Translations under genes and position numbers: made by a program
DNA from: an uncultured Actinomycetes bacterium
GTDB taxonomy: Bacteria > Actinomycetota > Acidimicrobiia > IMCC26256 > DASPTH01
Assembly: GCA_963819475.1 (NCBI GenBank)
Contig: CAWFWE010000009.1
Coordinates: 16,104-80,103 of the forward strand
DNA: 64,000 nucleotides
Direction of reading: 5' to 3'
Notes under the pieces: model-generated
What the model saw: the letters and a program-made list of their open reading frames with translations, nothing else
Told to the model about the DNA's origin: nothing
Database searches by the model: none
Part shown: one piece after another, positions 1-64,000 of the stretch
Numbering within the stretch: position 1 is the stretch's first letter
Layout: each line of letters opens with the position of its first letter

Positions 1-187
1 GATTCGTGTAGTCGACCGGGACGGTCAGCGTCGCGCACTGCAACCGCTTGCCACACGCGCGCCACGCCGAGAGCCCGTTGCCGCTCGACGGGCCCGCGGC
101 CGCGGCCGCGCCGGCGGGTGCGACCGTCGCCCACGTCGCCACGACGCACGCGAGCGCGACGAAGCACGCGGACAGGCGCCGGGACAT
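1..187 (-). CDS. secreted alpha/beta hydrolase (tripeptidyl-aminopeptidase-like), N-terminal part only; the gene runs off the window start
   Basis: Reverse-strand ATG at 187..185 gives MSRRLSACFVALACVVATWATVAPAGAAAAAGPSSGNGLSAWRACGKRLQCATLTVPVDYTN. This is a signal peptide followed by the C...C.TL.VP.DY motif seen at the N-terminus of actinobacterial TAP-like hydrolases. It is absent from the ORF track because there is no stop inside the window. Confidence 0.5.
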   Translation of the reverse strand, partial: MSRRLSACFVALACVVATWATVAPAGAAAAAGPSSGNGLSAWRACGKRLQCATLTVPVDYTN

Positions 188-246
188 CGTTGCAATGTAC
201 TGGCCGGTCTCTGCGCCGGGACCGCGACCGCGGCCACTAGTTTCGG

Positions 247-1167
247 GTGATGCCTCCGCTCGACGTCGCCGGCAACCCGTTGTGCCTCGTCTCGGTGCAC
301 GCGCATCCCGACGACGAGGCGTCGAAGGGTGCGGGCACCGTCGCCCGGTACGCGGCCGACGGCATCCGGGCCGTGCTTGTGTGCTGCACCGGCGGCGAGG
401 AGGGCGAGATCCTCAACCCGGCGGTCGACACACCCGAGGTGCGCGCCGACCTGCAGGCGGTGCGCGAGGCGGAACTCCGCGCCAGCGTCGACGCCATCGG
501 GTACGCACGGCTCTACCTGCTCGGATACCGCGACTCGGGCATGCCCGACACCGAGGCGAACGCGCGCCCCGACAATTTCGCCAACGCGCCGCTCGGCGAG
601 GCGGTCGGGCGCCTGGTCAAGGTGATCCGGCGGGAAAGGCCGCAGGTGCTCGTCACCTACGGCGACGAGAGCGCGTTCTACCGGCACCCCGACCACCTGC
701 GGGTGCACGAGATCTCCGGCCCCGCGTTCGACGCGGCCGGCGACCCGGACCGCTACCCCGAGGCCGGTGAGCCGTGGCAGCCGGTGAAGCTGTACTACTC
801 CGGGTTCTCGTTCCGGCGGATCCGCGCGCTGCACGAGGCCTACGAGGCACGGGGGGAGGAGAGCCCCTACGCCGAGCGCATGGCCCAGTGGCCGACCGAC
901 GTCCAGATCACGCCGCCGACCACCTTCGTCGACGTCGGCGACTTCCTCGCCGCCCGGCGCGCCGCGCTGCTCGCGCACCGGACCCAGATCGATCCCGAGA
1001 GCCATTGGATGCGGGTGCCCGACGACCTCATGCGGAGCACGTTCCCGTGGGAGGAGTACGTGCTCGCCCGGTCGCTCGTCGCGGACACCGAGGAGCCGGA
1101 GACCGACCTGTTCGCAGGGGTGCGCGCGCCGACCGACGTGGCGCGGGAGGCGGAGGTGCGGGGGTGA
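247..1167 (+). CDS. mca: mycothiol S-conjugate amidase (LmbE/PIG-L deacetylase fold)
   Basis: 306-aa ORF with VHAHPDDE and HPDH metal-site motifs. It is collinear along its full length with the mycobacterial Mca pattern (ARYA..G..V.VV..TGGE.GEILNP...EPW.V.KLYY...LFAG). Confidence 0.85.
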   Translation: MMPPLDVAGNPLCLVSVHAHPDDEASKGAGTVARYAADGIRAVLVCCTGGEEGEILNPAVDTPEVRADLQAVREAELRASVDAIGYARLYLLGYRDSGMPDTEANARPDNFANAPLGEAVGRLVKVIRRERPQVLVTYGDESAFYRHPDHLRVHEISGPAFDAAGDPDRYPEAGEPWQPVKLYYSGFSFRRIRALHEAYEARGEESPYAERMAQWPTDVQITPPTTFVDVGDFLAARRAALLAHRTQIDPESHWMRVPDDLMRSTFPWEEYVLARSLVADTEEPETDLFAGVRAPTDVAREAEVRG

Positions 1168-1499
1168 GCGAGTTCCTCGACGACGAGTGGATCGCGTCGT
1201 GGGTCGGCCGGGGCACTGCGCCCGGCCCGACGGCCACGGTGCAGGTCGTGGTCACCGGGACCGACGTCCCCAACGACGGCAAGTGGCACCTGCGCCTCGA
1301 CGACGGCGTCGTGGCCGACGCCGCCGCGGGCACCGTCGCCGCGCCCGACCTCACGCTCACCGTCGCCTACCCGGAGGGAGCGGCGATGGCGACGGGGGAG
1401 CTCGACCCGAGCGTCGCCTTCATGCAGGGGCGGATGAAGACCGCGGGTGACCCGGGCCTGGTGCTCGACGTGCTGGCGGGCGCGGCTCAGGCGCGCTGA
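1164..1499 (+). CDS. SCP2 sterol-binding-domain protein
   Basis: GTG 1164 overlaps the mca stop (GTGA). The 111-aa product has C-terminal GELDPSVAFMQGRMKTAGDPGLVL, typical of SCP2 domains. GC3 is high. Confidence 0.7.
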   Translation: MSEFLDDEWIASWVGRGTAPGPTATVQVVVTGTDVPNDGKWHLRLDDGVVADAAAGTVAAPDLTLTVAYPEGAAMATGELDPSVAFMQGRMKTAGDPGLVLDVLAGAAQAR

Positions 1500-2317
1500 A
1501 GGTCGCGCAATTCGCGCCAGCCGACGACGGTCGCGCCGGCGCGTTCCACGAGATCGCGCAACGAAGGGTCATGGCGCAGCGCCACGTGGTCCTCCACCCG
1601 CCCCGACCAGTCGAGCCCGCACGCGGCGCGCAGCTCGTCGGCGTCGATCCCGGGATGGACCGAGATCTCGGTGACCCCGGCGGGGAGCTCGAACAGGAGC
1701 CGTTCGAGCCGACGGCGGGCCCCCGGCGGGCTCACGACCACCTGGTCGGGGAACACCACGCCCTCGTCCGCGGCCAGGCGGCGGAACGGGAACCCGGCCA
1801 CCCGTTCGTCGATGCCGTCGCCGAGCCGGAGCGGCAGGCCGAAGTCGACCGCCAGCTCGAGGTACACGTCGAAGAACTCGGGCCGGAGCTGCATCGCGCC
1901 GAGGTGGCTGGCGAGGTGGCTCACGTCGAAGCCCCACACGATGGCCCGCTCGACCTGGGCCCGGCACTCCCGCCGCACCTCCTCCAGGTCGGCGTGCTCC
2001 CAGGCGTCCTCGATCGTGCGCGGGAAGCCGCCGTCGCCGTCGAGCAGGCTCGGCGCATGGGTGAGCGGCCCCCAGCGGTACGTGTCGAGCTCGGCGTTGA
2101 GGGTGAGGTTCACGCCGATGTCCTCACCCCGGTAGCCGGCGGCGGCGTCGCGCGCCCACGGGCACGGAACCATCAGCGCCGCGCTCGACGCCAGGCCGTG
2201 GCGCAGCGCGTCGTAGGTGGCGACGTTGCTGGCGTGGGTCAGGCCGAGGTCGTCGCACGTGACGATCAGCAACTTGGCGTCGGCCGGGTGTCCGAGCCGC
2301 TCGGCGAGCGTGGCCAT
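1487..2317 (-). CDS. YdjC/ChbG-family carbohydrate deacetylase
   Basis: 276 aa. N-terminal LLIVTCDDLGLTHASN and later SHLASHLG resemble the YdjC family. Confidence 0.8.
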   Translation of the reverse strand: MATLAERLGHPADAKLLIVTCDDLGLTHASNVATYDALRHGLASSAALMVPCPWARDAAAGYRGEDIGVNLTLNAELDTYRWGPLTHAPSLLDGDGGFPRTIEDAWEHADLEEVRRECRAQVERAIVWGFDVSHLASHLGAMQLRPEFFDVYLELAVDFGLPLRLGDGIDERVAGFPFRRLAADEGVVFPDQVVVSPPGARRRLERLLFELPAGVTEISVHPGIDADELRAACGLDWSGRVEDHVALRHDPSLRDLVERAGATVVGWRELRDLQRA

Positions 2318-2369
2318 GGGGCGATCAGCGTACTTCCGGGCCCGGTCGTGCTGGCTAGCCTCCGGACTC

Positions 2370-2999
2370 GTGCGGATCCGGTGGTTGTTGCTCGGCGTCG
2401 CCGTGCTCGCGCTCGCCGGTTGTCAGGGGGGTGGGTCGAACGACGCCGCGTCGAGCACGACGAGCATCGCACCCACGACGACGGCGCCGGTCACCGCCGC
2501 GCCGCCGCGCGCATGCCCGCCCTTCGCCGGGTCGACCACCGCGCTGCAGTCGGTCGGGCCCACCGCGCCGGCGGCGCTCACCGACGCGACCGCCGGTGCC
2601 GACGGCTGCCTCGACCGGGTCACCTTCACGCTGCGGTCGCTGGGGAACGGCACGCCGCCGGGGTACGTGGTCGGCTACCAGGACCCGGCGGCGAACCCGT
2701 TCCTCGACGGTGACCCGCCCGCACCGATCTCGCTGCCCGGCGACGCGTTCCTCGTGGTGAAGATCGCGCCCGCGCTCAGCATCGACCCGTCGGTCGAGGG
2801 GCAGCCGGCGACGTACACGGGCAATCTCGCGCTCGAGTACGGCGACCACCACCACCTGCAGATCGTGCGCAAGCTGCCCGACGCGCAGGACACGGTGGTG
2901 TGGGTCATCGGCCTCGACTCACGGCGGCCCTTCCGTGTCGACCGCTCGGAGGACGGGCGCGCTCCGGGCATCGTGCGCGTGTCGGTGCTGATCGGCTGA
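2370..2999 (+). CDS. lipoprotein of unknown function
   Basis: GTG 2370 lies inside ORF 2217..2999. VRIRWLLLGVAVLALAGCQGG is a signal peptide with the lipobox LAGC. No catalytic motif recognised. Confidence 0.6.
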   Translation: MRIRWLLLGVAVLALAGCQGGGSNDAASSTTSIAPTTTAPVTAAPPRACPPFAGSTTALQSVGPTAPAALTDATAGADGCLDRVTFTLRSLGNGTPPGYVVGYQDPAANPFLDGDPPAPISLPGDAFLVVKIAPALSIDPSVEGQPATYTGNLALEYGDHHHLQIVRKLPDAQDTVVWVIGLDSRRPFRVDRSEDGRAPGIVRVSVLIG

Positions 3000-3018
3000 C
3001 GGCCGACCCGGCCCCGGC

Positions 3019-3997
3019 TCAGGTGAGGTCGAGAACGATGGTGCCGAACACCGCGTCCGCCGCGAGGAGGTCGTACGCCTCGCGGGCGCCGTCCAGGGGC
3101 ACCGTGCGGGCGACCACCGGATGCACCTCGCCGCGCGCGAGCCGCGGCACGACGTCGCGGGTGAACGCTTCGGTCGCGTCCGCCTTCTCCTCGACCGAAC
3201 GCCCGCGGAGCATGGTGCCGAACACGCGCATGCGCTTGTACATGAGCGCGCCGAGATCGAGCTGCGTGCGCGATCCCGCCATCAGACCGATGAGCACGAC
3301 GCGGCCGCGCGGCCCGGCGACTGCGAGGTCGGTGACGAGGTAGTTGCCACCGACCAGCTCCAGGGTGACGTCGACCGGCCCCGCGGCCGCGGTGATGTCG
3401 GCGGCGAGGGCGGTGGGGTCGAGCTCGCGTGGTGCGAGCACGGCGTGGTCGAGCCCGAGCTCGCGACAGCGCTCCAACTTCTCCGGGGTGCGGGCGGTGC
3501 CCACCACCGTGCAGCCGGACGCCCGGCCGAGCTGCAGCGCGGCGGTGCCGACGCCGGAGCCGACCGCGTGGACGAGCAGGGTCTCCCCGGGATGGAGCGC
3601 GGCCTGGGTGACCATCGCGTCGTGCGCGGTGATGAACGCCTCAGGCACGCCGCCGGCCTCCACGAGGCCGAGCCGTTCGGGGACCGGCGCGCACTGCGTG
3701 GCGGGCACCGCCAGCAGCTCCGCCTGGGCGCCGCCGCCGGCGATGCCGAACACCCGGGCGCCGCGCGGGCGCAGTGACGCCGGGGCCGAGCGCGACGACC
3801 TCGCCCGCGAACTCGAGCCCGGGGATGTCGGGCGGCGAGCCGGGCGGCGCCGCGTAGTTCCCCGAGAGCTGCGCGAGATCGGCGCGGTTCAGGCCGGCGC
3901 CGTGCACCCGTACGAGGACCTCCCCCGGCCCCGGTTCGGGATCGGGCCGGGTCTCCACCCGCAGCTGGGCATCGGGGGTGATCACCAGCGCCCGCAC
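3019..3997 (-). pseudogene. NADPH:quinone oxidoreductase (MDR family), reading frame interrupted once
   Basis: GTG 3997 gives VRALVITPDAQLRVETRPDPEPGPGEVLVRVHGAGLNRADL...GLEFAGEVVALGPGVT in the frame of ORF 3641..6661. The protein continues as VFGIAGGGAQAELLAVP...HAVGSGVGTAALQLGR...TIVLDLT in ORF 3019..3753. The frame switch lies within about 3755-3780 (CCGCGCGG tract). The span is 979 nt (3n+1). A sequencing error is not excluded. Confidence 0.75.
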
Positions 3998-4042
3998 CCC
4001 GCGACCGTAGCGCCCGCGGGGGCGCTCCCTTGCGGCGCTACG

Positions 4043-4408
4043 GTGCGACCCGTGGCCGGCCCGGACCTCGTGATCTTCGACGCCGACGGCGAGGAGCTCG
4101 CCTTCGACGCGGCCGAGGCGTCGAGCCTGTTCACCCTCACCGGCAACCTCGACGCGGCGACGGTGTCGGCCTGCCCGCGATGTCGGAGCCGGGTCGTGGC
4201 CGTCGTGGCCCTCACCGACCTCCTTGCCGACGCGCCTCCGTTCGCCCGCTCCGGCGAGTTGTTCGCGCTCGCCGACGACGCGCCGACGCTGCACCTGTAC
4301 GTGCGCGACCTGCAGACCGCGTGCACGCACCGCACGTGGCTCGACCCGGGCGCGGAGGAGTGGGCCGACGTCGTCGCCGAGCTGGCAGGTCCGTCGATCC
4401 TGCGCTGA
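4043..4408 (+). CDS. hypothetical protein
   Basis: C-terminal part of ORF 3344..4408, taken from GTG 4043 (alternative GTG 4052). Acidic, high-GC3 coding pattern; contains a CPRC motif. No family recognised. Confidence 0.55.
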   Translation: MRPVAGPDLVIFDADGEELAFDAAEASSLFTLTGNLDAATVSACPRCRSRVVAVVALTDLLADAPPFARSGELFALADDAPTLHLYVRDLQTACTHRTWLDPGAEEWADVVAELAGPSILR

Positions 4409-4437
4409 CGCGACCCGACGAACCGGCGTCGCCCGGG

Positions 4438-5026
4438 TCAGCGGGGGATGCGGGTGCGCTTGAACTCGTTGAGACGCGACCACGGCAGCAGGTCGAGGAC
4501 CCGCTCCAGGTCGTCGACTCGACCGCGCTCCATGAACCGCACGAACACCGCCTCGTCGCCCTCGATGTAGGTCGGCACGCCGAACACCGCCCAGCGGTCG
4601 ACCGCCTCGGTGTGCTCGGTGGCCAGCGTCTTGAGCGGCCGGCCGCTGTGGGCCTCCTCGGCCACCGCGTCGGCGTCGAGCCCGGCCTCCGTGACCGCGG
4701 CGCGCAGGACGTCCTCGTCCTTCAATTGAAGGCCCCGGTCGTGGCGGGTGGCGAAGAGCGCGAGATGGGCGTCGAAGAAGCGCTCGGGGAACGCGTCCCG
4801 CACCGCGATCCCGTAGAGGAGCGAGAGCACGCCCGAACCCCACTCCGAGGGGTCGCGCTCCCACATGGGGGGCGCACCCTCCTCGACGTGGATCTGGTCG
4901 AGCGAGAACGGGGTGAACCGGAAGTCGACGTCGCTGCCGGCGCGCGAGCGCGGCGATCACCGCGGCGTTGCCGTTGTAGGCGAAGGGGCACCGGTAGTCG
5001 AAGGTGACGGCGATCGAACGGCTCAC
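4438..5026 (-). pseudogene. DsbA-like thioredoxin-fold protein, reading frame interrupted once
   Basis: GTG 5026 is preceded by GGAGG. VSRSIAVTFDYRCPFAYNGNAAVIAALAR lies in the 3641..6661 frame. It then continues as GSDVDFRFTPFSLDQIHVEEGAPPMWERDPSEWGSG... in the frame of ORF 4438..4866. The switch is at about 4938-4946 (CGCGCGCC). The span is 589 nt (3n+1). Confidence 0.75.
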
Positions 5027-5114
5027 GGGCGGACCTCCGAGGTTCCGTGGGGACGACCTGCTCATTGGTTGTGCGCTCAACGATACCCGACCGGAGAGGT
5101 CGGTAATCAGGGCC

Positions 5115-5639
5115 TCAGCCGAGCGGCACGACCCGCCGGGCGATCGCGCCCAGCACGAGACCCAGGGCGGCGCCGGCGACGACGTCGGACGAGTGGTGCA
5201 TCTGGGTGTACACGCGGCTCGCGGCCACCATCGCCGCCAGCGCGAACCACAGCGGCGTGGCCGGCCCACCGGCGAGGAGCATCGCCGCGGTGAACGCCGA
5301 CGCTGCGTGGCCCGACGGGAACGAGCTCGAGATGGGCCGGTGCATGCCGTAGGGCAGCGGCCCCGCGGGCGGGTGGTCGTCCTCCGGGCGCACCCTTCGA
5401 AAGCACGCCTTGATCGGCCCGTTCGTGAGCAACGACTCGGTGCCGAGCGCCGCAGCCATGCGCAGGGCGATCGCCGGGTCGCCGCGCCGGGCCGCACGCC
5501 CGGCGCCGACGAGCAGCCACAGCAGCCCGTGGTCCGCCGCGCTGGACAGACCGTAGAACACCGGATCGAGCTGCGGCGAGCGGATGCGCTCCACCAGCGC
5601 GTCGACCCGGAGGTCGAACGCGTGCACCCGCGAGAACAT
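5115..5639 (-). CDS. PAP2-family phosphatase
   Basis: 174 aa with the three PAP2 motifs KACFRRVRP, FPSGHAAS and SRVYTQMHHSSDV; hydrophobic segments present. Confidence 0.88.
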   Translation of the reverse strand: MFSRVHAFDLRVDALVERIRSPQLDPVFYGLSSAADHGLLWLLVGAGRAARRGDPAIALRMAAALGTESLLTNGPIKACFRRVRPEDDHPPAGPLPYGMHRPISSSFPSGHAASAFTAAMLLAGGPATPLWFALAAMVAASRVYTQMHHSSDVVAGAALGLVLGAIARRVVPLG

Positions 5640-5684
5640 CGGCCGAGGCTACCGGGCCGTGGAACGTCGCCGGTGGGGTGGTGG

Positions 5685-6531
5685 TCAGCCGGCCGGGACG
5701 AGGGGCAGCGGCAACGAGGGCTCGATGACCGTGCCGGGACCACGCAGCTCGAGCGCGTCGACCGGATCGCCGCCGTGGGCCGGGCAGTACGGCTTGAACG
5801 TGCAGAAGTCGCACAGGCGACCGGGCTTCGGCTTGAAGTCCTCGCGGGTGCACACGTTGGCGATCGCGTCGTAGAGCGCGGCGGTGCGGCGCTCGACGCC
5901 CCGGATGGACTGGTCGGTGGGGGTGGCGATGATCGCCTCGGGCTTCGACAGGTAGAAGAGCTGCACGCGCGGGGCGGCGGCCGAGCATGCGCTCGCAGAG
6001 CAGCGCGTACATGTGGACGCCGCTCAGGCTCTTGGCCTCCCACAGCTCCGACGGCACCGATCCGGTCTTGTAGTCGGTGACCACGAACTCGCCGTGCTCG
6101 TCGAGCTCGAGGCGGTCGATGATGCCCCGCAGCCGGGTGCGGCCCAGGTCGGCCTCGAGCTTGAGCTCCAGGCCGATGGGGCGGACGGTGCGCGGGTCCT
6201 CGAGCTCGAAGTACTTCCGCACCAGCGACTCGGCGTCGGCGTCGAAGCGGGCCCACTCCTCCTCCGTGAGGTCGAGGTCGGCGAAGTCGGGGTGGGGTGC
6301 GAGCTCGACCCGGGCCGCGGTGAGATCGGTCAGCGCGGCGTCGAGCGAGCGCTCGTCGGCCGGACGGTCGAGGAGCAGCTCCAAGGCCCGGTGGACCAGC
6401 GTGCCCTTCGTGGTCCACGGCGCGGGCGGCTCCGGCAGCCGCTCGAGGTAGGAGAACCGGAACGCGAGGGGGCACTCCTTGAACGACGAGCAGGAGCTCG
6501 GAGACAGCGACCAGGGGGGCGCGAAGCTCAT
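5685..6531 (-). pseudogene. RecB/Cas4-like PD-(D/E)XK nuclease with Cys cluster, reading frame interrupted once
   Basis: ATG 6531 gives MSFAPPWSLSPSSCSSFKECPLAFRFSYLERL...IIDRLELDEHGEFVVTDYKTG...GVHMYALLCERMLGRRPA in ORF 5107..6645. It continues as VQLFYLSKPEAII...CDFCTFKPYCPAH in ORF 5685..5966. The switch is at about 5967-5972 (CCGCGCGT). The span is 847 nt (3n+1). Confidence 0.78.
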
Positions 6532-6659
6532 CGATCGGAGGGTAACGCGGGGGTGTGACAGGGAAGCGGATGCCGCAGAGCGGCGAGCGTCGGCGAGCAA
6601 GCGGATAGCGTCCGGGGGCCCGGGCCAAGAGAACACGGGTGCCACGAGAGGAGCGCGCC

Positions 6660-7673
6660 ATGAAGGTCGACGGGATGCTCGGAGCGGGCTTCGACGGCGT
6701 CGCCGAGCAGGCCCGACAGCTCGAGGCCGACGGCTACGACGGCGGCGTCACCGCCGAGATGGGCCACGACCCGTTCTTCCCGCTCGTGCTGGCGGCGCAG
6801 GCCACCGAGCGGCTCGAGGTGGCAACCGGCGTCGCCATCGCGTTCGCCCGCACCCCCATGACGCTGGCGATGATCGCCAACGACGTGCAGCTCGCGTCGA
6901 AGGGTCGCTTCTCGCTCGGGATCGGCAGTCAGATCAAGCCGCACATCGAGCGGCGGTTCTCGATGCCGTGGTCACATCCCGCGGCGCGGATGCGCGAGTT
7001 CGTGCTCGCGATGCGCGCCATCTGGTCGGCGTGGAACACCGGCGAGAAGCTCGACTTCCGCGGCGAGTTCTACACGCACACGCTGATGACGCCGTTCTTC
7101 AGTCCGGGCCCGAACCCGTACGGAACGCCGAAGGTGATGATGGCGGCGGTCGGCGACAAGATGACCGAGGTCGCCGGTGAGGTGGCCGACGGCATGATCC
7201 TCCACCCGTTCACCACCGAGAAGTACGTGCGGGACGTGACGCTGCCGGGGCTGCAGCGCGGGTTCGCCGCCGCCGGCAAGACCCGCGCCGAGTTCACCCT
7301 CGCGCTGCCCCTCTTCGTCGTGACCGGCACCAGCGACGAAGAGTGGGCGGCGGCGCGCAAGGGGACGCGGGAGCAGATCGCGTTCTACGGGTCGACGCCG
7401 GGGTACCACGGGGTGCTGCGCCTGCACGGCTGGGAGGACGTGGGCGCCGAGCTCAACCAGCTGTCGCGGCGCGGCGAGTGGGTGGCGATGGGCGAGCTGA
7501 TCACCGACGAGATGCTGGAGACGTTCGCGGTGGTCGCGCCGCCCGGCGATCTCGCCGCCGGCATCGTGGCCCGCTACGGCGACGTGCTCGACCGGGTCAG
7601 CTTCGACGCCCCGTACGCCTCTGCTCCCGCGGTCTGGACCCAGCTCGTCGCCGACCTCGGGGACGCCCGCTGA
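6660..7673 (+). CDS. LLM-class F420-dependent oxidoreductase
   Basis: ATG 6660 follows GAGAGGAG. MKVDGML...GYDGGVTAEMGHDPFFPL...GRFSLGIGSQIKPHIERRFSMPW matches the luciferase-like monooxygenase family pattern. Confidence 0.85.
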   Translation: MKVDGMLGAGFDGVAEQARQLEADGYDGGVTAEMGHDPFFPLVLAAQATERLEVATGVAIAFARTPMTLAMIANDVQLASKGRFSLGIGSQIKPHIERRFSMPWSHPAARMREFVLAMRAIWSAWNTGEKLDFRGEFYTHTLMTPFFSPGPNPYGTPKVMMAAVGDKMTEVAGEVADGMILHPFTTEKYVRDVTLPGLQRGFAAAGKTRAEFTLALPLFVVTGTSDEEWAAARKGTREQIAFYGSTPGYHGVLRLHGWEDVGAELNQLSRRGEWVAMGELITDEMLETFAVVAPPGDLAAGIVARYGDVLDRVSFDAPYASAPAVWTQLVADLGDAR

Positions 7674-7674
7674 C

Positions 7675-8079
7675 GTGACCGATCCGGCCGAGGCCGTCCG
7701 CGAGGCGAACTCGGCGTTCTACGCCGCGCTCGAGTCGTGCGACCTCGATGCCATGGCCGACCTCTGGGAGCACTCCGACCGGGTCTCGGTGACGCACCCG
7801 GGGTGGCCGATGCTGCGCGGCTGGGCCAAGGTCGCCGGCTCGTGGGACGCCATCTTCCGGAACACCGGCTACATCCAGTTCGTGCTCACCGACGAGCAGG
7901 TCGTGGTGGTCGGCGACACCGCGTGGGTGACCCTCGACGAGAACATCCTGCAGTCGGCCGGCAGCGACGAGCTGTCCGGATCACGCGCGACCGCGGTCAA
8001 CCTGTTCGTGCGGGCGCGCGAGGGTGACGGCTGGGTCATGGTCGTGCACCACAGCTCGCCGGTCGCGGGCGACGGCTAG
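7675..8079 (+). CDS. SnoaL/NTF2-like (DUF4440-type) protein
   Basis: 134-aa ORF with a GTG start one nt after the previous stop. ANSAFYAALESCDLDAMADLW...W..V..HSSP is the pattern of NTF2-fold proteins. Confidence 0.75.
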   Translation: MTDPAEAVREANSAFYAALESCDLDAMADLWEHSDRVSVTHPGWPMLRGWAKVAGSWDAIFRNTGYIQFVLTDEQVVVVGDTAWVTLDENILQSAGSDELSGSRATAVNLFVRAREGDGWVMVVHHSSPVAGDG

Positions 8080-8789
8080 CTGCGCAGGGGGAGCTTCGAC
8101 GCGATCCAGGCCTCGAGCGAAGGGCCGCTCTCGAAGCTCGAGATCAGCGCGTAGCGCGGCGCGGCGCCGGTGTGGCACACGACGTGCCAAAGCCGTTGGG
8201 TGTCGACGACGAACCGCGACCCGCGGTGCAGCGGGACGCGGACCTCGGTGCTCGGGTCGGGCAGACCGTCGGCGCCCTGCTCCATGAGGACCATGAAGCT
8301 GTCGGGGTTGTCGGTGAGCTCGATCCACGAGCGGACGACCCAGCCGTCGGTGTCGGGGTTGAACCGGTTGTTGTCGTCGCGGTGGATCTGACGCAGCGCT
8401 TCGTCGTAGGGCTGCGGCTCCAACTTGATCACGCGCACGCGACCGAAGTCGGCGCCGACCGACTCCACCTCGGCGACGATGCTCGGGCACCGCGGCGCGT
8501 TCGACGTGAACCGGCCACCCTTGTCGGGGCGCTCCTCGCCCGGCTTCCAGAAGCCTCGACAGTCGAGCTCGCCGTCGGCGGTGGCGACGGGGGCGAAGTT
8601 GGTGTCGCCGCCGCTCTTCCAGTCCATGTACTCGAGACCGAGGTACTCCGACTCCGGGATCGGCCGTTCGAGATCGCGCAGCACGACGTACCCGTGCTCG
8701 GACAGCGCGCCGACTCGCGGGTGCGGGGTGTCGAGGGGGATGTCGGTGGACCAGTGGGGCGTGTTCAACCAGTGGTCAGTGACGGCCAT
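8076..8789 (-). CDS. hypothetical protein, possibly a cupin-type Fe(II)/2OG oxygenase-like fold
   Basis: 237-aa ORF with high GC3. There is a candidate H-x-D...H facial triad (IHRDDNN ... WHVVCH). The family assignment is tentative. Confidence 0.6.
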   Translation of the reverse strand: MAVTDHWLNTPHWSTDIPLDTPHPRVGALSEHGYVVLRDLERPIPESEYLGLEYMDWKSGGDTNFAPVATADGELDCRGFWKPGEERPDKGGRFTSNAPRCPSIVAEVESVGADFGRVRVIKLEPQPYDEALRQIHRDDNNRFNPDTDGWVVRSWIELTDNPDSFMVLMEQGADGLPDPSTEVRVPLHRGSRFVVDTQRLWHVVCHTGAAPRYALISSFESGPSLEAWIASKLPLRS

Positions 8790-10029
8790 CCGCCGAGTGT
8801 AGGGAGTAGGCCCCGGTGGTTGTGAACATTCCGCGGCGCCAGCGGTCGGGCGTCAGCACCAGGGCGCGGGGGTAGGCCTCGAACATCCAGCGGGCGAAGT
8901 TGCGGCGGGTCCACGGCGTGAGCGACGCGGCCAGGATCGCACCCCGCGCCCCGAGGGGGATGCGCAGGATGTGCTGCAGCAGCGCCGCGAACCGGAGGTC
9001 CCGCCCGAGGGCGCGGTCGACGTCGGCGCGGTAGCGGCGCGTCGCGGCAGGGGGGTCGAGCGGTGACGCGACGATGGCACGCGCCGCGAGCGCCCCGGTC
9101 TCGAGCGCCTGCGCGATCCCCTCGCCGGTCATCGGGTCGACGACGTCGGCGGCGTCGCCGACGAACAGCGCGCGCCCGTGCGTGAGCCGCCCGCCGTCGT
9201 ACGCGGCAGGGATGGGCCAGGCCCGCACGGTGCCCTCGGGCTGCGCGTCGGGCCCGAGCGCGCGGCGCAGATGCGGTCGGTCGGCGAGCGTGCGCCACTG
9301 CGCGGCGAGCGCCTTCCCGCTCGGCGCGTCGGCGTGCCGGTCCCGGAGGACGCCGAAGCCGACGTTGGCGCGGCCGTCGCCGACGGGGAACACCCACGCG
9401 TAGCCGGGGAGGAAGTCCTCCTCGAACAGGACCCAGAGGCGGCGGTCGTCGACGCCGGTGAAGTACTGGCGGAACGCGTGCCAGCTGGTTCGACGAGCAG
9501 GTCCAACGTCGGTGCGGTCGTCGTCCGCGCCGTCGAGCAGCTTGCGCGTGGGGGAGTAGTGCCCGTCGGCCGCGATGAGCAACCGCGCCGTCACGACGCT
9601 GCCGTCGGCGAGTGTCGCGCGGTAGTCGCGACCGTCGTCCTCGAGCGCGGTGACCGCGGCGTGCTCGCGCAGTTCGACGCCCTGCGCGCGGGCGTGGTCG
9701 ACGAGCGCGGCGTCGAGCTCGACGCGCGGCACGACGCCCGCGTACGCGCCGTCGACGGGAAGGGGCACGACCACCTCGCGGCCCGTGGGCGACACGAGCA
9801 CGGTCTCGGTGATCGGTGCGTACGACGGCAGGGTCCGGACGTCGACGCCCAGGGCGTCGAGCAGACGCAGGGCTCCGGTGGTGAGGCCGTCGCCGCAGGT
9901 CTTGTCGCGGGGGAAACCGGCCTTGTCGACCACCAGCACGTGGAGGCCCAGGCGCCGGGCCTCGATGCCGGCGGCGACCCCGGCGGGGCCCGCCCCCACG
10001 ACCAGGACGTCGAGCGCGTTTCCGAGCAA
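8776..10029 (-). CDS. geranylgeranyl-reductase-family FAD-dependent oxidoreductase
   Basis: 417 aa with a TTG start. DVLVVGAGPAGVAAG is the dinucleotide-binding motif; also CGDGLT and FVGDAA. Confidence 0.85.
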   Translation of the reverse strand: MLGNALDVLVVGAGPAGVAAGIEARRLGLHVLVVDKAGFPRDKTCGDGLTTGALRLLDALGVDVRTLPSYAPITETVLVSPTGREVVVPLPVDGAYAGVVPRVELDAALVDHARAQGVELREHAAVTALEDDGRDYRATLADGSVVTARLLIAADGHYSPTRKLLDGADDDRTDVGPARRTSWHAFRQYFTGVDDRRLWVLFEEDFLPGYAWVFPVGDGRANVGFGVLRDRHADAPSGKALAAQWRTLADRPHLRRALGPDAQPEGTVRAWPIPAAYDGGRLTHGRALFVGDAADVVDPMTGEGIAQALETGALAARAIVASPLDPPAATRRYRADVDRALGRDLRFAALLQHILRIPLGARGAILAASLTPWTRRNFARWMFEAYPRALVLTPDRWRRGMFTTTGAYSLHSADGRH

Positions 10030-10135
10030 GCCTCGACGGTACCCACGTTTCGCCCTGGCGTCCCGATCGCGGCAAGAATCGGGTCATCAGGCGGCGCGAC
10101 CGGTTCGTCGGCGCGCCCGGACGCGGAGAGACCGA

Positions 10136-10915
10136 ATGAACATCGCAGTCTGCGTGAAGCAGATCCCGGACCCGGCGGTGCCCGGGAAGCTCGAGGCGGA
10201 CCACACGCTCGAGCGTGCGGGCAAGCTCATCCTCGACGACTCCGACGCGTACGGCGTCGAGATGTCGCTGCAGCTGGCGGAGAAGGCCGGCGGCGGCGAG
10301 GTGGTGCTGATCTCGATGGCGCCCAACGGCGAGGTGTCGGGTCTGCGCACCGCGTTGGCCATGGGCGCGGCACGCGCGGTGCTCGTGTCCGACGACGCGC
10401 TCGCCGGTTCCGACGCTCTGTCGACCGCCAAGGTGCTCGCCAAGGCGATCGAGCGCGCCGGCGACATCGACCTCGTGGTCACCGCGACCGAGTCGACCGA
10501 CGGGTACACGGGCACCATCCCGGCACAGGTCGCCGAGCTGCTCGGCTGGCCGTCCCTGACCTTCGCCAAGCACGTCGAGATCGGCGACGGCAAGGTCAGC
10601 ATCCAGCGCCAGACCGAGGCCGGCTTCGACGAGGTCGAGGCGTCGTTGCCCGCGGTCGTGAGCGTGACCGCCGGAGTGGTCGAGCCCCGCTACCCGTCGT
10701 TCAAGGGGATCATGGCGGCGAAGAACAAGCCGGTCGACCAGGTCACCGCCGGCGACCTCGGCCTGGCTGCCGACCAGGTCGGTTGGGCCGGGGCCCGGCA
10801 GAAGATCGTGAACGTCGGCGCCGCCCCCGAGCGCGAGGCGGGCGAGAAGATCGAGGACGACGGCGAGGCGTTCCAGCGCATCGTGCAGTTCCTCGAGCAG
10901 CTCAAGGTCGTCTGA
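10136..10915 (+). CDS. etfB: electron transfer flavoprotein beta subunit
   Basis: ATG 10136 inside ORF 9650..10915. MNIAVCVKQIPD...DSDAYGVEMSLQL...TGTIPAQVAELLGWPSLTF are canonical EtfB motifs. Confidence 0.92.
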   Translation: MNIAVCVKQIPDPAVPGKLEADHTLERAGKLILDDSDAYGVEMSLQLAEKAGGGEVVLISMAPNGEVSGLRTALAMGAARAVLVSDDALAGSDALSTAKVLAKAIERAGDIDLVVTATESTDGYTGTIPAQVAELLGWPSLTFAKHVEIGDGKVSIQRQTEAGFDEVEASLPAVVSVTAGVVEPRYPSFKGIMAAKNKPVDQVTAGDLGLAADQVGWAGARQKIVNVGAAPEREAGEKIEDDGEAFQRIVQFLEQLKVV

Positions 10916-11046
10916 GGAGAAGAAGCGGAGCCGTGCTCGGAGAGCGGGACGGCGCAGCGGATTCGACCATTTTCAAGAGGAGAAGAAGCGAAGCCGTGCT
11001 CGGAGAGCGGGACGGCGCAGCGGATTCGACCATCGTCTGAGGAGAA
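10914..11046. repeat. 63-bp tandem repeat (2 full units plus an 8-nt third start) filling the etfB-etfA spacer
   Basis: The 57-nt cores 10914-10970 and 10977-11033 differ at 1 position. Each starts with the RBS-like GAGGAGAA and contains the small hairpin CCGTGCTCGGAGAGCGGGACGG. The 14-mer TCGTCTGAGGAGAA occurs at 10908-10921 and 11033-11046. Confidence 0.9.
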
Positions 11047-11048
11047 TC

Positions 11049-12014
11049 ATGCCGGTTTCCAAGATCTGGGTCTTCGCCGAGGCCGACGGCGACAAGCCGA
11101 GCAGCGCGACGCTCGAGATCCTCACCAAGGCCCGTGAGCTCGCCGACACCGTCGAGGCGGTGTTCGTGGGTGGCAACGCCGACGCGCTCGCGGCCGGGCT
11201 CGGTGAGCACGGCGCCACCAAGGTGTTCGCGGTCGACCCCGGCGACGCGCTGCCCGGCCCGATCGGTGCCGCGGCGATCGCCGACCTCGCCGGTGAGCAC
11301 TCGCCGAGCGCGATCCTCTTCGCCCAGAGCTACGACGGGCGCGACGCGCTGGCCCGGCTCTCGGTGAAGCTCGACCGGCCGGTGCTCACCAACGGCACCG
11401 ACCTCAAGGCCGACGGCGACAAGATCATCGTCGGGACCGCCATCTTCGGAGGCGTCACGCTGGTCGACACCGAGTTCGAGGGCGACGGCCCGTTCCTCGC
11501 CGCCATCCGGCCGAAGTCGTTCGCGGCGGAGCCGAGCGGCGGCGGCGCGGCCGAGGTGGTCGCGGTGGCCACCCCCGACGCCGGCCGGGCCGGCGAGGCC
11601 AAGGTGCTCGAGCGCCACGTCGAGGAGCGCGAGGGCCCGAAGCTCGAGGAGGCCACCGTGGTGGTGTCGGGTGGCCGGGGCATCGGCAGCGCCGAGGCCT
11701 ACGAGCCGCTCGTCGACGAGCTGGCCAAGCTGCTCCACGGCGCGTCGGGAGCGTCCCGCGCGATCGTCGACGCCGGCTGGGTGCCCTACTCGAAGCAGGT
11801 GGGGCAGACCGGCAAGGTCGTGAAGCCGAAGCTCTACATCGCGCTCGGCATCTCCGGCGCCACCCAGCACATGGTGGGCATGAAGGGCTCCGACAACATC
11901 GTCTGCGTCAACAAGGACGGCGAGGCGCCGATCTTCGGCATCGCCGACCTCGGCGTCGTGGGTGACGTGCACAAGGTCGTGCCGAAGCTCATCGAGGCGC
12001 TCAAGGCGCGGTGA
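11049..12014 (+). CDS. etfA: electron transfer flavoprotein alpha subunit
   Basis: 321 aa. The C-terminal FAD-binding region is SGGRGIGS...[34 protein letters not shown]. Confidence 0.92.
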
Positions 12015-12570
12015 CCCGCTCGCGCATCCCCTGGAGGTAGTGGTCGGTGGCGCGGGCCTGGATCCGGCGCGGGATCGGGCCGCCGAGCCGGGTGAGCAGG
12101 TCGTGCGCCCGGGAGAACACGACGACCTCGAACCGCACCGCGCCCTGTCCGTCGCGGGTCACCAGGAAGCGCTCCTCACCCTCCTCCGGGTGCGCCGGCA
12201 ACGTGCCGTAGGCGAAGCCGAAGCGGTCGGGTTCGTCGACGACCCGCACGATCCGGCAGGCCGCCAGCACGTGCAGCGGCCCGAGAGAGGTGATGACGGC
12301 GACCGTGGTGCCCTCCGTGATCGGCGCCGTCGGCGGTGCGATCGAGATGCCGGCGGCGGCGTGGGCGGCCCATTCGCGGATCCCGGCGCGGGCACGGTCC
12401 CACACCGGTTCGCCGGTGCCGAGGTCGGTGGCGACGCGGGTGTGGTGGTACCCCGCGGGCAGCGCGTCGGCGAAGGTGGCCCCGACCTCGGTGTAGGTCA
12501 GCGGCGCGGTGCGCTGCCGGGCGAGGAAATGCGAGAGGTGTTCGGCGTCGGGCTTCCGCAGCGTGAACAC
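12001..12570 (-). CDS. DUF1990-family protein
   Basis: 189 aa. LTYTEVGAT...GYHH...[19 protein letters not shown] is the conserved pattern of DUF1990/UPF0548. Confidence 0.75.
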
Positions 12571-12584
12571 GGGACAATGGTGCC

Positions 12585-13166
12585 ATGGCGGAGCAGGTTC
12601 CCGACCTCCCGGTGATGGAGCTCGCCTCGGTGAAGGCGTGGGACGCGTGGTTGGCGAAGCACCACGCGTCGTCGCCCGGCGTCTGGCTGAAGATCGCGAA
12701 GAAGGGGACGGGGGTCGCCACCGTCACGATGCCGGAGGTGATCGAGACCGCGCTGTGCTGGGGGTGGATCGACGGCCTGCGGCACAAGCACGACGACGTG
12801 TACTTCCGGCAGCGCATGACCCCGAGGAAGCGGGGCAGCCGCTGGTCGCGCATCAACCGCGACAAGGCCGAGGCGCTGATCGCGGCCGGGCGCATGCAGC
12901 CGGCCGGGCACCGGGAGGTCGAGGCGGCGCGAGCCGACGGGCGGTGGGACGCCGCCTACTCCGGCTCGAGCACCATGACCGTGCCCGACGACCTCACGCG
13001 TGCGCTGCGCCGCAACTCCGCCGCCCGGCGCGCGTTCGAGCAGCTTGACAGCCGGAACCGTTACGCGATCCTCTACCGGATCCAGGACGCCAAGCGGGCG
13101 GAGACGCGCGCACGGCGCATCGAGCAATTCGTGACCATGCTCGCGGAGGGCCGCACCATCTACTGA
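12585..13166 (+). CDS. YdeI/OmpD-associated family protein
   Basis: 193 aa. WLKIAKKGTG...EALCWGWIDG...R.RRIEQFV..L is the family pattern. Confidence 0.75.
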   Translation: MAEQVPDLPVMELASVKAWDAWLAKHHASSPGVWLKIAKKGTGVATVTMPEVIETALCWGWIDGLRHKHDDVYFRQRMTPRKRGSRWSRINRDKAEALIAAGRMQPAGHREVEAARADGRWDAAYSGSSTMTVPDDLTRALRRNSAARRAFEQLDSRNRYAILYRIQDAKRAETRARRIEQFVTMLAEGRTIY

Positions 13167-13190
13167 GCGGCCGGCGACGGGAGAATCAGC

Positions 13191-14069
13191 ATGAGCGACA
13201 ACCTGCAGTGGAAGGTGGGCGACCTCACCGTCACCCGGGTGGTCGAGAGCGTGGCGCACATCCCGCCCGCCGGGCTCCTGCCCGACGCGACCCCCGAGGT
13301 GGTCGCGTCGCACTCGTCGTGGCTCCGGCCCGACTTCGTCGACGACGACGGCAACCTCGTGCTGTCGATCCACGCCTTCGGCATCACCGCGGGCGAACGG
13401 CGCATCATCATCGACACCTGCATCGGCAACGACCGGCACATCCCGGGCATGGAGGCGCTCACCCTGCAGACGCCGTTCCTCGACGACCTCGCGGCCGCGG
13501 GGTTCCCGCGTGAAGAGGTCGACACCGTGATCTGCACCCACTTGCACTTCGACCACGTGGGATGGAACACGATGCTGGTCGACGGCGAGTGGGTCCCGAC
13601 CTTTCCGAACGCCCGCTATGTGCTCTGCCGTGACGAATGGGCGCACTGGTCGACCGAGGGCAACACCGGCTACGCGGCGACGCTCGACGACGCGGTCCGA
13701 CCGGTGCTCGACGCCGGTCTCGCCGACCTCGTCCCGCCCGACCATCGCGTCACCAACGAGATCCGCCTCGAGCTCACGCCCGGCCACACCCCCGGGCACG
13801 TCGCCGTCCACCTCGAGTCGGGCGGCGAGCACGCGCTGATCACCGGCGACCTCGCGCACCACCCGGTGCAGTGGGCGGAGCCCCAGTGGTTCGCCGACCC
13901 CGACACCGACCGCGCCCAGTCGGAGGCCACCCGGCGACGCCTCCTCGAGGAGCACGCCGGTACCGACCTCCTGGTGATCGGCACCCACTTCGCACCCCCG
14001 TGCGCCGGTCGTCTCGTCGCCGACGGGAACGGATACCGCTTCGAGGCGGTTGCAGCCGGGGATGGCTGA
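13191..14069 (+). CDS. MBL-fold metallo-hydrolase
   Basis: 292 aa with the HxHxDH motif ([10 protein letters not shown]) and downstream His and Asp ligands. Confidence 0.85.
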
Positions 14070-15118
14070 ACCGACCGACCACCCCTCCTTCCCCCTCTCC
14101 GTCCTCGATCTCGCGCCCGTCGGGCGCGGGGCCACGCCCGCCGACGCGCTGCGCAACTCCATCGAGCTGGTGCAGGAGGTCGAGCGCCTCGGCTACCGGC
14201 GGCACTGGGTCGCCGAGCACCACAACATGCCGGGGATCGCGAGCTCGTCGCCACCCGTGCTGCTCGCGCACCTCGCTTCGGTCACGTCGACCATCCGCCT
14301 CGGCTCCGGCGGTGTGATGCTGCCCAACCACGCCGCGCTCGGCGGTCGCGGAGCAGTTCGGGATGCTGGAGGCGCTCCACCCGGGCCGGATCGACCTCGG
14401 CATCGGCCGCGCCCCGGGGACCGACCCGGTGACCGCCTCCGCGCTCCGCCGTGGCCCGGGTGCGCTCGGCGCCGACGACTTCCCCGAGCAGCTCACCGAG
14501 CTCCTCGGCTACTTCTCCGGCTCCCTGCCCGCCGGTCATCCCTACGAGCACATCAATGCGGTGCCGGCGCGCGGCTACCGGCCGGCGATCTGGATGCTGG
14601 GCTCGAGCACCTACGGCGCGCAGGCGGCCGCAGTGCTCGGCATGCCGTACTCGTTCGCCTACCACTTCGCGCCGGCGATGCTCGACGACGCGCTCACGGT
14701 GTACCGCCGCGCGTTCCGGCCGTCAGCCGAGCTCGAGCTGCCGTACCTGATGCTCGGGGTGTCGGTGGTGTGCGGTGAGAGCGACGAGCACGCCCGCTGG
14801 CTCGCCGCGCCCGGTGCGCTCGCCTTCCTCCGCCTGCGCTCGGGTCGGCCCGACGTCTACCCGACGCCGGAGGAGGCGGCCGAGTACCGATTCACGCCGT
14901 TCGAGCGCCAGCAAGTGGAGCAGTGGACCTCGTCGCACGTGATCGGCGACCCCGCATCCGTGCGCCGCGAGCTCGAGCAGCTGGTGGAGCGCACCGGCGT
15001 CGACGAGCTGATGGTCACCACGATGGTCCACTCACACGCCGAGCGGGTGGAGTCGTACCGCCGCCTCGCGTCAGTGATGCGAGTCGACCCGGTCGGAGCG
15101 GCCGGTCGACCAGAGTGA
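14062..15118 (+). pseudogene. LLM-class flavin-dependent oxidoreductase (luciferase family, group 1), reading frame interrupted once
   Basis: [20 protein letters not shown]...[20 protein letters not shown]...[13 protein letters not shown] lies in ORF 14050..14778. It continues as [25 protein letters not shown]... in ORF 14363..15118. One extra base sits at about 14338-14346. The span is 1057 nt (3n+1). Confidence 0.78.
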
Positions 15119-15367
15119 CCACAGCACGAAGGTCGCGACCAGCACCGCGAGCCGGGTGCTCCCGACTCTGTGCGTCGGCTCCGGCTCCTCGATCGTGTGG
15201 ACGACGCGGAGGTTCGGCCGTGCGGGCGGCGGCTCGACGACCACGCGTGGTTCGGGCCAATGGTACGGACGGCGCGACTCCTTGACGAGGAACCACATCC
15301 ACACCGCGAACGCGGCGATGGCGCCGAGCAGCGCCACCGCGAACGGCACGGGAGTCACGGTCGCCAT
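15071..15367 (-). CDS. small two-TM membrane protein
   Basis: 98 aa. A strong AGGAGG lies 6 nt upstream of the ATG. GC3 is high, and there are two hydrophobic helices ([20 protein letters not shown] and [14 protein letters not shown]). Confidence 0.6.
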
Positions 15368-15418
15368 CGTTGCGCCTCCTACCCCGAGTGGCGACGCGTC
15401 GAAACGCCGGACCCGGCG

Positions 15419-15829
15419 TCAGCGTCGCGCGGTGGACACGTCATCATCGAGGAACGTCTTCACGAGATCGCCGATGCTCACCAACCCGCAGAGGCGGCCG
15501 TGCTCGACGACCGGTAGGTGCCGGAGCCGCAGCGACGTGAGCTGCGCCAGCACCCGATCGATCGGGTCGTGGGCCTCGCAGGTGAGCACGGGATGGGTCA
15601 TGATCGAGCGCACCGGTGCGTCGACGACCGCGCTGCCCTGCGCGGTGAGCCCGTAGACGACGTCGCGCTCGGTCACCAGCCCCTCGACGTGCACGCCGTC
15701 GCGCGACACCACGAAGGCGCCGACGCGGGCGAGCGCCATGCGCTCGGCGACGCGCGCCACGGGCGTGTCGGCCGTGACGGTGAGGACCTGGTCGCCCTTG
15801 CGCTCGAGGATGTCGGCGATCCGGATCAT
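15419..15829 (-). CDS. CBS-pair domain protein
   Basis: ATG 15829 inside ORF 15419..16195. The 136-aa product has two CBS motifs (VARVGAFVVS..., LRHLPVVEHGRLCGLVSIGDLV). Confidence 0.85.
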   Translation of the reverse strand: MIRIADILERKGDQVLTVTADTPVARVAERMALARVGAFVVSRDGVHVEGLVTERDVVYGLTAQGSAVVDAPVRSIMTHPVLTCEAHDPIDRVLAQLTSLRLRHLPVVEHGRLCGLVSIGDLVKTFLDDDVSTARR

Positions 15830-16281
15830 CGGGTGGCCTCCTGCAGCTCCCGCCTCCCCTCGGGCCGCATGTCGCCGAACGGGGTGATCACATGGCGGAC
15901 CGGAAGCGCCACCCGGCGTTCCAGCCGACGGGGGAGGTCCTGGTGGATCCACCGGGAGAGCCCGGGCGGGAGCGTCGACACGATCACCTCGTCGAACTCC
16001 GCGTTCAGGAGCGAGTCGGTGACCGCGTCGAGCGGGTTGGCGTCGCCCACGTGCCCGGTCGCACCGATCCCGTGCTCGGCCAGGTGGGCGATGGCCTCGT
16101 CGAGCCGCTCGCGCGCGACGGAGTGCGCCTCGCCCTCGGTCCAGAACGCATGGACATGCGGGTTCGCGGCCGGAACGACGAGATGGAACTCGCACGGCCC
16201 CGATGCGCTCAGCGTGGTCAGTTCGCGCAGTAGCCGCGCGCTGCGTAGCGTCTGGTTCCCCACGACGAGATAACGGCGCAT
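15826..16281 (-). CDS. hypothetical protein, USP/adenine-nucleotide-alpha-hydrolase-like
   Basis: 151 aa. It overlaps the CBS gene start by 4 nt (ATGA). The pattern is YLVVGNQTL...FHLVVPA...GHVGDANPLDAV...FDEVIVSTLP. Confidence 0.6.
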   Translation of the reverse strand: MRRYLVVGNQTLRSARLLRELTTLSASGPCEFHLVVPAANPHVHAFWTEGEAHSVARERLDEAIAHLAEHGIGATGHVGDANPLDAVTDSLLNAEFDEVIVSTLPPGLSRWIHQDLPRRLERRVALPVRHVITPFGDMRPEGRRELQEATR

Positions 16282-16383
16282 GGATCCTCCCGGGTGGACC
16301 GCCGGGTGCTCTCGCCGGAGCGTACGCCGCGCGGTCCCGAAAGGAAACCGTGAATTCCGTGCCGGCTGTCCGAGAGATCCGGG

Positions 16384-16896
16384 TCAGGAGAACTCGACGT
16401 TCGTGACCTGGATGGGCAGCCCGCCGGTGAGCGTCCGGACCTGCATCTGGAGCGTCGCGCCGTTCTGGCCGTTCCAGGTGCAGTAGAGCGAGCCGGCCGC
16501 CGGCCCGCAGCTGGCGAAGGTGTACGGGCCCTGCGCCGGGTAGGGGCGGGCGAAGATCTCGTTCACCGCGTCGGCGCTGGCCACGTTGGCCGCGTCGGTG
16601 CGGTTGTCGTTCTGCCAGGCCGCGAACAGGTACTCGGCGTAGGTCTGCGGGTCGTCCGTGATCTCGGGCAGGGGGACGGTCGTCGTGGTCACCGGCTCGG
16701 TCGTGGTGGTCGTGGTGGTGGTGGTGGTGCTCGTCGTCGTGGTGGTCGACGTGGTGGTCGTCGTCGCCGCCTCGTCGGAGTCGTCGTCGCGCGTCACGAG
16801 CACCACGACCAGCGCGATCGCCAGCACCACTACGAGCCCGCCGAGCGCCCAGAGCCAGGCCCGCGTGCGCCCACCGTGACCCTGCGCGTCAGCCAT
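16384..16896 (-). CDS. membrane-anchored secreted protein with poly-Thr linker
   Basis: 170 aa. An N-terminal TM helix (WLWALGGLVVVLAIALVVVLV) is followed by a Thr/Ser-rich run of about 30 aa and a roughly 95-aa globular domain with 2 Cys. Confidence 0.7.
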   Translation of the reverse strand: MADAQGHGGRTRAWLWALGGLVVVLAIALVVVLVTRDDDSDEAATTTTTSTTTTTSTTTTTTTTTTEPVTTTTVPLPEITDDPQTYAEYLFAAWQNDNRTDAANVASADAVNEIFARPYPAQGPYTFASCGPAAGSLYCTWNGQNGATLQMQVRTLTGGLPIQVTNVEFS

Positions 16897-17707
16897 CGCT
16901 GATTCCTTCCGCTCCTGGCGCCTGTCTCTCGTCGAAGTCCACGATCACGGGGGCATGATCGGACGGTTGCTTGCCCTTGCGGGCGTTGCGGTCGACCACC
17001 GCCCAGCGGGTGCGGTCGGCGAGCGGCTCGGTCGCGAGCACGAGGTCGATGCGCATGCCGCGGTGCTCGTGGAAGTCGCCCCGGCGGTAGTCCCAGTAGC
17101 TGAACAGGCGGTCGTCGTCGGGGTACTGACGGCGGAAGACATCGACCATGCCCCACCCGCAGAGGCGCGCCACCGCCGCCCGCTCGGGCTCGGTGACGTG
17201 GGTCGACCCGACGAACGCCTTCGGCGACCACACGTCGCGGTCTTCGGGCGCGACGTTGAAGTCGCCGAGCACCACCAGGTCGTCGCCCGGCGCGCTGGTC
17301 GCGGCGACCCAGTCGTGCAGCGCCTGCAACCAGTCGAGCTTGCGGTCGTAGAACTCGGTGCCCACCTCTCGCCCGTTGGGCACGTAGACGGTCACCACCC
17401 GTACGCCACCGCAGGTGGCGGCGATGACCCGGGCGTCGCCCTCGTACGGATCGACGTGGTCCTCGTCGAACCCGGTGGTGACGTCGGCGATGCCGACGCG
17501 GGAGAGGATGGCGACCCCGTTCCACTGCCCCTGCCCGTGGTGCACCGACTCGTACCCGAGCGCCGAGTAGGCGAGATGCGGGAACGCATCGTCGGAGAGC
17601 TTCGTCTCCTGGAGGCACACGACGTCGGGGCGGGCGTAGGCCAGCCACTCCTCGACCCGCTCCTGGCGGGCCTTGAGCGAGTTGACGTTCCAGGTGGCGA
17701 TGCGCAC
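16889..17707 (-). CDS. xthA: exodeoxyribonuclease III
   Basis: 272 aa. MRIATWNVNSLKAR...CLQETK...GDFNVAP...SDHAPV are canonical EEP/ExoIII motifs. Confidence 0.92.
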   Translation of the reverse strand: MRIATWNVNSLKARQERVEEWLAYARPDVVCLQETKLSDDAFPHLAYSALGYESVHHGQGQWNGVAILSRVGIADVTTGFDEDHVDPYEGDARVIAATCGGVRVVTVYVPNGREVGTEFYDRKLDWLQALHDWVAATSAPGDDLVVLGDFNVAPEDRDVWSPKAFVGSTHVTEPERAAVARLCGWGMVDVFRRQYPDDDRLFSYWDYRRGDFHEHRGMRIDLVLATEPLADRTRWAVVDRNARKGKQPSDHAPVIVDFDERQAPGAEGISDG

Positions 17708-17721
17708 CCGGGGGACGTTAG

Positions 17722-18717
17722 CTAGTCGGGCTGGATCCGGTGGTGCTCCCGGAGCTCGAGCAGCGCCTCGCGGTCGACCCGGTCGGCGGGCGCCACCGCG
17801 ACCCGCACGTCGGTCGACGCCTGGAGGCTCGCCGAGCGCACGCCGCCCTCGAGGACCGCGACCTCGCCGAGGATCACACCGGGGCCGAGCTCGGCCACCG
17901 CCTCGTCGTCGATGATCACCGACAGCACGCCGTCGAGCAGGAGGAAGAGCGAGTCACCCGGGTCACCCTGACGGACGAGGTACTTCCCCTGCTTGACCGT
18001 GCGGATCTCCGGTCGTTCACCGCCCGACATGATCGTGACCGACATCTGCCGCTCGAGCGCGGTCTCGACCGCGGTGACGAGGGCCTGCGACTCGTGCTCA
18101 CCCCAGGGGGTGTGCTTGCCGAACGCGTCGCGGTACCAGTCCTTGAAGTTCGCCAACCCGACCTTGGCCGCGATCTTGTCCTCGGCGTCGTACACCCAGT
18201 GACGGGGGAACTTGCTCGCGCCGAGCACCTCGAAGTCGGAGGTGCCGTCGGCACGCATGGTGAGCGCGAGCGTCGTCCACACCGTGGGCGCGCGGAACTG
18301 CAGGAACGGCGGGTGCTTCACCCGCCGGGGTGCGGGCAGGCCGGTGCGACCGCCGGTGGTCTGCACGAAGCGGACCTCGGTGTCGCTGCGCTCTGGTGCC
18401 TGCTGCAGGTCGGGCAGCTCCACCGGCTCGAACGTGGCCCGCAGCTTGGCCAGGTGCACCGTCGTCGAGCCCATCATGCCGCCACCCGCGTAGCCGGCGT
18501 CGACGATGCGGCCGTCCTCGATCTCGACCCAGGCCGACAGCCGGTTGGCGAACCGGAACCGGCCGGCGTCCCGCCATGCGTCCAGGTCGTCGATGGCGTC
18601 GGGCGGTGGCTCGTCATAGCTCGTGAACCCGGACTCGAACGTGCCCTTCAGCACCGGCCCGGTGACGGCTTCGGACGGGATCCAGGACACGGTGGTGACC
18701 GACGACTCGACGCGCAT
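17722..18717 (-). CDS. cyclic-nucleotide-binding protein with an unassigned N-terminal domain of about 230 aa
   Basis: ATG 18717 follows GAGGAGG. The C-terminal cNMP domain is LVRQGDPGDSLFLLLDG...GVILGEVAVLEGGVRSASLQA (a GE..A....RSA cassette). Confidence 0.8.
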   Translation of the reverse strand: MRVESSVTTVSWIPSEAVTGPVLKGTFESGFTSYDEPPPDAIDDLDAWRDAGRFRFANRLSAWVEIEDGRIVDAGYAGGGMMGSTTVHLAKLRATFEPVELPDLQQAPERSDTEVRFVQTTGGRTGLPAPRRVKHPPFLQFRAPTVWTTLALTMRADGTSDFEVLGASKFPRHWVYDAEDKIAAKVGLANFKDWYRDAFGKHTPWGEHESQALVTAVETALERQMSVTIMSGGERPEIRTVKQGKYLVRQGDPGDSLFLLLDGVLSVIIDDEAVAELGPGVILGEVAVLEGGVRSASLQASTDVRVAVAPADRVDREALLELREHHRIQPD

Positions 18718-18874
18718 GTCCGCCTCCTCGCATGATCGTCGCGTGGGAGAGTACGCCCACGACCGCCTGCAGGACGAGGGGGCAGGCCGTCCGACGGCGA
18801 GGAGGCCTGCACCCCCGGTGGCGGGTGGCCAGGCCACCTTGCTCGCAGCACGTCGACCGTTTGAATGGAGAACC

Positions 18875-20215
18875 ATGGGGGACGGACGCATCACCGTGTT
18901 CCTCGCCGACGACAACGTGATCGTCCGCGAGGGGGTGCGTGCGTTGCTCGCGCTGGAAGCCGACCTCGACGTGGTCGGGACCGCCGACGACTACGACAGC
19001 CTCCTGGCCGGAGCCGAGGCGATGGCGCCCCAGGTGCTCGTCACCGACATCCGCATGCCACCGAGCTTCCAGCGGGAGGGAATCGACGCGGCCAAGGAGC
19101 TCCGCAAGCGCCACCCTGGCACCGGCGTGGTCGTGCTGTCGCAGTACGACGACCCCGACTACGCCATCGCCCTGCTCGGCGACGGCGCCGCCGGCTACGC
19201 CTACCTCCTCAAGGACCGGGTCGGCGAGGGCAACCAGCTCGCTCGGGCAGTGCGCGAGGTGGCGACCGGCGGCTCGGTGATCGACCCGAAGATCGTCGAG
19301 GCGCTGGTACAGCCGGTCACCGACGACGCCGGCCTCACCGCGGCCGACGAGCACCTGCTCCACGAGATCGCCGAGGGCCGGCCGATCAAGGCGATCGCCA
19401 GCGCGCACGGCACCACCGCGGCCGCGATCGCCGACTCGGTGGAGGAGCTGTTCCTCAAGTTGTCGGAGGGCGCGAGCACGGGCACCGCCGGCGCGCTCAA
19501 GCGCCTCCGCATGCTGCACACCGCGATCGTCGACCGCGAGGAGCAAGGTGAGCGGCTGAGCCGACTGCTCCCCGGCGGGTTGGCCGAGAAGGTGCGCAAC
19601 GAGGGCCGTGCGATCGGCGAGACCGAGGAGCTCGACGTCACGGTGCTCATGGGCGACATCCGCGGCTACTCGGGCATCGCCGAGCGCAGCGACCCGACGC
19701 AGCTCGCCGCGCAGTTGAGCGACCATCGGGCCGAGATGAACCGCGCCATCCTCGACGAGGGCGGCACGGTGATGCAGTTCGTGGGTGACGCGGTGATGGC
19801 GTGCTTCGGGGCACCGGTGCCGCTCGACGACCACGCCGACCGGGCCGTGTGCGCCGCGCGCTCGATGCTGGAGCGCCAGCGCGAGCTCAACGAGCGGTGG
19901 CTGGCGCAGAGTCGCGCGCCGTTCGGCATCGGCATCGGCGTGTCGACCGGGCCGGTCGCCGCCGCGCTGCTCGGCTCCGAGGAGCGGGTCGAGTACACGC
20001 TGGTGGGCGACACCGTGAACCTCGCGCAACGGCTGCAGGACCTGGCCCGCCCGTCGGGCCGCATCGTGATCAACGAGAGCACGTACTCGGCGCTGCACTC
20101 CGACTTCGACGTGGTGCCGCTCGACGAGACGACGGTGAAGGGGCGGAACACGCCGGTGCGGGCGTACCGCATCGACGTGTTCGACGACATGGAACGGGGA
20201 CTGGCACATGAGTGA
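18875..20215 (+). CDS. response regulator (REC) - LuxR-type HTH - class III adenylate/guanylate cyclase fusion
   Basis: ATG 18875 inside ORF 18623..20215. The REC domain is VFLADDN...VLVTDIRMPP...VVVLSQY. The HTH-like segment is LTAADEHLLHEIAEGRPIKAIAS. The cyclase motifs are VLMGDIRGYSG, FVGDAVMACFGAP and TLVGDTVNLAQRL. Confidence 0.85.
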   Translation: MGDGRITVFLADDNVIVREGVRALLALEADLDVVGTADDYDSLLAGAEAMAPQVLVTDIRMPPSFQREGIDAAKELRKRHPGTGVVVLSQYDDPDYAIALLGDGAAGYAYLLKDRVGEGNQLARAVREVATGGSVIDPKIVEALVQPVTDDAGLTAADEHLLHEIAEGRPIKAIASAHGTTAAAIADSVEELFLKLSEGASTGTAGALKRLRMLHTAIVDREEQGERLSRLLPGGLAEKVRNEGRAIGETEELDVTVLMGDIRGYSGIAERSDPTQLAAQLSDHRAEMNRAILDEGGTVMQFVGDAVMACFGAPVPLDDHADRAVCAARSMLERQRELNERWLAQSRAPFGIGIGVSTGPVAAALLGSEERVEYTLVGDTVNLAQRLQDLARPSGRIVINESTYSALHSDFDVVPLDETTVKGRNTPVRAYRIDVFDDMERGLAHE

Positions 20216-21035
20216 GCGTCGGGAGGCGGGTATCCCGCCGAGCAGCGAGCGGGGCCTGGGCGGCCCGGCGCCGGAGGCGACGAGAGCGGGGATGATGAGT
20301 GACGCGGTGGCGGATGGAACAGCAGGGCAGGTGGTGGAGACGCACGGCCTGCGCAAGACGTTCGAGTCCGAGGGCGCGCCGGTACGTGCGTTGCGGGGCG
20401 TCGACTTCACGATGGCGCCGGGCGAGTTCGTGGCGGTGATGGGACCGTCGGGCTGCGGCAAGTCCACGTTGCTCAACATCGTCGCCGGCCTCGACACGCC
20501 CACCGACGGCGACGTGTGCCTGGCGGGAGAGGCGCTGGTCGGCAAGACCGAAGACGAGTTGGCGATCATGCGCCGCCGCCACATCGGCATCGTGTTCCAG
20601 TTCTTCAACCTGCTCGAGGGCATGAGCGTGCTCGAGAACGTGACATTGCCCGCGGTGATCGCGGGCGCGCCACGCAAGCGCGCCGAGACCCGCGCCCGCG
20701 ACCTGCTCGACCTGCTCGGCCTCGGTGACAAGGCCAAGGACGCGCCCGGTGTGTTGTCGGGCGGCCAGCGGCAGCGGCTCGCCATCGCTCGCGCGCTCGC
20801 CAACGAGCCCACCCTGCTCCTCGCCGACGAGCCCACCGGCGCGCTCGACTCCGAAGGCGGCCACGAGGTGCTCGAGCTGTTCCGCCGCCTCCATGCCGGC
20901 GGCCAGACCATCCTGATGGTGACCCACGACGACGCCGTAGCCGCGGCCGCCGACCGCATCGTGCGGATGCGCGACGGGCGCATCGAGTCCGAAGCCGAGG
21001 AGGCCGCGGCTTCGGCGGCCTCTACCGCCTTCTAG
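20208..21035 (+). CDS. ABC transporter ATP-binding protein (MacB/LolD type)
   Basis: Walker A GPSGCGKST, signature LSGGQRQR, Walker B LLLADEPT. ATG 20208 overlaps the cyclase stop by 8 nt; an alternative start is ATG 20292. Confidence 0.9.
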   Translation: MSERREAGIPPSSERGLGGPAPEATRAGMMSDAVADGTAGQVVETHGLRKTFESEGAPVRALRGVDFTMAPGEFVAVMGPSGCGKSTLLNIVAGLDTPTDGDVCLAGEALVGKTEDELAIMRRRHIGIVFQFFNLLEGMSVLENVTLPAVIAGAPRKRAETRARDLLDLLGLGDKAKDAPGVLSGGQRQRLAIARALANEPTLLLADEPTGALDSEGGHEVLELFRRLHAGGQTILMVTHDDAVAAAADRIVRMRDGRIESEAEEAAASAASTAF

Positions 21036-21106
21036 GTCGACGGCGTCGCGAGCGTGCCCGGTCGCATGGCCGCCCGGCTGCACCCGGCGTTGGTGCCGAG
21101 GAGGGA

Positions 21107-23494
21107 GTGATGGGCGCCATCGTGATGCTCGCGTGCTCCGAGCTGCGCCGGCGTTGGCGCAGTGTGACCGTGCTGACGCTGCTGGTCGCGTTCGCGGGCG
21201 CGGTGGTGCTCGCGCTGGTCGGGGGTGCGCGCCGCACCGAGACCTCGCTGGCCCGGTTCGAGCACGACAGCCGGTCAGCCGACGTCGAGTTCGACGCCGG
21301 CGACGTGACGCCGGCCCAGGTGGACGAGCTCCGGCACTCACCGGGAGTGGCCGCGGTCGCGCAGCTGCAACAGCTCACGCTCGTCTCCCGCACCGGGCCG
21401 TTCCAGAATCAGTTCCTGCCGAGCGCGGCGCAGATCGACCACCGCTTCGGCACCGAGGTGGACCGCGCCCGCGTGGTCGAGGGGCGCGCCGCCCACCTCG
21501 ACGCGGTCGACGAGCTCACCATCGGCGAAGGCCTGGCGACGCTGCTGCACCTCGGAGTCGGTGACCATTTGCGCTTCGCGTCGTTCAGCCCGGCCGACGT
21601 CGAGCAGGCTGATACCGCGCTGGACCTTCATGGACCGAACGTGACCTTCCGCATCGTCGGCATCGTGCGCCGGCCCCTCGATCTCGGCGGCCGAGGCGCC
21701 GTCGGCGGCGTCATCGTCCCGACACCTGCGTTCCTCGATCGCTACCGCGACGAGATCGGCTCGTTCTCGGGCGCGGTCCTGCGGGTGCGCACGGTGCACG
21801 GAAAGGCCGACGTCGACCGCGCCACCCGGGCCGCGCGCGGGATCTTCCGCGAATCGCCGTCGTTCGGCGTGACCAATCTCAACATCGAAGGACAGGGCGC
21901 GCAGAACGCGATCGACGTGACCACTGTGGGGCTCTATCTCGCCGCGGCCATCGCCGCGCTCACTGCGCTGGTCGGCATCGCCATCGCGCTCTCGCGCGAG
22001 ATCTCGCTCGGCGACACGAACCAGTTGACCCTCAGCTCGCTCGGTCTCCGACCGCGAGATCGGGTCGCGGCGTCCGCCGCCATCGGTCTCCCCGTCGCAG
22101 TGGTCGGCGCGGTGGGGGCGGTGATCGGTGCGGTGCTCGCGTCATCGATCTTCCCCATCGGCGTCGCCGCCAAGGCGGAACCCGACCCGGGGCTCCGTGT
22201 CGACGGCGCGATCATCGGCATCGGGTTGATCGTGATCGCGGGCAGCGTGGCGGTCCTCGCCGTGGCTGCGGGACTGCGGACGGCCCGAGCCACGCGGCCG
22301 CGCGCGGAAGCCGTCGCCCCCAGCCTGTCGGCGCGTGCGACGGCGGAGGCCGGCGCACCGCCTCCCGTCGCCGTCGGCGTGCGCTTCGCGCTCGACCGGG
22401 GGCGCCAGCGCCACGCGCTCCCGGTTCGGTCCTCCTTGCTCGGCGCGGCCTTCGGTGTGCTGGTCGTGGTGGCGGTCCTGATGTTCACCAGTGGGCTGCA
22501 CCACCTCGTGCACACGCCGGCGCAGTACGGGTGGACGTGGGACCTCGTCGGTTACGACCAGCCCGCCAGCCCGCCGTCCGGTCGCGACTGCGGTCCGATC
22601 ACCACCACCCTCACCGCGGACCGGAGCTTCTCGGCGGTCGCATCGGTGTGCTCGAGCGGTGTCGACGTCGGCGGCCGCCCGGTCACGGCCTGGGGTTTCC
22701 AGCAGCTGCGCGGGTCGGTGCAGCCCGAGATCGTCGACGGGCGCGCGCCGCACACCGACGGAGAGGTCGCACTGGGTGCCGACACGCTTGCGGCACTCGG
22801 CCAACACGTCGGGGGCCGCGTGCGCATCACCGGCGAGGCACGCTCGGCGAACTTCCGGATCGTCGGCCAGGCGGTCCTCCCCGGCATCACCGACCCCGAG
22901 CCGATCGCCGACGGTGTCGCGCTCACCTCGGCCGCACTCGACCGGCTGGGCGCGAGCGGGGGCTGGAACTTCGTGGTCAAGCTCGCGCCGGGAGTCGACC
23001 GCGACGCGGCGATCCGCGCCCAGCGGAAGGCGTCGGTCTTCGGCGGCCCGATCACGCCGACGCTGCCGGCGGAGATCGACCGCGTCCGACAGATCCGCCG
23101 GTTGCCCCTCGCGCTGGCGGTGTTCGTCGCGGTGATCGCGCTCGTCGCCGTGGGGTTGGCCCTGGTGTCGTCGTTGCGCCGACGCCGCCGGGAGCTCGCG
23201 GTGCTCAAGACGCTGGGATTCACGCGGCGCCAGGTGCGGGCCACCGTCGCGTGGCAAGCGAGCACCGTGGCCGCGGTCGGCCTCGTCATCGGCATCCCGC
23301 TGGGGCTGCTCGTGGGCACCTCCGTGTGGCGAAGGGTCGCCGACGAGCTCGGCGTGTCGGGCGAGCCCACGTGGCCCGTTCTCGGCATCGCGCTGCTCGC
23401 CGTCGGCGCTCTCCTCGCGGTGAACGTGATCGCGGCATTTCCCGCCCGCCGGGCTGCGAACACCCAGCCCGCAGTCGTGCTGAGGAGCGAGTGA
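21107..23494 (+). CDS. ABC transporter permease with two FtsX-like modules
   Basis: 795 aa. An N-terminal TM helix, a large extracytoplasmic region and 3-4 TM helices form a unit that occurs twice. The C-terminal module LKTLGFTRRQV... is typical of FtsX/MacB permeases. Confidence 0.85.
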   Translation: MMGAIVMLACSELRRRWRSVTVLTLLVAFAGAVVLALVGGARRTETSLARFEHDSRSADVEFDAGDVTPAQVDELRHSPGVAAVAQLQQLTLVSRTGPFQNQFLPSAAQIDHRFGTEVDRARVVEGRAAHLDAVDELTIGEGLATLLHLGVGDHLRFASFSPADVEQADTALDLHGPNVTFRIVGIVRRPLDLGGRGAVGGVIVPTPAFLDRYRDEIGSFSGAVLRVRTVHGKADVDRATRAARGIFRESPSFGVTNLNIEGQGAQNAIDVTTVGLYLAAAIAALTALVGIAIALSREISLGDTNQLTLSSLGLRPRDRVAASAAIGLPVAVVGAVGAVIGAVLASSIFPIGVAAKAEPDPGLRVDGAIIGIGLIVIAGSVAVLAVAAGLRTARATRPRAEAVAPSLSARATAEAGAPPPVAVGVRFALDRGRQRHALPVRSSLLGAAFGVLVVVAVLMFTSGLHHLVHTPAQYGWTWDLVGYDQPASPPSGRDCGPITTTLTADRSFSAVASVCSSGVDVGGRPVTAWGFQQLRGSVQPEIVDGRAPHTDGEVALGADTLAALGQHVGGRVRITGEARSANFRIVGQAVLPGITDPEPIADGVALTSAALDRLGASGGWNFVVKLAPGVDRDAAIRAQRKASVFGGPITPTLPAEIDRVRQIRRLPLALAVFVAVIALVAVGLALVSSLRRRRRELAVLKTLGFTRRQVRATVAWQASTVAAVGLVIGIPLGLLVGTSVWRRVADELGVSGEPTWPVLGIALLAVGALLAVNVIAAFPARRAANTQPAVVLRSE

Positions 23495-23510
23495 TGCGAC
23501 CGACCGCGCG

Positions 23511-25724
23511 GTGCCGGAAGCGCGGACACCGCCCCGTTGTCGTCCTACGATCGGAGTGACCGTGGCCACCAGCCTCGACGACGTCCAACCCCTGGAGCTC
23601 GCGAGCATCCGCGACGACGTGCGCGAGCGCCCGCCGTGGACGTCGCGCGCCACCGCGTCGGTCGTGCTCGCCGTCGTCGCGCTCGCGCTGGCCGTGATCG
23701 CGGCGTTGGTCGGCGACCGCGTGCCGCTCGGTCCCGGCCGCGTGCTCAGCGTCGTGCTGGTCGGCTCGTGGGCGCTGGCGGCGGTGTTCGTCGCGGTGCA
23801 CCGCCCGCGCGAGCCGCTCGCCGAGATCATGGCGCTGGCCGCCATCGTCGGCGCCGCGCTGCTGCTCGGTGCCGCGCTCGCCGGCCGCAACGTCGCCACC
23901 GACACCGTGCGCGACTTCGGGAGCGGGATGCGGGCGGTGGGTGTCGCGCTGCTTCCGGCCGTCGGCCTTCACCTCGTGCTCGGACTACCCGACGGTGCGC
24001 TCCACTCGCGGCCGCGGCGGCTCTGGACGGGCGCGGGCTACACGGCCAGCGCGGTCGTCGCGGTGTTCCTGTTGAACGACCGGCCGCGCGTCGCGCTCTG
24101 GCCGGTGGTGACCGTCGCCGCCGTCGACACGGTGGTTGGGCTGATCGGGTACGTCGCGCGCTGCCGGGCGGCGAAGTCGGTGCAGGAACGGGCGCGGCTG
24201 CAGTGGCCGGCGTGGGGCGTCGTGGTCGCGGCCGCGATCTCGTTGACCGCGTGGGTGCTGCACGAGCTGGTGACCTGGCCGGAGCCGATCCGCGCCGTGG
24301 CCCTGAGCACCAGCATGCTCGTGCCGCTCTCCCTCGCGCTCGGCGCCTCCGAGCGCATCGCGGTGCGCATCGACCGCCTCCTGGTGCACACGATCACGAT
24401 GGCCGGGCTCGCGGCGATGGTGGCGGCGTCGTACCTGCTCATCGTGCTCGGCCTCGGGCGCTCGCCGACGGGCGACGAGAAGACGCTCCTCGGCCTCTCG
24501 ATGCTGGCCGCCGCGGTGGCCGCGCTCCTCTGGATCCCGGTGCGCCAACGGCTCACCGACTTCGGTACCCGGCGGGTGTACGGCGAGCGCCACGCGCCCG
24601 ACGAGGTGATCCGCACCTTCGGCAGCCGGCTCACGCGCGCGCTCCCGCTCGACGAGCTGCTGCTGCAGCTGGCCGAGTCGCTGAAGAAGACGATGACGCT
24701 GAGCGTCGCCGAGGTCTGGACGCGGGGGAGCACCGGCCGGTTGGAGCGGGCGGTGTCGGTCCCCGACCGCGGTGCCGCGCACCTGGTGCTCGGCGCCGAG
24801 GAGGAGACCGTGGTCGCGCGCGCGGGCGTGTCCGGCGCGGCGTGGGCGCGCATCTGGCTCCCCGCGATCCTGCGCTCCGAGGACGAAGTGCTCCGCGTCG
24901 CACCCATCACCAACAGCGGCGAGCTGCTCGGCATGATCGTCGTGCGCCGGCCCGACGGCGGTCTTCCGTTCGACGAGCACGACGACCAGGCGCTCACCGA
25001 GCTGGCCCGCCAGGTCGGGCTGGCGCTGCACAACGTGAAGCTCGACTCGGCGTTGCAGGAATCGCTCGACGAGGTGCGCCGGCAGGCCGACGAGCTGCGC
25101 GCTTCACGGGCCCGAATCGTCGAAGCCGGTGACGCGCAACGGCGCCGCATCGAGCGCGACCTTCACGATGGCGCGCAGCAGCACCTGGTGGCGCTGGCCG
25201 TCAGCGTGAACCTCGTGCGGCAGATCGCGGACACCGACCCCGACACCGCCAAGGCGATGCTCGAGCAGATCGGCACCGACCTGCAGGAGGCGGTGCAGGA
25301 GCTGCGCAACCTCGCGCACGGCATCTACCCCCCGCTCCTGATGGACCGCGGTCTCAGCGAAGCGCTGTCGGCGGCGGCCGGGCGCGCCGCGCTCCCCACC
25401 GGTGTCGACGCCGACGGCATCGGCCGCTACTCGCAGGCGGTGGAGGCGGCGGTCTACTTCTGCTGCCTCGAGGCGCTCCAGAACGCGGCCAAGCACGCGG
25501 GTGACGGCGCCCAGGCGATGATCACGGTGCGGGAGGACGAGCACGCGCTGCTGTTCGAGGTGCGCGACGACGGCGCCGGCTTCGACCTCGCAACCGGCGC
25601 CCACCATGGACACGGCTTCGTCAACATGAGCGACCGGGTCGGGGCCATCGGCGGCAGCATCACCGTGGAGTCGGGCCCGGGGCGGGGCACCGCCATCCGC
25701 GGCCGCATCCCGCTGAACGACTGA
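23511..25724 (+). CDS. multi-TM sensor histidine kinase (GAF + HisKA_3 + HATPase_c)
   Basis: A hydrophobic N-terminal region of about 330 aa is followed by a GAF-like segment. The H-box is RRIERDLHDGAQQHLVAL. The N box is CLEALQNAAKHA and the G box GHGFVNMSDR...GPGRGT. The start is uncertain (GTG 23562 after GGAG is an alternative). Confidence 0.85.
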   Translation: MPEARTPPRCRPTIGVTVATSLDDVQPLELASIRDDVRERPPWTSRATASVVLAVVALALAVIAALVGDRVPLGPGRVLSVVLVGSWALAAVFVAVHRPREPLAEIMALAAIVGAALLLGAALAGRNVATDTVRDFGSGMRAVGVALLPAVGLHLVLGLPDGALHSRPRRLWTGAGYTASAVVAVFLLNDRPRVALWPVVTVAAVDTVVGLIGYVARCRAAKSVQERARLQWPAWGVVVAAAISLTAWVLHELVTWPEPIRAVALSTSMLVPLSLALGASERIAVRIDRLLVHTITMAGLAAMVAASYLLIVLGLGRSPTGDEKTLLGLSMLAAAVAALLWIPVRQRLTDFGTRRVYGERHAPDEVIRTFGSRLTRALPLDELLLQLAESLKKTMTLSVAEVWTRGSTGRLERAVSVPDRGAAHLVLGAEEETVVARAGVSGAAWARIWLPAILRSEDEVLRVAPITNSGELLGMIVVRRPDGGLPFDEHDDQALTELARQVGLALHNVKLDSALQESLDEVRRQADELRASRARIVEAGDAQRRRIERDLHDGAQQHLVALAVSVNLVRQIADTDPDTAKAMLEQIGTDLQEAVQELRNLAHGIYPPLLMDRGLSEALSAAAGRAALPTGVDADGIGRYSQAVEAAVYFCCLEALQNAAKHAGDGAQAMITVREDEHALLFEVRDDGAGFDLATGAHHGHGFVNMSDRVGAIGGSITVESGPGRGTAIRGRIPLND

Positions 25725-25739
25725 GCAGCGGCGCGCCCG

Positions 25740-26213
25740 TCAACCGGCGGGGGACCGATCCGGCGAATGGCCGAAGCGCTCCCACACCTCACGGACGACG
25801 GCGGGCCCGAACTCCTCCTTGTGCACGTACTGCACCGCGCCCGAGGAATCGGCGTCCGAGGGGAGGTCGGCGGCCTGGTACGTGGAGAGGAGCATGACGA
25901 CGGCGTGCGGGTGGGCGGCCGTGATGCGCCGGGTCGCCTCGATGCCGTTGATCCCGGGGAGGTTGATGTCCATCAGGACGAGACCGGGCGTCAGGGAGTC
26001 GGCCAGCTCGACCGCCTCCTCGCCGCTCTCCGCTTCGCCCACCACCTCGAAGCCGGGCGTGGCGGTGACCACGGCACGGGCGGCACGGCGGAAGGGTGCT
26101 TGGTCGTCGACGATCAGGACGGGGACGGAACCGGACACGACTCCATTGTCCCATCCGGGGCCGGAGCCCCGGCAGGGTGCGGACACCACCCCGAGCGGGT
26201 GGGGAGACCTCAC
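25740..26213 (-). CDS. stand-alone receiver (CheY-like) response regulator
   Basis: VPVLIVDDQAPFR...LVLMDINLPGINGIE..., with no output domain. The start is uncertain (ATG 26213 or GTG 26138). Confidence 0.78.
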   Translation of the reverse strand: MRSPHPLGVVSAPCRGSGPGWDNGVVSGSVPVLIVDDQAPFRRAARAVVTATPGFEVVGEAESGEEAVELADSLTPGLVLMDINLPGINGIEATRRITAAHPHAVVMLLSTYQAADLPSDADSSGAVQYVHKEEFGPAVVREVWERFGHSPDRSPAG

Positions 26214-26232
26214 CGGCCGCGGCCGGGTGGCG

Positions 26233-26895
26233 TCAGCGGTCGGCCAGGTAGAGGAGCACCGCCTTGACCCGGCGGTGCACGTCGGGCTCCTCCGAGAGCC
26301 CGAGCTTGGAGAACACCGAATTGATGTGCTTCTCCACCGCCCGCTCGGAGAGGCCGAGCGCCGCCGCCACCGAGGCGTTGTTGCGGCCCTGGGCCATCTC
26401 CGCCAGCACCTCGCTCTCCCGGGGGGTGAGGTACTGGAGGGGGGAGTCGGCCCGGCGTGAGCGGGCGTCGACGAGCGCCTCGACCACTTTGGGGTCGATC
26501 ACCGAGCCGCCGCCCGCGACCTCGCGGATCGCCCGCACCAGCTGGTCGACGTCAGAGACGCGTTCCTTCAGGAGATAGGCGCGCCGCTCGGAGCCACCGT
26601 CGAGCAGCTCGAGCGCGTACCCCGGCTCGACATACTGGCTGAGCACCACGACCCCCAAGCCGGGATGCGAGTGCCGCAGCTGCGCGGCGGCGCGGACGCC
26701 TTCGTCGGTGCCCGTCGGTGGCATGCGGATGTCGGTGAGCACGACGTCGGGCGTCGCGGTGTCGACGGTCGCGAGCAGTCCGTCGAAGTCCTCGCAGACC
26801 CCGGCGACCTCGATGTCGGGATCGGATTCGAGCAGCCGGGTCACGGCCTCGCGCACGAGGTAGTTGTCTTCTGCGACTACGACCCGGATGGGCAT
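26233..26895 (-). CDS. NarL/LuxR-family response regulator
   Basis: ATG 26895 inside ORF 26233..27054. The REC domain is VVVAEDN...VLTDIRMPP. The C-terminal HTH is LTPRESEVLAEMAQGRNNASVAAALGLSERAVEKHINSVFSKL. Confidence 0.9.
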   Translation of the reverse strand: MPIRVVVAEDNYLVREAVTRLLESDPDIEVAGVCEDFDGLLATVDTATPDVVLTDIRMPPTGTDEGVRAAAQLRHSHPGLGVVVLSQYVEPGYALELLDGGSERRAYLLKERVSDVDQLVRAIREVAGGGSVIDPKVVEALVDARSRRADSPLQYLTPRESEVLAEMAQGRNNASVAAALGLSERAVEKHINSVFSKLGLSEEPDVHRRVKAVLLYLADR

Positions 26896-26947
26896 GTTGG
26901 GGAGGCTACGCGACGGCCTGGCCGGTCGCCGGTAGCCTCCCCCGCTG

Positions 26948-28777
26948 ATGAGGGTGCGTCGGGCGGTTGCACTGGCCTTCGTGACGTTCGTCGCGTGCGC
27001 GTCGACGCTGGTGGTCGCCCGGCCCGCGTCGGCCGGCGTCACGGAGCGGATCACGAACTACCGCTCCGAGGTCACCATCGAGCACGACGGCACCATCGAG
27101 GTGCACGAGACCATCGCCTACGACTTCGGCGTCGTGCCCCACCACGGGATCCTCCGCGACGTCCCCGTGCGCACCGACCAATCAGGCAAGGACGGCTACG
27201 ACCGCGTGTACCCGCTCGACGTGGTGTCGGTGGCCGCGTCGGAGGGGACGCCGGCCCAGTACACCGTCGAGGACCAGGGCGACGACCAGCGCATCAAGAT
27301 CGGCGACCCCGACGTCACCATCACCGGTGCGCACGTCTACGACATCACCTACCGCGTGCGCGGCGCGATGAACGGGTTCGACGACCACGACGAGCTGGTC
27401 TGGAACGCCGTCGGCACCGAGTGGCCCGTACCCATCGAGCAGGCGAGCGCGGTCGTGCGGGCACCCGCGGACATCCAGAAGGTGCTGTGCACCACCGGGC
27501 CCTTCGGCTCGTACTCGCCGTGCGCGTCGGCGTCGTCCTCCGGCGCCGAGGCGACGTTCGGGCAGACGCAGCTCGCGCCGTACGACGGGATGACGGTCAG
27601 CGTCGCGATCCCGAAGGGCGCGGTGGTGCCGTCGCCGACGCCGATCCTGGAGGAGCGGTTCAACCTCGCGTCCGCCTTCCGGGTGACGCCCGCGACCGGC
27701 GGCATCTCCGGCGGGATCCTGGCGCTGTTCGCGGTGCTGGCCGGCCTCCTGGTCTGGAAGTTCGGGCGCGACCGCCGCTACCGCGGGTCCGCGGTCGACG
27801 CCGCGTACGGTCCCGTCGACGCGACCGACGGTAGCGAGCCCGAGGTGCGCGCGCCGCTGCGCGAGGCGGAGACGCCGGTCGAGTTCGAGCCGCCCGACAA
27901 CCTCCGGCCCGGCGAGCTCGGGACGCTCATCGACTTCGAGGCCAACCCGCTCGACATCACCGCCACCATCATCGACCTCGCCGTGCGCGGGTACCTGAAG
28001 ATCGAGGAGCTCGACAAGGCGTGGTACCAGCGCAAGCACGACTGGCTGCTCACGAAGCTCCCCGAGGAGGGTGAGCTGCGCCGCTACGAGCGCACGCTCT
28101 ACGACGGGCTGTTCGCGGACGGCGACCAGGTGAAGCTCTCCGACCTCCACAACAAGTTCGCCGAGCGCATGAGCAAGGTGCGCGAGCAGCTCATGGACGA
28201 CGCCATGTCGAAGGGCTGGTTCGCCCGCAAGCCGGGGACGGTGAAGGTCCTGTACGGCATCCTGGGCATCCTCGTCCTCGCCGCGGGGGTGGGGCTCACG
28301 GTCCTCCTGGCGTCGGAGACGCACGCCGCGTTGCTCGGCGTGCCGGTGATCGTGGGCGGGATCCTGCTCCTGATCGCGGCGCGCTGGATGCCGCATCGCA
28401 CGGCGAAGGGCTACGCCACCCTGCGGCACACGCTCGGCTTCAAGCGGTTCATCGACGAGTCGGAGAAGCGCCGGGCCGAGTTCGCCGAGCGCAAGAACAT
28501 CTTCTCCGAGTACCTGCCCTATGCGGTCGTGTTCGGGGCCACGAAGCAGTGGGCGCGCGCGTTCGCCGACCTCGGCGACGAGCCACCGGACACGTCGTCG
28601 TGGTACGTGTCGCAGCACGCGTTCGACTACGCGATGTTCTCCAGCGCGATCGACGGCTTCGCGGTGACGAGCGCGGGCACGCTCACGTCGGCGCCGTCGT
28701 CGAGCGGGTCCAGTGGCTTCAGCGGCGGCGGCTTCTCCGGCGGGGGCGGCGGCGGGGGCGGCGGCGGCTCCTGGTAG
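26948..28777 (+). CDS. DUF2207-family membrane protein with poly-Gly tail
   Basis: 609 aa. A signal peptide is followed by ITNYRSEVTIEHDGTIEVHETIAYDF (the DUF2207 N-terminal pattern) and central TM helices. The C-terminus is SSSGSSGFSGGGFSGGGGGGGGGGSW. Confidence 0.8.
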   Translation: MRVRRAVALAFVTFVACASTLVVARPASAGVTERITNYRSEVTIEHDGTIEVHETIAYDFGVVPHHGILRDVPVRTDQSGKDGYDRVYPLDVVSVAASEGTPAQYTVEDQGDDQRIKIGDPDVTITGAHVYDITYRVRGAMNGFDDHDELVWNAVGTEWPVPIEQASAVVRAPADIQKVLCTTGPFGSYSPCASASSSGAEATFGQTQLAPYDGMTVSVAIPKGAVVPSPTPILEERFNLASAFRVTPATGGISGGILALFAVLAGLLVWKFGRDRRYRGSAVDAAYGPVDATDGSEPEVRAPLREAETPVEFEPPDNLRPGELGTLIDFEANPLDITATIIDLAVRGYLKIEELDKAWYQRKHDWLLTKLPEEGELRRYERTLYDGLFADGDQVKLSDLHNKFAERMSKVREQLMDDAMSKGWFARKPGTVKVLYGILGILVLAAGVGLTVLLASETHAALLGVPVIVGGILLLIAARWMPHRTAKGYATLRHTLGFKRFIDESEKRRAEFAERKNIFSEYLPYAVVFGATKQWARAFADLGDEPPDTSSWYVSQHAFDYAMFSSAIDGFAVTSAGTLTSAPSSSGSSGFSGGGFSGGGGGGGGGGSW

Positions 28778-28899
28778 CAGCGGGGGCCGGCCGCCGCATC
28801 CTGACGCAGGCTCCGGGCTACCTACAACTCGGTAGGCGATGACGTGCGCGCGCAGGTGGCATTGTGCGGTCGGCATCGTCATCGAACGAAGGAACACGC

Positions 28900-30051
28900 G
28901 TGGGACCACTGCACGGGGTGAAGGTCGTCGAGATCGCCGGCATCGGGCCCGGCCCGTTCGCGGGAACCCTCCTGTCCGACATGGGCGCGGACGTCGTGCG
29001 GGTCGAGCGGGTCGAGCTCGTCGAGCGGGCCACGCGTCCGAGTGGCTTCACGTTCGACGCGCGCGGTCGCCGTGCAATCGCGGTCGACCTCAAGAATCCT
29101 GACGGCGTCGAGACCGTGCTGCGATTGGTGGAGCAGGCCGACGCGCTGATCGAGGGCTTCCGGCCGGGCGTCACCGAGCGGCTCGGCCTGGGTCCCGAGG
29201 AGTGCCTCGCTCGCAACCCGCGGCTGGTGTACGGGCGCATGACCGGTTGGGGGCAGGAGGGCCCGCTCGCGCACGCGGCCGGCCACGACATCAACTACAT
29301 CTCGCTCGCCGGCGCGCTGGCGCACTTCGGTCGCGTCGGCGCGCCGCCGACACCACCCTTGAACATGATGGGCGACTACGGCGGGGGCGGGATGTTCCTC
29401 GCCTTCGGCGTGGTGTGTGCGCTGTTCGAAGCGCGCACCTCGGGGCAGGGGCAGGTCGTCGACGCGGCCATGGTCGACGGCGCCGCCTACCTCATGGGCC
29501 CGATGTGGGGCATGCGCGGCATGGGCCTCTTCAGCGAGGAGCGCGGTACCAACCTGCTCGACACCGGTTCGCCCTACTACGACGTCTACGAGACCGCCGA
29601 CGGCCACTGGGTCTCGATCGGCTCGATCGAGCCGCAGTTCTATGCGCAGCTGCTCGAGCTCACCGGCGTGCGCCACGACGACCTGCCCGCGCAGATGGAC
29701 CGTGCCGGCTGGCCGGTGCTGCGCGAGCGGCTCACCGAGGTGTTCGCGGGGAAGACGCGGGCGGAGTGGACCGAGCTGCTCGAGGGCACCGATGTGTGCT
29801 TCGCGCCGGTGTTGCCGATGAGCGAGGCGAGCAGCCATCCCCATCTCGTGGCACGCGGTTCGATCGTCGAGCACGACGGCATGGAGCAGCCGGTACCCGC
29901 ACCGCGCTTCTCGCGCACCGAGGCCGGGATCCAGGGTCCGGCGCCGTTGCCCGGTCAGCACACCGACGCGGTGCTCGCGTCGTACGGCTTCACCGACGAC
30001 GAGATCGCCAAGCTGGACGCGTCGGGCGCGGTCAAGCAGCGGTCGGGCTGA
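28900..30051 (+). CDS. mcr: family III CoA-transferase, alpha-methylacyl-CoA racemase-like
   Basis: GTG 28900 follows GAAGGA. It is collinear with the mycobacterial Mcr pattern: GVKVVEIAGIGPGPFA...GADVVRVER...LIEGFRPGVTERLGLGPEEC...GRMTGWGQEGP...AGHDINYISL...PAPRFSRT. Confidence 0.85.
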   Translation: MGPLHGVKVVEIAGIGPGPFAGTLLSDMGADVVRVERVELVERATRPSGFTFDARGRRAIAVDLKNPDGVETVLRLVEQADALIEGFRPGVTERLGLGPEECLARNPRLVYGRMTGWGQEGPLAHAAGHDINYISLAGALAHFGRVGAPPTPPLNMMGDYGGGGMFLAFGVVCALFEARTSGQGQVVDAAMVDGAAYLMGPMWGMRGMGLFSEERGTNLLDTGSPYYDVYETADGHWVSIGSIEPQFYAQLLELTGVRHDDLPAQMDRAGWPVLRERLTEVFAGKTRAEWTELLEGTDVCFAPVLPMSEASSHPHLVARGSIVEHDGMEQPVPAPRFSRTEAGIQGPAPLPGQHTDAVLASYGFTDDEIAKLDASGAVKQRSG

Positions 30052-31159
30052 GCCGGGCGCTCAACGCGACGAGGCGGGCGGCGAGCTCGTCGTCGTCGCC
30101 CGCGGTCACGGTGACGTGCCCGAGCTTGCGCCCCGGCCGCGCCGCTTTGCCGTAGTGGTGCAGGTGGGTCCCGGGCACCGACAGCACCGCGTCACGGTCG
30201 GGCATCTCGCCGATGCAATTCAGCATGGCGCTGGGTCCCAACGGGACGGTCGCCCCGAGCGGCAGGCCGAGGATCGCCCGGAGGTGGTTCTCGAACTGGC
30301 TGGTCTCGGCGCCCTCGATGGTCCAGTGGCCGGAGTTGTGCACCCGCGGTGCGATCTCGTTGGCCAGGAGCTCGCCACCCACGTCGAAGAGCTCCACCGC
30401 GAGGACGCCGACGTGGTCGAGGTCGACGAGCAGGCGCGCCGCGAGATCTTCGCCGCGTCGCTGGAGCCCGGCGTCGAGGTCGGGTGCCGGGGCCCGGCTG
30501 ATGCGGAGGATGCCGCCCTCGTGGTGGTTCTCCACCAAGGGCCAGCTCGCGACCTCCCCGTCGAGCCCGCGCACTGCCAGTACCGACAGCTCCCGGTCGA
30601 ACGGCACCAGCTGCTCCAGGACCAGCGGTGCGTCGCTCAGGTCGGCCCACGCGTCGTCGAGGTCGGACGCCGCGCGCAGCACGCGTTGTCCCTTGCCGTC
30701 GTACCCACCGCGTCGGGTCTTGAGCACCGCGGGCAGGCCACCCACCTCGTCGACGGCGCGGTCGAGCCCGGCCCGGTCGTCGACCGCCGCGAACGCGGGT
30801 GTGCCGATGCCGAGCCGGCGGAACGTCTCCTTCTCGACCAGCCGGTCCTGCGCGACCTCGAGCGACCGGGCACCCGGGTGCACCGGCACGGAGGCGGCGA
30901 GGAAGCGCGCCGCCTCGGCGGGCACACCCTCCCACTCGTAGGTCGCGACACGCGCGTCGAGCGCGACCTCCCGGAGGGCGGCCTCGTCGCCGAGCGGCCC
31001 GACCACGAGGTCGCCCACCGCCTGCGCCGACGCCTCGGCCGTCGGGTCCAGGAAGCGGAAGCGGAGGCCGAGCGGGATGCCGGCCAGGCCGAGCATGCGA
31101 CCGAGCTGGCCGCCGCCGAGCACTGCGACCAGCTCACTGGACGAGTCGGTGTCGGCCAT
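30032..31159 (-). CDS. purK: N5-carboxyaminoimidazole ribonucleotide synthase
   Basis: ATG 31159 inside ORF 30032..31249. VAVLGGGQLGRML..., an ATP-grasp body and C-terminal HLHHYGKAARPGRKLGHVT are PurK hallmarks. Confidence 0.9.
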   Translation of the reverse strand: MADTDSSSELVAVLGGGQLGRMLGLAGIPLGLRFRFLDPTAEASAQAVGDLVVGPLGDEAALREVALDARVATYEWEGVPAEAARFLAASVPVHPGARSLEVAQDRLVEKETFRRLGIGTPAFAAVDDRAGLDRAVDEVGGLPAVLKTRRGGYDGKGQRVLRAASDLDDAWADLSDAPLVLEQLVPFDRELSVLAVRGLDGEVASWPLVENHHEGGILRISRAPAPDLDAGLQRRGEDLAARLLVDLDHVGVLAVELFDVGGELLANEIAPRVHNSGHWTIEGAETSQFENHLRAILGLPLGATVPLGPSAMLNCIGEMPDRDAVLSVPGTHLHHYGKAARPGRKLGHVTVTAGDDDELAARLVALSARLSPTAA

Positions 31160-31390
31160 CCGGACTTGTCTAGCGCACGGCCCGGGTAGAGCACCGTGGT
31201 GGGACCGGGGAGCCGCCTCGTCGCCACCCCGCTCGCCGGGTGCTGGCAACGGTGATGTTGTCGCTCACGTGGCAGGCGACCGGCTAGTCTGTCCTTTCCG
31301 CAGCAAGGGCCAATGTCGTCCCTCTGCGTCCACCGGTTCTCTTCAGAGCGTTGCGTTCCAGAGCGTGTAGCGCGCGTGCGTGGATGTGAG

Positions 31391-37466
<6,076 letters not shown>

Positions 37467-37483
37467 GGCGCTGCCGAAGCTGT

Positions 37484-37521
37484 CCGGCCCACGGGCGACA
37501 ATGGCGTCGCACGGGGGCCGG
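37484..37521. terminator. imperfect hairpin between convergent gltD and the LemA-like gene
   Basis: CCGGCCC (37484-37490) pairs with GGGCCGG (37515-37521). There is an inner GCGAC/GTCGC stem and no U-tract. Confidence 0.35.
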
Positions 37522-37547
37522 TCAATCCTGCTCGATGGCGCGCGCGC

Positions 37548-38105
37548 TCAGGACCCGCTGCCGAGCTCGAGCACCGGGCGGGCGTCGTAGCCGAGGACGC
37601 GGGCGACGGGTTGCTGCAGAGCGCCGGTGCGCTCGTCCTCGTACCGGTCGACCGCGGTGTTGTAGGCGCGGACCAGTGTCTCGTTCGGACGGGTGGAGGC
37701 GAAGGTCGTGAGCGCGCTGGTCACGTCGGTGATGCCGCGGATGCGCTGTGAGCCGAGCGTGTTCGCGACCAGCCGGGTGCCCTGGGCCTCGACCGCGTTG
37801 GCCGCCTCGACCTGGGCCGCGGCGCCGCCGTCGCGCAGCGCGCGCTGCCATTCGGTGAGCGCGGCGTGCAGGTCCTTCGACACGCCCCGATCGGCGCCCC
37901 CGGCGGCGTCGAACGTGCGCAGGGCGTCGGCCAATGCCTGGTACCGGGCCACGAGCTGGTCGGGAGCCCGGAGCGGCTTCCAGCGCACGTCGACCGCCGT
38001 TCGGGCGTCGTCGAGCTTCGGCCGCTCGACCACGACGAGGGCGATCGCACCTGCCACGAGCGCGACGATCAGGACCAGCAGGATCCACCGGGTGCGTCGC
38101 GACAT
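37548..38105 (-). CDS. LemA-family-like membrane-anchored protein
   Basis: 185 aa. An N-terminal TM helix (WILLVLIVALVAGAIALVV) is followed by a helical body ending in AYNTAVDRYEDERTGALQQPVARVLGY, which resembles the LemA C-terminus. Confidence 0.65.
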   Translation of the reverse strand: MSRRTRWILLVLIVALVAGAIALVVVERPKLDDARTAVDVRWKPLRAPDQLVARYQALADALRTFDAAGGADRGVSKDLHAALTEWQRALRDGGAAAQVEAANAVEAQGTRLVANTLGSQRIRGITDVTSALTTFASTRPNETLVRAYNTAVDRYEDERTGALQQPVARVLGYDARPVLELGSGS

Positions 38106-38187
38106 GGCTGGGACACGTTACCGGCGCGCCCTCCCCGGACCGATGACACCCTGGTTCCCCGTCACACCCCACCGGTAGGGTCACGGC

Positions 38188-38676
38188 ATGGTCCGCTCCC
38201 GGGCCGTGGTCGTGGTCACCGTGCTGACCGCCGCCTCGGTGCTGGGGTGGTGGTTCGGTGAGACGCGACGTGCGGTCTCCCAGCAATACCGAGTCGTACA
38301 GGTGCTCGACGGCGACACCGTGGTGGTGCAGCGCGACGGCGGGCCCGAGACGATCCGCCTCCTGGGCGTCGACACGCCCGAGACGCACCATCCCCGCAAG
38401 CCGGTGCAGTGCTTCGGGCCGGAGGCCGCCGCGTACACGGCGCGGCGTCTCTTCGGGCAGCTGGTGCGGCTGGAGGACGACGTCGAGCGCCACGACGTCT
38501 ACGGCCGCCGGCTCGCGTACGTGTACCTCCACGGCGCCAACTTCGAGGAGGAGCTGTTGCGCAAGGGCTACGCACGCCTGCTCGTCATCGAACCCAACCA
38601 CGCCCACGCACGCGACATGCTCGACGAGGAGTTGAACGCGCGCGCCCGGCGCGTCGGGTTGTGGGGTGCCTGCTGA
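38188..38676 (+). CDS. thermonuclease (SNase-fold) family protein
   Basis: 162 aa. An N-terminal hydrophobic segment is followed by VLDGDTVVV...IRLLGVDTPE...GRRLAYVY...GLW. Confidence 0.85.
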   Translation: MVRSRAVVVVTVLTAASVLGWWFGETRRAVSQQYRVVQVLDGDTVVVQRDGGPETIRLLGVDTPETHHPRKPVQCFGPEAAAYTARRLFGQLVRLEDDVERHDVYGRRLAYVYLHGANFEEELLRKGYARLLVIEPNHAHARDMLDEELNARARRVGLWGAC

Positions 38677-38828
38677 ATGAGCGGCAGATCGGCGTGTCGC
38701 CTAACGAGGATCGTCCAGCCCATATGCCCGGTAGGGCTGCGCGGTGCCAGGGAGTTGAGTGCACCGACCTCCGCGCGGCTGCCATCGTCGCGGGAGACCA
38801 ACCGGTACCGGCCTTGGCGTCGGGTTCG

Positions 38829-38852
38829 GAGTTCGGAAACGCGTGCGAACTC
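38829..38852 (-). terminator. hairpin immediately 3' of the cyclase-STAND-DUF952 gene
   Basis: GAGTTCG (38829-38835) and CGAACTC (38846-38852) form a perfect 7-bp stem with a 10-nt loop, 4 nt from stop codon 38856-38858. Confidence 0.4.
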
Positions 38853-38855
38853 TGA

Positions 38856-40994
38856 TCAGGGGTGAGCGGTCGTCCCGCGGTTCTGGACGACGAATCGACC
38901 ATCGGGTGTGATGGCAGCGGCGAGAACGTCCACGACGGCTTGTGTCGGCAAGGGCCCATAGATGTGCGGGAACTTCTCGTCGCCTGCCTCGAAGTTCTCG
39001 ACCACGACGGGCACGTCGAGGCGCACGGTGTCGATCACGAGCACGACGAGCGGTTCTGGTGCGTCGCGGTACATGACGGCGCCGACGACAGAGACCTGAT
39101 GCTCGAATCCCGCGTGGATGAACCCGACATCATCGAGTCGCGCTCCTCGGGTCGAAACACGATAGGCCCCGCTGCGTTCCGCTGCCTTCCAGTCGCTCTC
39201 GAACGCGATGTGGAAGATGAAGCGAGTCGGTTTCTCTGCCGAGTTCGGGGACACGCGCACGTCGAGTGCGGCAGCGAGGTTCGCGAACTCCTGGTCGACC
39301 GTTCGCGCCCAGCGTTCCTCGTCTCGACTGTGGTCGTGGGTCTGCGCATTCTCTGCGAGCGCGAGGTAGTACTCGGCGTGGCGGCGTCGGACAGCGTCTG
39401 CCTCGCCAACGGCGTCCAGCCGCTCGCGCGCGTATTGCCGCATCGTCTCGTGGAGCCGGTAGCGCGTCTCACCTGCCGACTCGTCGGCTGCCACCATCGA
39501 GCGAGCGACGAGACTCGAAAGGAGGTCGAGTACCTCATCGCGCTCGATCCCTTCGCCGCTCAGGACGGCCTCGGCGGCCTCGAGGGTGAAGCCACCCGCG
39601 AAGGCGGCAAGGCGGTTGAACGCCTGCGCGTCTTCGTCGGAGAGGAGTTCGTAGGACCAGTCGACCGTCTTGCGAAGGGTCTGGTGCCGTTCGAGCGCCG
39701 TACGGCGCCCGCCGGTCAGGAGACGAAAGCGTTGGTCGAGGCGCTGCGCGATCTCGCCTACGGAAAGCGAGGCGACGCGCGCGGCAGCCAACTCGATGGC
39801 CAGCGGTACACCGTCGAGTCGGCGACAGACGTCTGCGACGATCGGCGCGTTGACCTCGGTCAAGGCGAACTCCGGGCGGACGGCTTGTGCGCGGTCGGCA
39901 AACAGCCGCAACGACGCCCCCGCCATGAGCTCCGCCGACGATGCATGTTCATCCGGAACGGCGAGCGAACCCACAGGACGCACGAGTTCGCCATCGATTC
40001 CCAGGGCTTCACGGCTGGTGGCCAGCACCACGACACCCGGACACGCGTGGGCGATCGCTTCGGCCAGCGCCCCCGCTTCGTCGATGACATGTTCGCAGTT
40101 GTCGAGCACCAACAGCAGCTGCTTGCTGCGCAGGAACTCGAGCACGTTCGTCGTGACTGACTCGCGCTGCTGCTGACGCACCCCGAGGCACGCAGACACC
40201 GCGTCGGGTACCGCGCCCCGATCGGTGATCGCCGCCAGCTCGCACAACCACGCACCATCGGAGAAGGCGGGCAACGCCTCGGCTGCCACCTGCGACGCCA
40301 GTCGCGTCTTGCCAACCCCACCAACTCCGATCAGGGTCACGACACGAGACTTCGCGATCGCGTCCGCAACCGAGACGAGCTCGGCATCACGACCGACAAG
40401 ACTTGTGAGGAACACCGGCAACCTGGAGGGGAACCGTTCGAGCGAGCGCAACACCGGAAACGTGTCAGGCAACCCAGCGTGCCGGACCTGGAAGACGTGT
40501 TCGGCGCGACCAAGGTCGCGTAGGCGATGCTCCCCGAGATCGAGGAGCTCGGTCCCGGCAGGGAGCACATCACGTACCAGCTCCGCGGTCGTCAGCGAGA
40601 CGACGATCTGGCCACCGTGCGCGGCAGCCATCAGCCTCGCCGCACGATTCACCTCCGGACCGAAATAGTCGCCGTCTCGCAGCTCGGCGACACCGGTATG
40701 GACTCCCATCCTTGCTCGCAGCGGTTCGCTCGCAAACCACGGCTCGGCGCTCAACGCCAACTGACCGTCGATTCCAGCCTCCACTGCCGCATCGGCCATA
40801 GCGAACACCGCATGCACACCATCACCAGTGCCCTTCACGACGTGACCGCCATGCGCTGCGACGACGTGCCGCAGGATCGCGTCATGGCGCGCAAGTGTCC
40901 CGTGCATCGCATCGGGATGGTCCTCCCACAGGCGCGTCGAAGCTTCCACGTCGGTGAACAAGAAGGTGACCGTCCCCGATGGCAACTCCGCCAC
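38856..40994 (-). CDS. class III nucleotidyl cyclase - STAND/NB-ARC-like NTPase - DUF952 fusion protein
   Basis: GTG 40994 (or 40997) follows GGGGAGGGGG, inside ORF 38856..41210. Cyclase motifs are TFLFTDVEAS, KGTGDGVHAVF and FGPEVNRAARL. The Walker A is GVGGVGKTRLA, followed by LLVLDNCEH and RLDGVPLAIELAAAR. The C-terminal 122 aa (RFIFHIAFESDW...GFIHAGFEHQV...KFPHIYGPLP) form a DUF952 domain. Confidence 0.8.
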   Translation of the reverse strand: MAELPSGTVTFLFTDVEASTRLWEDHPDAMHGTLARHDAILRHVVAAHGGHVVKGTGDGVHAVFAMADAAVEAGIDGQLALSAEPWFASEPLRARMGVHTGVAELRDGDYFGPEVNRAARLMAAAHGGQIVVSLTTAELVRDVLPAGTELLDLGEHRLRDLGRAEHVFQVRHAGLPDTFPVLRSLERFPSRLPVFLTSLVGRDAELVSVADAIAKSRVVTLIGVGGVGKTRLASQVAAEALPAFSDGAWLCELAAITDRGAVPDAVSACLGVRQQQRESVTTNVLEFLRSKQLLLVLDNCEHVIDEAGALAEAIAHACPGVVVLATSREALGIDGELVRPVGSLAVPDEHASSAELMAGASLRLFADRAQAVRPEFALTEVNAPIVADVCRRLDGVPLAIELAAARVASLSVGEIAQRLDQRFRLLTGGRRTALERHQTLRKTVDWSYELLSDEDAQAFNRLAAFAGGFTLEAAEAVLSGEGIERDEVLDLLSSLVARSMVAADESAGETRYRLHETMRQYARERLDAVGEADAVRRRHAEYYLALAENAQTHDHSRDEERWARTVDQEFANLAAALDVRVSPNSAEKPTRFIFHIAFESDWKAAERSGAYRVSTRGARLDDVGFIHAGFEHQVSVVGAVMYRDAPEPLVVLVIDTVRLDVPVVVENFEAGDEKFPHIYGPLPTQAVVDVLAAAITPDGRFVVQNRGTTAHP

Positions 40995-41044
40995 CACGAC
41001 CCCCTCCCCGCTCGCCCAGCTCGGACGACCAAGTAAACCAGGCA

Positions 41045-41070
41045 CACCGGACCGGGTCACAGGTCCGGTG
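41045..41070. promoter_or_regulatory. perfect 9-bp inverted repeat upstream of the cyclase-STAND-DUF952 gene
   Basis: CACCGGACC (41045-41053), an 8-nt loop, then GGTCCGGTG (41062-41070). It lies about 50 nt upstream of start codon 40994 and 22 nt before the duplicated nuclease 3' end. Confidence 0.3.
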
Positions 41071-41092
41071 AGTCGCACAGAACGACGCCCTG

Positions 41093-41175
41093 GACCCAAC
41101 CACGCCCACGCGCGCCATGCTCGACGACGACGTGCACGCGCGCGTGCAGCGGGTCGGCCTGTGTTGTCGGAGTAC
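41093..41175 (+). pseudogene. orphan second copy of the thermonuclease gene 3' end (remnant)
   Basis: It aligns with 38591-38676 at roughly 65 of 85 positions by eye, including the 18-nt perfect run ACCCAACCACGCCCACGC. It encodes PNHAHAR / MLDDDVHARVQRVGL, against PNHAHARDMLDEELNARARRVGLW in the intact gene. A 2-nt gap breaks the frame, and no nuclease body lies upstream. Confidence 0.7.
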
Positions 41176-41271
41176 CGAACTGAGCACACGGCCGCCGGTC
41201 GACAGCTCACGCGAACTGCGGCATGCTGCGCTCAGCACTGGGCACGAATCGGGCGGACGAGGGGAGCCGAC

Positions 41272-41592
41272 ATGAAGTTCGTCGTGGAGTGGACCACGCG
41301 GCCGGGGAGCGATCCGAAGGACAACGTGCAGAGCAGCGACAGCCTGCTCCAGGCGTTCGGGAGTTGGACACCGCCCGCGGAGTGGACCATCAGCGAGTTC
41401 GTCACGCGCGTCGACGGCCGGGGCGGGCTCCTCATCTGCGAGACCGACGATCTCGGGAGCATCGATCGGGCGGTGGCGCAGTACCTCGCGTGGCTCGACT
41501 ACGAGGTCACGCCGGTGGTTGACATCGGTGACGGCGTCGGCAACCTCGCGGCGGGGAGCGCGTGGGCGCGCACCGCCGGCGGTCTGGGCTGA
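41272..41592 (+). CDS. DUF3303-family protein
   Basis: ATG 41272 follows GAGGGGAG, inside ORF 40954..41592; 106 aa. MKFVVEWTTRPG... is the typical DUF3303 start. Confidence 0.7.
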   Translation: MKFVVEWTTRPGSDPKDNVQSSDSLLQAFGSWTPPAEWTISEFVTRVDGRGGLLICETDDLGSIDRAVAQYLAWLDYEVTPVVDIGDGVGNLAAGSAWARTAGGLG

Positions 41593-41627
41593 TCGGTTCG
41601 GCTTCTCCGGCAATCTACATTGCACGA

Positions 41628-42245
41628 ATGGCGACGGAAGAGGCACGATTCGCCGCGGCCGCGAGCTTGCGGGCTCTCAGTCACTCGTTTGCCGCGCACG
41701 ATCCTGACGACGACGTGCTCACCCAGATCGCAGCGACCGCGACCGAACTCGCGCGCCGGGTCGATGAGGCGCCGACGCGTGAGCGCCTGGCGCCCATGCG
41801 GAAGCTTCCGGACGGGTCGAACCTGGACGTGCTCGGGTTCGAGGACCGAGCCGTCGGCGGCTCGTCGAACCCGATGAGCCTCGAACTCGGCGTTCGATAC
41901 GACACCGACGAAGTGGTCGCCGACGTCGTGTTGCGGAGCGCGTTCGAAGGCGCACCCGGTCGTGCCCACGGCGGCATCATCGCTGCGGCGTTCGATGACG
42001 TCACGGGCTTCCTGATCGCCAGGCTCGAGGAACCGGCCTTCACCGTTGAGCTGACGGTTCGGTATCTCGCACCGGTGCGCGTCGAAGAGTCCTTGGAGAT
42101 CCGCGCCCGGATCGACGGGCGGGAGCGCCGCAGAATCTTCATCAGCGCCGAAGCACGTGTCGCGGAGACGGTGGTCGCGACCTGCCAGGCCACCTACCTC
42201 ACGGTCGATCCGAGCCGCTTCGCGACAGCCGGCGATCCCCGCTGA
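41628..42245 (+). CDS. PaaI-family (hotdog-fold) thioesterase
   Basis: ATG 41628 inside ORF 41562..42245. The core is GAPGRAHGGIIAAAFDDVTGF with a hotdog C-terminal half. Confidence 0.75.
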   Translation: MATEEARFAAAASLRALSHSFAAHDPDDDVLTQIAATATELARRVDEAPTRERLAPMRKLPDGSNLDVLGFEDRAVGGSSNPMSLELGVRYDTDEVVADVVLRSAFEGAPGRAHGGIIAAAFDDVTGFLIARLEEPAFTVELTVRYLAPVRVEESLEIRARIDGRERRRIFISAEARVAETVVATCQATYLTVDPSRFATAGDPR

Positions 42246-42292
42246 CCGATCGCTGTAGGTTGGCGGTCCTACCGGCGACTGAGAAGAGGCGC

Positions 42293-43507
42293 ATGAGCGA
42301 TCAGCCGTACGTCAACCTGCTCGACCCGGAGTTCTACGTCGACCCCTGGGACGCGTACCGCTGGTTGCGCGACAACGACCCGGTGTTCTGGGACCCCGTG
42401 CAGAAGCTGTGGGGCATCTCTCGCTTCGAGGACGTGCTGCACGTCGAGAAGCACGCGCAGCTCTACACCTCGTACCGCGGGTCGCGTCCGCACATCGACC
42501 AGACCGAGAACACGTCCATGATCGACCAGGACGATCCGGCGCACCAGTGTCAGCGGTCGCTCATCGTGCGACGATTCACGCCCCGCGCGGTCTCCACGCA
42601 GGAGGACGAGGTTCGTGCGGTGGCGGCCTCGATCGTCGATGCGGTCGCGCCGGGCGGTTCGTGCGACGCGGTGGAGGCGATTGCGTCGCGGCTCCCCGCG
42701 ATCATGATCGGCCGCCGGCTCGGGTACGCGCCCGAGCAGTGGGAGCAGGTGCGCTACTGGTCGGAAGTCACCATGCACCAGGGCGGCCAGACTCCGGCCG
42801 ACGGCGGGCAGTTTCCCACCCGGGAGATGTTGGGCGACGCGATCAACGATTTCGCGGCGACCACCCTGGCGCTCATCCACGAACGCCGCGCCGACCCCCG
42901 TGACGACCTCATCTCGATCTGGACGCAGGCCGAACGCGAAGGGCACGGCCGCCCGTGGACCGATCAGGAGATCCTCGAAGAGTGCCTGCTCGTGCTGGAC
43001 GGAGGTGCGGAGACCACTCGCACCGTCATCGGCGCGATCATCCGTGAGCTCGCGTTGCGGCCCGACCAGCGCCGCATCCTCCTCGACCGCCCCGAGGTGC
43101 TCGCGCGCACCGGCGTTGAGGAGTTCATCCGCTGGGTGTCCCCGATTCTCAACATGCGCCGTACCGTCACCGAGGACCACGAGCTCCACGGCAAGCAGCT
43201 CCACGCGGGCGACGAGGTGCTGCTGATGTACCCGTCGGCGAACCGCGACGAGCGCGAGTTCCCCGAACCCGACGTGTTCGACGTCACCCGCGAGATGCCA
43301 CAGCACCTCTCGTTCGGAATCGGCACACACTTCTGCCTCGGCGCGGCGTTCGCCCGGCTGGAGGTACGTGTCATGTTCGAGGAGCTGCTGCGGCGCATCC
43401 CCGACTGGCGCCTCGCCGACGACGCGGAGCCGTGCATCGTGCCGGCCACGTTCGCCCGCGCCTACGACAAGGTGCTCATCGAATTCACGCCGGTGGCGAG
43501 CACGTAA
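42293..43507 (+). CDS. cytochrome P450
   Basis: ATG 42293 inside ORF 42260..43507. It has the I-helix LDGGAETT, the EXXR motif and the heme loop FGIGTHFCLGAAFA. Confidence 0.9.
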   Translation: MSDQPYVNLLDPEFYVDPWDAYRWLRDNDPVFWDPVQKLWGISRFEDVLHVEKHAQLYTSYRGSRPHIDQTENTSMIDQDDPAHQCQRSLIVRRFTPRAVSTQEDEVRAVAASIVDAVAPGGSCDAVEAIASRLPAIMIGRRLGYAPEQWEQVRYWSEVTMHQGGQTPADGGQFPTREMLGDAINDFAATTLALIHERRADPRDDLISIWTQAEREGHGRPWTDQEILEECLLVLDGGAETTRTVIGAIIRELALRPDQRRILLDRPEVLARTGVEEFIRWVSPILNMRRTVTEDHELHGKQLHAGDEVLLMYPSANRDEREFPEPDVFDVTREMPQHLSFGIGTHFCLGAAFARLEVRVMFEELLRRIPDWRLADDAEPCIVPATFARAYDKVLIEFTPVAST

Positions 43508-43538
43508 AACCGCGTCCTCGGCGGCGGGGGCGCGGGTT
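43508..43538. terminator. hairpin between the convergent P450 and ABC genes
   Basis: AACCGCG (43508-43514) pairs with CGCGGGTT (43531-43538) with one bulged G. It abuts both stop codons. Confidence 0.3.
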
Positions 43539-45265
43539 CAGGCCTTCGCCGTCCGCGTACCGCGCACGAGCACGCCCCACGTCGCGAGCAGGAACACGAC
43601 GGCGAAGGCGGCCAGGACCAGCCAGTACGTGCCGGTGGGCTCCGTGCCCGCGTCGCCGTACGACGCCAGGAGTGGAGGGCCGAGTCGCGAGCCACCGTCG
43701 GCGAGGATCCGCCGTGCCCCGAGGTCGTGGCCGATCACCTCGAAGGCCCAGCGCGACGGGATCAGCCGGCTGAGCCCGGCACCGGCACCGGCCATGAGGT
43801 GCACGGGCAGGATCGCGCCGGAGAACAACACCGCCGGGAAGCACAACATCGGGAGCGCGAGCGTCGCCTGCGCGACGTTGCCGACCGTGGCGGACGTGAG
43901 CAGGCCGAGGCCGAGCGCCGCCACCGCGCACAGCAACAGCCCCACGCCGATCGAGGCGTAGGTGGACAGGGACCGCTCGGGGAGGCGATCGAGCAGGCGC
44001 AACACTCCCAGCATCGCCACGACGACGAGCACGAGGAACGGTACGAGGACCGTCACCTTCGATGCGACGTACGCGTCCAACCTCAAGCCGACGGCGCGCT
44101 CGCGCTCGAGGATCGGCCGCTCGGTGCAGATCTGGAGCAAGCCGTACGTGAGCCCGAAGAAGAAGGCGGCGAAGACGATCCAGAAGCCGATCATCACCAT
44201 CGAGCTCGGGGTCGGGTGCCCGAAGTCGAACGCGCCGGGACGGAAGAGCACGGCGAACATCGCGACGACCAGCGCCGGCGATCCCAGCAGGATCGCCATC
44301 GTCAGGCGGTTGCGCACCAATGTCTCCAGGGTCCGGTGGGTGAGCACGGCCCATTGCGTCAACCCGGTGGCGGCGCCTCGCGTGCCCTCGTTTCGAGGGC
44401 CGGGCGCGAGCGGTGGTGGGTCGAGGGCAGGCCGCGCGCCCTGCACGGCCGTACCGTCCAGGGCGTCGAGGTCGCGGTAGAGATCCGCGATGGAGCCGAC
44501 GCCGAAGTGATCCAGGGCGTCGGCCGGGGTCCCGACGAACGCGACTCGTCCACCGCGAGCCATGCACACGACTCGATCGCACTGGTGGAGGTCCTCGACG
44601 GAGTGGGTGGTGAACACGACCGTCGCGGAGCGGTCGGCGAGGTGGCGGAGACGCGAGACGATCTCGGCGCCCGTGATCGGGTCGAGGCCGGACGTCGGCT
44701 CGTCGAGGAAGAAGACATGAGGGTCGGTGAGGAGCTCGGCGGCGATGCTGGCGCGCTTGCGCTGCCCGCCGCTGAGCGAGCCGACCTGGACGTCCGCCTG
44801 TGGGGCGAGGCCGACGGCGTCGATTGCATCACCGACCGCCTCCTCGAGCTCGGTCGCGCTCGTCGACGACGGGAGCCGCAACCGCGCGGCGTACCGGAGC
44901 ATGCGCCGGAGGGGCAGCTCGGCGTGGACGATGTCGTCCTGCGGCACGTACCCGAGCACGCCGCGGAACGTCGCCGGATTCGCGTGCACGTCGATGCCGT
45001 CGTAGCGCACCGACCCCGAGGTGGTGGGTCCGATCCCGGCAACCGCATGGAGCAGTGTCGTCTTGCCCGCTCCGCTCGGACCGATGATCGCCACCAGCTC
45101 GCCGGCCGCCACCGTGAAGGAAGCGGCGTCGAGCAGCGTCACGTCGCCGCGGTTGCGGACGCGCACGGTCCGGGACAGCTCGTCGACGTCGATGCGGACT
45201 CCGTGCACCGGGACGTCCACGCCCAGGACGTCGGACCGGGCCAGGCTCCCGTGGTCAACGATCAT
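43538..45265 (-). CDS. fused ABC transporter, ATPase + ABC-2 permease (ABCG-like)
   Basis: ATG 45265 follows GGAGGAGGG. Motifs are Walker A GPSGAGKTT, signature LSGGQRKR and Walker B FFLDEPTSGLD. The C-terminal half is hydrophobic, with about 6 TM helices. Confidence 0.88.
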   Translation of the reverse strand: MIVDHGSLARSDVLGVDVPVHGVRIDVDELSRTVRVRNRGDVTLLDAASFTVAAGELVAIIGPSGAGKTTLLHAVAGIGPTTSGSVRYDGIDVHANPATFRGVLGYVPQDDIVHAELPLRRMLRYAARLRLPSSTSATELEEAVGDAIDAVGLAPQADVQVGSLSGGQRKRASIAAELLTDPHVFFLDEPTSGLDPITGAEIVSRLRHLADRSATVVFTTHSVEDLHQCDRVVCMARGGRVAFVGTPADALDHFGVGSIADLYRDLDALDGTAVQGARPALDPPPLAPGPRNEGTRGAATGLTQWAVLTHRTLETLVRNRLTMAILLGSPALVVAMFAVLFRPGAFDFGHPTPSSMVMIGFWIVFAAFFFGLTYGLLQICTERPILERERAVGLRLDAYVASKVTVLVPFLVLVVVAMLGVLRLLDRLPERSLSTYASIGVGLLLCAVAALGLGLLTSATVGNVAQATLALPMLCFPAVLFSGAILPVHLMAGAGAGLSRLIPSRWAFEVIGHDLGARRILADGGSRLGPPLLASYGDAGTEPTGTYWLVLAAFAVVFLLATWGVLVRGTRTAKA

Positions 45266-45296
45266 GGTCCCTCCTCCGGGGTGGAGTGGAAGAAAA

Positions 45297-45342
45297 AGCA
45301 CGATCGGTCGTGCTCATGCAGCAGAGTACGACCGATCGTGCT
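45297..45342. promoter_or_regulatory. two 18-bp palindromic operator-like sites in the ABC / TetR divergent promoter region
   Basis: AGCACGATCGGTCGTGCT (45297-45314) has perfect 7-bp arms. AGTACGACCGATCGTGCT (45325-45342) has one arm mismatch. The two sites are 28 bp apart centre to centre in an 88-bp spacer. Confidence 0.5.
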
Positions 45343-45353
45343 ATGTTGTCAAC

Positions 45354-46007
45354 ATGCCCGGACCCCGGAAGCCGCGTGCGGACGGCGAACGCACCCGTGA
45401 GGCGATCGTGCGGGAGGCGGTGTCGCTCGCCACGATCGACGGCCTCGAAGGCCTGTCGATCGGCAACCTCGCCGCCCGGCTCGGCATGAGCAAGAGCGGC
45501 GTCTACGCCCACTTCGGCTCGAAGCAGGAGCTCCAGCTCGCCGCCGTGGACGAAGCCGGGCGGATCTTCCATGCCGAGGTCGTCGCACCGGCCCTGGTCG
45601 CCGAGCCGGGACTGGCGCAGCTCGTCGCGGTCTGCGACGCCTTCTTCGACCACCTCATGCGGCACACGTTCCCGGGCGGCTGTTTCTTCGCGGGCGCGGC
45701 CCTCGAGATGGGCACGCGGCCCGGTCCGGTCAAGGAGGAGATCGCCGCCTTCCAGACCGGCCTCACCGCGCTGATCCGCCAGTTCGCAGTCGTTGCGCTC
45801 GAGCAGCACGAGCTTCCCGCGCACGAGGACCCCGACGCACTCACCTTCGAGCTGAACGGCATCATCCTCGCCGCCAACGCCAACTTCGTCCTCCGATCCG
45901 ATCCGGGCGCGCTCGAATTGGCGCGGCGAGTCGTCCGTCGCCGACTCGGCGTCGAACCGTCCTCCCCGCGGCGTTCGTCCTCCCCAGCCCACGTGGCGGC
46001 CGGATGA
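45354..46007 (+). CDS. TetR/AcrR-family transcriptional regulator
   Basis: ATG 45354 inside ORF 45021..46007. The N-terminal HTH is TREAIVREAVSLATIDGLEGLSIGNLAARLGMSKSGVYAHFGSKQELQ. Confidence 0.88.
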   Translation: MPGPRKPRADGERTREAIVREAVSLATIDGLEGLSIGNLAARLGMSKSGVYAHFGSKQELQLAAVDEAGRIFHAEVVAPALVAEPGLAQLVAVCDAFFDHLMRHTFPGGCFFAGAALEMGTRPGPVKEEIAAFQTGLTALIRQFAVVALEQHELPAHEDPDALTFELNGIILAANANFVLRSDPGALELARRVVRRRLGVEPSSPRRSSSPAHVAAG

Positions 46008-47254
46008 CCACGGTCGACGAGGCACTCGCGGCGTGGGGCGCGTACGACCGCGACGAACCGTTTCCGCTGTTCGCCGAGGTCCGTGAACGGGGCGCGGTGC
46101 ACGAGGTGACGCTGGCGGACGGCCATGGCGCGTGGCTCGTGCTCGGCCATGCCGAGTGTCGGGCCGCGTTGAACGACCCGAGGCTCTCGAAAGACCTCCA
46201 GGCTGCGCTGGCGACGGGGGACGAGGTAGTGGCGGAGGGTCTGCCAGGACCGGCCTTCGCCCGACACATGCTCGTGGTCGACCCACCCGATCACACTCGA
46301 CTGCGGCGCTTGGTGGCACGAGCATTCTCGCTTCGACGCATCGAAGCCCTCGGGCCGCGCATCCAGGACATCATCGACGACCTCCTCGACGGCGTCGCGG
46401 CCCATGGGCCGGACCGCCAGGTCGACCTCGTCACCGCCTTTGCGTTCCCGCTCCCGTTCACCGTGATCTCCGAGCTGCTCGGCGTCCCCGGCGACGAGCG
46501 CGCGTCCTTGGGCCGTGGGCTCACCGCGCTCCTGGCACCGACCTCGACACCCGAGGAGTACGCCGCGGCCAAGCGGGCGTCGGATTCGGTCGTCGCGCAG
46601 CTGACCATGCTCGTGCAGCTGAAGTCCGAGGATCCGGGCGACGATCTCATCAGCGCGTTGATCGAGGCCCGCGACGGTGACGAGCGCCTGAACCAGCGGG
46701 AGTTGCTCTCCACGATCTTTCAACTGATCGTTGCGGGGCACGACACCACCGCCAGCCTCATCGAGAACAGCGTCGTCGCGCTGCTCGAGCATCCCGGCCA
46801 ACTCGCCGAGCTGCGCTCCGACCCCACCACGATCTCCGCCGCCGTCGAAGAGTTCCTCCGCTATGACGCCCCGGTTCCGCACGCGACGTTCCGGTACGCC
46901 CGAGAGCCGATCGACCTCGGCGGCGCGACCATCCCCGCGGGCGCGGAGGTCATCATCAACCTCGCGGCCGCCAACCGCGACCCGGAGCGGTATCCAGAGC
47001 CCGACACCCTCGACATCCACCGGTCTGATGCCCGGCACCTCGCCTTCGGGCACGGCATCCACTTCTGTCTCGGTGCCCCGCTCGCCCGCATGGAGGGTCA
47101 GCTGGCGCTCAACTCGCTGCTGCGGCGGTTCCCGGAGCTGCGTCTCGCGACCGTGCCCGAGCGGTTGCACTGGGGACACGGCGACGGCCTCGTGCTTCGT
47201 GGCCTCAGCGAGCTTCCCGTCATCCCCGGGCCGGCCAAGCCGCGGAGCTCGTAG
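46004..47254 (+). CDS. cytochrome P450
   Basis: 416 aa. The ATG overlaps the TetR stop (ATGA). It has AGHDTT, EXXR and the heme loop FGHGIHFCLGAPLA. Confidence 0.9.
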   Translation: MTTVDEALAAWGAYDRDEPFPLFAEVRERGAVHEVTLADGHGAWLVLGHAECRAALNDPRLSKDLQAALATGDEVVAEGLPGPAFARHMLVVDPPDHTRLRRLVARAFSLRRIEALGPRIQDIIDDLLDGVAAHGPDRQVDLVTAFAFPLPFTVISELLGVPGDERASLGRGLTALLAPTSTPEEYAAAKRASDSVVAQLTMLVQLKSEDPGDDLISALIEARDGDERLNQRELLSTIFQLIVAGHDTTASLIENSVVALLEHPGQLAELRSDPTTISAAVEEFLRYDAPVPHATFRYAREPIDLGGATIPAGAEVIINLAAANRDPERYPEPDTLDIHRSDARHLAFGHGIHFCLGAPLARMEGQLALNSLLRRFPELRLATVPERLHWGHGDGLVLRGLSELPVIPGPAKPRSS

Positions 47255-47377
47255 GAGGCGGACAGCCCGGGGCTCGGTCGCGATCCAGCCGCGATCGAGC
47301 GGCGATCGGCCCGCGAACCGCTCCCGCCAAGGTCGAGGGAGCCCCAAACCGGGGCTCGAAGACCGAGAGGAGCTCCC

Positions 47378-47863
47378 ATGACCACCGAGGTCGTTGCCAG
47401 TCCACCCACGTCGACAAGGTCGTCCCACAGTCCCCGCCGCGTGCTCGTGTCCGTAGTGGCGCTCATCGTCGCCGCGCTCATCGGCGCAGGGGTCGTTGCG
47501 CTGAGTGGGAGCGGCACGTCGGGAGAACGCGCCGCAACGGTGCAGCGAGCGGCGGTCCTCCCAGCGGGGAACACCGCCTGCGCCGGGGACGGCGGGGCCC
47601 TGCTGGCGACCATGGTCTCGATGCCGATCGACGTCTCGAGCGACATCATGAGCCGGCTGTCGGCCCCGACTCGTGCACTGCTGGCCAGCGCGGTCGAGCA
47701 GAGCGCGATCACCCGGACGACGCCGGATACACCCGATGCCACGGCGCTCTCCGCCGCCCTCTCGCGCGTCGCACCCGGCGACGCCACGTTGTTGATGCGT
47801 GGGCTCTCGCCGCAGACCCGGGATGCGATCGCCGCGCAGGCCGGCGGATCGGCGTGCCGGTAG
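47378..47863 (+). CDS. single-pass membrane protein, function unknown
   Basis: 161 aa. GAGAGGAG lies 6 nt upstream of the ATG. There is one TM helix (VLVSVVALIVAALIGAGVVAL). No family recognised. Confidence 0.55.
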   Translation: MTTEVVASPPTSTRSSHSPRRVLVSVVALIVAALIGAGVVALSGSGTSGERAATVQRAAVLPAGNTACAGDGGALLATMVSMPIDVSSDIMSRLSAPTRALLASAVEQSAITRTTPDTPDATALSAALSRVAPGDATLLMRGLSPQTRDAIAAQAGGSACR

Positions 47864-47884
47864 CGGAGTTCCGCTCCACGGTCC

Positions 47885-47923
47885 GAGGGGTGCCTGCCGG
47901 CGTCGGCCTGGTGGGCACCCCTC
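47885..47923 (+). terminator. perfect 10-bp stem-loop between the membrane-protein gene and the SARP-cyclase-STAND gene
   Basis: GAGGGGTGCC (47885-47894), a 19-nt loop, then GGCACCCCTC (47914-47923). It lies 22 nt after stop 47863 and 50 nt before ATG 47974. There is no U-tract, so it could equally be an attenuator or operator. Confidence 0.35.
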
Positions 47924-47973
47924 CAGCCGAAGCGGCCGCGGCGCCCGCAGGCCGAAGGTGGGACAATCCGGTA

Positions 47974-50900
47974 ATGTCGAGCCGCGAAGCGGAGATCGCG
48001 TTCGGGGTCTTGGGCCCACTGCAAGTCTCCAGAGACGGCGGCGAGCTCGAATTCGGGAGCCCGCAGATCCGTCTGCTGCTGGCCGCGTTGTTGGTCGACG
48101 CGAACGTGGTGGTGTCGGCCGATCGACTGATCGAAGTGCTGTGGGGCGACGAGCCGCCGCCGAGCGCGGCGAGCTCGGTCCAGAAGCTCGTGTACCGGTT
48201 GCGCTCCCTGCTCGGTCCCGGCTCCGACGAGGTCGTCGTGACCCGCGCCCCGGGATACGTGCTGCACGTGGGTCCCGGGTGCCTCGATGCCACGCGCTTC
48301 GAGAGTTTGGTGGTCGACGCGCACGCGATGAAGCGCCGGGGCGACGCCGCGGAGACCCTTCGGTTGCTCGACGGCGCGTTGCGGTTGTGGCGAGGTTCCG
48401 CGTTCGCGGAGTTCGCGTTCGCCGAGTTCGCGCGCGCGGAGGCGGCTCGCCTCGACGAGTTGCGGTGGACGGCCGTCGAAGATCGCGTCGAGGCGCGGCT
48501 GGCGTTGGGCGGTCACGAGGAGCTCGTCGGCGAGCTCGAGGTGCTCGTACGCGAGTCCCCGTTCCGCGAGCGCTTGTGGGGAGAGCTGATGCTGGCGCTC
48601 TATCGCTCGGGCCGACAGGCCGAAGCACTGCGGGCGTATGCGCGAGTCCGGACCTTGTTGGGTGAGGAGCTGGGGATCGAGCCGGGCGCGCCGCTGCGTG
48701 GCCTCGAAGAGGCGATGTTGTTGCAGAAGCCGGAACTCGACTGGGTTCCACCTGCTTCGACCATCCCGGCCCCCGTCGCGGCGGCCGTGGAGGTCGGCCG
48801 ACCCGCTCCGCCATCGGGAACCGTGACCTTCGTGTTCACCGACGTGGAAGGCTCGACGCGCCTGTGGGAGGAGCACGCCGACGCCATGACGTTCGCGCTT
48901 GCCCGCCACGACGACATCGTGCGCACCGCGGTCGAGGGGCACGCCGGATACTTGGTGAAGACGACGGGTGACGGCGTGCACGCGGCGTTCGCGACTGCTT
49001 CCGATGCACTCGAAGCCGCACTCGAGGCCCAGCGCCTGCTCGTGGCCGAGCCATGGGACGGTGACGACCCGCTGCGCGTTCGCATGGGAGTGCACACGGG
49101 TTCGGCCGAATACCGCGACGGCGACTACTACGGCACCGCCGTGAATCGGGCCGCCCGGGTGATGGCCGCGGCCCACGGCGGGCAGGTGGTGGTGTCCCTC
49201 GCGACCGAGGAGCTCGTCCGCGACTCGTTGCCCGAACACGTCACACTGGTGGACCTGGGCGAGCATCGCCTCCGCGATCTGGCCCGGCCCGAGCGCATCT
49301 TCCAACTTGCGCACCCGGAGCTGCTCGACGACTTCCCGCGACTGCAGTCGCTCGACGCGTTCCCGAGCAATCTGCCGGCACAGGTCAGCTCGTTCGTCGG
49401 ACGCGATCAGGACGTCGCCGACGTTGCGCACGCGCTTGCTGAATGGCGACTGCTCACGCTCACCGGAGTCGGCGGCGTCGGCAAGACTCGCCTGGCGATC
49501 CAGGTCGCGGCGGAGATCCTGCCGCACTTCCGGGATGGGGCATGGCTCTGCGAGCTCGCGGCCGCGAGCGAACCGGAAGCCATGCTCCAGGTCATTGCCA
49601 CCGCCCTGCGCGTCCAACCACGCCCGGGCGTCTCGATCATGGATCTCATCACCGAGTTCCTGTGCAGCAAGCGGCTGCTCCTCGTGTTGGACAACTGTGA
49701 ACACCTGCTCGATGCCGCGGCGCAGTTCGTCGATGCGGTGCTGCGGGATGCGCCAGAGGTCCGCATCCTGGCGACGAGCCGCGAGGGCCTCGCGGTCGAC
49801 GGCGAGCACATGCGAGCGTTGCGTTCGCTCTCCGTGCCCGACCCGTCGGCAGACGTCGAGTCTCTCGTCCGGAGTGATGCCGGGAGACTGTTCGTCGATC
49901 GCGCGGCAGGCGGTGGATTCGTCCTTCGTGCTCGACGCGCCGACCGGCGCGGCGGTCGGGGAGTTGTGCCGACGGCTCGACGGCGTCCCGCTCGCGATCG
50001 AGCTCGCCGCGGCGCGAATCGTCGCCATGAGCCCGGCCGAGATCGCGACCCGTCTCGACGAACGCTTCCGGCTCTTGACCGGTGGGCGACGTGCCGCCGT
50101 CGAGCGTCACCAGACCCTTCGCGCCACGGTCGACTGGTCCTTCTCGCTCTGTTCGCCAGCCGATCAGCGCGTCTTCGCTCGACTCGGCGTCTTCGCGGGA
50201 ACCTTCGGTTCGGAGGCGGCCGAAGCCGTTGCGACCGGTGAGGGCGTCGAGCGCTGGGATGTCATCGAGGCGCTCGCGAGCCTGGTGGGCAAGTCCATGG
50301 TGGTCGGCGACCGCGCCGCAGACGGCGGCACGAGATACTCGATGTTGGAGACGCTCCGAGCGTACGCACGCGAGCGCCTCGACGAGACCGGCGATCCGGA
50401 CCAATGGCGCCGGCGTCACGCCGAGCACTTCGCCGACTTCGCGGAGCAGGCGGGCTCGGGTTTGGAAGGCCCCGATGAGCACGTGTGGCGCGCCCGGGTG
50501 CGAGCTGACCTCGACAACGTCCGAGCGGCGATTCGATGGGCGCTCGACTCCGCACTCACCGCCGATGCGCAGCTCGGACTCCGCATCGTCGCCGCGCTCG
50601 CCTACGCCGCAGTCATCGACATGACCTCAGGCGTCGGCGCCTGGACCGAGCGCGCCGTGGCGCGGGTCGCGGAGACCACACCCGGGCGGCGCACCGCGAT
50701 CCTGGGCGCCGCGGCGATCCAGGCGATCTACGTCGGTGCCCTCGAACGGGCGCGGACGCTTGCGCTCGACGCGTTGCGCGACGGTCTCCCACCCGACTGC
50801 CCGGTCCCGGCTCCCGCCTACGCCGCGCTCGCGAGCTTCGAGTTGAACCAGGGCCGGCCCGACGAGTCGCTCCGCATCGTGCGGCGCGGGCTCCAGGACC

Positions 50901-51592
50901 TGGAGACCACTGCGGGGCACGACACGTGCAAGCTCAGCATCTTCCATGCCCTCGTCGCGGTGTTCTCGGAGCGGTGCGGCGACGTCACAACGGCGCGCGC
51001 CGAGGCCGAGACCGCACTCCGACTGGCGCGTCAGGTCGACAATCCGTCTGCGATGGCGAACGCCCTGTGGTCGACCGGCAGGGCTCTGATCCGCGCGGAC
51101 CCCCCGGCGGCGCTCGTCGCCTACGAGGGCTACGTCGTGTTGGCCCGCACCGGTGTGAAGAGCGCCAACCTCGGCTGGACCCTCGGTGATGTGAGCTGGC
51201 TCAAGGCACGCGCCGGCGACCGTCGTGGTGCGCTCCAGGCGGCGACGGACGGCATTCGCCACGACCTCCGATCAGGCAACCGCACGATGCTCGCCGGCGC
51301 GCTGAACCGCACCAAGCTGGCGCTCGTCGAGCTCGGTCACCCGGAACCGGCCGGGGTGCTCGCCGGAGCCGAGCTCGACGGACCGCTCGTCGCGTGGCAC
51401 ATGGGTGACAAGGCCGCCCTCCTCGAGGAAGTAGAAGATTGGGATCGCGCGCTCGGCGCGCTCCGCACCTCGCTCGGCGCCGACGCCTACGAGCGCGCCC
51501 TCGGCGTCGGCTCGGCCATGACCTTCCACGAGGTCGTCGAGTACACCCTCGACGAACTGGCGCGGTTGTCGGCCGAGACGCGCGACGAGTGA
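47974..51592 (+). pseudogene. SARP (wHTH+BTAD) - class III cyclase - NB-ARC-like NTPase - TPR regulator, reading frame interrupted once
   Basis: ATG 47974 inside ORF 47854..50241. The SARP/BTAD part is AFGVLGPLQV...RLLLAALL...RAYARVRTLLGEELGIEPG. Cyclase motifs are TFVFTDVEGS, KTTGDGVHAAF and YGTAVNRAARV; the P-loop is GVGGVGKTRLA. The frame switches at about 49903-49906 (TCGCGCGG, one extra G) into ORF 49307..51592 (QAVDSSFVLDAP...RLDGVPLAIELAAAR... TPR-like repeats). The span is 3619 nt (3n+1). Confidence 0.8.
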
Positions 51593-51663
51593 CGAGTGCT
51601 CAGCTGAGTGCGCCGCGAGTGCGGTACCGTCTCGCACCGGGCACGAGGGAGCGGGGGCACACG

Positions 51664-52605
51664 ATGGACAACAGCGCGCGCGTCGAGACCCGGATCGGGA
51701 CCGGGCCACCGGAGGATGCCGGGATCCCGTGGATCGACCCGAGCATCCAGCAGCGGATCGAATGGCGTGACGGTGACGTCGTGATCTCCGTGCCGCCCAA
51801 GAGCGGCACGACCTGGACGATGAACATCGTGCACCAGCTCCGATCGGGTGGTGATCCCGATTTCTCGGACGTGTACGCCGAGGTCCCCTGGTTGGAGTTC
51901 GTTCCTCGTCCCGATTGCGACGTCGACGATCTGGTCGCCGCGTTCGACGCCATGGGCGACGATCGTCGCCGCGCCTTCAAGACCCACTCGGGCCCCGGCG
52001 ATCTTCCGTTCCTGGCCCCGGGTGAGGGTGCGGACGTGAAGTACGTCGTCGTGGTGCGCAACCCCGACGAGGCGGTCGCGTCGATGCGACCGTTCATCCA
52101 GGCGCACTCCGATGCGTGGTTCGACCTCTGGCAGGTACCGAAGGACGCCATCGTGGGACCGGACTTCGAGACGTTCGTCTCGGAGACGGCCGCCCCGATG
52201 GTGGGCATGGTCTTCGGGTTCGTGGCGGCGTGGTGGCCGCTGCGCAACCACCGGAACGTGCTGCTCGTGCACTTCTCCGACCTGAAGCGCGACCTCGAGG
52301 GGGCGGTGCGGCGCATCGGCGACTTCCTGGGCTTCGCGCCCACGGCTGCGCAGTGGCCGGTGATCCTGGAGTACACGTCGTTTCCCTGGATGAAGGCCCA
52401 CGAGGACAAGTTCGAGCTTCGGAGCGTCTCCGCCGTCCCCATCCTCGAACCCGGCGCCATGATCCGCAACGGCCAGATCGGTGCGAGCGCCGACGACGGC
52501 GTCACCTCGGCGATCTCGGCCGCGATCGCCGCCACCGGCCGCGAGATCATCTCGGATGAGCGGGCGTTCGCATGGTGTTACGACGGGGGACCGCTCCCGA
52601 GCTGA
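51664..52605 (+). CDS. sulfotransferase (Sulfotransfer_1-like)
   Basis: ATG 51664 inside ORF 51439..52605. The 5'-PSB loop is PPKSGTTW and the 3'-PB region is VVVRNPDEAVAS. Confidence 0.82.
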   Translation: MDNSARVETRIGTGPPEDAGIPWIDPSIQQRIEWRDGDVVISVPPKSGTTWTMNIVHQLRSGGDPDFSDVYAEVPWLEFVPRPDCDVDDLVAAFDAMGDDRRRAFKTHSGPGDLPFLAPGEGADVKYVVVVRNPDEAVASMRPFIQAHSDAWFDLWQVPKDAIVGPDFETFVSETAAPMVGMVFGFVAAWWPLRNHRNVLLVHFSDLKRDLEGAVRRIGDFLGFAPTAAQWPVILEYTSFPWMKAHEDKFELRSVSAVPILEPGAMIRNGQIGASADDGVTSAISAAIAATGREIISDERAFAWCYDGGPLPS

Positions 52606-53189
52606 CCTGGCTCCTCAGGAGTGCGGTAGCCGTCGCGGGTGAGGAGGCGGACGGGATCGGTGCCGTCCCACTCCGCGCAGGTCCGCGCGATCCGGTCCAG
52701 GCTCTCGACGAATCCCGGCGTCTCTTCGACGATCTCGGTGTAGAAGCCGAAGTCGTCGACGGTGTCGACGTACGCCAGGTGTTGACCTCTGACGACCATC
52801 TCGGTCACGAGCTCGTACCCGAGCGTGCGGTAGTGCGCGATCTTCCCGTCGTAGTCCGCGGTGATCGTGCACAGCTGGTGGAAGCCGGACTCACCCGCGT
52901 CGACCAGGTCGCGGTAGACGCTCGGGCGATCGCAGAGCTGCTGGATCAGCTCGATCTGCACCGGGCCGGCCTGCGCCACCGCGACCTGCACCTCGACCGC
53001 CGACGCGGTGCCGTGATAGGTGCACGGGGTCTCGATCGGGGGGAGCACGTGGAAGGGCCCGATGCCGTGGACGTCTGCCCAGCGCGCCGCCGTCGCCAGG
53101 ACGTCGTCGACGACGAAGCCGAGCTGGAACAGGCGATACTCGCCTTCGGGCCACGGCTGCTGGAAGAGGCGGTGTTCGAGCGACGTCAT
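52578..53189 (-). CDS. VOC (glyoxalase/bleomycin-resistance/dioxygenase) family protein
   Basis: ATG 53189 inside ORF 52578..53333. It has two beta-alpha-beta-beta-beta-like halves (LFQLGFVVDD..., GFHQLCTIT...). Confidence 0.7.
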   Translation of the reverse strand: MTSLEHRLFQQPWPEGEYRLFQLGFVVDDVLATAARWADVHGIGPFHVLPPIETPCTYHGTASAVEVQVAVAQAGPVQIELIQQLCDRPSVYRDLVDAGESGFHQLCTITADYDGKIAHYRTLGYELVTEMVVRGQHLAYVDTVDDFGFYTEIVEETPGFVESLDRIARTCAEWDGTDPVRLLTRDGYRTPEEPGQLGSGPPS

Positions 53190-54103
53190 GACGGGGTCTC
53201 CCTTCCGCGCGGGCGGATCAGCACCTCTTGCACCGCGGTCGCCACGAGGTGTCCGTCGGTGTCGTGGATCGCGCCCCGGACGAGGCCGCGATGGCCCGCG
53301 ATGGCGAGCGTCTCCTGCGTGTGCAGGTGCCACCGGTCGAAGCGGACCGGGCGGTGGAACCAGAGCGCGTGGTCGAGGCTGAAGCCGGTGAACTGCGTGG
53401 ACGCACCGCCCTCCGGATGGGAGCGGAACGCCATGTCGAGCAGCAGGTAGTCGCTCGCGTACGCGAGCAGTGCCGCGTGCAGCACCGGGTCGTCGCCGAC
53501 GGCGCGCGGCAGCCGCATCCAGTGCGAGCGCGGACCGTCGGTCGGGGCGCCACCCAGGAAGGTCGGCGCCTCGCCGATGCGCAGCTCCAGCGGGGGCGGT
53601 TGCTCGACCCAGCTGACGGAGTGCCGGCGCAGCTCCCGTGGCACGTCGCGCACCCAGTCCTGGAGCCGGGGCAGCTCGTCGGGACCCGGCACCAACGGTG
53701 GGGGACCGGCGACCTCGGGCTCCGGCGGGTTCGCGTGGAACGAGGCCATCAGGATGAGGAGCGGCCGGGGGCCCTGGGCGACGGTCACACGCCGGGTGGA
53801 GACGGATCGGCCGTCGCGCACCCGGTCGACCTCCAGCTCCAGCGGTGCTTCGGGGGCGCCGGCCTCGACGAAGTACGCGTGCAGGGAGTGGGGGAGCTTG
53901 TCCGACACGGTGGCGCTCGCCGCGAGCAGGGCCTGCGCGACCGTCTGCCCGCCGAAGACGCGGTCGAAGCGCCCCGGTTCGCCGACCACCCGGAAGCGAT
54001 CGGCCGGCTCGACGAACTCGAGGTCGAGCGCGTCGAGCAGGCCGTCGAGGGCGAGGAGGATCGCCCGCTCGAGTGTTGCGTCGCCGTCGCCCGGGGGCGT
54101 CAT
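53186..54103 (-). CDS. tesB: acyl-CoA thioesterase II
   Basis: ATG 54103 inside ORF 53186..54397. FGGQTVAQAL...HSLHAYF...ASDYLLLD...DHALWFH... is the double-hotdog TesB pattern. The stop overlaps the VOC start (ATGA). Confidence 0.82.
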   Translation of the reverse strand: MTPPGDGDATLERAILLALDGLLDALDLEFVEPADRFRVVGEPGRFDRVFGGQTVAQALLAASATVSDKLPHSLHAYFVEAGAPEAPLELEVDRVRDGRSVSTRRVTVAQGPRPLLILMASFHANPPEPEVAGPPPLVPGPDELPRLQDWVRDVPRELRRHSVSWVEQPPPLELRIGEAPTFLGGAPTDGPRSHWMRLPRAVGDDPVLHAALLAYASDYLLLDMAFRSHPEGGASTQFTGFSLDHALWFHRPVRFDRWHLHTQETLAIAGHRGLVRGAIHDTDGHLVATAVQEVLIRPRGRETPS

Positions 54104-54227
54104 CGCCTCGGAGGCCTCGGAAGTCACCGGGACATGGCTAGCACGCGACGGCCCGTCGGTTGCTTGAGCCGCCCGCGGCGCCTGTGACACGATTCGCTCC
54201 GAGTCGCAGCGGCGCGAGTCCAAGGGG

Positions 54228-55160
54228 GTGCCGCCGGTGTTGAGCGGTGAGAAGATCCTCATCACCGGGCCCGCGGGGCGGATCGCGTTCGGCCTCGCCC
54301 GGTCGCTCGTCGCCGACAACGAGGTCTGGGGGATCGCCCGCTTCAGCGACCGGGCCACGCGCGAGAAGGTCGAGGCGCTCGGCGTGACGACGCGCACCGT
54401 CGACCTCGCGAGCGGCGACTACGGCGACCTCCCGACCGACTTCACCCACCTGCTCCACCTCGCAGCCGACTTCAGCGTCGACGACTACGACCAGGCGCTC
54501 CGGGTGAACGCGGAGGGCACCGGGTTCGTGCTTCAGCACTGCCGCAACGCCAAGTCCGCGTTGGTGATGTCGACGGTGACCGTCTACAAGCCGCACCCGG
54601 ACCCCTGGCACCCCTTCCGGGAGGACGATCCCCTCGGCGACGCGATGGCACCGCCGTCGGCGCCGTACTCGGTGTCGAAGATCGCCGGGGAGGGGGTAGC
54701 GCGCTACTGCGCCCGCTCGTTCGACCTGCCGGTCACCATCGCGCGCATGGGTGCCGCGTACAGCGACCAGAGCGGCCTCCCGGTCTGGCACCTCGACGCC
54801 GTCGCCGCCGCTCAGCCGGTACGGACCCGGTGGGACCCGATGCCGTACAGCCCCATCCACGACGACGACATCTGTGGGCAGCTCGAGCCGCTGCTCGGGG
54901 TGGCGAGCGTTCCCGCGACGGTCGTGAACTGGTGCGGGGACGAGCCGGCCAGCGTGCAGGAGTACTCGGCGTACTTCGGCGAGCTCCTCGGCGTCGACGT
55001 GAAGGTGCTGGTGGAGGAGATCCCCGGCGCGTCGCACGGATCGGTGGGGGACCACACCAAGCGCAGCGCGATCACCGGCCCCTGCCGGATCGGCTGGCGA
55101 GAGGGCTTCCGCCGCGTGGCCGAGCACTTCTATCCCGACCGCGTGCAGCAGGGGAGCTGA
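54228..55160 (+). CDS. NAD-dependent epimerase/dehydratase (SDR) family protein
   Basis: 310 aa with a GTG start. It has KILITGPAGRIAF (a Rossmann motif) and the catalytic YSVSK. Confidence 0.82.
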   Translation: MPPVLSGEKILITGPAGRIAFGLARSLVADNEVWGIARFSDRATREKVEALGVTTRTVDLASGDYGDLPTDFTHLLHLAADFSVDDYDQALRVNAEGTGFVLQHCRNAKSALVMSTVTVYKPHPDPWHPFREDDPLGDAMAPPSAPYSVSKIAGEGVARYCARSFDLPVTIARMGAAYSDQSGLPVWHLDAVAAAQPVRTRWDPMPYSPIHDDDICGQLEPLLGVASVPATVVNWCGDEPASVQEYSAYFGELLGVDVKVLVEEIPGASHGSVGDHTKRSAITGPCRIGWREGFRRVAEHFYPDRVQQGS

Positions 55161-56329
55161 TGGCGGCATCTTCCCCGAAGCCGACGACGTCGCGGTACCC
55201 GAGCGGTGAGGCGCTCCTGGCCGACGCGGCGGCGGCGACCGGCCTCACCGACTTCGGCCCGGGCGACTTCCGCGAGGGACTCGACGTGCTGCTCGAAAGC
55301 CTGGCGCGCGACGCGGATCTGAGCCCCACGACCGACGCCTCGGTCGTGGACGATCTCCGTCGGCGCCTGGTGAATCGCCTCGAGGTCGAGGCGTGGTACG
55401 GCGACCATCCGGAGCTCCTGGAGCTGCCGGTGCAGGGCCCCATCGACATCAACGGCCTGCCGCGCACCGGGACCACGGCCCTGGCCAACATGATGTCGCT
55501 CGATCCGCAGTTCCGCTGCCTGCGCCAATGGGAGCAGGTGCAGCCGTGCCCGCCGCCGACGACCGAGGGCGAGGCCACCGATCCGAGGCGGTTGCAGCTC
55601 GCCCGGGAGAACGAGCAGCTCTCGCCCGAGCTGAAGGCGATGCACCTCTACGAGGTGGACGCGACGGTCGAGGACACGTGGTTGCTCGGCATGGCCTTCC
55701 ACGGGCAGCAGTACACGGTCCCGGTGTACGGCTACCACGCGTGGTGGCGCGCGGCCGACCTCACCTCGACGTTCGAGTACCACCGGCGGGTGGTGACGCT
55801 CTTGCAGTCCCAGCGCCCGCCCAACCTCTGGTTGTTCAAGGCCCCCCACCACAATTTCGACCTGGAAGCGATCGTGGCGGCCTATCCCGACGTGCGCTTC
55901 GTCATGACGCACCGCGACCCGGCCAGGTCGGTGCCGTCCTGGGCGAGCATCGTGTCGACCATCTTCCCGGCGTCGCAGGGACCGCGCGACCTGCACCGGG
56001 TCGGTCGGGAGGTGTCCGAGCACCTGCGCGTGGGTGTGGAACGCGCCATCGCCGCCCGGTCGCGCCTCGGGGAGGCGCGCTTCCTCGACGTCCACCACCG
56101 CGACCTGATCGCCGACCCGATGGGGACCGTGCGCGCGGTCTACGAATTTCTCGGGTTGGAGCTGCGCCCGTCGGTCGAGCAGGCGTTGCGCGAGTGGCAG
56201 GAGGCCAACCGGTCGGGCGCACACGGGACGCACCGCTACACCGCCGAGCAGTTCGGCCTCAGCACGGCGCAACTGCGCTCCGACTACGACTTCTACGTCC
56301 GCCACTTCGACGTCGCGCTCGAAGCCTGA
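55160..56329 (+). CDS. sulfotransferase (Sulfotransfer_3-like)
   Basis: ATG 55160 overlaps the previous stop (TGATG). It has the GLPRTGTT PAPS loop and THRDPARSVPS. Confidence 0.8.
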   Translation: MAASSPKPTTSRYPSGEALLADAAAATGLTDFGPGDFREGLDVLLESLARDADLSPTTDASVVDDLRRRLVNRLEVEAWYGDHPELLELPVQGPIDINGLPRTGTTALANMMSLDPQFRCLRQWEQVQPCPPPTTEGEATDPRRLQLARENEQLSPELKAMHLYEVDATVEDTWLLGMAFHGQQYTVPVYGYHAWWRAADLTSTFEYHRRVVTLLQSQRPPNLWLFKAPHHNFDLEAIVAAYPDVRFVMTHRDPARSVPSWASIVSTIFPASQGPRDLHRVGREVSEHLRVGVERAIAARSRLGEARFLDVHHRDLIADPMGTVRAVYEFLGLELRPSVEQALREWQEANRSGAHGTHRYTAEQFGLSTAQLRSDYDFYVRHFDVALEA

Positions 56330-56379
56330 CCGACCGACGTACCCACCTTCCTGCACCGCATCCGCGAGGAGACATCACG

Positions 56380-57585
56380 ATGAGCGAAACCGGCGCGCGT
56401 TCGCTAACCGGCTGGGCCGACCAGATGAAGGCGCTCGAATCGGTCGGCGACAACCTGCTCGCCACGTGGCGCCCGGACGGCGCGACCCCGGCCGAGGTCC
56501 AGGACATGAACAAGCTCGCGCTGTCGATCCTGTCGTGCGGCTACCTGTGCCGTGTCTACACCGACTCGCGCCGCCCGGTGTTCATGCCGTTGTGGAACTA
56601 CGCGTTCAACCAGGGTGGTCCCGATCCCGACTACGTCTACTCGACCACCGAGGTCGACCCGAACGGCGTGTACCGCATCTCCGGGTACCGCGGCAGCACG
56701 CGCTTCGTCGAGATCACGCAGCAGAGCTTCGACATGATGAGCCCGGCCGACATCGACGGGAACGGTCCGCCACTACAGCTCACCAACGACCTCGACGACC
56801 TCGAGCACGACGGCGACGGCTACTTCAGCGTCGTGCTCAGCGCGGAACGGCCGGCCGGCCACAGCGGCGACTGGTGGGAGCTCGACCCCAGAGCACGCCG
56901 GCTGCTCATGCGGCGGTGCTCGTGCGACTGGACGCACGAGATCGACGCCCGGGTCGCGATCGAGCGCCTCGACGACGGCGGCGCCGACATGTCGCCCGAG
57001 GAGATCGCGCGACGTTTCTCCGAGCTGGGCGGGTGGATCGAGGGGATGATCGGGTTCGACATGAAGCTCGTGCGTTACTACCGCGAGCACCACGGGGTGA
57101 ACACGTTCCTCCGCTCCTCGAAGATCGACTCCATGGGCGGGCTGCCGAAGCAGGCCTACTACGACGGGATCCACGAGATCGACGACGACGAGGCGCTGAT
57201 CCTCGAGACGGCGCTCCCGGAGCAGGTCCGCTATTGGCAGGCGCTGGTCGGGGACGATCGCTTCTGCACCGTCGACTGGGTCAATCGCCAGTCGAGCCTG
57301 AACGACGCGCAGGCGCACATCGACGACGACGGCAAGTTCCGCGCCGTCATCTCACGACTCGACCCGGGCGTGCCCAACTGGCTCGACAAGGCCGACTACC
57401 CGTGGGGCATCATCCAGATGCGCTGGAACCGGGCGACCGACTACCCGGACCCGACGATGACGAAGGTGCCGTTCGCCGAGCTGCGCCGGCACCTGCCGGC
57501 CGACACGCCGGTCGTCACCGCGTCGGAGCGTCAGGAACAGCTGCGCCGGCGGCGCGAAGGCGCGCAGCTGCGACGCATCTGGTAG
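56380..57585 (+). CDS. DUF1214-like protein (family call tentative)
   Basis: ATG 56380 follows GAGGAGA, inside ORF 55393..57585; 401 aa. YRISGYRG...FVEITQQ and PNWLDKADYPWGIIQMRWN resemble DUF1214/DUF1254-type proteins. Confidence 0.65.
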   Translation: MSETGARSLTGWADQMKALESVGDNLLATWRPDGATPAEVQDMNKLALSILSCGYLCRVYTDSRRPVFMPLWNYAFNQGGPDPDYVYSTTEVDPNGVYRISGYRGSTRFVEITQQSFDMMSPADIDGNGPPLQLTNDLDDLEHDGDGYFSVVLSAERPAGHSGDWWELDPRARRLLMRRCSCDWTHEIDARVAIERLDDGGADMSPEEIARRFSELGGWIEGMIGFDMKLVRYYREHHGVNTFLRSSKIDSMGGLPKQAYYDGIHEIDDDEALILETALPEQVRYWQALVGDDRFCTVDWVNRQSSLNDAQAHIDDDGKFRAVISRLDPGVPNWLDKADYPWGIIQMRWNRATDYPDPTMTKVPFAELRRHLPADTPVVTASERQEQLRRRREGAQLRRIW

Positions 57586-57588
57586 CGC

Positions 57589-58235
57589 TCACTCCACCAG
57601 CTCTTCGTGCTCGGGTGGCGGGCCGGTCGTGGTGATGCGCTGCGTCTCGGCGTCGGGATCGACCGCTGGCTCGGCGCCGGCGACCGGCGCGAACCCCCCC
57701 GGTGTGGCGGCGGCCGGTTCGTCGTCGACGGCTTCGGCGTCGAACAGCTCGACCTTGGCCGGCGCGGCGGCGCCATCCCGGGTGCGTACCCCTGATAGCG
57801 CTCCGTCGCCTCGACGATCCGGCCGCTGAGCGCGATGAGGCGCTGGAGCAGCTCCTCGCGGACGTCGGAGAGGTCGTCGATCTCCCGTTGGATGGCGTCC
57901 CGTTGCCGGAGCGCGTCGTTGACGGTGCGCTCGGCCTGGCTCGCGGCGGCCAGGGTCGTGGCCTCGCTCTCGGTGCGGGCGCGTTCCCGGATCTCCTCCG
58001 CCTCCTCGTTGGCGAGCTGCAGGATGGAGGCGAGCCGTTCGGAGATGCCGACGGTGCCGGGCGACGACGCCAGCTCGCGCCGGCACTGCGCGAGCGCGGT
58101 CTCGGCCTTGCGGGCGCGTTCCTCGACCTGGACCGAGTACTCGGTGTACGACGTGAGGTACTCGTCGACCTGCGCCCGGTCGTAGCCCCGAAACGCCTGG
58201 GAGAAGTCCGGTGCTTGCCGCTCGCTGATGCTCAT
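57589..58235 (-). pseudogene. DivIVA-domain protein, reading frame interrupted once
   Basis: ATG 58235 gives MSISERQAPDFSQAFRGYDRAQVDEYL... and a coiled coil, in ORF 57531..58292 up to ...ATERYQGYAPG. An acidic tail, DGAAAPAKVELFDAEAVDDEP...EHEELVE, continues in ORF 57589..58374. The switch lies at the C/G run at about 57776-57790. The span is 647 nt (3n+2). Confidence 0.7.
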
Positions 58236-58325
58236 GTGCTCGCTCCAAGGTGCCGGCGTGATCGTCAATGATCGCGCCGATGACCGGTGCACGCGTCGCC
58301 GCGGTCAACCCGGTAGCGTCAGCGC

Positions 58326-59609
58326 GTGACGAGGCGGGGCGCGAGCGATGCCGTCGACCTCCGGGCGCGTGCACTGGCCGTCCTCGAGGACAACCATCGC
58401 GACGGGTACACGGTCCCGGCGCAGGGCCTGTACCCGTACCAGTGGTGTTGGGACTCCGGCCCCATCGCGCTCGGGTGGGCGGCGGCGGGGAAGTGGGACC
58501 ACGCGTGGGCGGAGGTGCGGCGGCTGCTGTCGGCGCAGTGGGCGTCGGGCATGGTCCCGCACATCGTGTTCTGGGAGTCCGGCGACGACTACTTCCCCGG
58601 ACCCGAGGTGTGGGGCACGTCGCACGCGCCCCCGACGACGGGGATCACGCAGCCACCACTGCCGATCTCGAGCGCGGCGCGCTTGTTCGTGGCCGATCCC
58701 GACCGGGACCGCGCCCGAGCGATGTTGGCGGCGATGTGGCCGGGGCTGGTGGCGTGGATCGAGTGGATCGCCCGCGCCCGCCGTGGACCGCACGGCGCCT
58801 GTGTGATCGTGCATCCCTGGGAGTCGGGGATGGACAACGCGCCGTGTTGGGATGCGCCATTGCAACGCACTCCCAGCGCGAGCGACCCGCACCTCGAACA
58901 TCGTGATGTGGCGACGGTCGCGGCCGCGCACCGACCGACCGATCACGACTACCGCCACTACCTGGGCATCGTCGAACGGCTGCGCGCCGCAGGCTGGGAC
59001 ACCGAGCACCAGGCCGCGGTCAGCCCCTTCGCGGTCGAGGACGTCGCGTTCACCGCGATCGCGGCGCGCGCTGCGAGTGATCTCGGGCAGGTCGCGCCCG
59101 ACGTCGGTGAGGACCGGGCACCGCTCGACCGGTTCGCCACCGAGGCGCGCGCCGCGTTGACGACGCTGTGGGACGACGAGGCGGGATGGTTCCGTCCGTA
59201 CGCCGTCCGGGGGGAAGCGCCGCTCGGCCCGCTGACGGCGGGTGGCCTCGTGGCGCTCTGGGCGGGCGGCGTGCCTGCCGCGCAGGTCGACCGCATGGTC
59301 GAGCGCCTCGACGGCTGGGGTACGGCCGCACCCTTCGGCGTCCCCACGTGCGACCCCACCGCGCCGGCGTTCGACCCCGAGCGCTATTGGCGGGGGCCGG
59401 CGTGGGTGCTCGTGAACTGGCTGGTGGCCGACGGCTTCGCGCGTAGCGGCCATCCGGAGCGCGCCGAGCAGCTGCGCGCGTCGACGTTGGCGCTCGTCGC
59501 GCGTGTGGGCTTCAGCGAGTACTACGACGCGACGACGGGGCGCGGCATCGGGGGTCACGGGTTCTCGTGGTCGGCGGCGCTCACGCTCGCGTGGTTGATC
59601 CCCAATTGA
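58326..59609 (+). CDS. GH63-like (alpha/alpha)6-barrel glycoside hydrolase, glucosyl/mannosylglycerate-hydrolase-like
   Basis: 427 aa. YPYQWCWDSGP, HPWESGMDNAPCWD, YWRGPAWVLVNWL and FSEYYDATTGRGIGGHGFSWSAAL are motifs typical of this fold. Confidence 0.7.
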   Translation: MTRRGASDAVDLRARALAVLEDNHRDGYTVPAQGLYPYQWCWDSGPIALGWAAAGKWDHAWAEVRRLLSAQWASGMVPHIVFWESGDDYFPGPEVWGTSHAPPTTGITQPPLPISSAARLFVADPDRDRARAMLAAMWPGLVAWIEWIARARRGPHGACVIVHPWESGMDNAPCWDAPLQRTPSASDPHLEHRDVATVAAAHRPTDHDYRHYLGIVERLRAAGWDTEHQAAVSPFAVEDVAFTAIAARAASDLGQVAPDVGEDRAPLDRFATEARAALTTLWDDEAGWFRPYAVRGEAPLGPLTAGGLVALWAGGVPAAQVDRMVERLDGWGTAAPFGVPTCDPTAPAFDPERYWRGPAWVLVNWLVADGFARSGHPERAEQLRASTLALVARVGFSEYYDATTGRGIGGHGFSWSAALTLAWLIPN

Positions 59610-59725
59610 ACAGGCGGCGCCGCCCACGGCGACCGACCGACGCGGTGCCGGTGCGCGACTCCGACGCGACGGGACGGCACCCTAGGATGACCGTCTCTTG
59701 AACACCCGACCGGAGGGGGTTGGAC

Positions 59726-60373
59726 ATGGCGAGGTGCCGGACGGCGCGCGCGCTGATCACGGTGGGCGTGCTTGCGATCACGGCCGCGGTCGTCGCTCCC
59801 GCCGCGGGCGCGAAGGCGGCACCCGCACCCGACGGCTACACGACGACGGCGGTCAAGGCGGCCGGCGTCACCTTCGCCATCCCCGAAACGTGGTTGGCGA
59901 TCGACCCGAAGTCGCAGTCGTCGGCCGCGGCATTGCAGGCTGCCGCAGACAAGAACCCGCAGCTCACCGGGTTGGTCAGCCAGTTCCAGACGATCCGCAA
60001 CAGCATCAAGTACTGGGCGATCGACGCCGGCGCGGCCTCGTTCGCGACCAACCTCTTGGTTCTGCCGACTCCCTTCGACCGGGCGGCATTGCAGCAGCCG
60101 ACGGCGGTGAAGCGAAACCTGCAGTCGAGCCTCGGCACCAACGTCGACTCGTTGACGGTGAAGAAGGTGAAGGTCGACAAGACGCCCGCGCTCGAGGCGG
60201 GCGCCACCATCCGGATCACGGGTGCCGACGGCTCACCGATCACCGCCTACGCGACCATCCTCTTCGTGAACACGAAGAAGGGCGTGATCGATCTCGATTA
60301 CACGGGGTCGGCGCCACCACCCGCGTCGGACGAGACGCTCGCCACCATCGTGAAGAGCATCGACATCACCTGA
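59726..60373 (+). CDS. secreted protein of unknown function
   Basis: ATG 59726 lies 6 nt after GGAGGGGG (the ORF track starts at TTG 59720). The signal peptide is ARCRTARALITVGVLAITAAVVAPAAGAKA. Confidence 0.65.
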   Translation: MARCRTARALITVGVLAITAAVVAPAAGAKAAPAPDGYTTTAVKAAGVTFAIPETWLAIDPKSQSSAAALQAAADKNPQLTGLVSQFQTIRNSIKYWAIDAGAASFATNLLVLPTPFDRAALQQPTAVKRNLQSSLGTNVDSLTVKKVKVDKTPALEAGATIRITGADGSPITAYATILFVNTKKGVIDLDYTGSAPPPASDETLATIVKSIDIT

Positions 60374-60379
60374 CCCGAC

Positions 60380-60868
60380 TCAGAGATCGGCCATCACCCC
60401 GGTGCGTTGCTCGACCTGCAGCACCGCGAGCGTGCGCCCGAGCCCGAGCCAGATGGACAGGCACAGCGTGAGGTCGAGGATCTCGTCGTCGGCGAAGTGC
60501 GTGTGGAGGCGCTCGAAGAAGGCGTCGTCGAGGCCCTGGTGGTCGACGGTGAACCGCTCGGCGTACTCGATGGCCAACCGCTGGCGCTCGGTGTAGCCGG
60601 GCCACGTGCGCCACTCGTCGAGGTGGCCGTAGTCGTCCTCGGTGACGCCCGCGTCGAGCATCGACTGGGCCCGGGCGGTGGAGCACGCCGAGCAGTCGTT
60701 GAGCTGCGCGACCCGGAGCCGCGCCACCTCGCGCTCGGTCGCCGGCAGGATGCTGCGGTGGTACACCGCGTCGATCATGTCGGTGACCGTGCCGGCCATC
60801 TCGGGGCGGAGGGCGAACACCCGCCGCCCGGCGGCACCCGGACCGTCGGGGATCTCGATGCGTGCCAT
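60380..60868 (-). CDS. carboxymuconolactone decarboxylase (AhpD-like) family protein
   Basis: ATG 60868 inside ORF 60380..60994. It has the CSAC motif (VAQLNDCSACSTA) and a helical AhpD-like body. Confidence 0.75.
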   Translation of the reverse strand: MARIEIPDGPGAAGRRVFALRPEMAGTVTDMIDAVYHRSILPATEREVARLRVAQLNDCSACSTARAQSMLDAGVTEDDYGHLDEWRTWPGYTERQRLAIEYAERFTVDHQGLDDAFFERLHTHFADDEILDLTLCLSIWLGLGRTLAVLQVEQRTGVMADL

Positions 60869-60903
60869 GCGCGGGAGTGTACGGCGTTGGGCACTGACGG
60901 CGG

Positions 60904-61539
60904 TCAGCCGCCGGTACCTCGCTCGGTGCCGTACCGGGCGAGGACGACGTCGGCGGTGTCCGCCGCCGCCTCCGGTCCGAGGGGCTGGCCCCACACGACC
61001 GCGCGCATGAACAACGGGCCGACGAGGAGGTCGTACACGAACGCGAAGTCGACGGTGGGGGTGAGCTCGCCGCGGTCGACGCCGCGCTGGAGCACCTGGA
61101 ACACCGAGGCGCGGCGGGGCATCAGGTACTCGGTGACGTAGCGCTCGGCGAGCTCCTCGTCGGTCGCCAGATCGGCGAGGAGCCCGGCCGTCACCCGGCG
61201 GCTCTCGGGCGAGTTCATCAGGAAGACCTGGTGACGCTGGACCGCAATGAGGTCGTCGCGCAGCGAGCCGGTGTTCGGGGCGGGGAGTGCCAGCCGGCTG
61301 GAGTCCATGAGCGCGGCGACGACGAGCGCCGGCTTCGACGGCCAGCGCCGGTAGATCGTCGGGCGCCCGACGCCGGCCTCGGAGGCGACCCCCTCGATGG
61401 TGAGCCCCCGGTAGCCGCGCCGGCGGAGGAGGGCGACCGTCGCGCTCAGGATCGCCTGGTCGCGGCTCGCGTCTCGGGGTCGACCGGGCGCGCGATGCGG
61501 GGTGAGTGGTTCGCCGGCGACGGGGTTCTCGGTGGCCAT
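60904..61539 (-). CDS. TetR-family transcriptional regulator
   Basis: ATG 61539 follows AGGAG, inside ORF 60904..62262. The HTH is RDQAILSATVALLRRRGYRGLTIEGVASEAGVGRPTIYRRWPSK. Confidence 0.88.
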   Translation of the reverse strand: MATENPVAGEPLTPHRAPGRPRDASRDQAILSATVALLRRRGYRGLTIEGVASEAGVGRPTIYRRWPSKPALVVAALMDSSRLALPAPNTGSLRDDLIAVQRHQVFLMNSPESRRVTAGLLADLATDEELAERYVTEYLMPRRASVFQVLQRGVDRGELTPTVDFAFVYDLLVGPLFMRAVVWGQPLGPEAAADTADVVLARYGTERGTGG

Positions 61540-61560
61540 CGTGCTCCTGCGGATCGGGTG

Positions 61561-61572
61561 GGAATCAATTCC
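61561..61572. promoter_or_regulatory. 12-bp palindrome, candidate TetR operator
   Basis: GGAATCAATTCC is a perfect palindrome 22 nt upstream of TetR start 61539, in an unusually AT-rich 105-bp spacer. GGAATC recurs at 61588-61593. Confidence 0.3.
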
Positions 61573-61644
61573 TAGCACTTGCGTAACGGAATCCGGGAGT
61601 TTAAGGTAGTCGTGTAACGATACATTGCCGCTCGAAATGGTGTC

Positions 61645-62280
61645 GTGATGCGCTCTCCGGTGCGAACAGCCCCTGTCCGGGCCGTAGCGGCCGTCCCGAC
61701 GCCCCCGAACCGGGCGCTCCCCGACGAGGCGCTCTCGGACGAGGCGCTCCTGGCCGGGTTCGCGGCATCGGACCCGGCGGCGACCTCCGCCTTCGTGTCC
61801 CGGTACCAGCGGCGGGTGTACGGGCTCGCCCTGACCATCGTGGGCGATCCCCGGGCGGCGGAGGACGCCGCCCAGGAGGCGATGGTCCGCGCCTGGCGCC
61901 ACGCCGACACCTTCGATGTCCGGCGAGGCCGCGTCGACAGCTGGCTCCTGAGCATCACGCGGAACGTCGCCATCGACGCCATCCGCAAGCGCCGGGCGGT
62001 CGTGGTCGCGCCCGACGAGATGCTGGGCCTCACCCCACCGGCTCCGGGCCGGGACCCGGGCGACGTCGTCGCGTTGCACGACGACCTCGAGTGGCTGCAG
62101 GCCGCGCTCGCCGATCTCCCGGCGGATCAACGCCGCGCCGTCGTGCTCGCAGGGGTGTGGGGTCTCAGCGCGCGCGAGATCTCCGAACAGGACGAGATCC
62201 CCCTCGGTACCGCCAAGACCCGGATCCGCATCGCGCTCCGGCGGCTCCGCGACGCACTGCACGAGCGCGAGCTCGACTGA
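61645..62280 (+). CDS. ECF-type RNA polymerase sigma factor
   Basis: 211 aa (GTG 61645 or ATG 61648). Region 2 is YQRRVYGLALTIVGDPRAAEDAAQEAMVRAW...SWLLSITRNVAIDAIRKR. Region 4 is LPADQRRAVVLAGVWGLSAREISEQDEIPLGTAKTRIR. Confidence 0.88.
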   Translation: MMRSPVRTAPVRAVAAVPTPPNRALPDEALSDEALLAGFAASDPAATSAFVSRYQRRVYGLALTIVGDPRAAEDAAQEAMVRAWRHADTFDVRRGRVDSWLLSITRNVAIDAIRKRRAVVVAPDEMLGLTPPAPGRDPGDVVALHDDLEWLQAALADLPADQRRAVVLAGVWGLSAREISEQDEIPLGTAKTRIRIALRRLRDALHERELD

Positions 62281-62333
62281 ACCGGACTCTCGCGCCGAGA
62301 CGTGGACGTTCGGCCCCGTAAGCTCTCGCCCGC

Positions 62334-63266
62334 ATGGCCGGGCTGCGGGTGGGCATCGTCGGGGCGGGGGGCGTCGGCATCGCCACCGCGAGCGCGCTGA
62401 TCCTGCAGGGCCTCGCGGGTCGGGTGACGCTGTACGACCGCACCGGTGTCCGGTCGCGCGGCGAGGCGCTCGACTACCTGCACGCGTTGCCGCTGTTGCC
62501 GAGCACCGAGATCCGCGGCCGCAGCTACGAGGAGTTCGAGCCCGAGGACGTCATGGTCGTGACCGTCGGTCACCACGTCCAGCCGGGGGAGACCCGACTC
62601 GACGTGTTCGACGCCAACGTCGCCATCGTCGAGCAGACCGCGGCGGCCATCGAGGCCGGGGGGCTGCCCCGGGTCGTGATCGTGGTCACCAACCCGCTCG
62701 ACGTGCTGACCGAGTACCTCGTGCGGCGGTGGGACGGCCGCACGGTGTCGATCCTCGGTTCCGGTACCTCGCTCGACACGCTGCGCTTCGGCGAGAAGCT
62801 CGCCAACGAGTGCGGCGTCCACCCGCGCAGCATCCACGCCTGGGTGATCGGGGAGCACGGGGACTCGTCGGTGTTCCTGTTCAGCAGCGTGACCATCGGC
62901 GCGCTGCCGCTGGAGGAGTTCGCGCGGCAGCGGGGGATCACGCTCAACCGCGAGTGGTTCGCGCGCATCGAGGACGACGTGCGCACCGCGGCCTACCGCG
63001 TGCGGGAGCTCAAAGGATCACCGCGGCACGGCATCGGTCTCGCGGTGAGCGGCCTCGTGCGCTGCATCGGTCGCGAGCACGGCACCATCATCCCGGTGTC
63101 GGTACGCGTCGGCGACGACGTGTGCGCGAGCCTTCCCTGCGTCCTCGGGCCCGACGGGGTGAGCGCGCCGTTGTGGCCGGTGATGGATGAAGCGGAGCTG
63201 CGCGGCTGGGAACGGTCGCTCGACGTGCTGCGCGACGCCGGTCACGCACTCCCGATCAAGGCGTGA
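62334..63266 (+). CDS. ldh: L-lactate dehydrogenase-like (LDH/MDH family)
   Basis: 310 aa with VGIVGAGGVGIA (Rossmann motif), VVTNPLDV and VIGEHGDSSV. Confidence 0.8.
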   Translation: MAGLRVGIVGAGGVGIATASALILQGLAGRVTLYDRTGVRSRGEALDYLHALPLLPSTEIRGRSYEEFEPEDVMVVTVGHHVQPGETRLDVFDANVAIVEQTAAAIEAGGLPRVVIVVTNPLDVLTEYLVRRWDGRTVSILGSGTSLDTLRFGEKLANECGVHPRSIHAWVIGEHGDSSVFLFSSVTIGALPLEEFARQRGITLNREWFARIEDDVRTAAYRVRELKGSPRHGIGLAVSGLVRCIGREHGTIIPVSVRVGDDVCASLPCVLGPDGVSAPLWPVMDEAELRGWERSLDVLRDAGHALPIKA

Positions 63267-63564
63267 TGAGCCGCTGCCGCAACTTGTCGAGCGCGCAGCC
63301 GAGCACCGCGCGCGCCTCGGAGTGGTTGCAGCCGAGCTCCAGCGCGAGGTTCTTCATCGAATGGGGTTCGCCGGTGAGGCCGTAACGCCACGACACCGCG
63401 AAGTACTCGAGCTCGGTGAGGTCCGCGTACGCGTGCGGATCGGCGCGCAGCTCGAGGAGGTCGAGGTCGATGTCGTCGTCGGCGGCCGGCTCGACCACGA
63501 GGGCGTCGGGGTAGGGCCAGCCGTCGTCGTTGGGGTAGAGCGGGAGGCTGGGCACGCTCACCAT
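63256..63564 (-). CDS. small sigma-70 region-4-like HTH protein (hypothetical)
   Basis: Taken from ATG 63564; the ORF track starts at TTG 63591, which would overlap the upstream stop by 4 nt. An acidic N-terminal half is followed by TELEYFAVSWRYGLTGEPHSMKNLALELGCNHSEARAVLGCALDKLR. Confidence 0.5.
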   Translation of the reverse strand: MVSVPSLPLYPNDDGWPYPDALVVEPAADDDIDLDLLELRADPHAYADLTELEYFAVSWRYGLTGEPHSMKNLALELGCNHSEARAVLGCALDKLRQRLITP

Positions 63565-63587
63565 GGTGGACCCGGCCCGCGCACCCG

Positions 63588-64000
63588 TCAACCGGTCGGC
63601 GTCACCGGGGTGATGCGGGCGTGCTCGGCGACCAGCGCCAGCACCGCCTCGCCGTAGCGCTCCGCCTTCACGGGGCCGACGCCGGGGACATCGAGCAACG
63701 CGCGGGTGCTCCCGGGGCGGGCGCTGGCGATCGCCGCCAGCGTCGTGTTGGGGAAGATCACGTACGCGGGCGCGCTGGCGGCGCGGGACTGGCGCAGTCG
63801 CCAGTCGACCAGCGCCGCGTAGAGCGGCTCGTCGGCCGCGGCGACGTCGACCGGAGCCTTGGCCCGCGTGCTGCCGCCGTTGGCCCGGGCCACCTTGTCG
63901 CGGGCGTCGGCGATGCTGCGCCGCGCGTCGCCGGTTGCCGGCGCGGCGCCGCCCGGGGTGATCGCGTCCTCGACGCGGGTGATCCAGCTGCTCCGCGTCC
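63588..64000 (-). CDS. HRDC-domain C-terminus of a larger (helicase-like) protein; 5' part lies outside the window
   Basis: LYAALVDWRLRQSRAASAPAYVIFPNTTLAAIASARPGSTRALLDVPGVGPVKAERYGEAVLAL is an HRDC domain. The frame stays open from 63893 to the window end (my manual translation found no stop), so GTG 63893 is probably not the true start. Confidence 0.6.
   Translation of the reverse strand, partial: TRSSWITRVEDAITPGGAAPATGDARRSIADARDKVARANGGSTRAKAPVDVAAADEPLYAALVDWRLRQSRAASAPAYVIFPNTTLAAIASARPGSTRALLDVPGVGPVKAERYGEAVLALVAEHARITPVTPTG

Follow-up and report, generated by a model that had tools for sequence, protein, structure and literature searches.

Analysis of a 64,000-nucleotide stretch of DNA (the window) establishes that a gene on its minus strand at 38856..40997, consisting of 713 codons and a stop, encodes a class III cyclase joined to a STAND NTPase and a DUF952 domain. 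This gene is real and evolutionarily maintained, and relative to its family it has lost a TPR arm and gained the DUF952 domain. The encoded protein is a rare variant of a known signaling family and is not a new kind of immune system. To date the variant has been seen in just a handful of soil-type genomes from uncultured organisms, and the related sequences are metagenome-assembled and mostly labeled Actinomycetota.

The open reading frame has a maximal extent of 38856..41210 on the minus strand, and two plausible start codons lie 3-6 nt 3' of a Shine-Dalgarno-like GGGGAGGGGG (41000..41009, minus strand) that was read from the sequence directly 5' of the start. These are GTG 40997, giving a protein of 713 aa, and GTG 40994, giving 712 aa. 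An earlier sequence-only reading of this DNA had described one uninterrupted three-module frame of 712 aa, which agrees with the ORF list at one of these two start choices, and every motif that it quoted is found in the protein. Scans for promoters and terminators found none. The reading had also predicted that a Pfam search would return Guanylate_cyc, an NB-ARC-type domain and DUF952, and all three were matched above their cutoffs: DUF952 (PF06108) with E 1.6e-21 and 76 bits vs a cutoff of 23.7, Guanylate_cyc (PF00211) with E 7e-13 and 49 bits vs a cutoff of 21.9, and NB-ARC with E 4e-6 and 26.7 bits vs a cutoff of 23.5. The window protein is identical to database protein P0267, and its orthologues P0268 and P0269 span 99% of its length.

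The cyclase and NTPase signatures, which had been called intact, do contain all of the catalytic and nucleotide-binding residues. The class III adenylate cyclase catalytic domain occupies residues ~5-175 (40473..40985, minus strand) and contains metal-binding Asp16 and Asp59, substrate-binding Lys55 and Asp110 and transition-state residues Asn117 and Arg121, with the cyclase motifs conserved across all fused orthologues. Among solved structures it is best matched by the adenylyl cyclase Ma1120 (sequence E 6e-21, structural TM 0.92), and it most resembles housekeeping mycobacterial adenylate cyclases, carrying the Lys/Asp pair that specifies ATP. The STAND NTPase core follows at residues ~196-530 (39408..40412, minus strand), as defined by Pfam matches to NB-ARC, AAA_16 and nSTAND and by its conserved motifs. 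These comprise a Walker A motif GVGGVGKT (K230), a Walker B motif LLVLD (in LLVLDN, with D299), sensor-1 R329 (TSRE), the GxP motif GVPLA and a winged helix with LHE (in RLHE) that contains the MHD-like H516. The only solved structure matched by sequence is AfsR (8K60, E 1.6e-9), which is also the best NCBIfam match at 54 bits, far under the AfsR equivalog cutoff of 1430, while Foldseek matched Apaf-1, NRC NLRs and MalT. A C-terminal repeat-type sensor arm (TPR, WD40 or LRR) was looked for downstream of this core, and there is no TPR match in Pfam; only a three-helix stub is left. This stub, delimited by AF2 secondary structure at residues 533-580 (39258..39401, minus strand), is followed in relatives by the first TPR repeat.

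Homology to TPR-bearing relatives stops at the end of the stub. In an alignment with P0271-P0279 it ends at D580 (...AALD), past which the relatives run on with W(S/C)..GDADLALRL. The window protein instead reads ...DQEFANLAAALD (nt 39258-39260), then the 12-aa linker VRVSPNSAEKPT (39222..39257, minus strand) and then RFIFHIAF (39221 downward), such that the DUF952 domain is placed exactly where the sensor arm begins in relatives, after a disordered linker. The window retains no remnant of a TPR arm. That a complete DUF952 domain has taken the place of this arm had been proposed from the sequence, and the breakpoint falls at the nucleotide positions that were given then. The alignment with a paralog at 47974-51592 of the window, which had been said to end near the junction, holds to residue 578 (55-59% identity over residues 6-578). 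This paralog has the domain order SARP, cyclase, NB-ARC and TPR, and a single frame switch at ~49906 divides it between two reading frames; both the SARP domain and the frame switch had been missed earlier.

The linker itself suggests how the two parts were joined. Its first codon (39255-39257) is GTG in the window and is GTG or ATG in every fused copy, as judged by comparison of the junction codons in the window, L168, L081 and L167. The capture thus probably took in an entire free-standing DUF952 gene from its start codon onward. Comparison with the leaders of free DUF952 proteins likewise indicates that the linker probably corresponds to the initiation codon and N-terminal leader that such a gene once had. 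The linker is disordered (AF2 pLDDT < 50 for residues 583-590) and is the sole stretch of the protein that is free to vary, with an unconstrained dN/dS of 0.74-1.1. No Shine-Dalgarno-like sequence that would support an internal translation start occurs 5' of the junction GTG.

The same junction is present in at least six other environmental sequences, among them two intact orthologues, a 91%-identical syntenic copy and two fragments. The intact full-length orthologues, P0268 (705 aa) and P0269/P0387 (696 aa), are ~70% identical to the window protein, while L168 contains the 91%-identical colinear copy and L081 a 79%-identical copy that spans the junction. The breakpoint is identical in all fused copies. 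In the tree of the cyclase-NOD part the fused proteins form a clade (bootstrap 99.5%) with TPR-bearing P0271 as its sister and nest within a very large family of ~915-aa cyclase-STAND-TPR proteins, and the best tree places the fused DUF952 copies in one monophyletic group (bootstrap 61%). The fusion is of single origin, and it has been retained to at least dS 0.5-0.9 in several lineages and never re-split. All three modules are under purifying selection, with dN/dS of 0.18-0.23 for the cyclase, 0.25-0.29 for the NOD and 0.18-0.34 for DUF952.

These comparisons effectively refute the view that the gene results from an assembly or frameshift error or is a pseudogene in decay. That view could point to 1-nt indels inside the gene in L168 and L081, to gene calls P0001 and P0002 that begin at an internal Met and to the frame switch in the window paralog. 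However, the window ORF is open for 713 codons, dN/dS is well under 1 in every module, and a sequencing or assembly artefact is ruled out by two independent intact full-length orthologues and by DNA that is colinear over the junction in all copies. The 1-nt indels in L168 are assembly noise, since flanking genes of L168 whose window counterparts are intact carry such indels at the same density (~1 per kb). Annotation of the L168 locus as two genes, P0270 (540 aa) and a 156-aa DUF952 protein, was likewise rejected because the split is due to two 1-nt deletions. The fusion is far beyond chance or artefact.

Additional fused loci were sought in several ways. Among the matches listed in a scan of genome contigs (80 loci), none extends to the DUF952 part, and none of 12 listed plasmid records from tblastn reaches into DUF952. 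A metagenome scan with two STAND peptide patterns only found no fused loci; this result and that of the genome-contig scan are weak negatives. Among short relatives no other C-terminal domain swaps were found. The sister loci were also inspected for a trace of fusion between adjacent genes, and no DUF952 gene was found 3' of P0271 or P0272; the nearest free-standing DUF952 genes adjoin MerR, GNAT, DinB_2 and glyoxalase genes, not STAND genes.

A chimeric origin had been proposed earlier in part from base composition. Phylogeny and the shared breakpoint uphold the chimeric origin, but GC content gives it no support. The six GC values counted over 60-nt lines were reproduced exactly (0.62, 0.60, 0.67, 0.65, 0.63 and 0.58), but their interpretation fails. 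GC3 is 0.770 in the DUF952 part and 0.769 in the whole gene, vs 0.92-0.96 in neighboring genes, so that the entire gene is compositionally atypical and not its tail alone. As GC3 is uniform along the gene, GC content was discarded as evidence for a chimera.

The DUF952/CC0527-type domain, which had been grouped earlier with the ADP-ribosyltransferase (ART) fold, spans residues 593-713 (core 593-705; 38859..39221, minus strand). The structure of CC0527 was solved in 2006, and the domain matches it by PDB sequence search. The AF2 model of the domain has a pLDDT of 88.8, and a Foldseek search, as had been suggested, recovers the CC0527 fold (2O0Q, TM 0.81, E 3.6e-7) followed by Tpt1/KptA, DarT and cholera toxin. 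The domain retains 33 of 34 family-conserved columns, inclusive of both His. Of the H-H-h motif H628 and H678 are present, whereas the Ser of HxS is Gly630. Every fused copy has either Gly or Ala at this position, a change that also occurs in P0003, the closest of the free-standing relatives. The Ser of HxS normally contacts the NAD ribose, and its replacement by Gly or Ala might weaken NAD binding. The literature agrees on the fold: DUF952 is in the Pfam ART clan (PMC7955679), and the CC0527 clade has an H-H-h motif with HX[S/T] and adjoins Tpt1/KptA in the ART superfamily (PMC8120803). DUF952 proteins have no known biochemical activity or ligand, and NAD+-dependent ADP-ribosyl transfer has never been demonstrated in the family (PMC8120803). 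Identity of the fused domain to its closest free-standing relatives is 63-71%, and the best 150 of 2,005 DUF952 representatives are all ≤ 365 aa.

We tentatively favor, as the best explanation and at just short of an even chance, a sensor-arm swap in which DUF952 became the input of a cAMP-producing switch. One ancestral event would have removed the entire TPR arm, with the cut directly before the first repeat, and fused the D580 codon in frame with the initiation codon of an entire free-standing DUF952 gene, with selection maintaining the product since. DUF952, held on a flexible 12-residue tether in the position of the sensor arm, would then be the input module. The conserved NAD-type pocket would bind its ancestral ligand, which may be an NAD+/ADP-ribose-like nucleotide and/or the small molecule of the free DUF952 proteins; the conservation of the pocket would imply that this ligand is still bound. 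Binding would free a closed, ADP-bound NTPase, and ATP-driven oligomerization would unite the N-terminal cyclase domains as dimers so that cAMP is made. Class III cyclases work as dimers. Gating of the cyclase by oligomerization is an extrapolation from other STANDs, since the parent cyclase-STAND-TPR family has no functionally characterized holo-protein (PMC4452763). We infer that DUF952 is most likely a ligand-binding input rather than a second output. This is an argument from position only, and it is in keeping with documented STAND sensors that derive from enzyme folds such as FGE-sulfatase (PMC13581612).

A conserved catalytic pocket suits a second enzymatic output equally well. DUF952 could be a second effector with a non-immune role, consuming NAD+ or ADP-ribosylating a small molecule, a protein or a nucleic acid. 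STAND oligomerization would switch it on together with the cyclase, and the signal would be sensed elsewhere, for example by the NTPase core or by a partner protein. This is unlikely but deserves serious consideration, given that the ART-type pocket residues (H628, H678 and others) are conserved under a dN/dS of 0.18-0.34 and that the fold is shared with Tpt1/KptA, DarT and toxin enzymes. There is also precedent for a STAND with a functional module at each end, namely the cyclase-ATPase-LuxR proteins (PMC4452763) and the SARP-cyclase-STAND-TPR paralog in the window. A STAND between two enzyme-like modules had been regarded earlier as an undescribed architecture, and these two-ended (Rv0386-type) proteins make the flanked arrangement less exotic than had been supposed. 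Against a second output are the missing HxS serine, the lack of demonstrated catalysis in the DUF952 family (PMC8120803) and the fact that the protein would be left with no recognizable sensor, a situation in which other STANDs are usually constitutive or inactive.

A further possibility is a Rosetta-stone fusion with no allosteric coupling, in which DUF952 keeps its ancestral function and the cyclase-STAND part is constitutive or regulated by expression. The full-length model has a pTM of 0.61 with no confident interdomain contact, so that docking of DUF952 on the NTPase is not confidently predicted, and the linker is disordered and evolves neutrally. DUF952 is also found joined to unrelated ankyrin, MgtC, GST and DUF6596 modules, and a junction at an old start codon suggests simple capture of the read-through type. 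We nevertheless regard uncoupled fusion as improbable, since several lineages keep the fusion unsplit over the divergence given above and since loss of the whole TPR arm in the same event suggests functional replacement and not addition.

The surroundings of the gene bear on whether it could be a defense gene. Copies of a ~72-nt direct repeat, identified by repeat search (families D8 and D1), bracket a 2.5-kb unit in which the cyclase-STAND-DUF952 gene is the sole gene. The left copy (38592..38663, plus strand) lies inside the 3' end of an intact SNase gene (38188-38676, with a Pfam match), while the right copy (41094..41163, plus strand), whose two parts match at 95% and 79% identity, is an orphan 3' piece of SNase ~100 nt 5' of the gene start. 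L168 has an equivalent SNase fragment 5' of the orthologue, and a related genome has the same arrangement adjoining the same DUF3303-P450-ABC-P450 block, so that the insertion is neither recent nor private. SNase was rejected as a conserved partner of cyclase-STAND genes, being absent from 80 other loci (1.35 Mb total). The neighbors are gltBD, SNase, DUF3303, thioesterase, P450, ABC transporter and sulfotransferase genes. Thus the earlier placement of the gene alone in a small insertion stands as far as the repeat-bracketed unit is concerned, but not as regards a defense context.

That the protein is an antiphage NLR-like protein with two effectors (cyclic nucleotide and NAD-utilizing toxicity) carried on a small mobile defense insertion, as the sequence-only reading had proposed, is very unlikely. 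Such a reading could draw on the repeat-bracketed unit, the atypical GC3 (0.77 vs 0.92-0.96) and a weak PycC-like match, and both ART-fold and cyclase domains are known from defense systems. Defense and non-defense STAND clades are also interspersed (PMC13581612). However, PADLOC matched no Avs, bNACHT or other defense STAND model and returned only the weak PycC match (E 2.6e-4 over 65 residues); the neighbors in the window are metabolic genes, and no defense genes lie near the locus there, in L167 and L168 or at the sister loci. The window contains no tRNA, the neighboring genes scanned include neither an integrase nor any other mobility gene, and no effector gene with a cNMP-binding domain adjoins the gene. 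The flanking repeat, being an SNase gene fragment, indicates a local segmental duplication confined to this lineage. In addition, the cyclase is housekeeping-like with an ATP-type Lys/Asp pair, the NTPase core is nearest to AfsR, and the huge signaling family to which the protein belongs has several paralogues per genome, some of which carry SARP or LuxR DNA-binding domains. The AfsR match, these relatives and the negative PADLOC result give the protein a regulatory rather than an immune affinity. It is similarly hard to credit a compact NLR-like abortive-infection device in which DUF952 is an active NAD+-using second effector or a receptor for an NAD-derived immune signal. Were such a device (cAMP signaling combined with ADP-ribosylation or NAD+ depletion) real, the DUF952 family would have its first assigned function, and this would be the first case of an ART-fold module coupled to a cyclase-STAND.

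Under the favored sensor-arm swap, DUF952 occupies the input position of a switch, and the cAMP that this switch would produce is easy to measure. If DUF952 does gate the switch, then the protein would be a natural reporter with which NAD+, ADP-ribose derivatives, antibiotics and other xenobiotics could be screened as candidate ligands, and the cAMP read-out would turn the DUF952 annotation problem into a simple assay. The fusion is also a clean, datable case of STAND sensor-arm replacement via whole-gene capture at a start codon. The general understanding of STAND or cyclase proteins is unchanged.

For completeness, we compare the fused protein with known systems. Avs, bNACHT and Pycsar share with it the logic of effector, NOD and C-terminal recognition module, and PycC has a cyclase fold distantly related to its cyclase. 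However, sensors of defense STANDs are typically ≥ 400 aa (PMC13581612) while the C-terminal module here is ~120 aa, and Pycsar pairs PycC with an adjacent cNMP-activated effector gene whereas the fused gene has a weak partial PycC match and no such effector. CC0527/DUF952 proteins are normally free-standing, and here DUF952 is the C-terminal module of a 713-aa STAND. AfsR, a Streptomyces SARP-NB-ARC-TPR global regulator, has the nearest solved STAND core (8K60), but has a SARP DNA-binding N-terminus and a TPR arm and lacks both the cyclase and DUF952. The M. tuberculosis Mclx proteins Rv0386, Rv1358 and Rv2488c consist of a cyclase, an AAA/NB-ARC domain and a LuxR HTH (PMC4452763, PMC2447327). 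As in the fused protein, the class III cyclase is N-terminal, a STAND-type ATPase comes next and each end bears a functional module, but the Mclx proteins end in repeats and a LuxR DNA-binding domain in place of DUF952, and Pfam matched no HTH or GerE in the fused protein. Rv0386 reportedly has unusual substrate-defining residues (work of Castro et al. in 2005), unlike the canonical Lys/Asp pair of the fused protein. A homologue from a Mycobacterium plasmid, where it bears the annotation of a LuxR regulator, shows 45% identity across residues 1-544. Also close are the ~915-aa cyclase-STAND-TPR proteins (such as P0271 and P0272; 73-74% identical over residues 1-580), which appear in IMG as 'predicted ATPase/class 3 adenylate cyclase' and are soil-bacterial/actinobacterial. 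They have the cyclase, NTPase motifs, winged helix and three-helix stub in common with the fused protein, and differ from it in that a ~330-aa TPR-like arm stands where the fused protein has its linker and DUF952 domain.

The fused gene (38856-40997, minus strand) is a single open frame with a maximum extent of 38856..41210 in the ORF list, and GTG 40997 or 40994, located directly 3' of GGGGAGGGGG, is the sole start with a ribosome-binding site, yielding 713 or 712 aa in agreement with the 712-aa frame of the sequence-only reading. Pfam analysis indicates that all three modules score over the curated cutoffs: Guanylate_cyc at residues about 5-160 of 713 aa (49 bits), NB-ARC (26.7 bits) and DUF952 (76 bits, E 1.6e-21). 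The junction lies where that reading had placed it, with the frame passing from ...DQEFANLAAALD (D580, nt 39258-39260) through the linker VRVSPNSAEKPT into RFIFHIAF..., and the window paralog is alignable up to residue 578. The cyclase contains metal Asp D16 and D59, the ATP-type Lys55/Asp110 pair and Asn117/Arg121, and it most resembles the solved mycobacterial adenylyl cyclase Ma1120. The NTPase contains Walker A and B, a sensor-1 Arg, GxP and a winged helix with an MHD-like LHE. Of the 34 DUF952 columns with at least 70% conservation among 159 family members, 33 are retained, both H-H-h histidines among them; the lone exception is the HxS Ser, replaced by Gly or Ala in every fused copy and likewise in the closest free-standing relative. 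The paralog (47974-51592, plus strand) is itself a SARP (Trans_reg_C + BTAD)-class III cyclase-NB-ARC-TPR gene, divided between two frames (ORFs 47854-50241 and 49307-51592) by one frame switch within its NTPase domain, at about 49906; the switch reflects an assembly indel, or else the gene is a pseudogene.

The fusion is real. Searching with the last 254 residues recovered two junction-spanning metagenomic fragments, P0001 (84% identical) and P0002 (73%), and L081, the DNA encoding P0002, is colinear with the window gene across the junction (833 nt, 79% identity). A full-length database search returned the window's own protein (P0267) as well as two intact orthologues that share all three Pfam domains, P0268 (705 aa, 70% identity) and P0269/P0387 (696 aa, 69-70% identity), the latter named in IMG 'predicted ATPase/class 3 adenylate cyclase/uncharacterized protein (DUF952 family)'. 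Also recovered was P0270, which is 90% identical and just 540 aa; its locus, L168, holds a colinear copy of the entire fused gene at 91% identity with two single-base deletions. A 'two genes' arrangement in L168 was rejected as assembly noise because the 5-kb conserved flank carries the same type of indel relative to the window, at about one per kb and thus equally dense, in genes whose window counterparts are intact. L168 (ENA ERZ25039520 contig_17131) has such indels in its P450 and ABC transporter genes as well, and many of its genes are called as fragments because of them, which looks like long-read assembly error and calls for caution on gene calls from these assemblies. Besides the window, at least six environmental sequences have so far shown the fused architecture.

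Base composition and substitution patterns were compared module by module. The sequence-only reading had taken a lower GC content of the DUF952-coding part as a sign of chimeric origin; its six counts were reproduced, but DUF952 is not distinct since GC3 hardly changes from module to module (cyclase 0.73, NTPase 0.785, DUF952 0.770). It is the whole fused gene (38856-40997) that is low, at 0.77 versus 0.92-0.96 in gltB, gltD, SNase and DUF3303; GC3 of the paralog is 0.84-0.86. A thioesterase gene at 41562-42245 is likewise low (0.80), and is missing from the syntenic L168. Nei-Gojobori dN/dS values for the window gene were 0.29 (NTPase) and 0.18 (DUF952) against L081, which does not cover the cyclase; 0.23 (cyclase), 0.26 (NTPase), 0.74 (linker) and 0.19 (DUF952) against L168; and 0.18, 0.25, 1.10 and 0.34, respectively, against the fused locus L167. 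Cyclase, NTPase and DUF952 are all constrained, and the linker alone is free to vary. Set against these values and the intact orthologues, an artefact or pseudogene is exceedingly improbable. It is also unlikely that DUF952 is an uncoupled 'Rosetta-stone' passenger. The fused protein is a genuine and rare variant within a well-known protein family and is maintained by selection; no description of its architecture was found in the literature searched.

The fusion has a single origin. At E < 1e-20 the cyclase-STAND part has more than 8,000 matches among database proteins, the closest being ~915-aa relatives with a C-terminal arm of TPR-like repeats and 73-74% identity over residues 1-580. The breakpoint falls at the identical residue in all fused proteins: after ...AALD the relatives continue into W(S/C)..GDADLALRL, the first repeat of the arm, and the fused proteins into the 12-aa linker and DUF952. 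Fused proteins form one clade (neighbor-joining bootstrap 99.5%, 579 shared columns) whose sister is the TPR-bearing P0271, and their DUF952 domains form one clade (bootstrap 61%, 109 columns) nested among free-standing DUF952 proteins of 63-71% identity. The linker opens with a GTG codon in the window, L168 and L081, and with ATG in L167 (Met in P0269). Free-standing DUF952 proteins have N-terminal leaders of 4-30 residues ahead of the first strand, and the leader of one of them, P0003 (VSVPDGSRGRPD|RFIF), equals the linker in length. The simplest reading of these sequences is that a complete stand-alone DUF952 gene may have been joined in frame, by its own start codon, to codon 580, with the whole arm probably lost in the same event. 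Because Val-to-Met changes occur often, this capture of a start codon is suggestive and short of proof, and the joining event is not reconstructable because no DUF952 gene was found downstream in the sister loci (P0271, P0272). The P0268/P0269 sublineage, which is on a long branch, lacks 12 residues (HDHSRDEERWAR-like) relative to window residues ~553-565 (about nt 39303-39341), within the three-helix stub directly before the junction. Other DUF952 fusions, all <450 aa, involve ankyrin repeats, MgtC, DUF6596 and glutathione S-transferase (P0015, P0084, P0102, P0120).

Part of the SNase 3' end, ~72 nt long (38592-38663), recurs at 41094-41163, and the two copies bracket a 2.5-kb unit (spacing 2,500 nt) with the fused gene as its sole gene. 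In L168 an SNase fragment also lies upstream of the orthologue, and a DUF3303-P450-ABC-P450 block is on the same side as in the window (90-93% identity). SNase pieces in L168 (9603-9791, 13655-13956 and 21464-21613) each adjoin a cyclase-STAND gene, including both other paralogues, and SNase was absent beside cyclase-STAND genes in 80 other loci; local segmental duplication in this lineage therefore accounts for the pattern. The arrangement is older than the window/L168 split, and suggests that the duplicated unit consists of SNase and cyclase-STAND cassettes. L168 carries its three cyclase-STAND genes in a 12-kb stretch, one with DUF952 and the others (14153-16921, 18592-21339) with TPR arms, which shows local paralogue expansion of the family in that genome. 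Between gltD and SNase the window has a 185-aa ORF (37548-38105, minus strand) whose N-terminus is hydrophobic and which neither Pfam nor PADLOC matches. Close free-standing DUF952 relatives (L082, L083-L086) adjoin MerR, GNAT acetyltransferase, DinB_2 and glyoxalase genes, and the L167 orthologue has APH, HIT, esterase and glyoxalase genes nearby; these contexts agree weakly with a conjecture in the literature that DUF952 targets antibiotics or xenobiotics.

The predicted C-terminal module (pLDDT 88.8, pTM 0.82) matches CC0527 first in Foldseek searches of the PDB (E 3.6e-7, TM 0.81), then Tpt1/KptA, with DarT and the cholera-toxin family ranking after, which bears out the placing of DUF952 in the ADP-ribosyltransferase fold by the sequence-only reading. 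Given this fold and the retained columns, DUF952 might be a second catalytic output, a possible though rather unlikely role. The full-length model (pLDDT 87.8, pTM just 0.61) matches Ma1120, ADP-bound Apaf-1, plant NRC NLRs and MalT, and runs from the winged helix through only three helices (533-581) and a disordered stretch (583-590) into DUF952. Class III cyclase domains function as dimers. We tentatively infer, at somewhat less than an even chance, that DUF952 is the ligand-binding input of a switch: held in the sensor position by a flexible tether with its pocket kept, it would bind a ligand and release the ADP-bound NTPase, whose ATP-dependent oligomerisation would pair the cyclase domains to produce cAMP. 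The main value of this moderately interesting protein is as a handle on DUF952 function.

An antiphage device with two effectors, as proposed from sequence alone, is very unlikely. PADLOC returned PycC alone, weakly (E 2.6e-4), with no match to a defence STAND model. The genes surrounding it in the window and at every related locus have metabolic or transport functions, and the window contains no tRNA. The regulator AfsR is the sole solved sequence match of the NTPase core, NCBIfam concurs, and relatives bear SARP or LuxR DNA-binding modules (PMC4452763). Together these observations place the fused protein in the regulatory branch of STANDs. A 2026 survey notes defence and non-defence STAND clades to be interspersed; as it clustered only sensors of at least 400 aa from defence clades, the cyclase-STAND-DUF952 architecture falls outside its scope (PMC13581612). 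The same survey notes that enzyme-derived folds, for example FGE-sulfatase, can serve as STAND sensors (PMC13581612).
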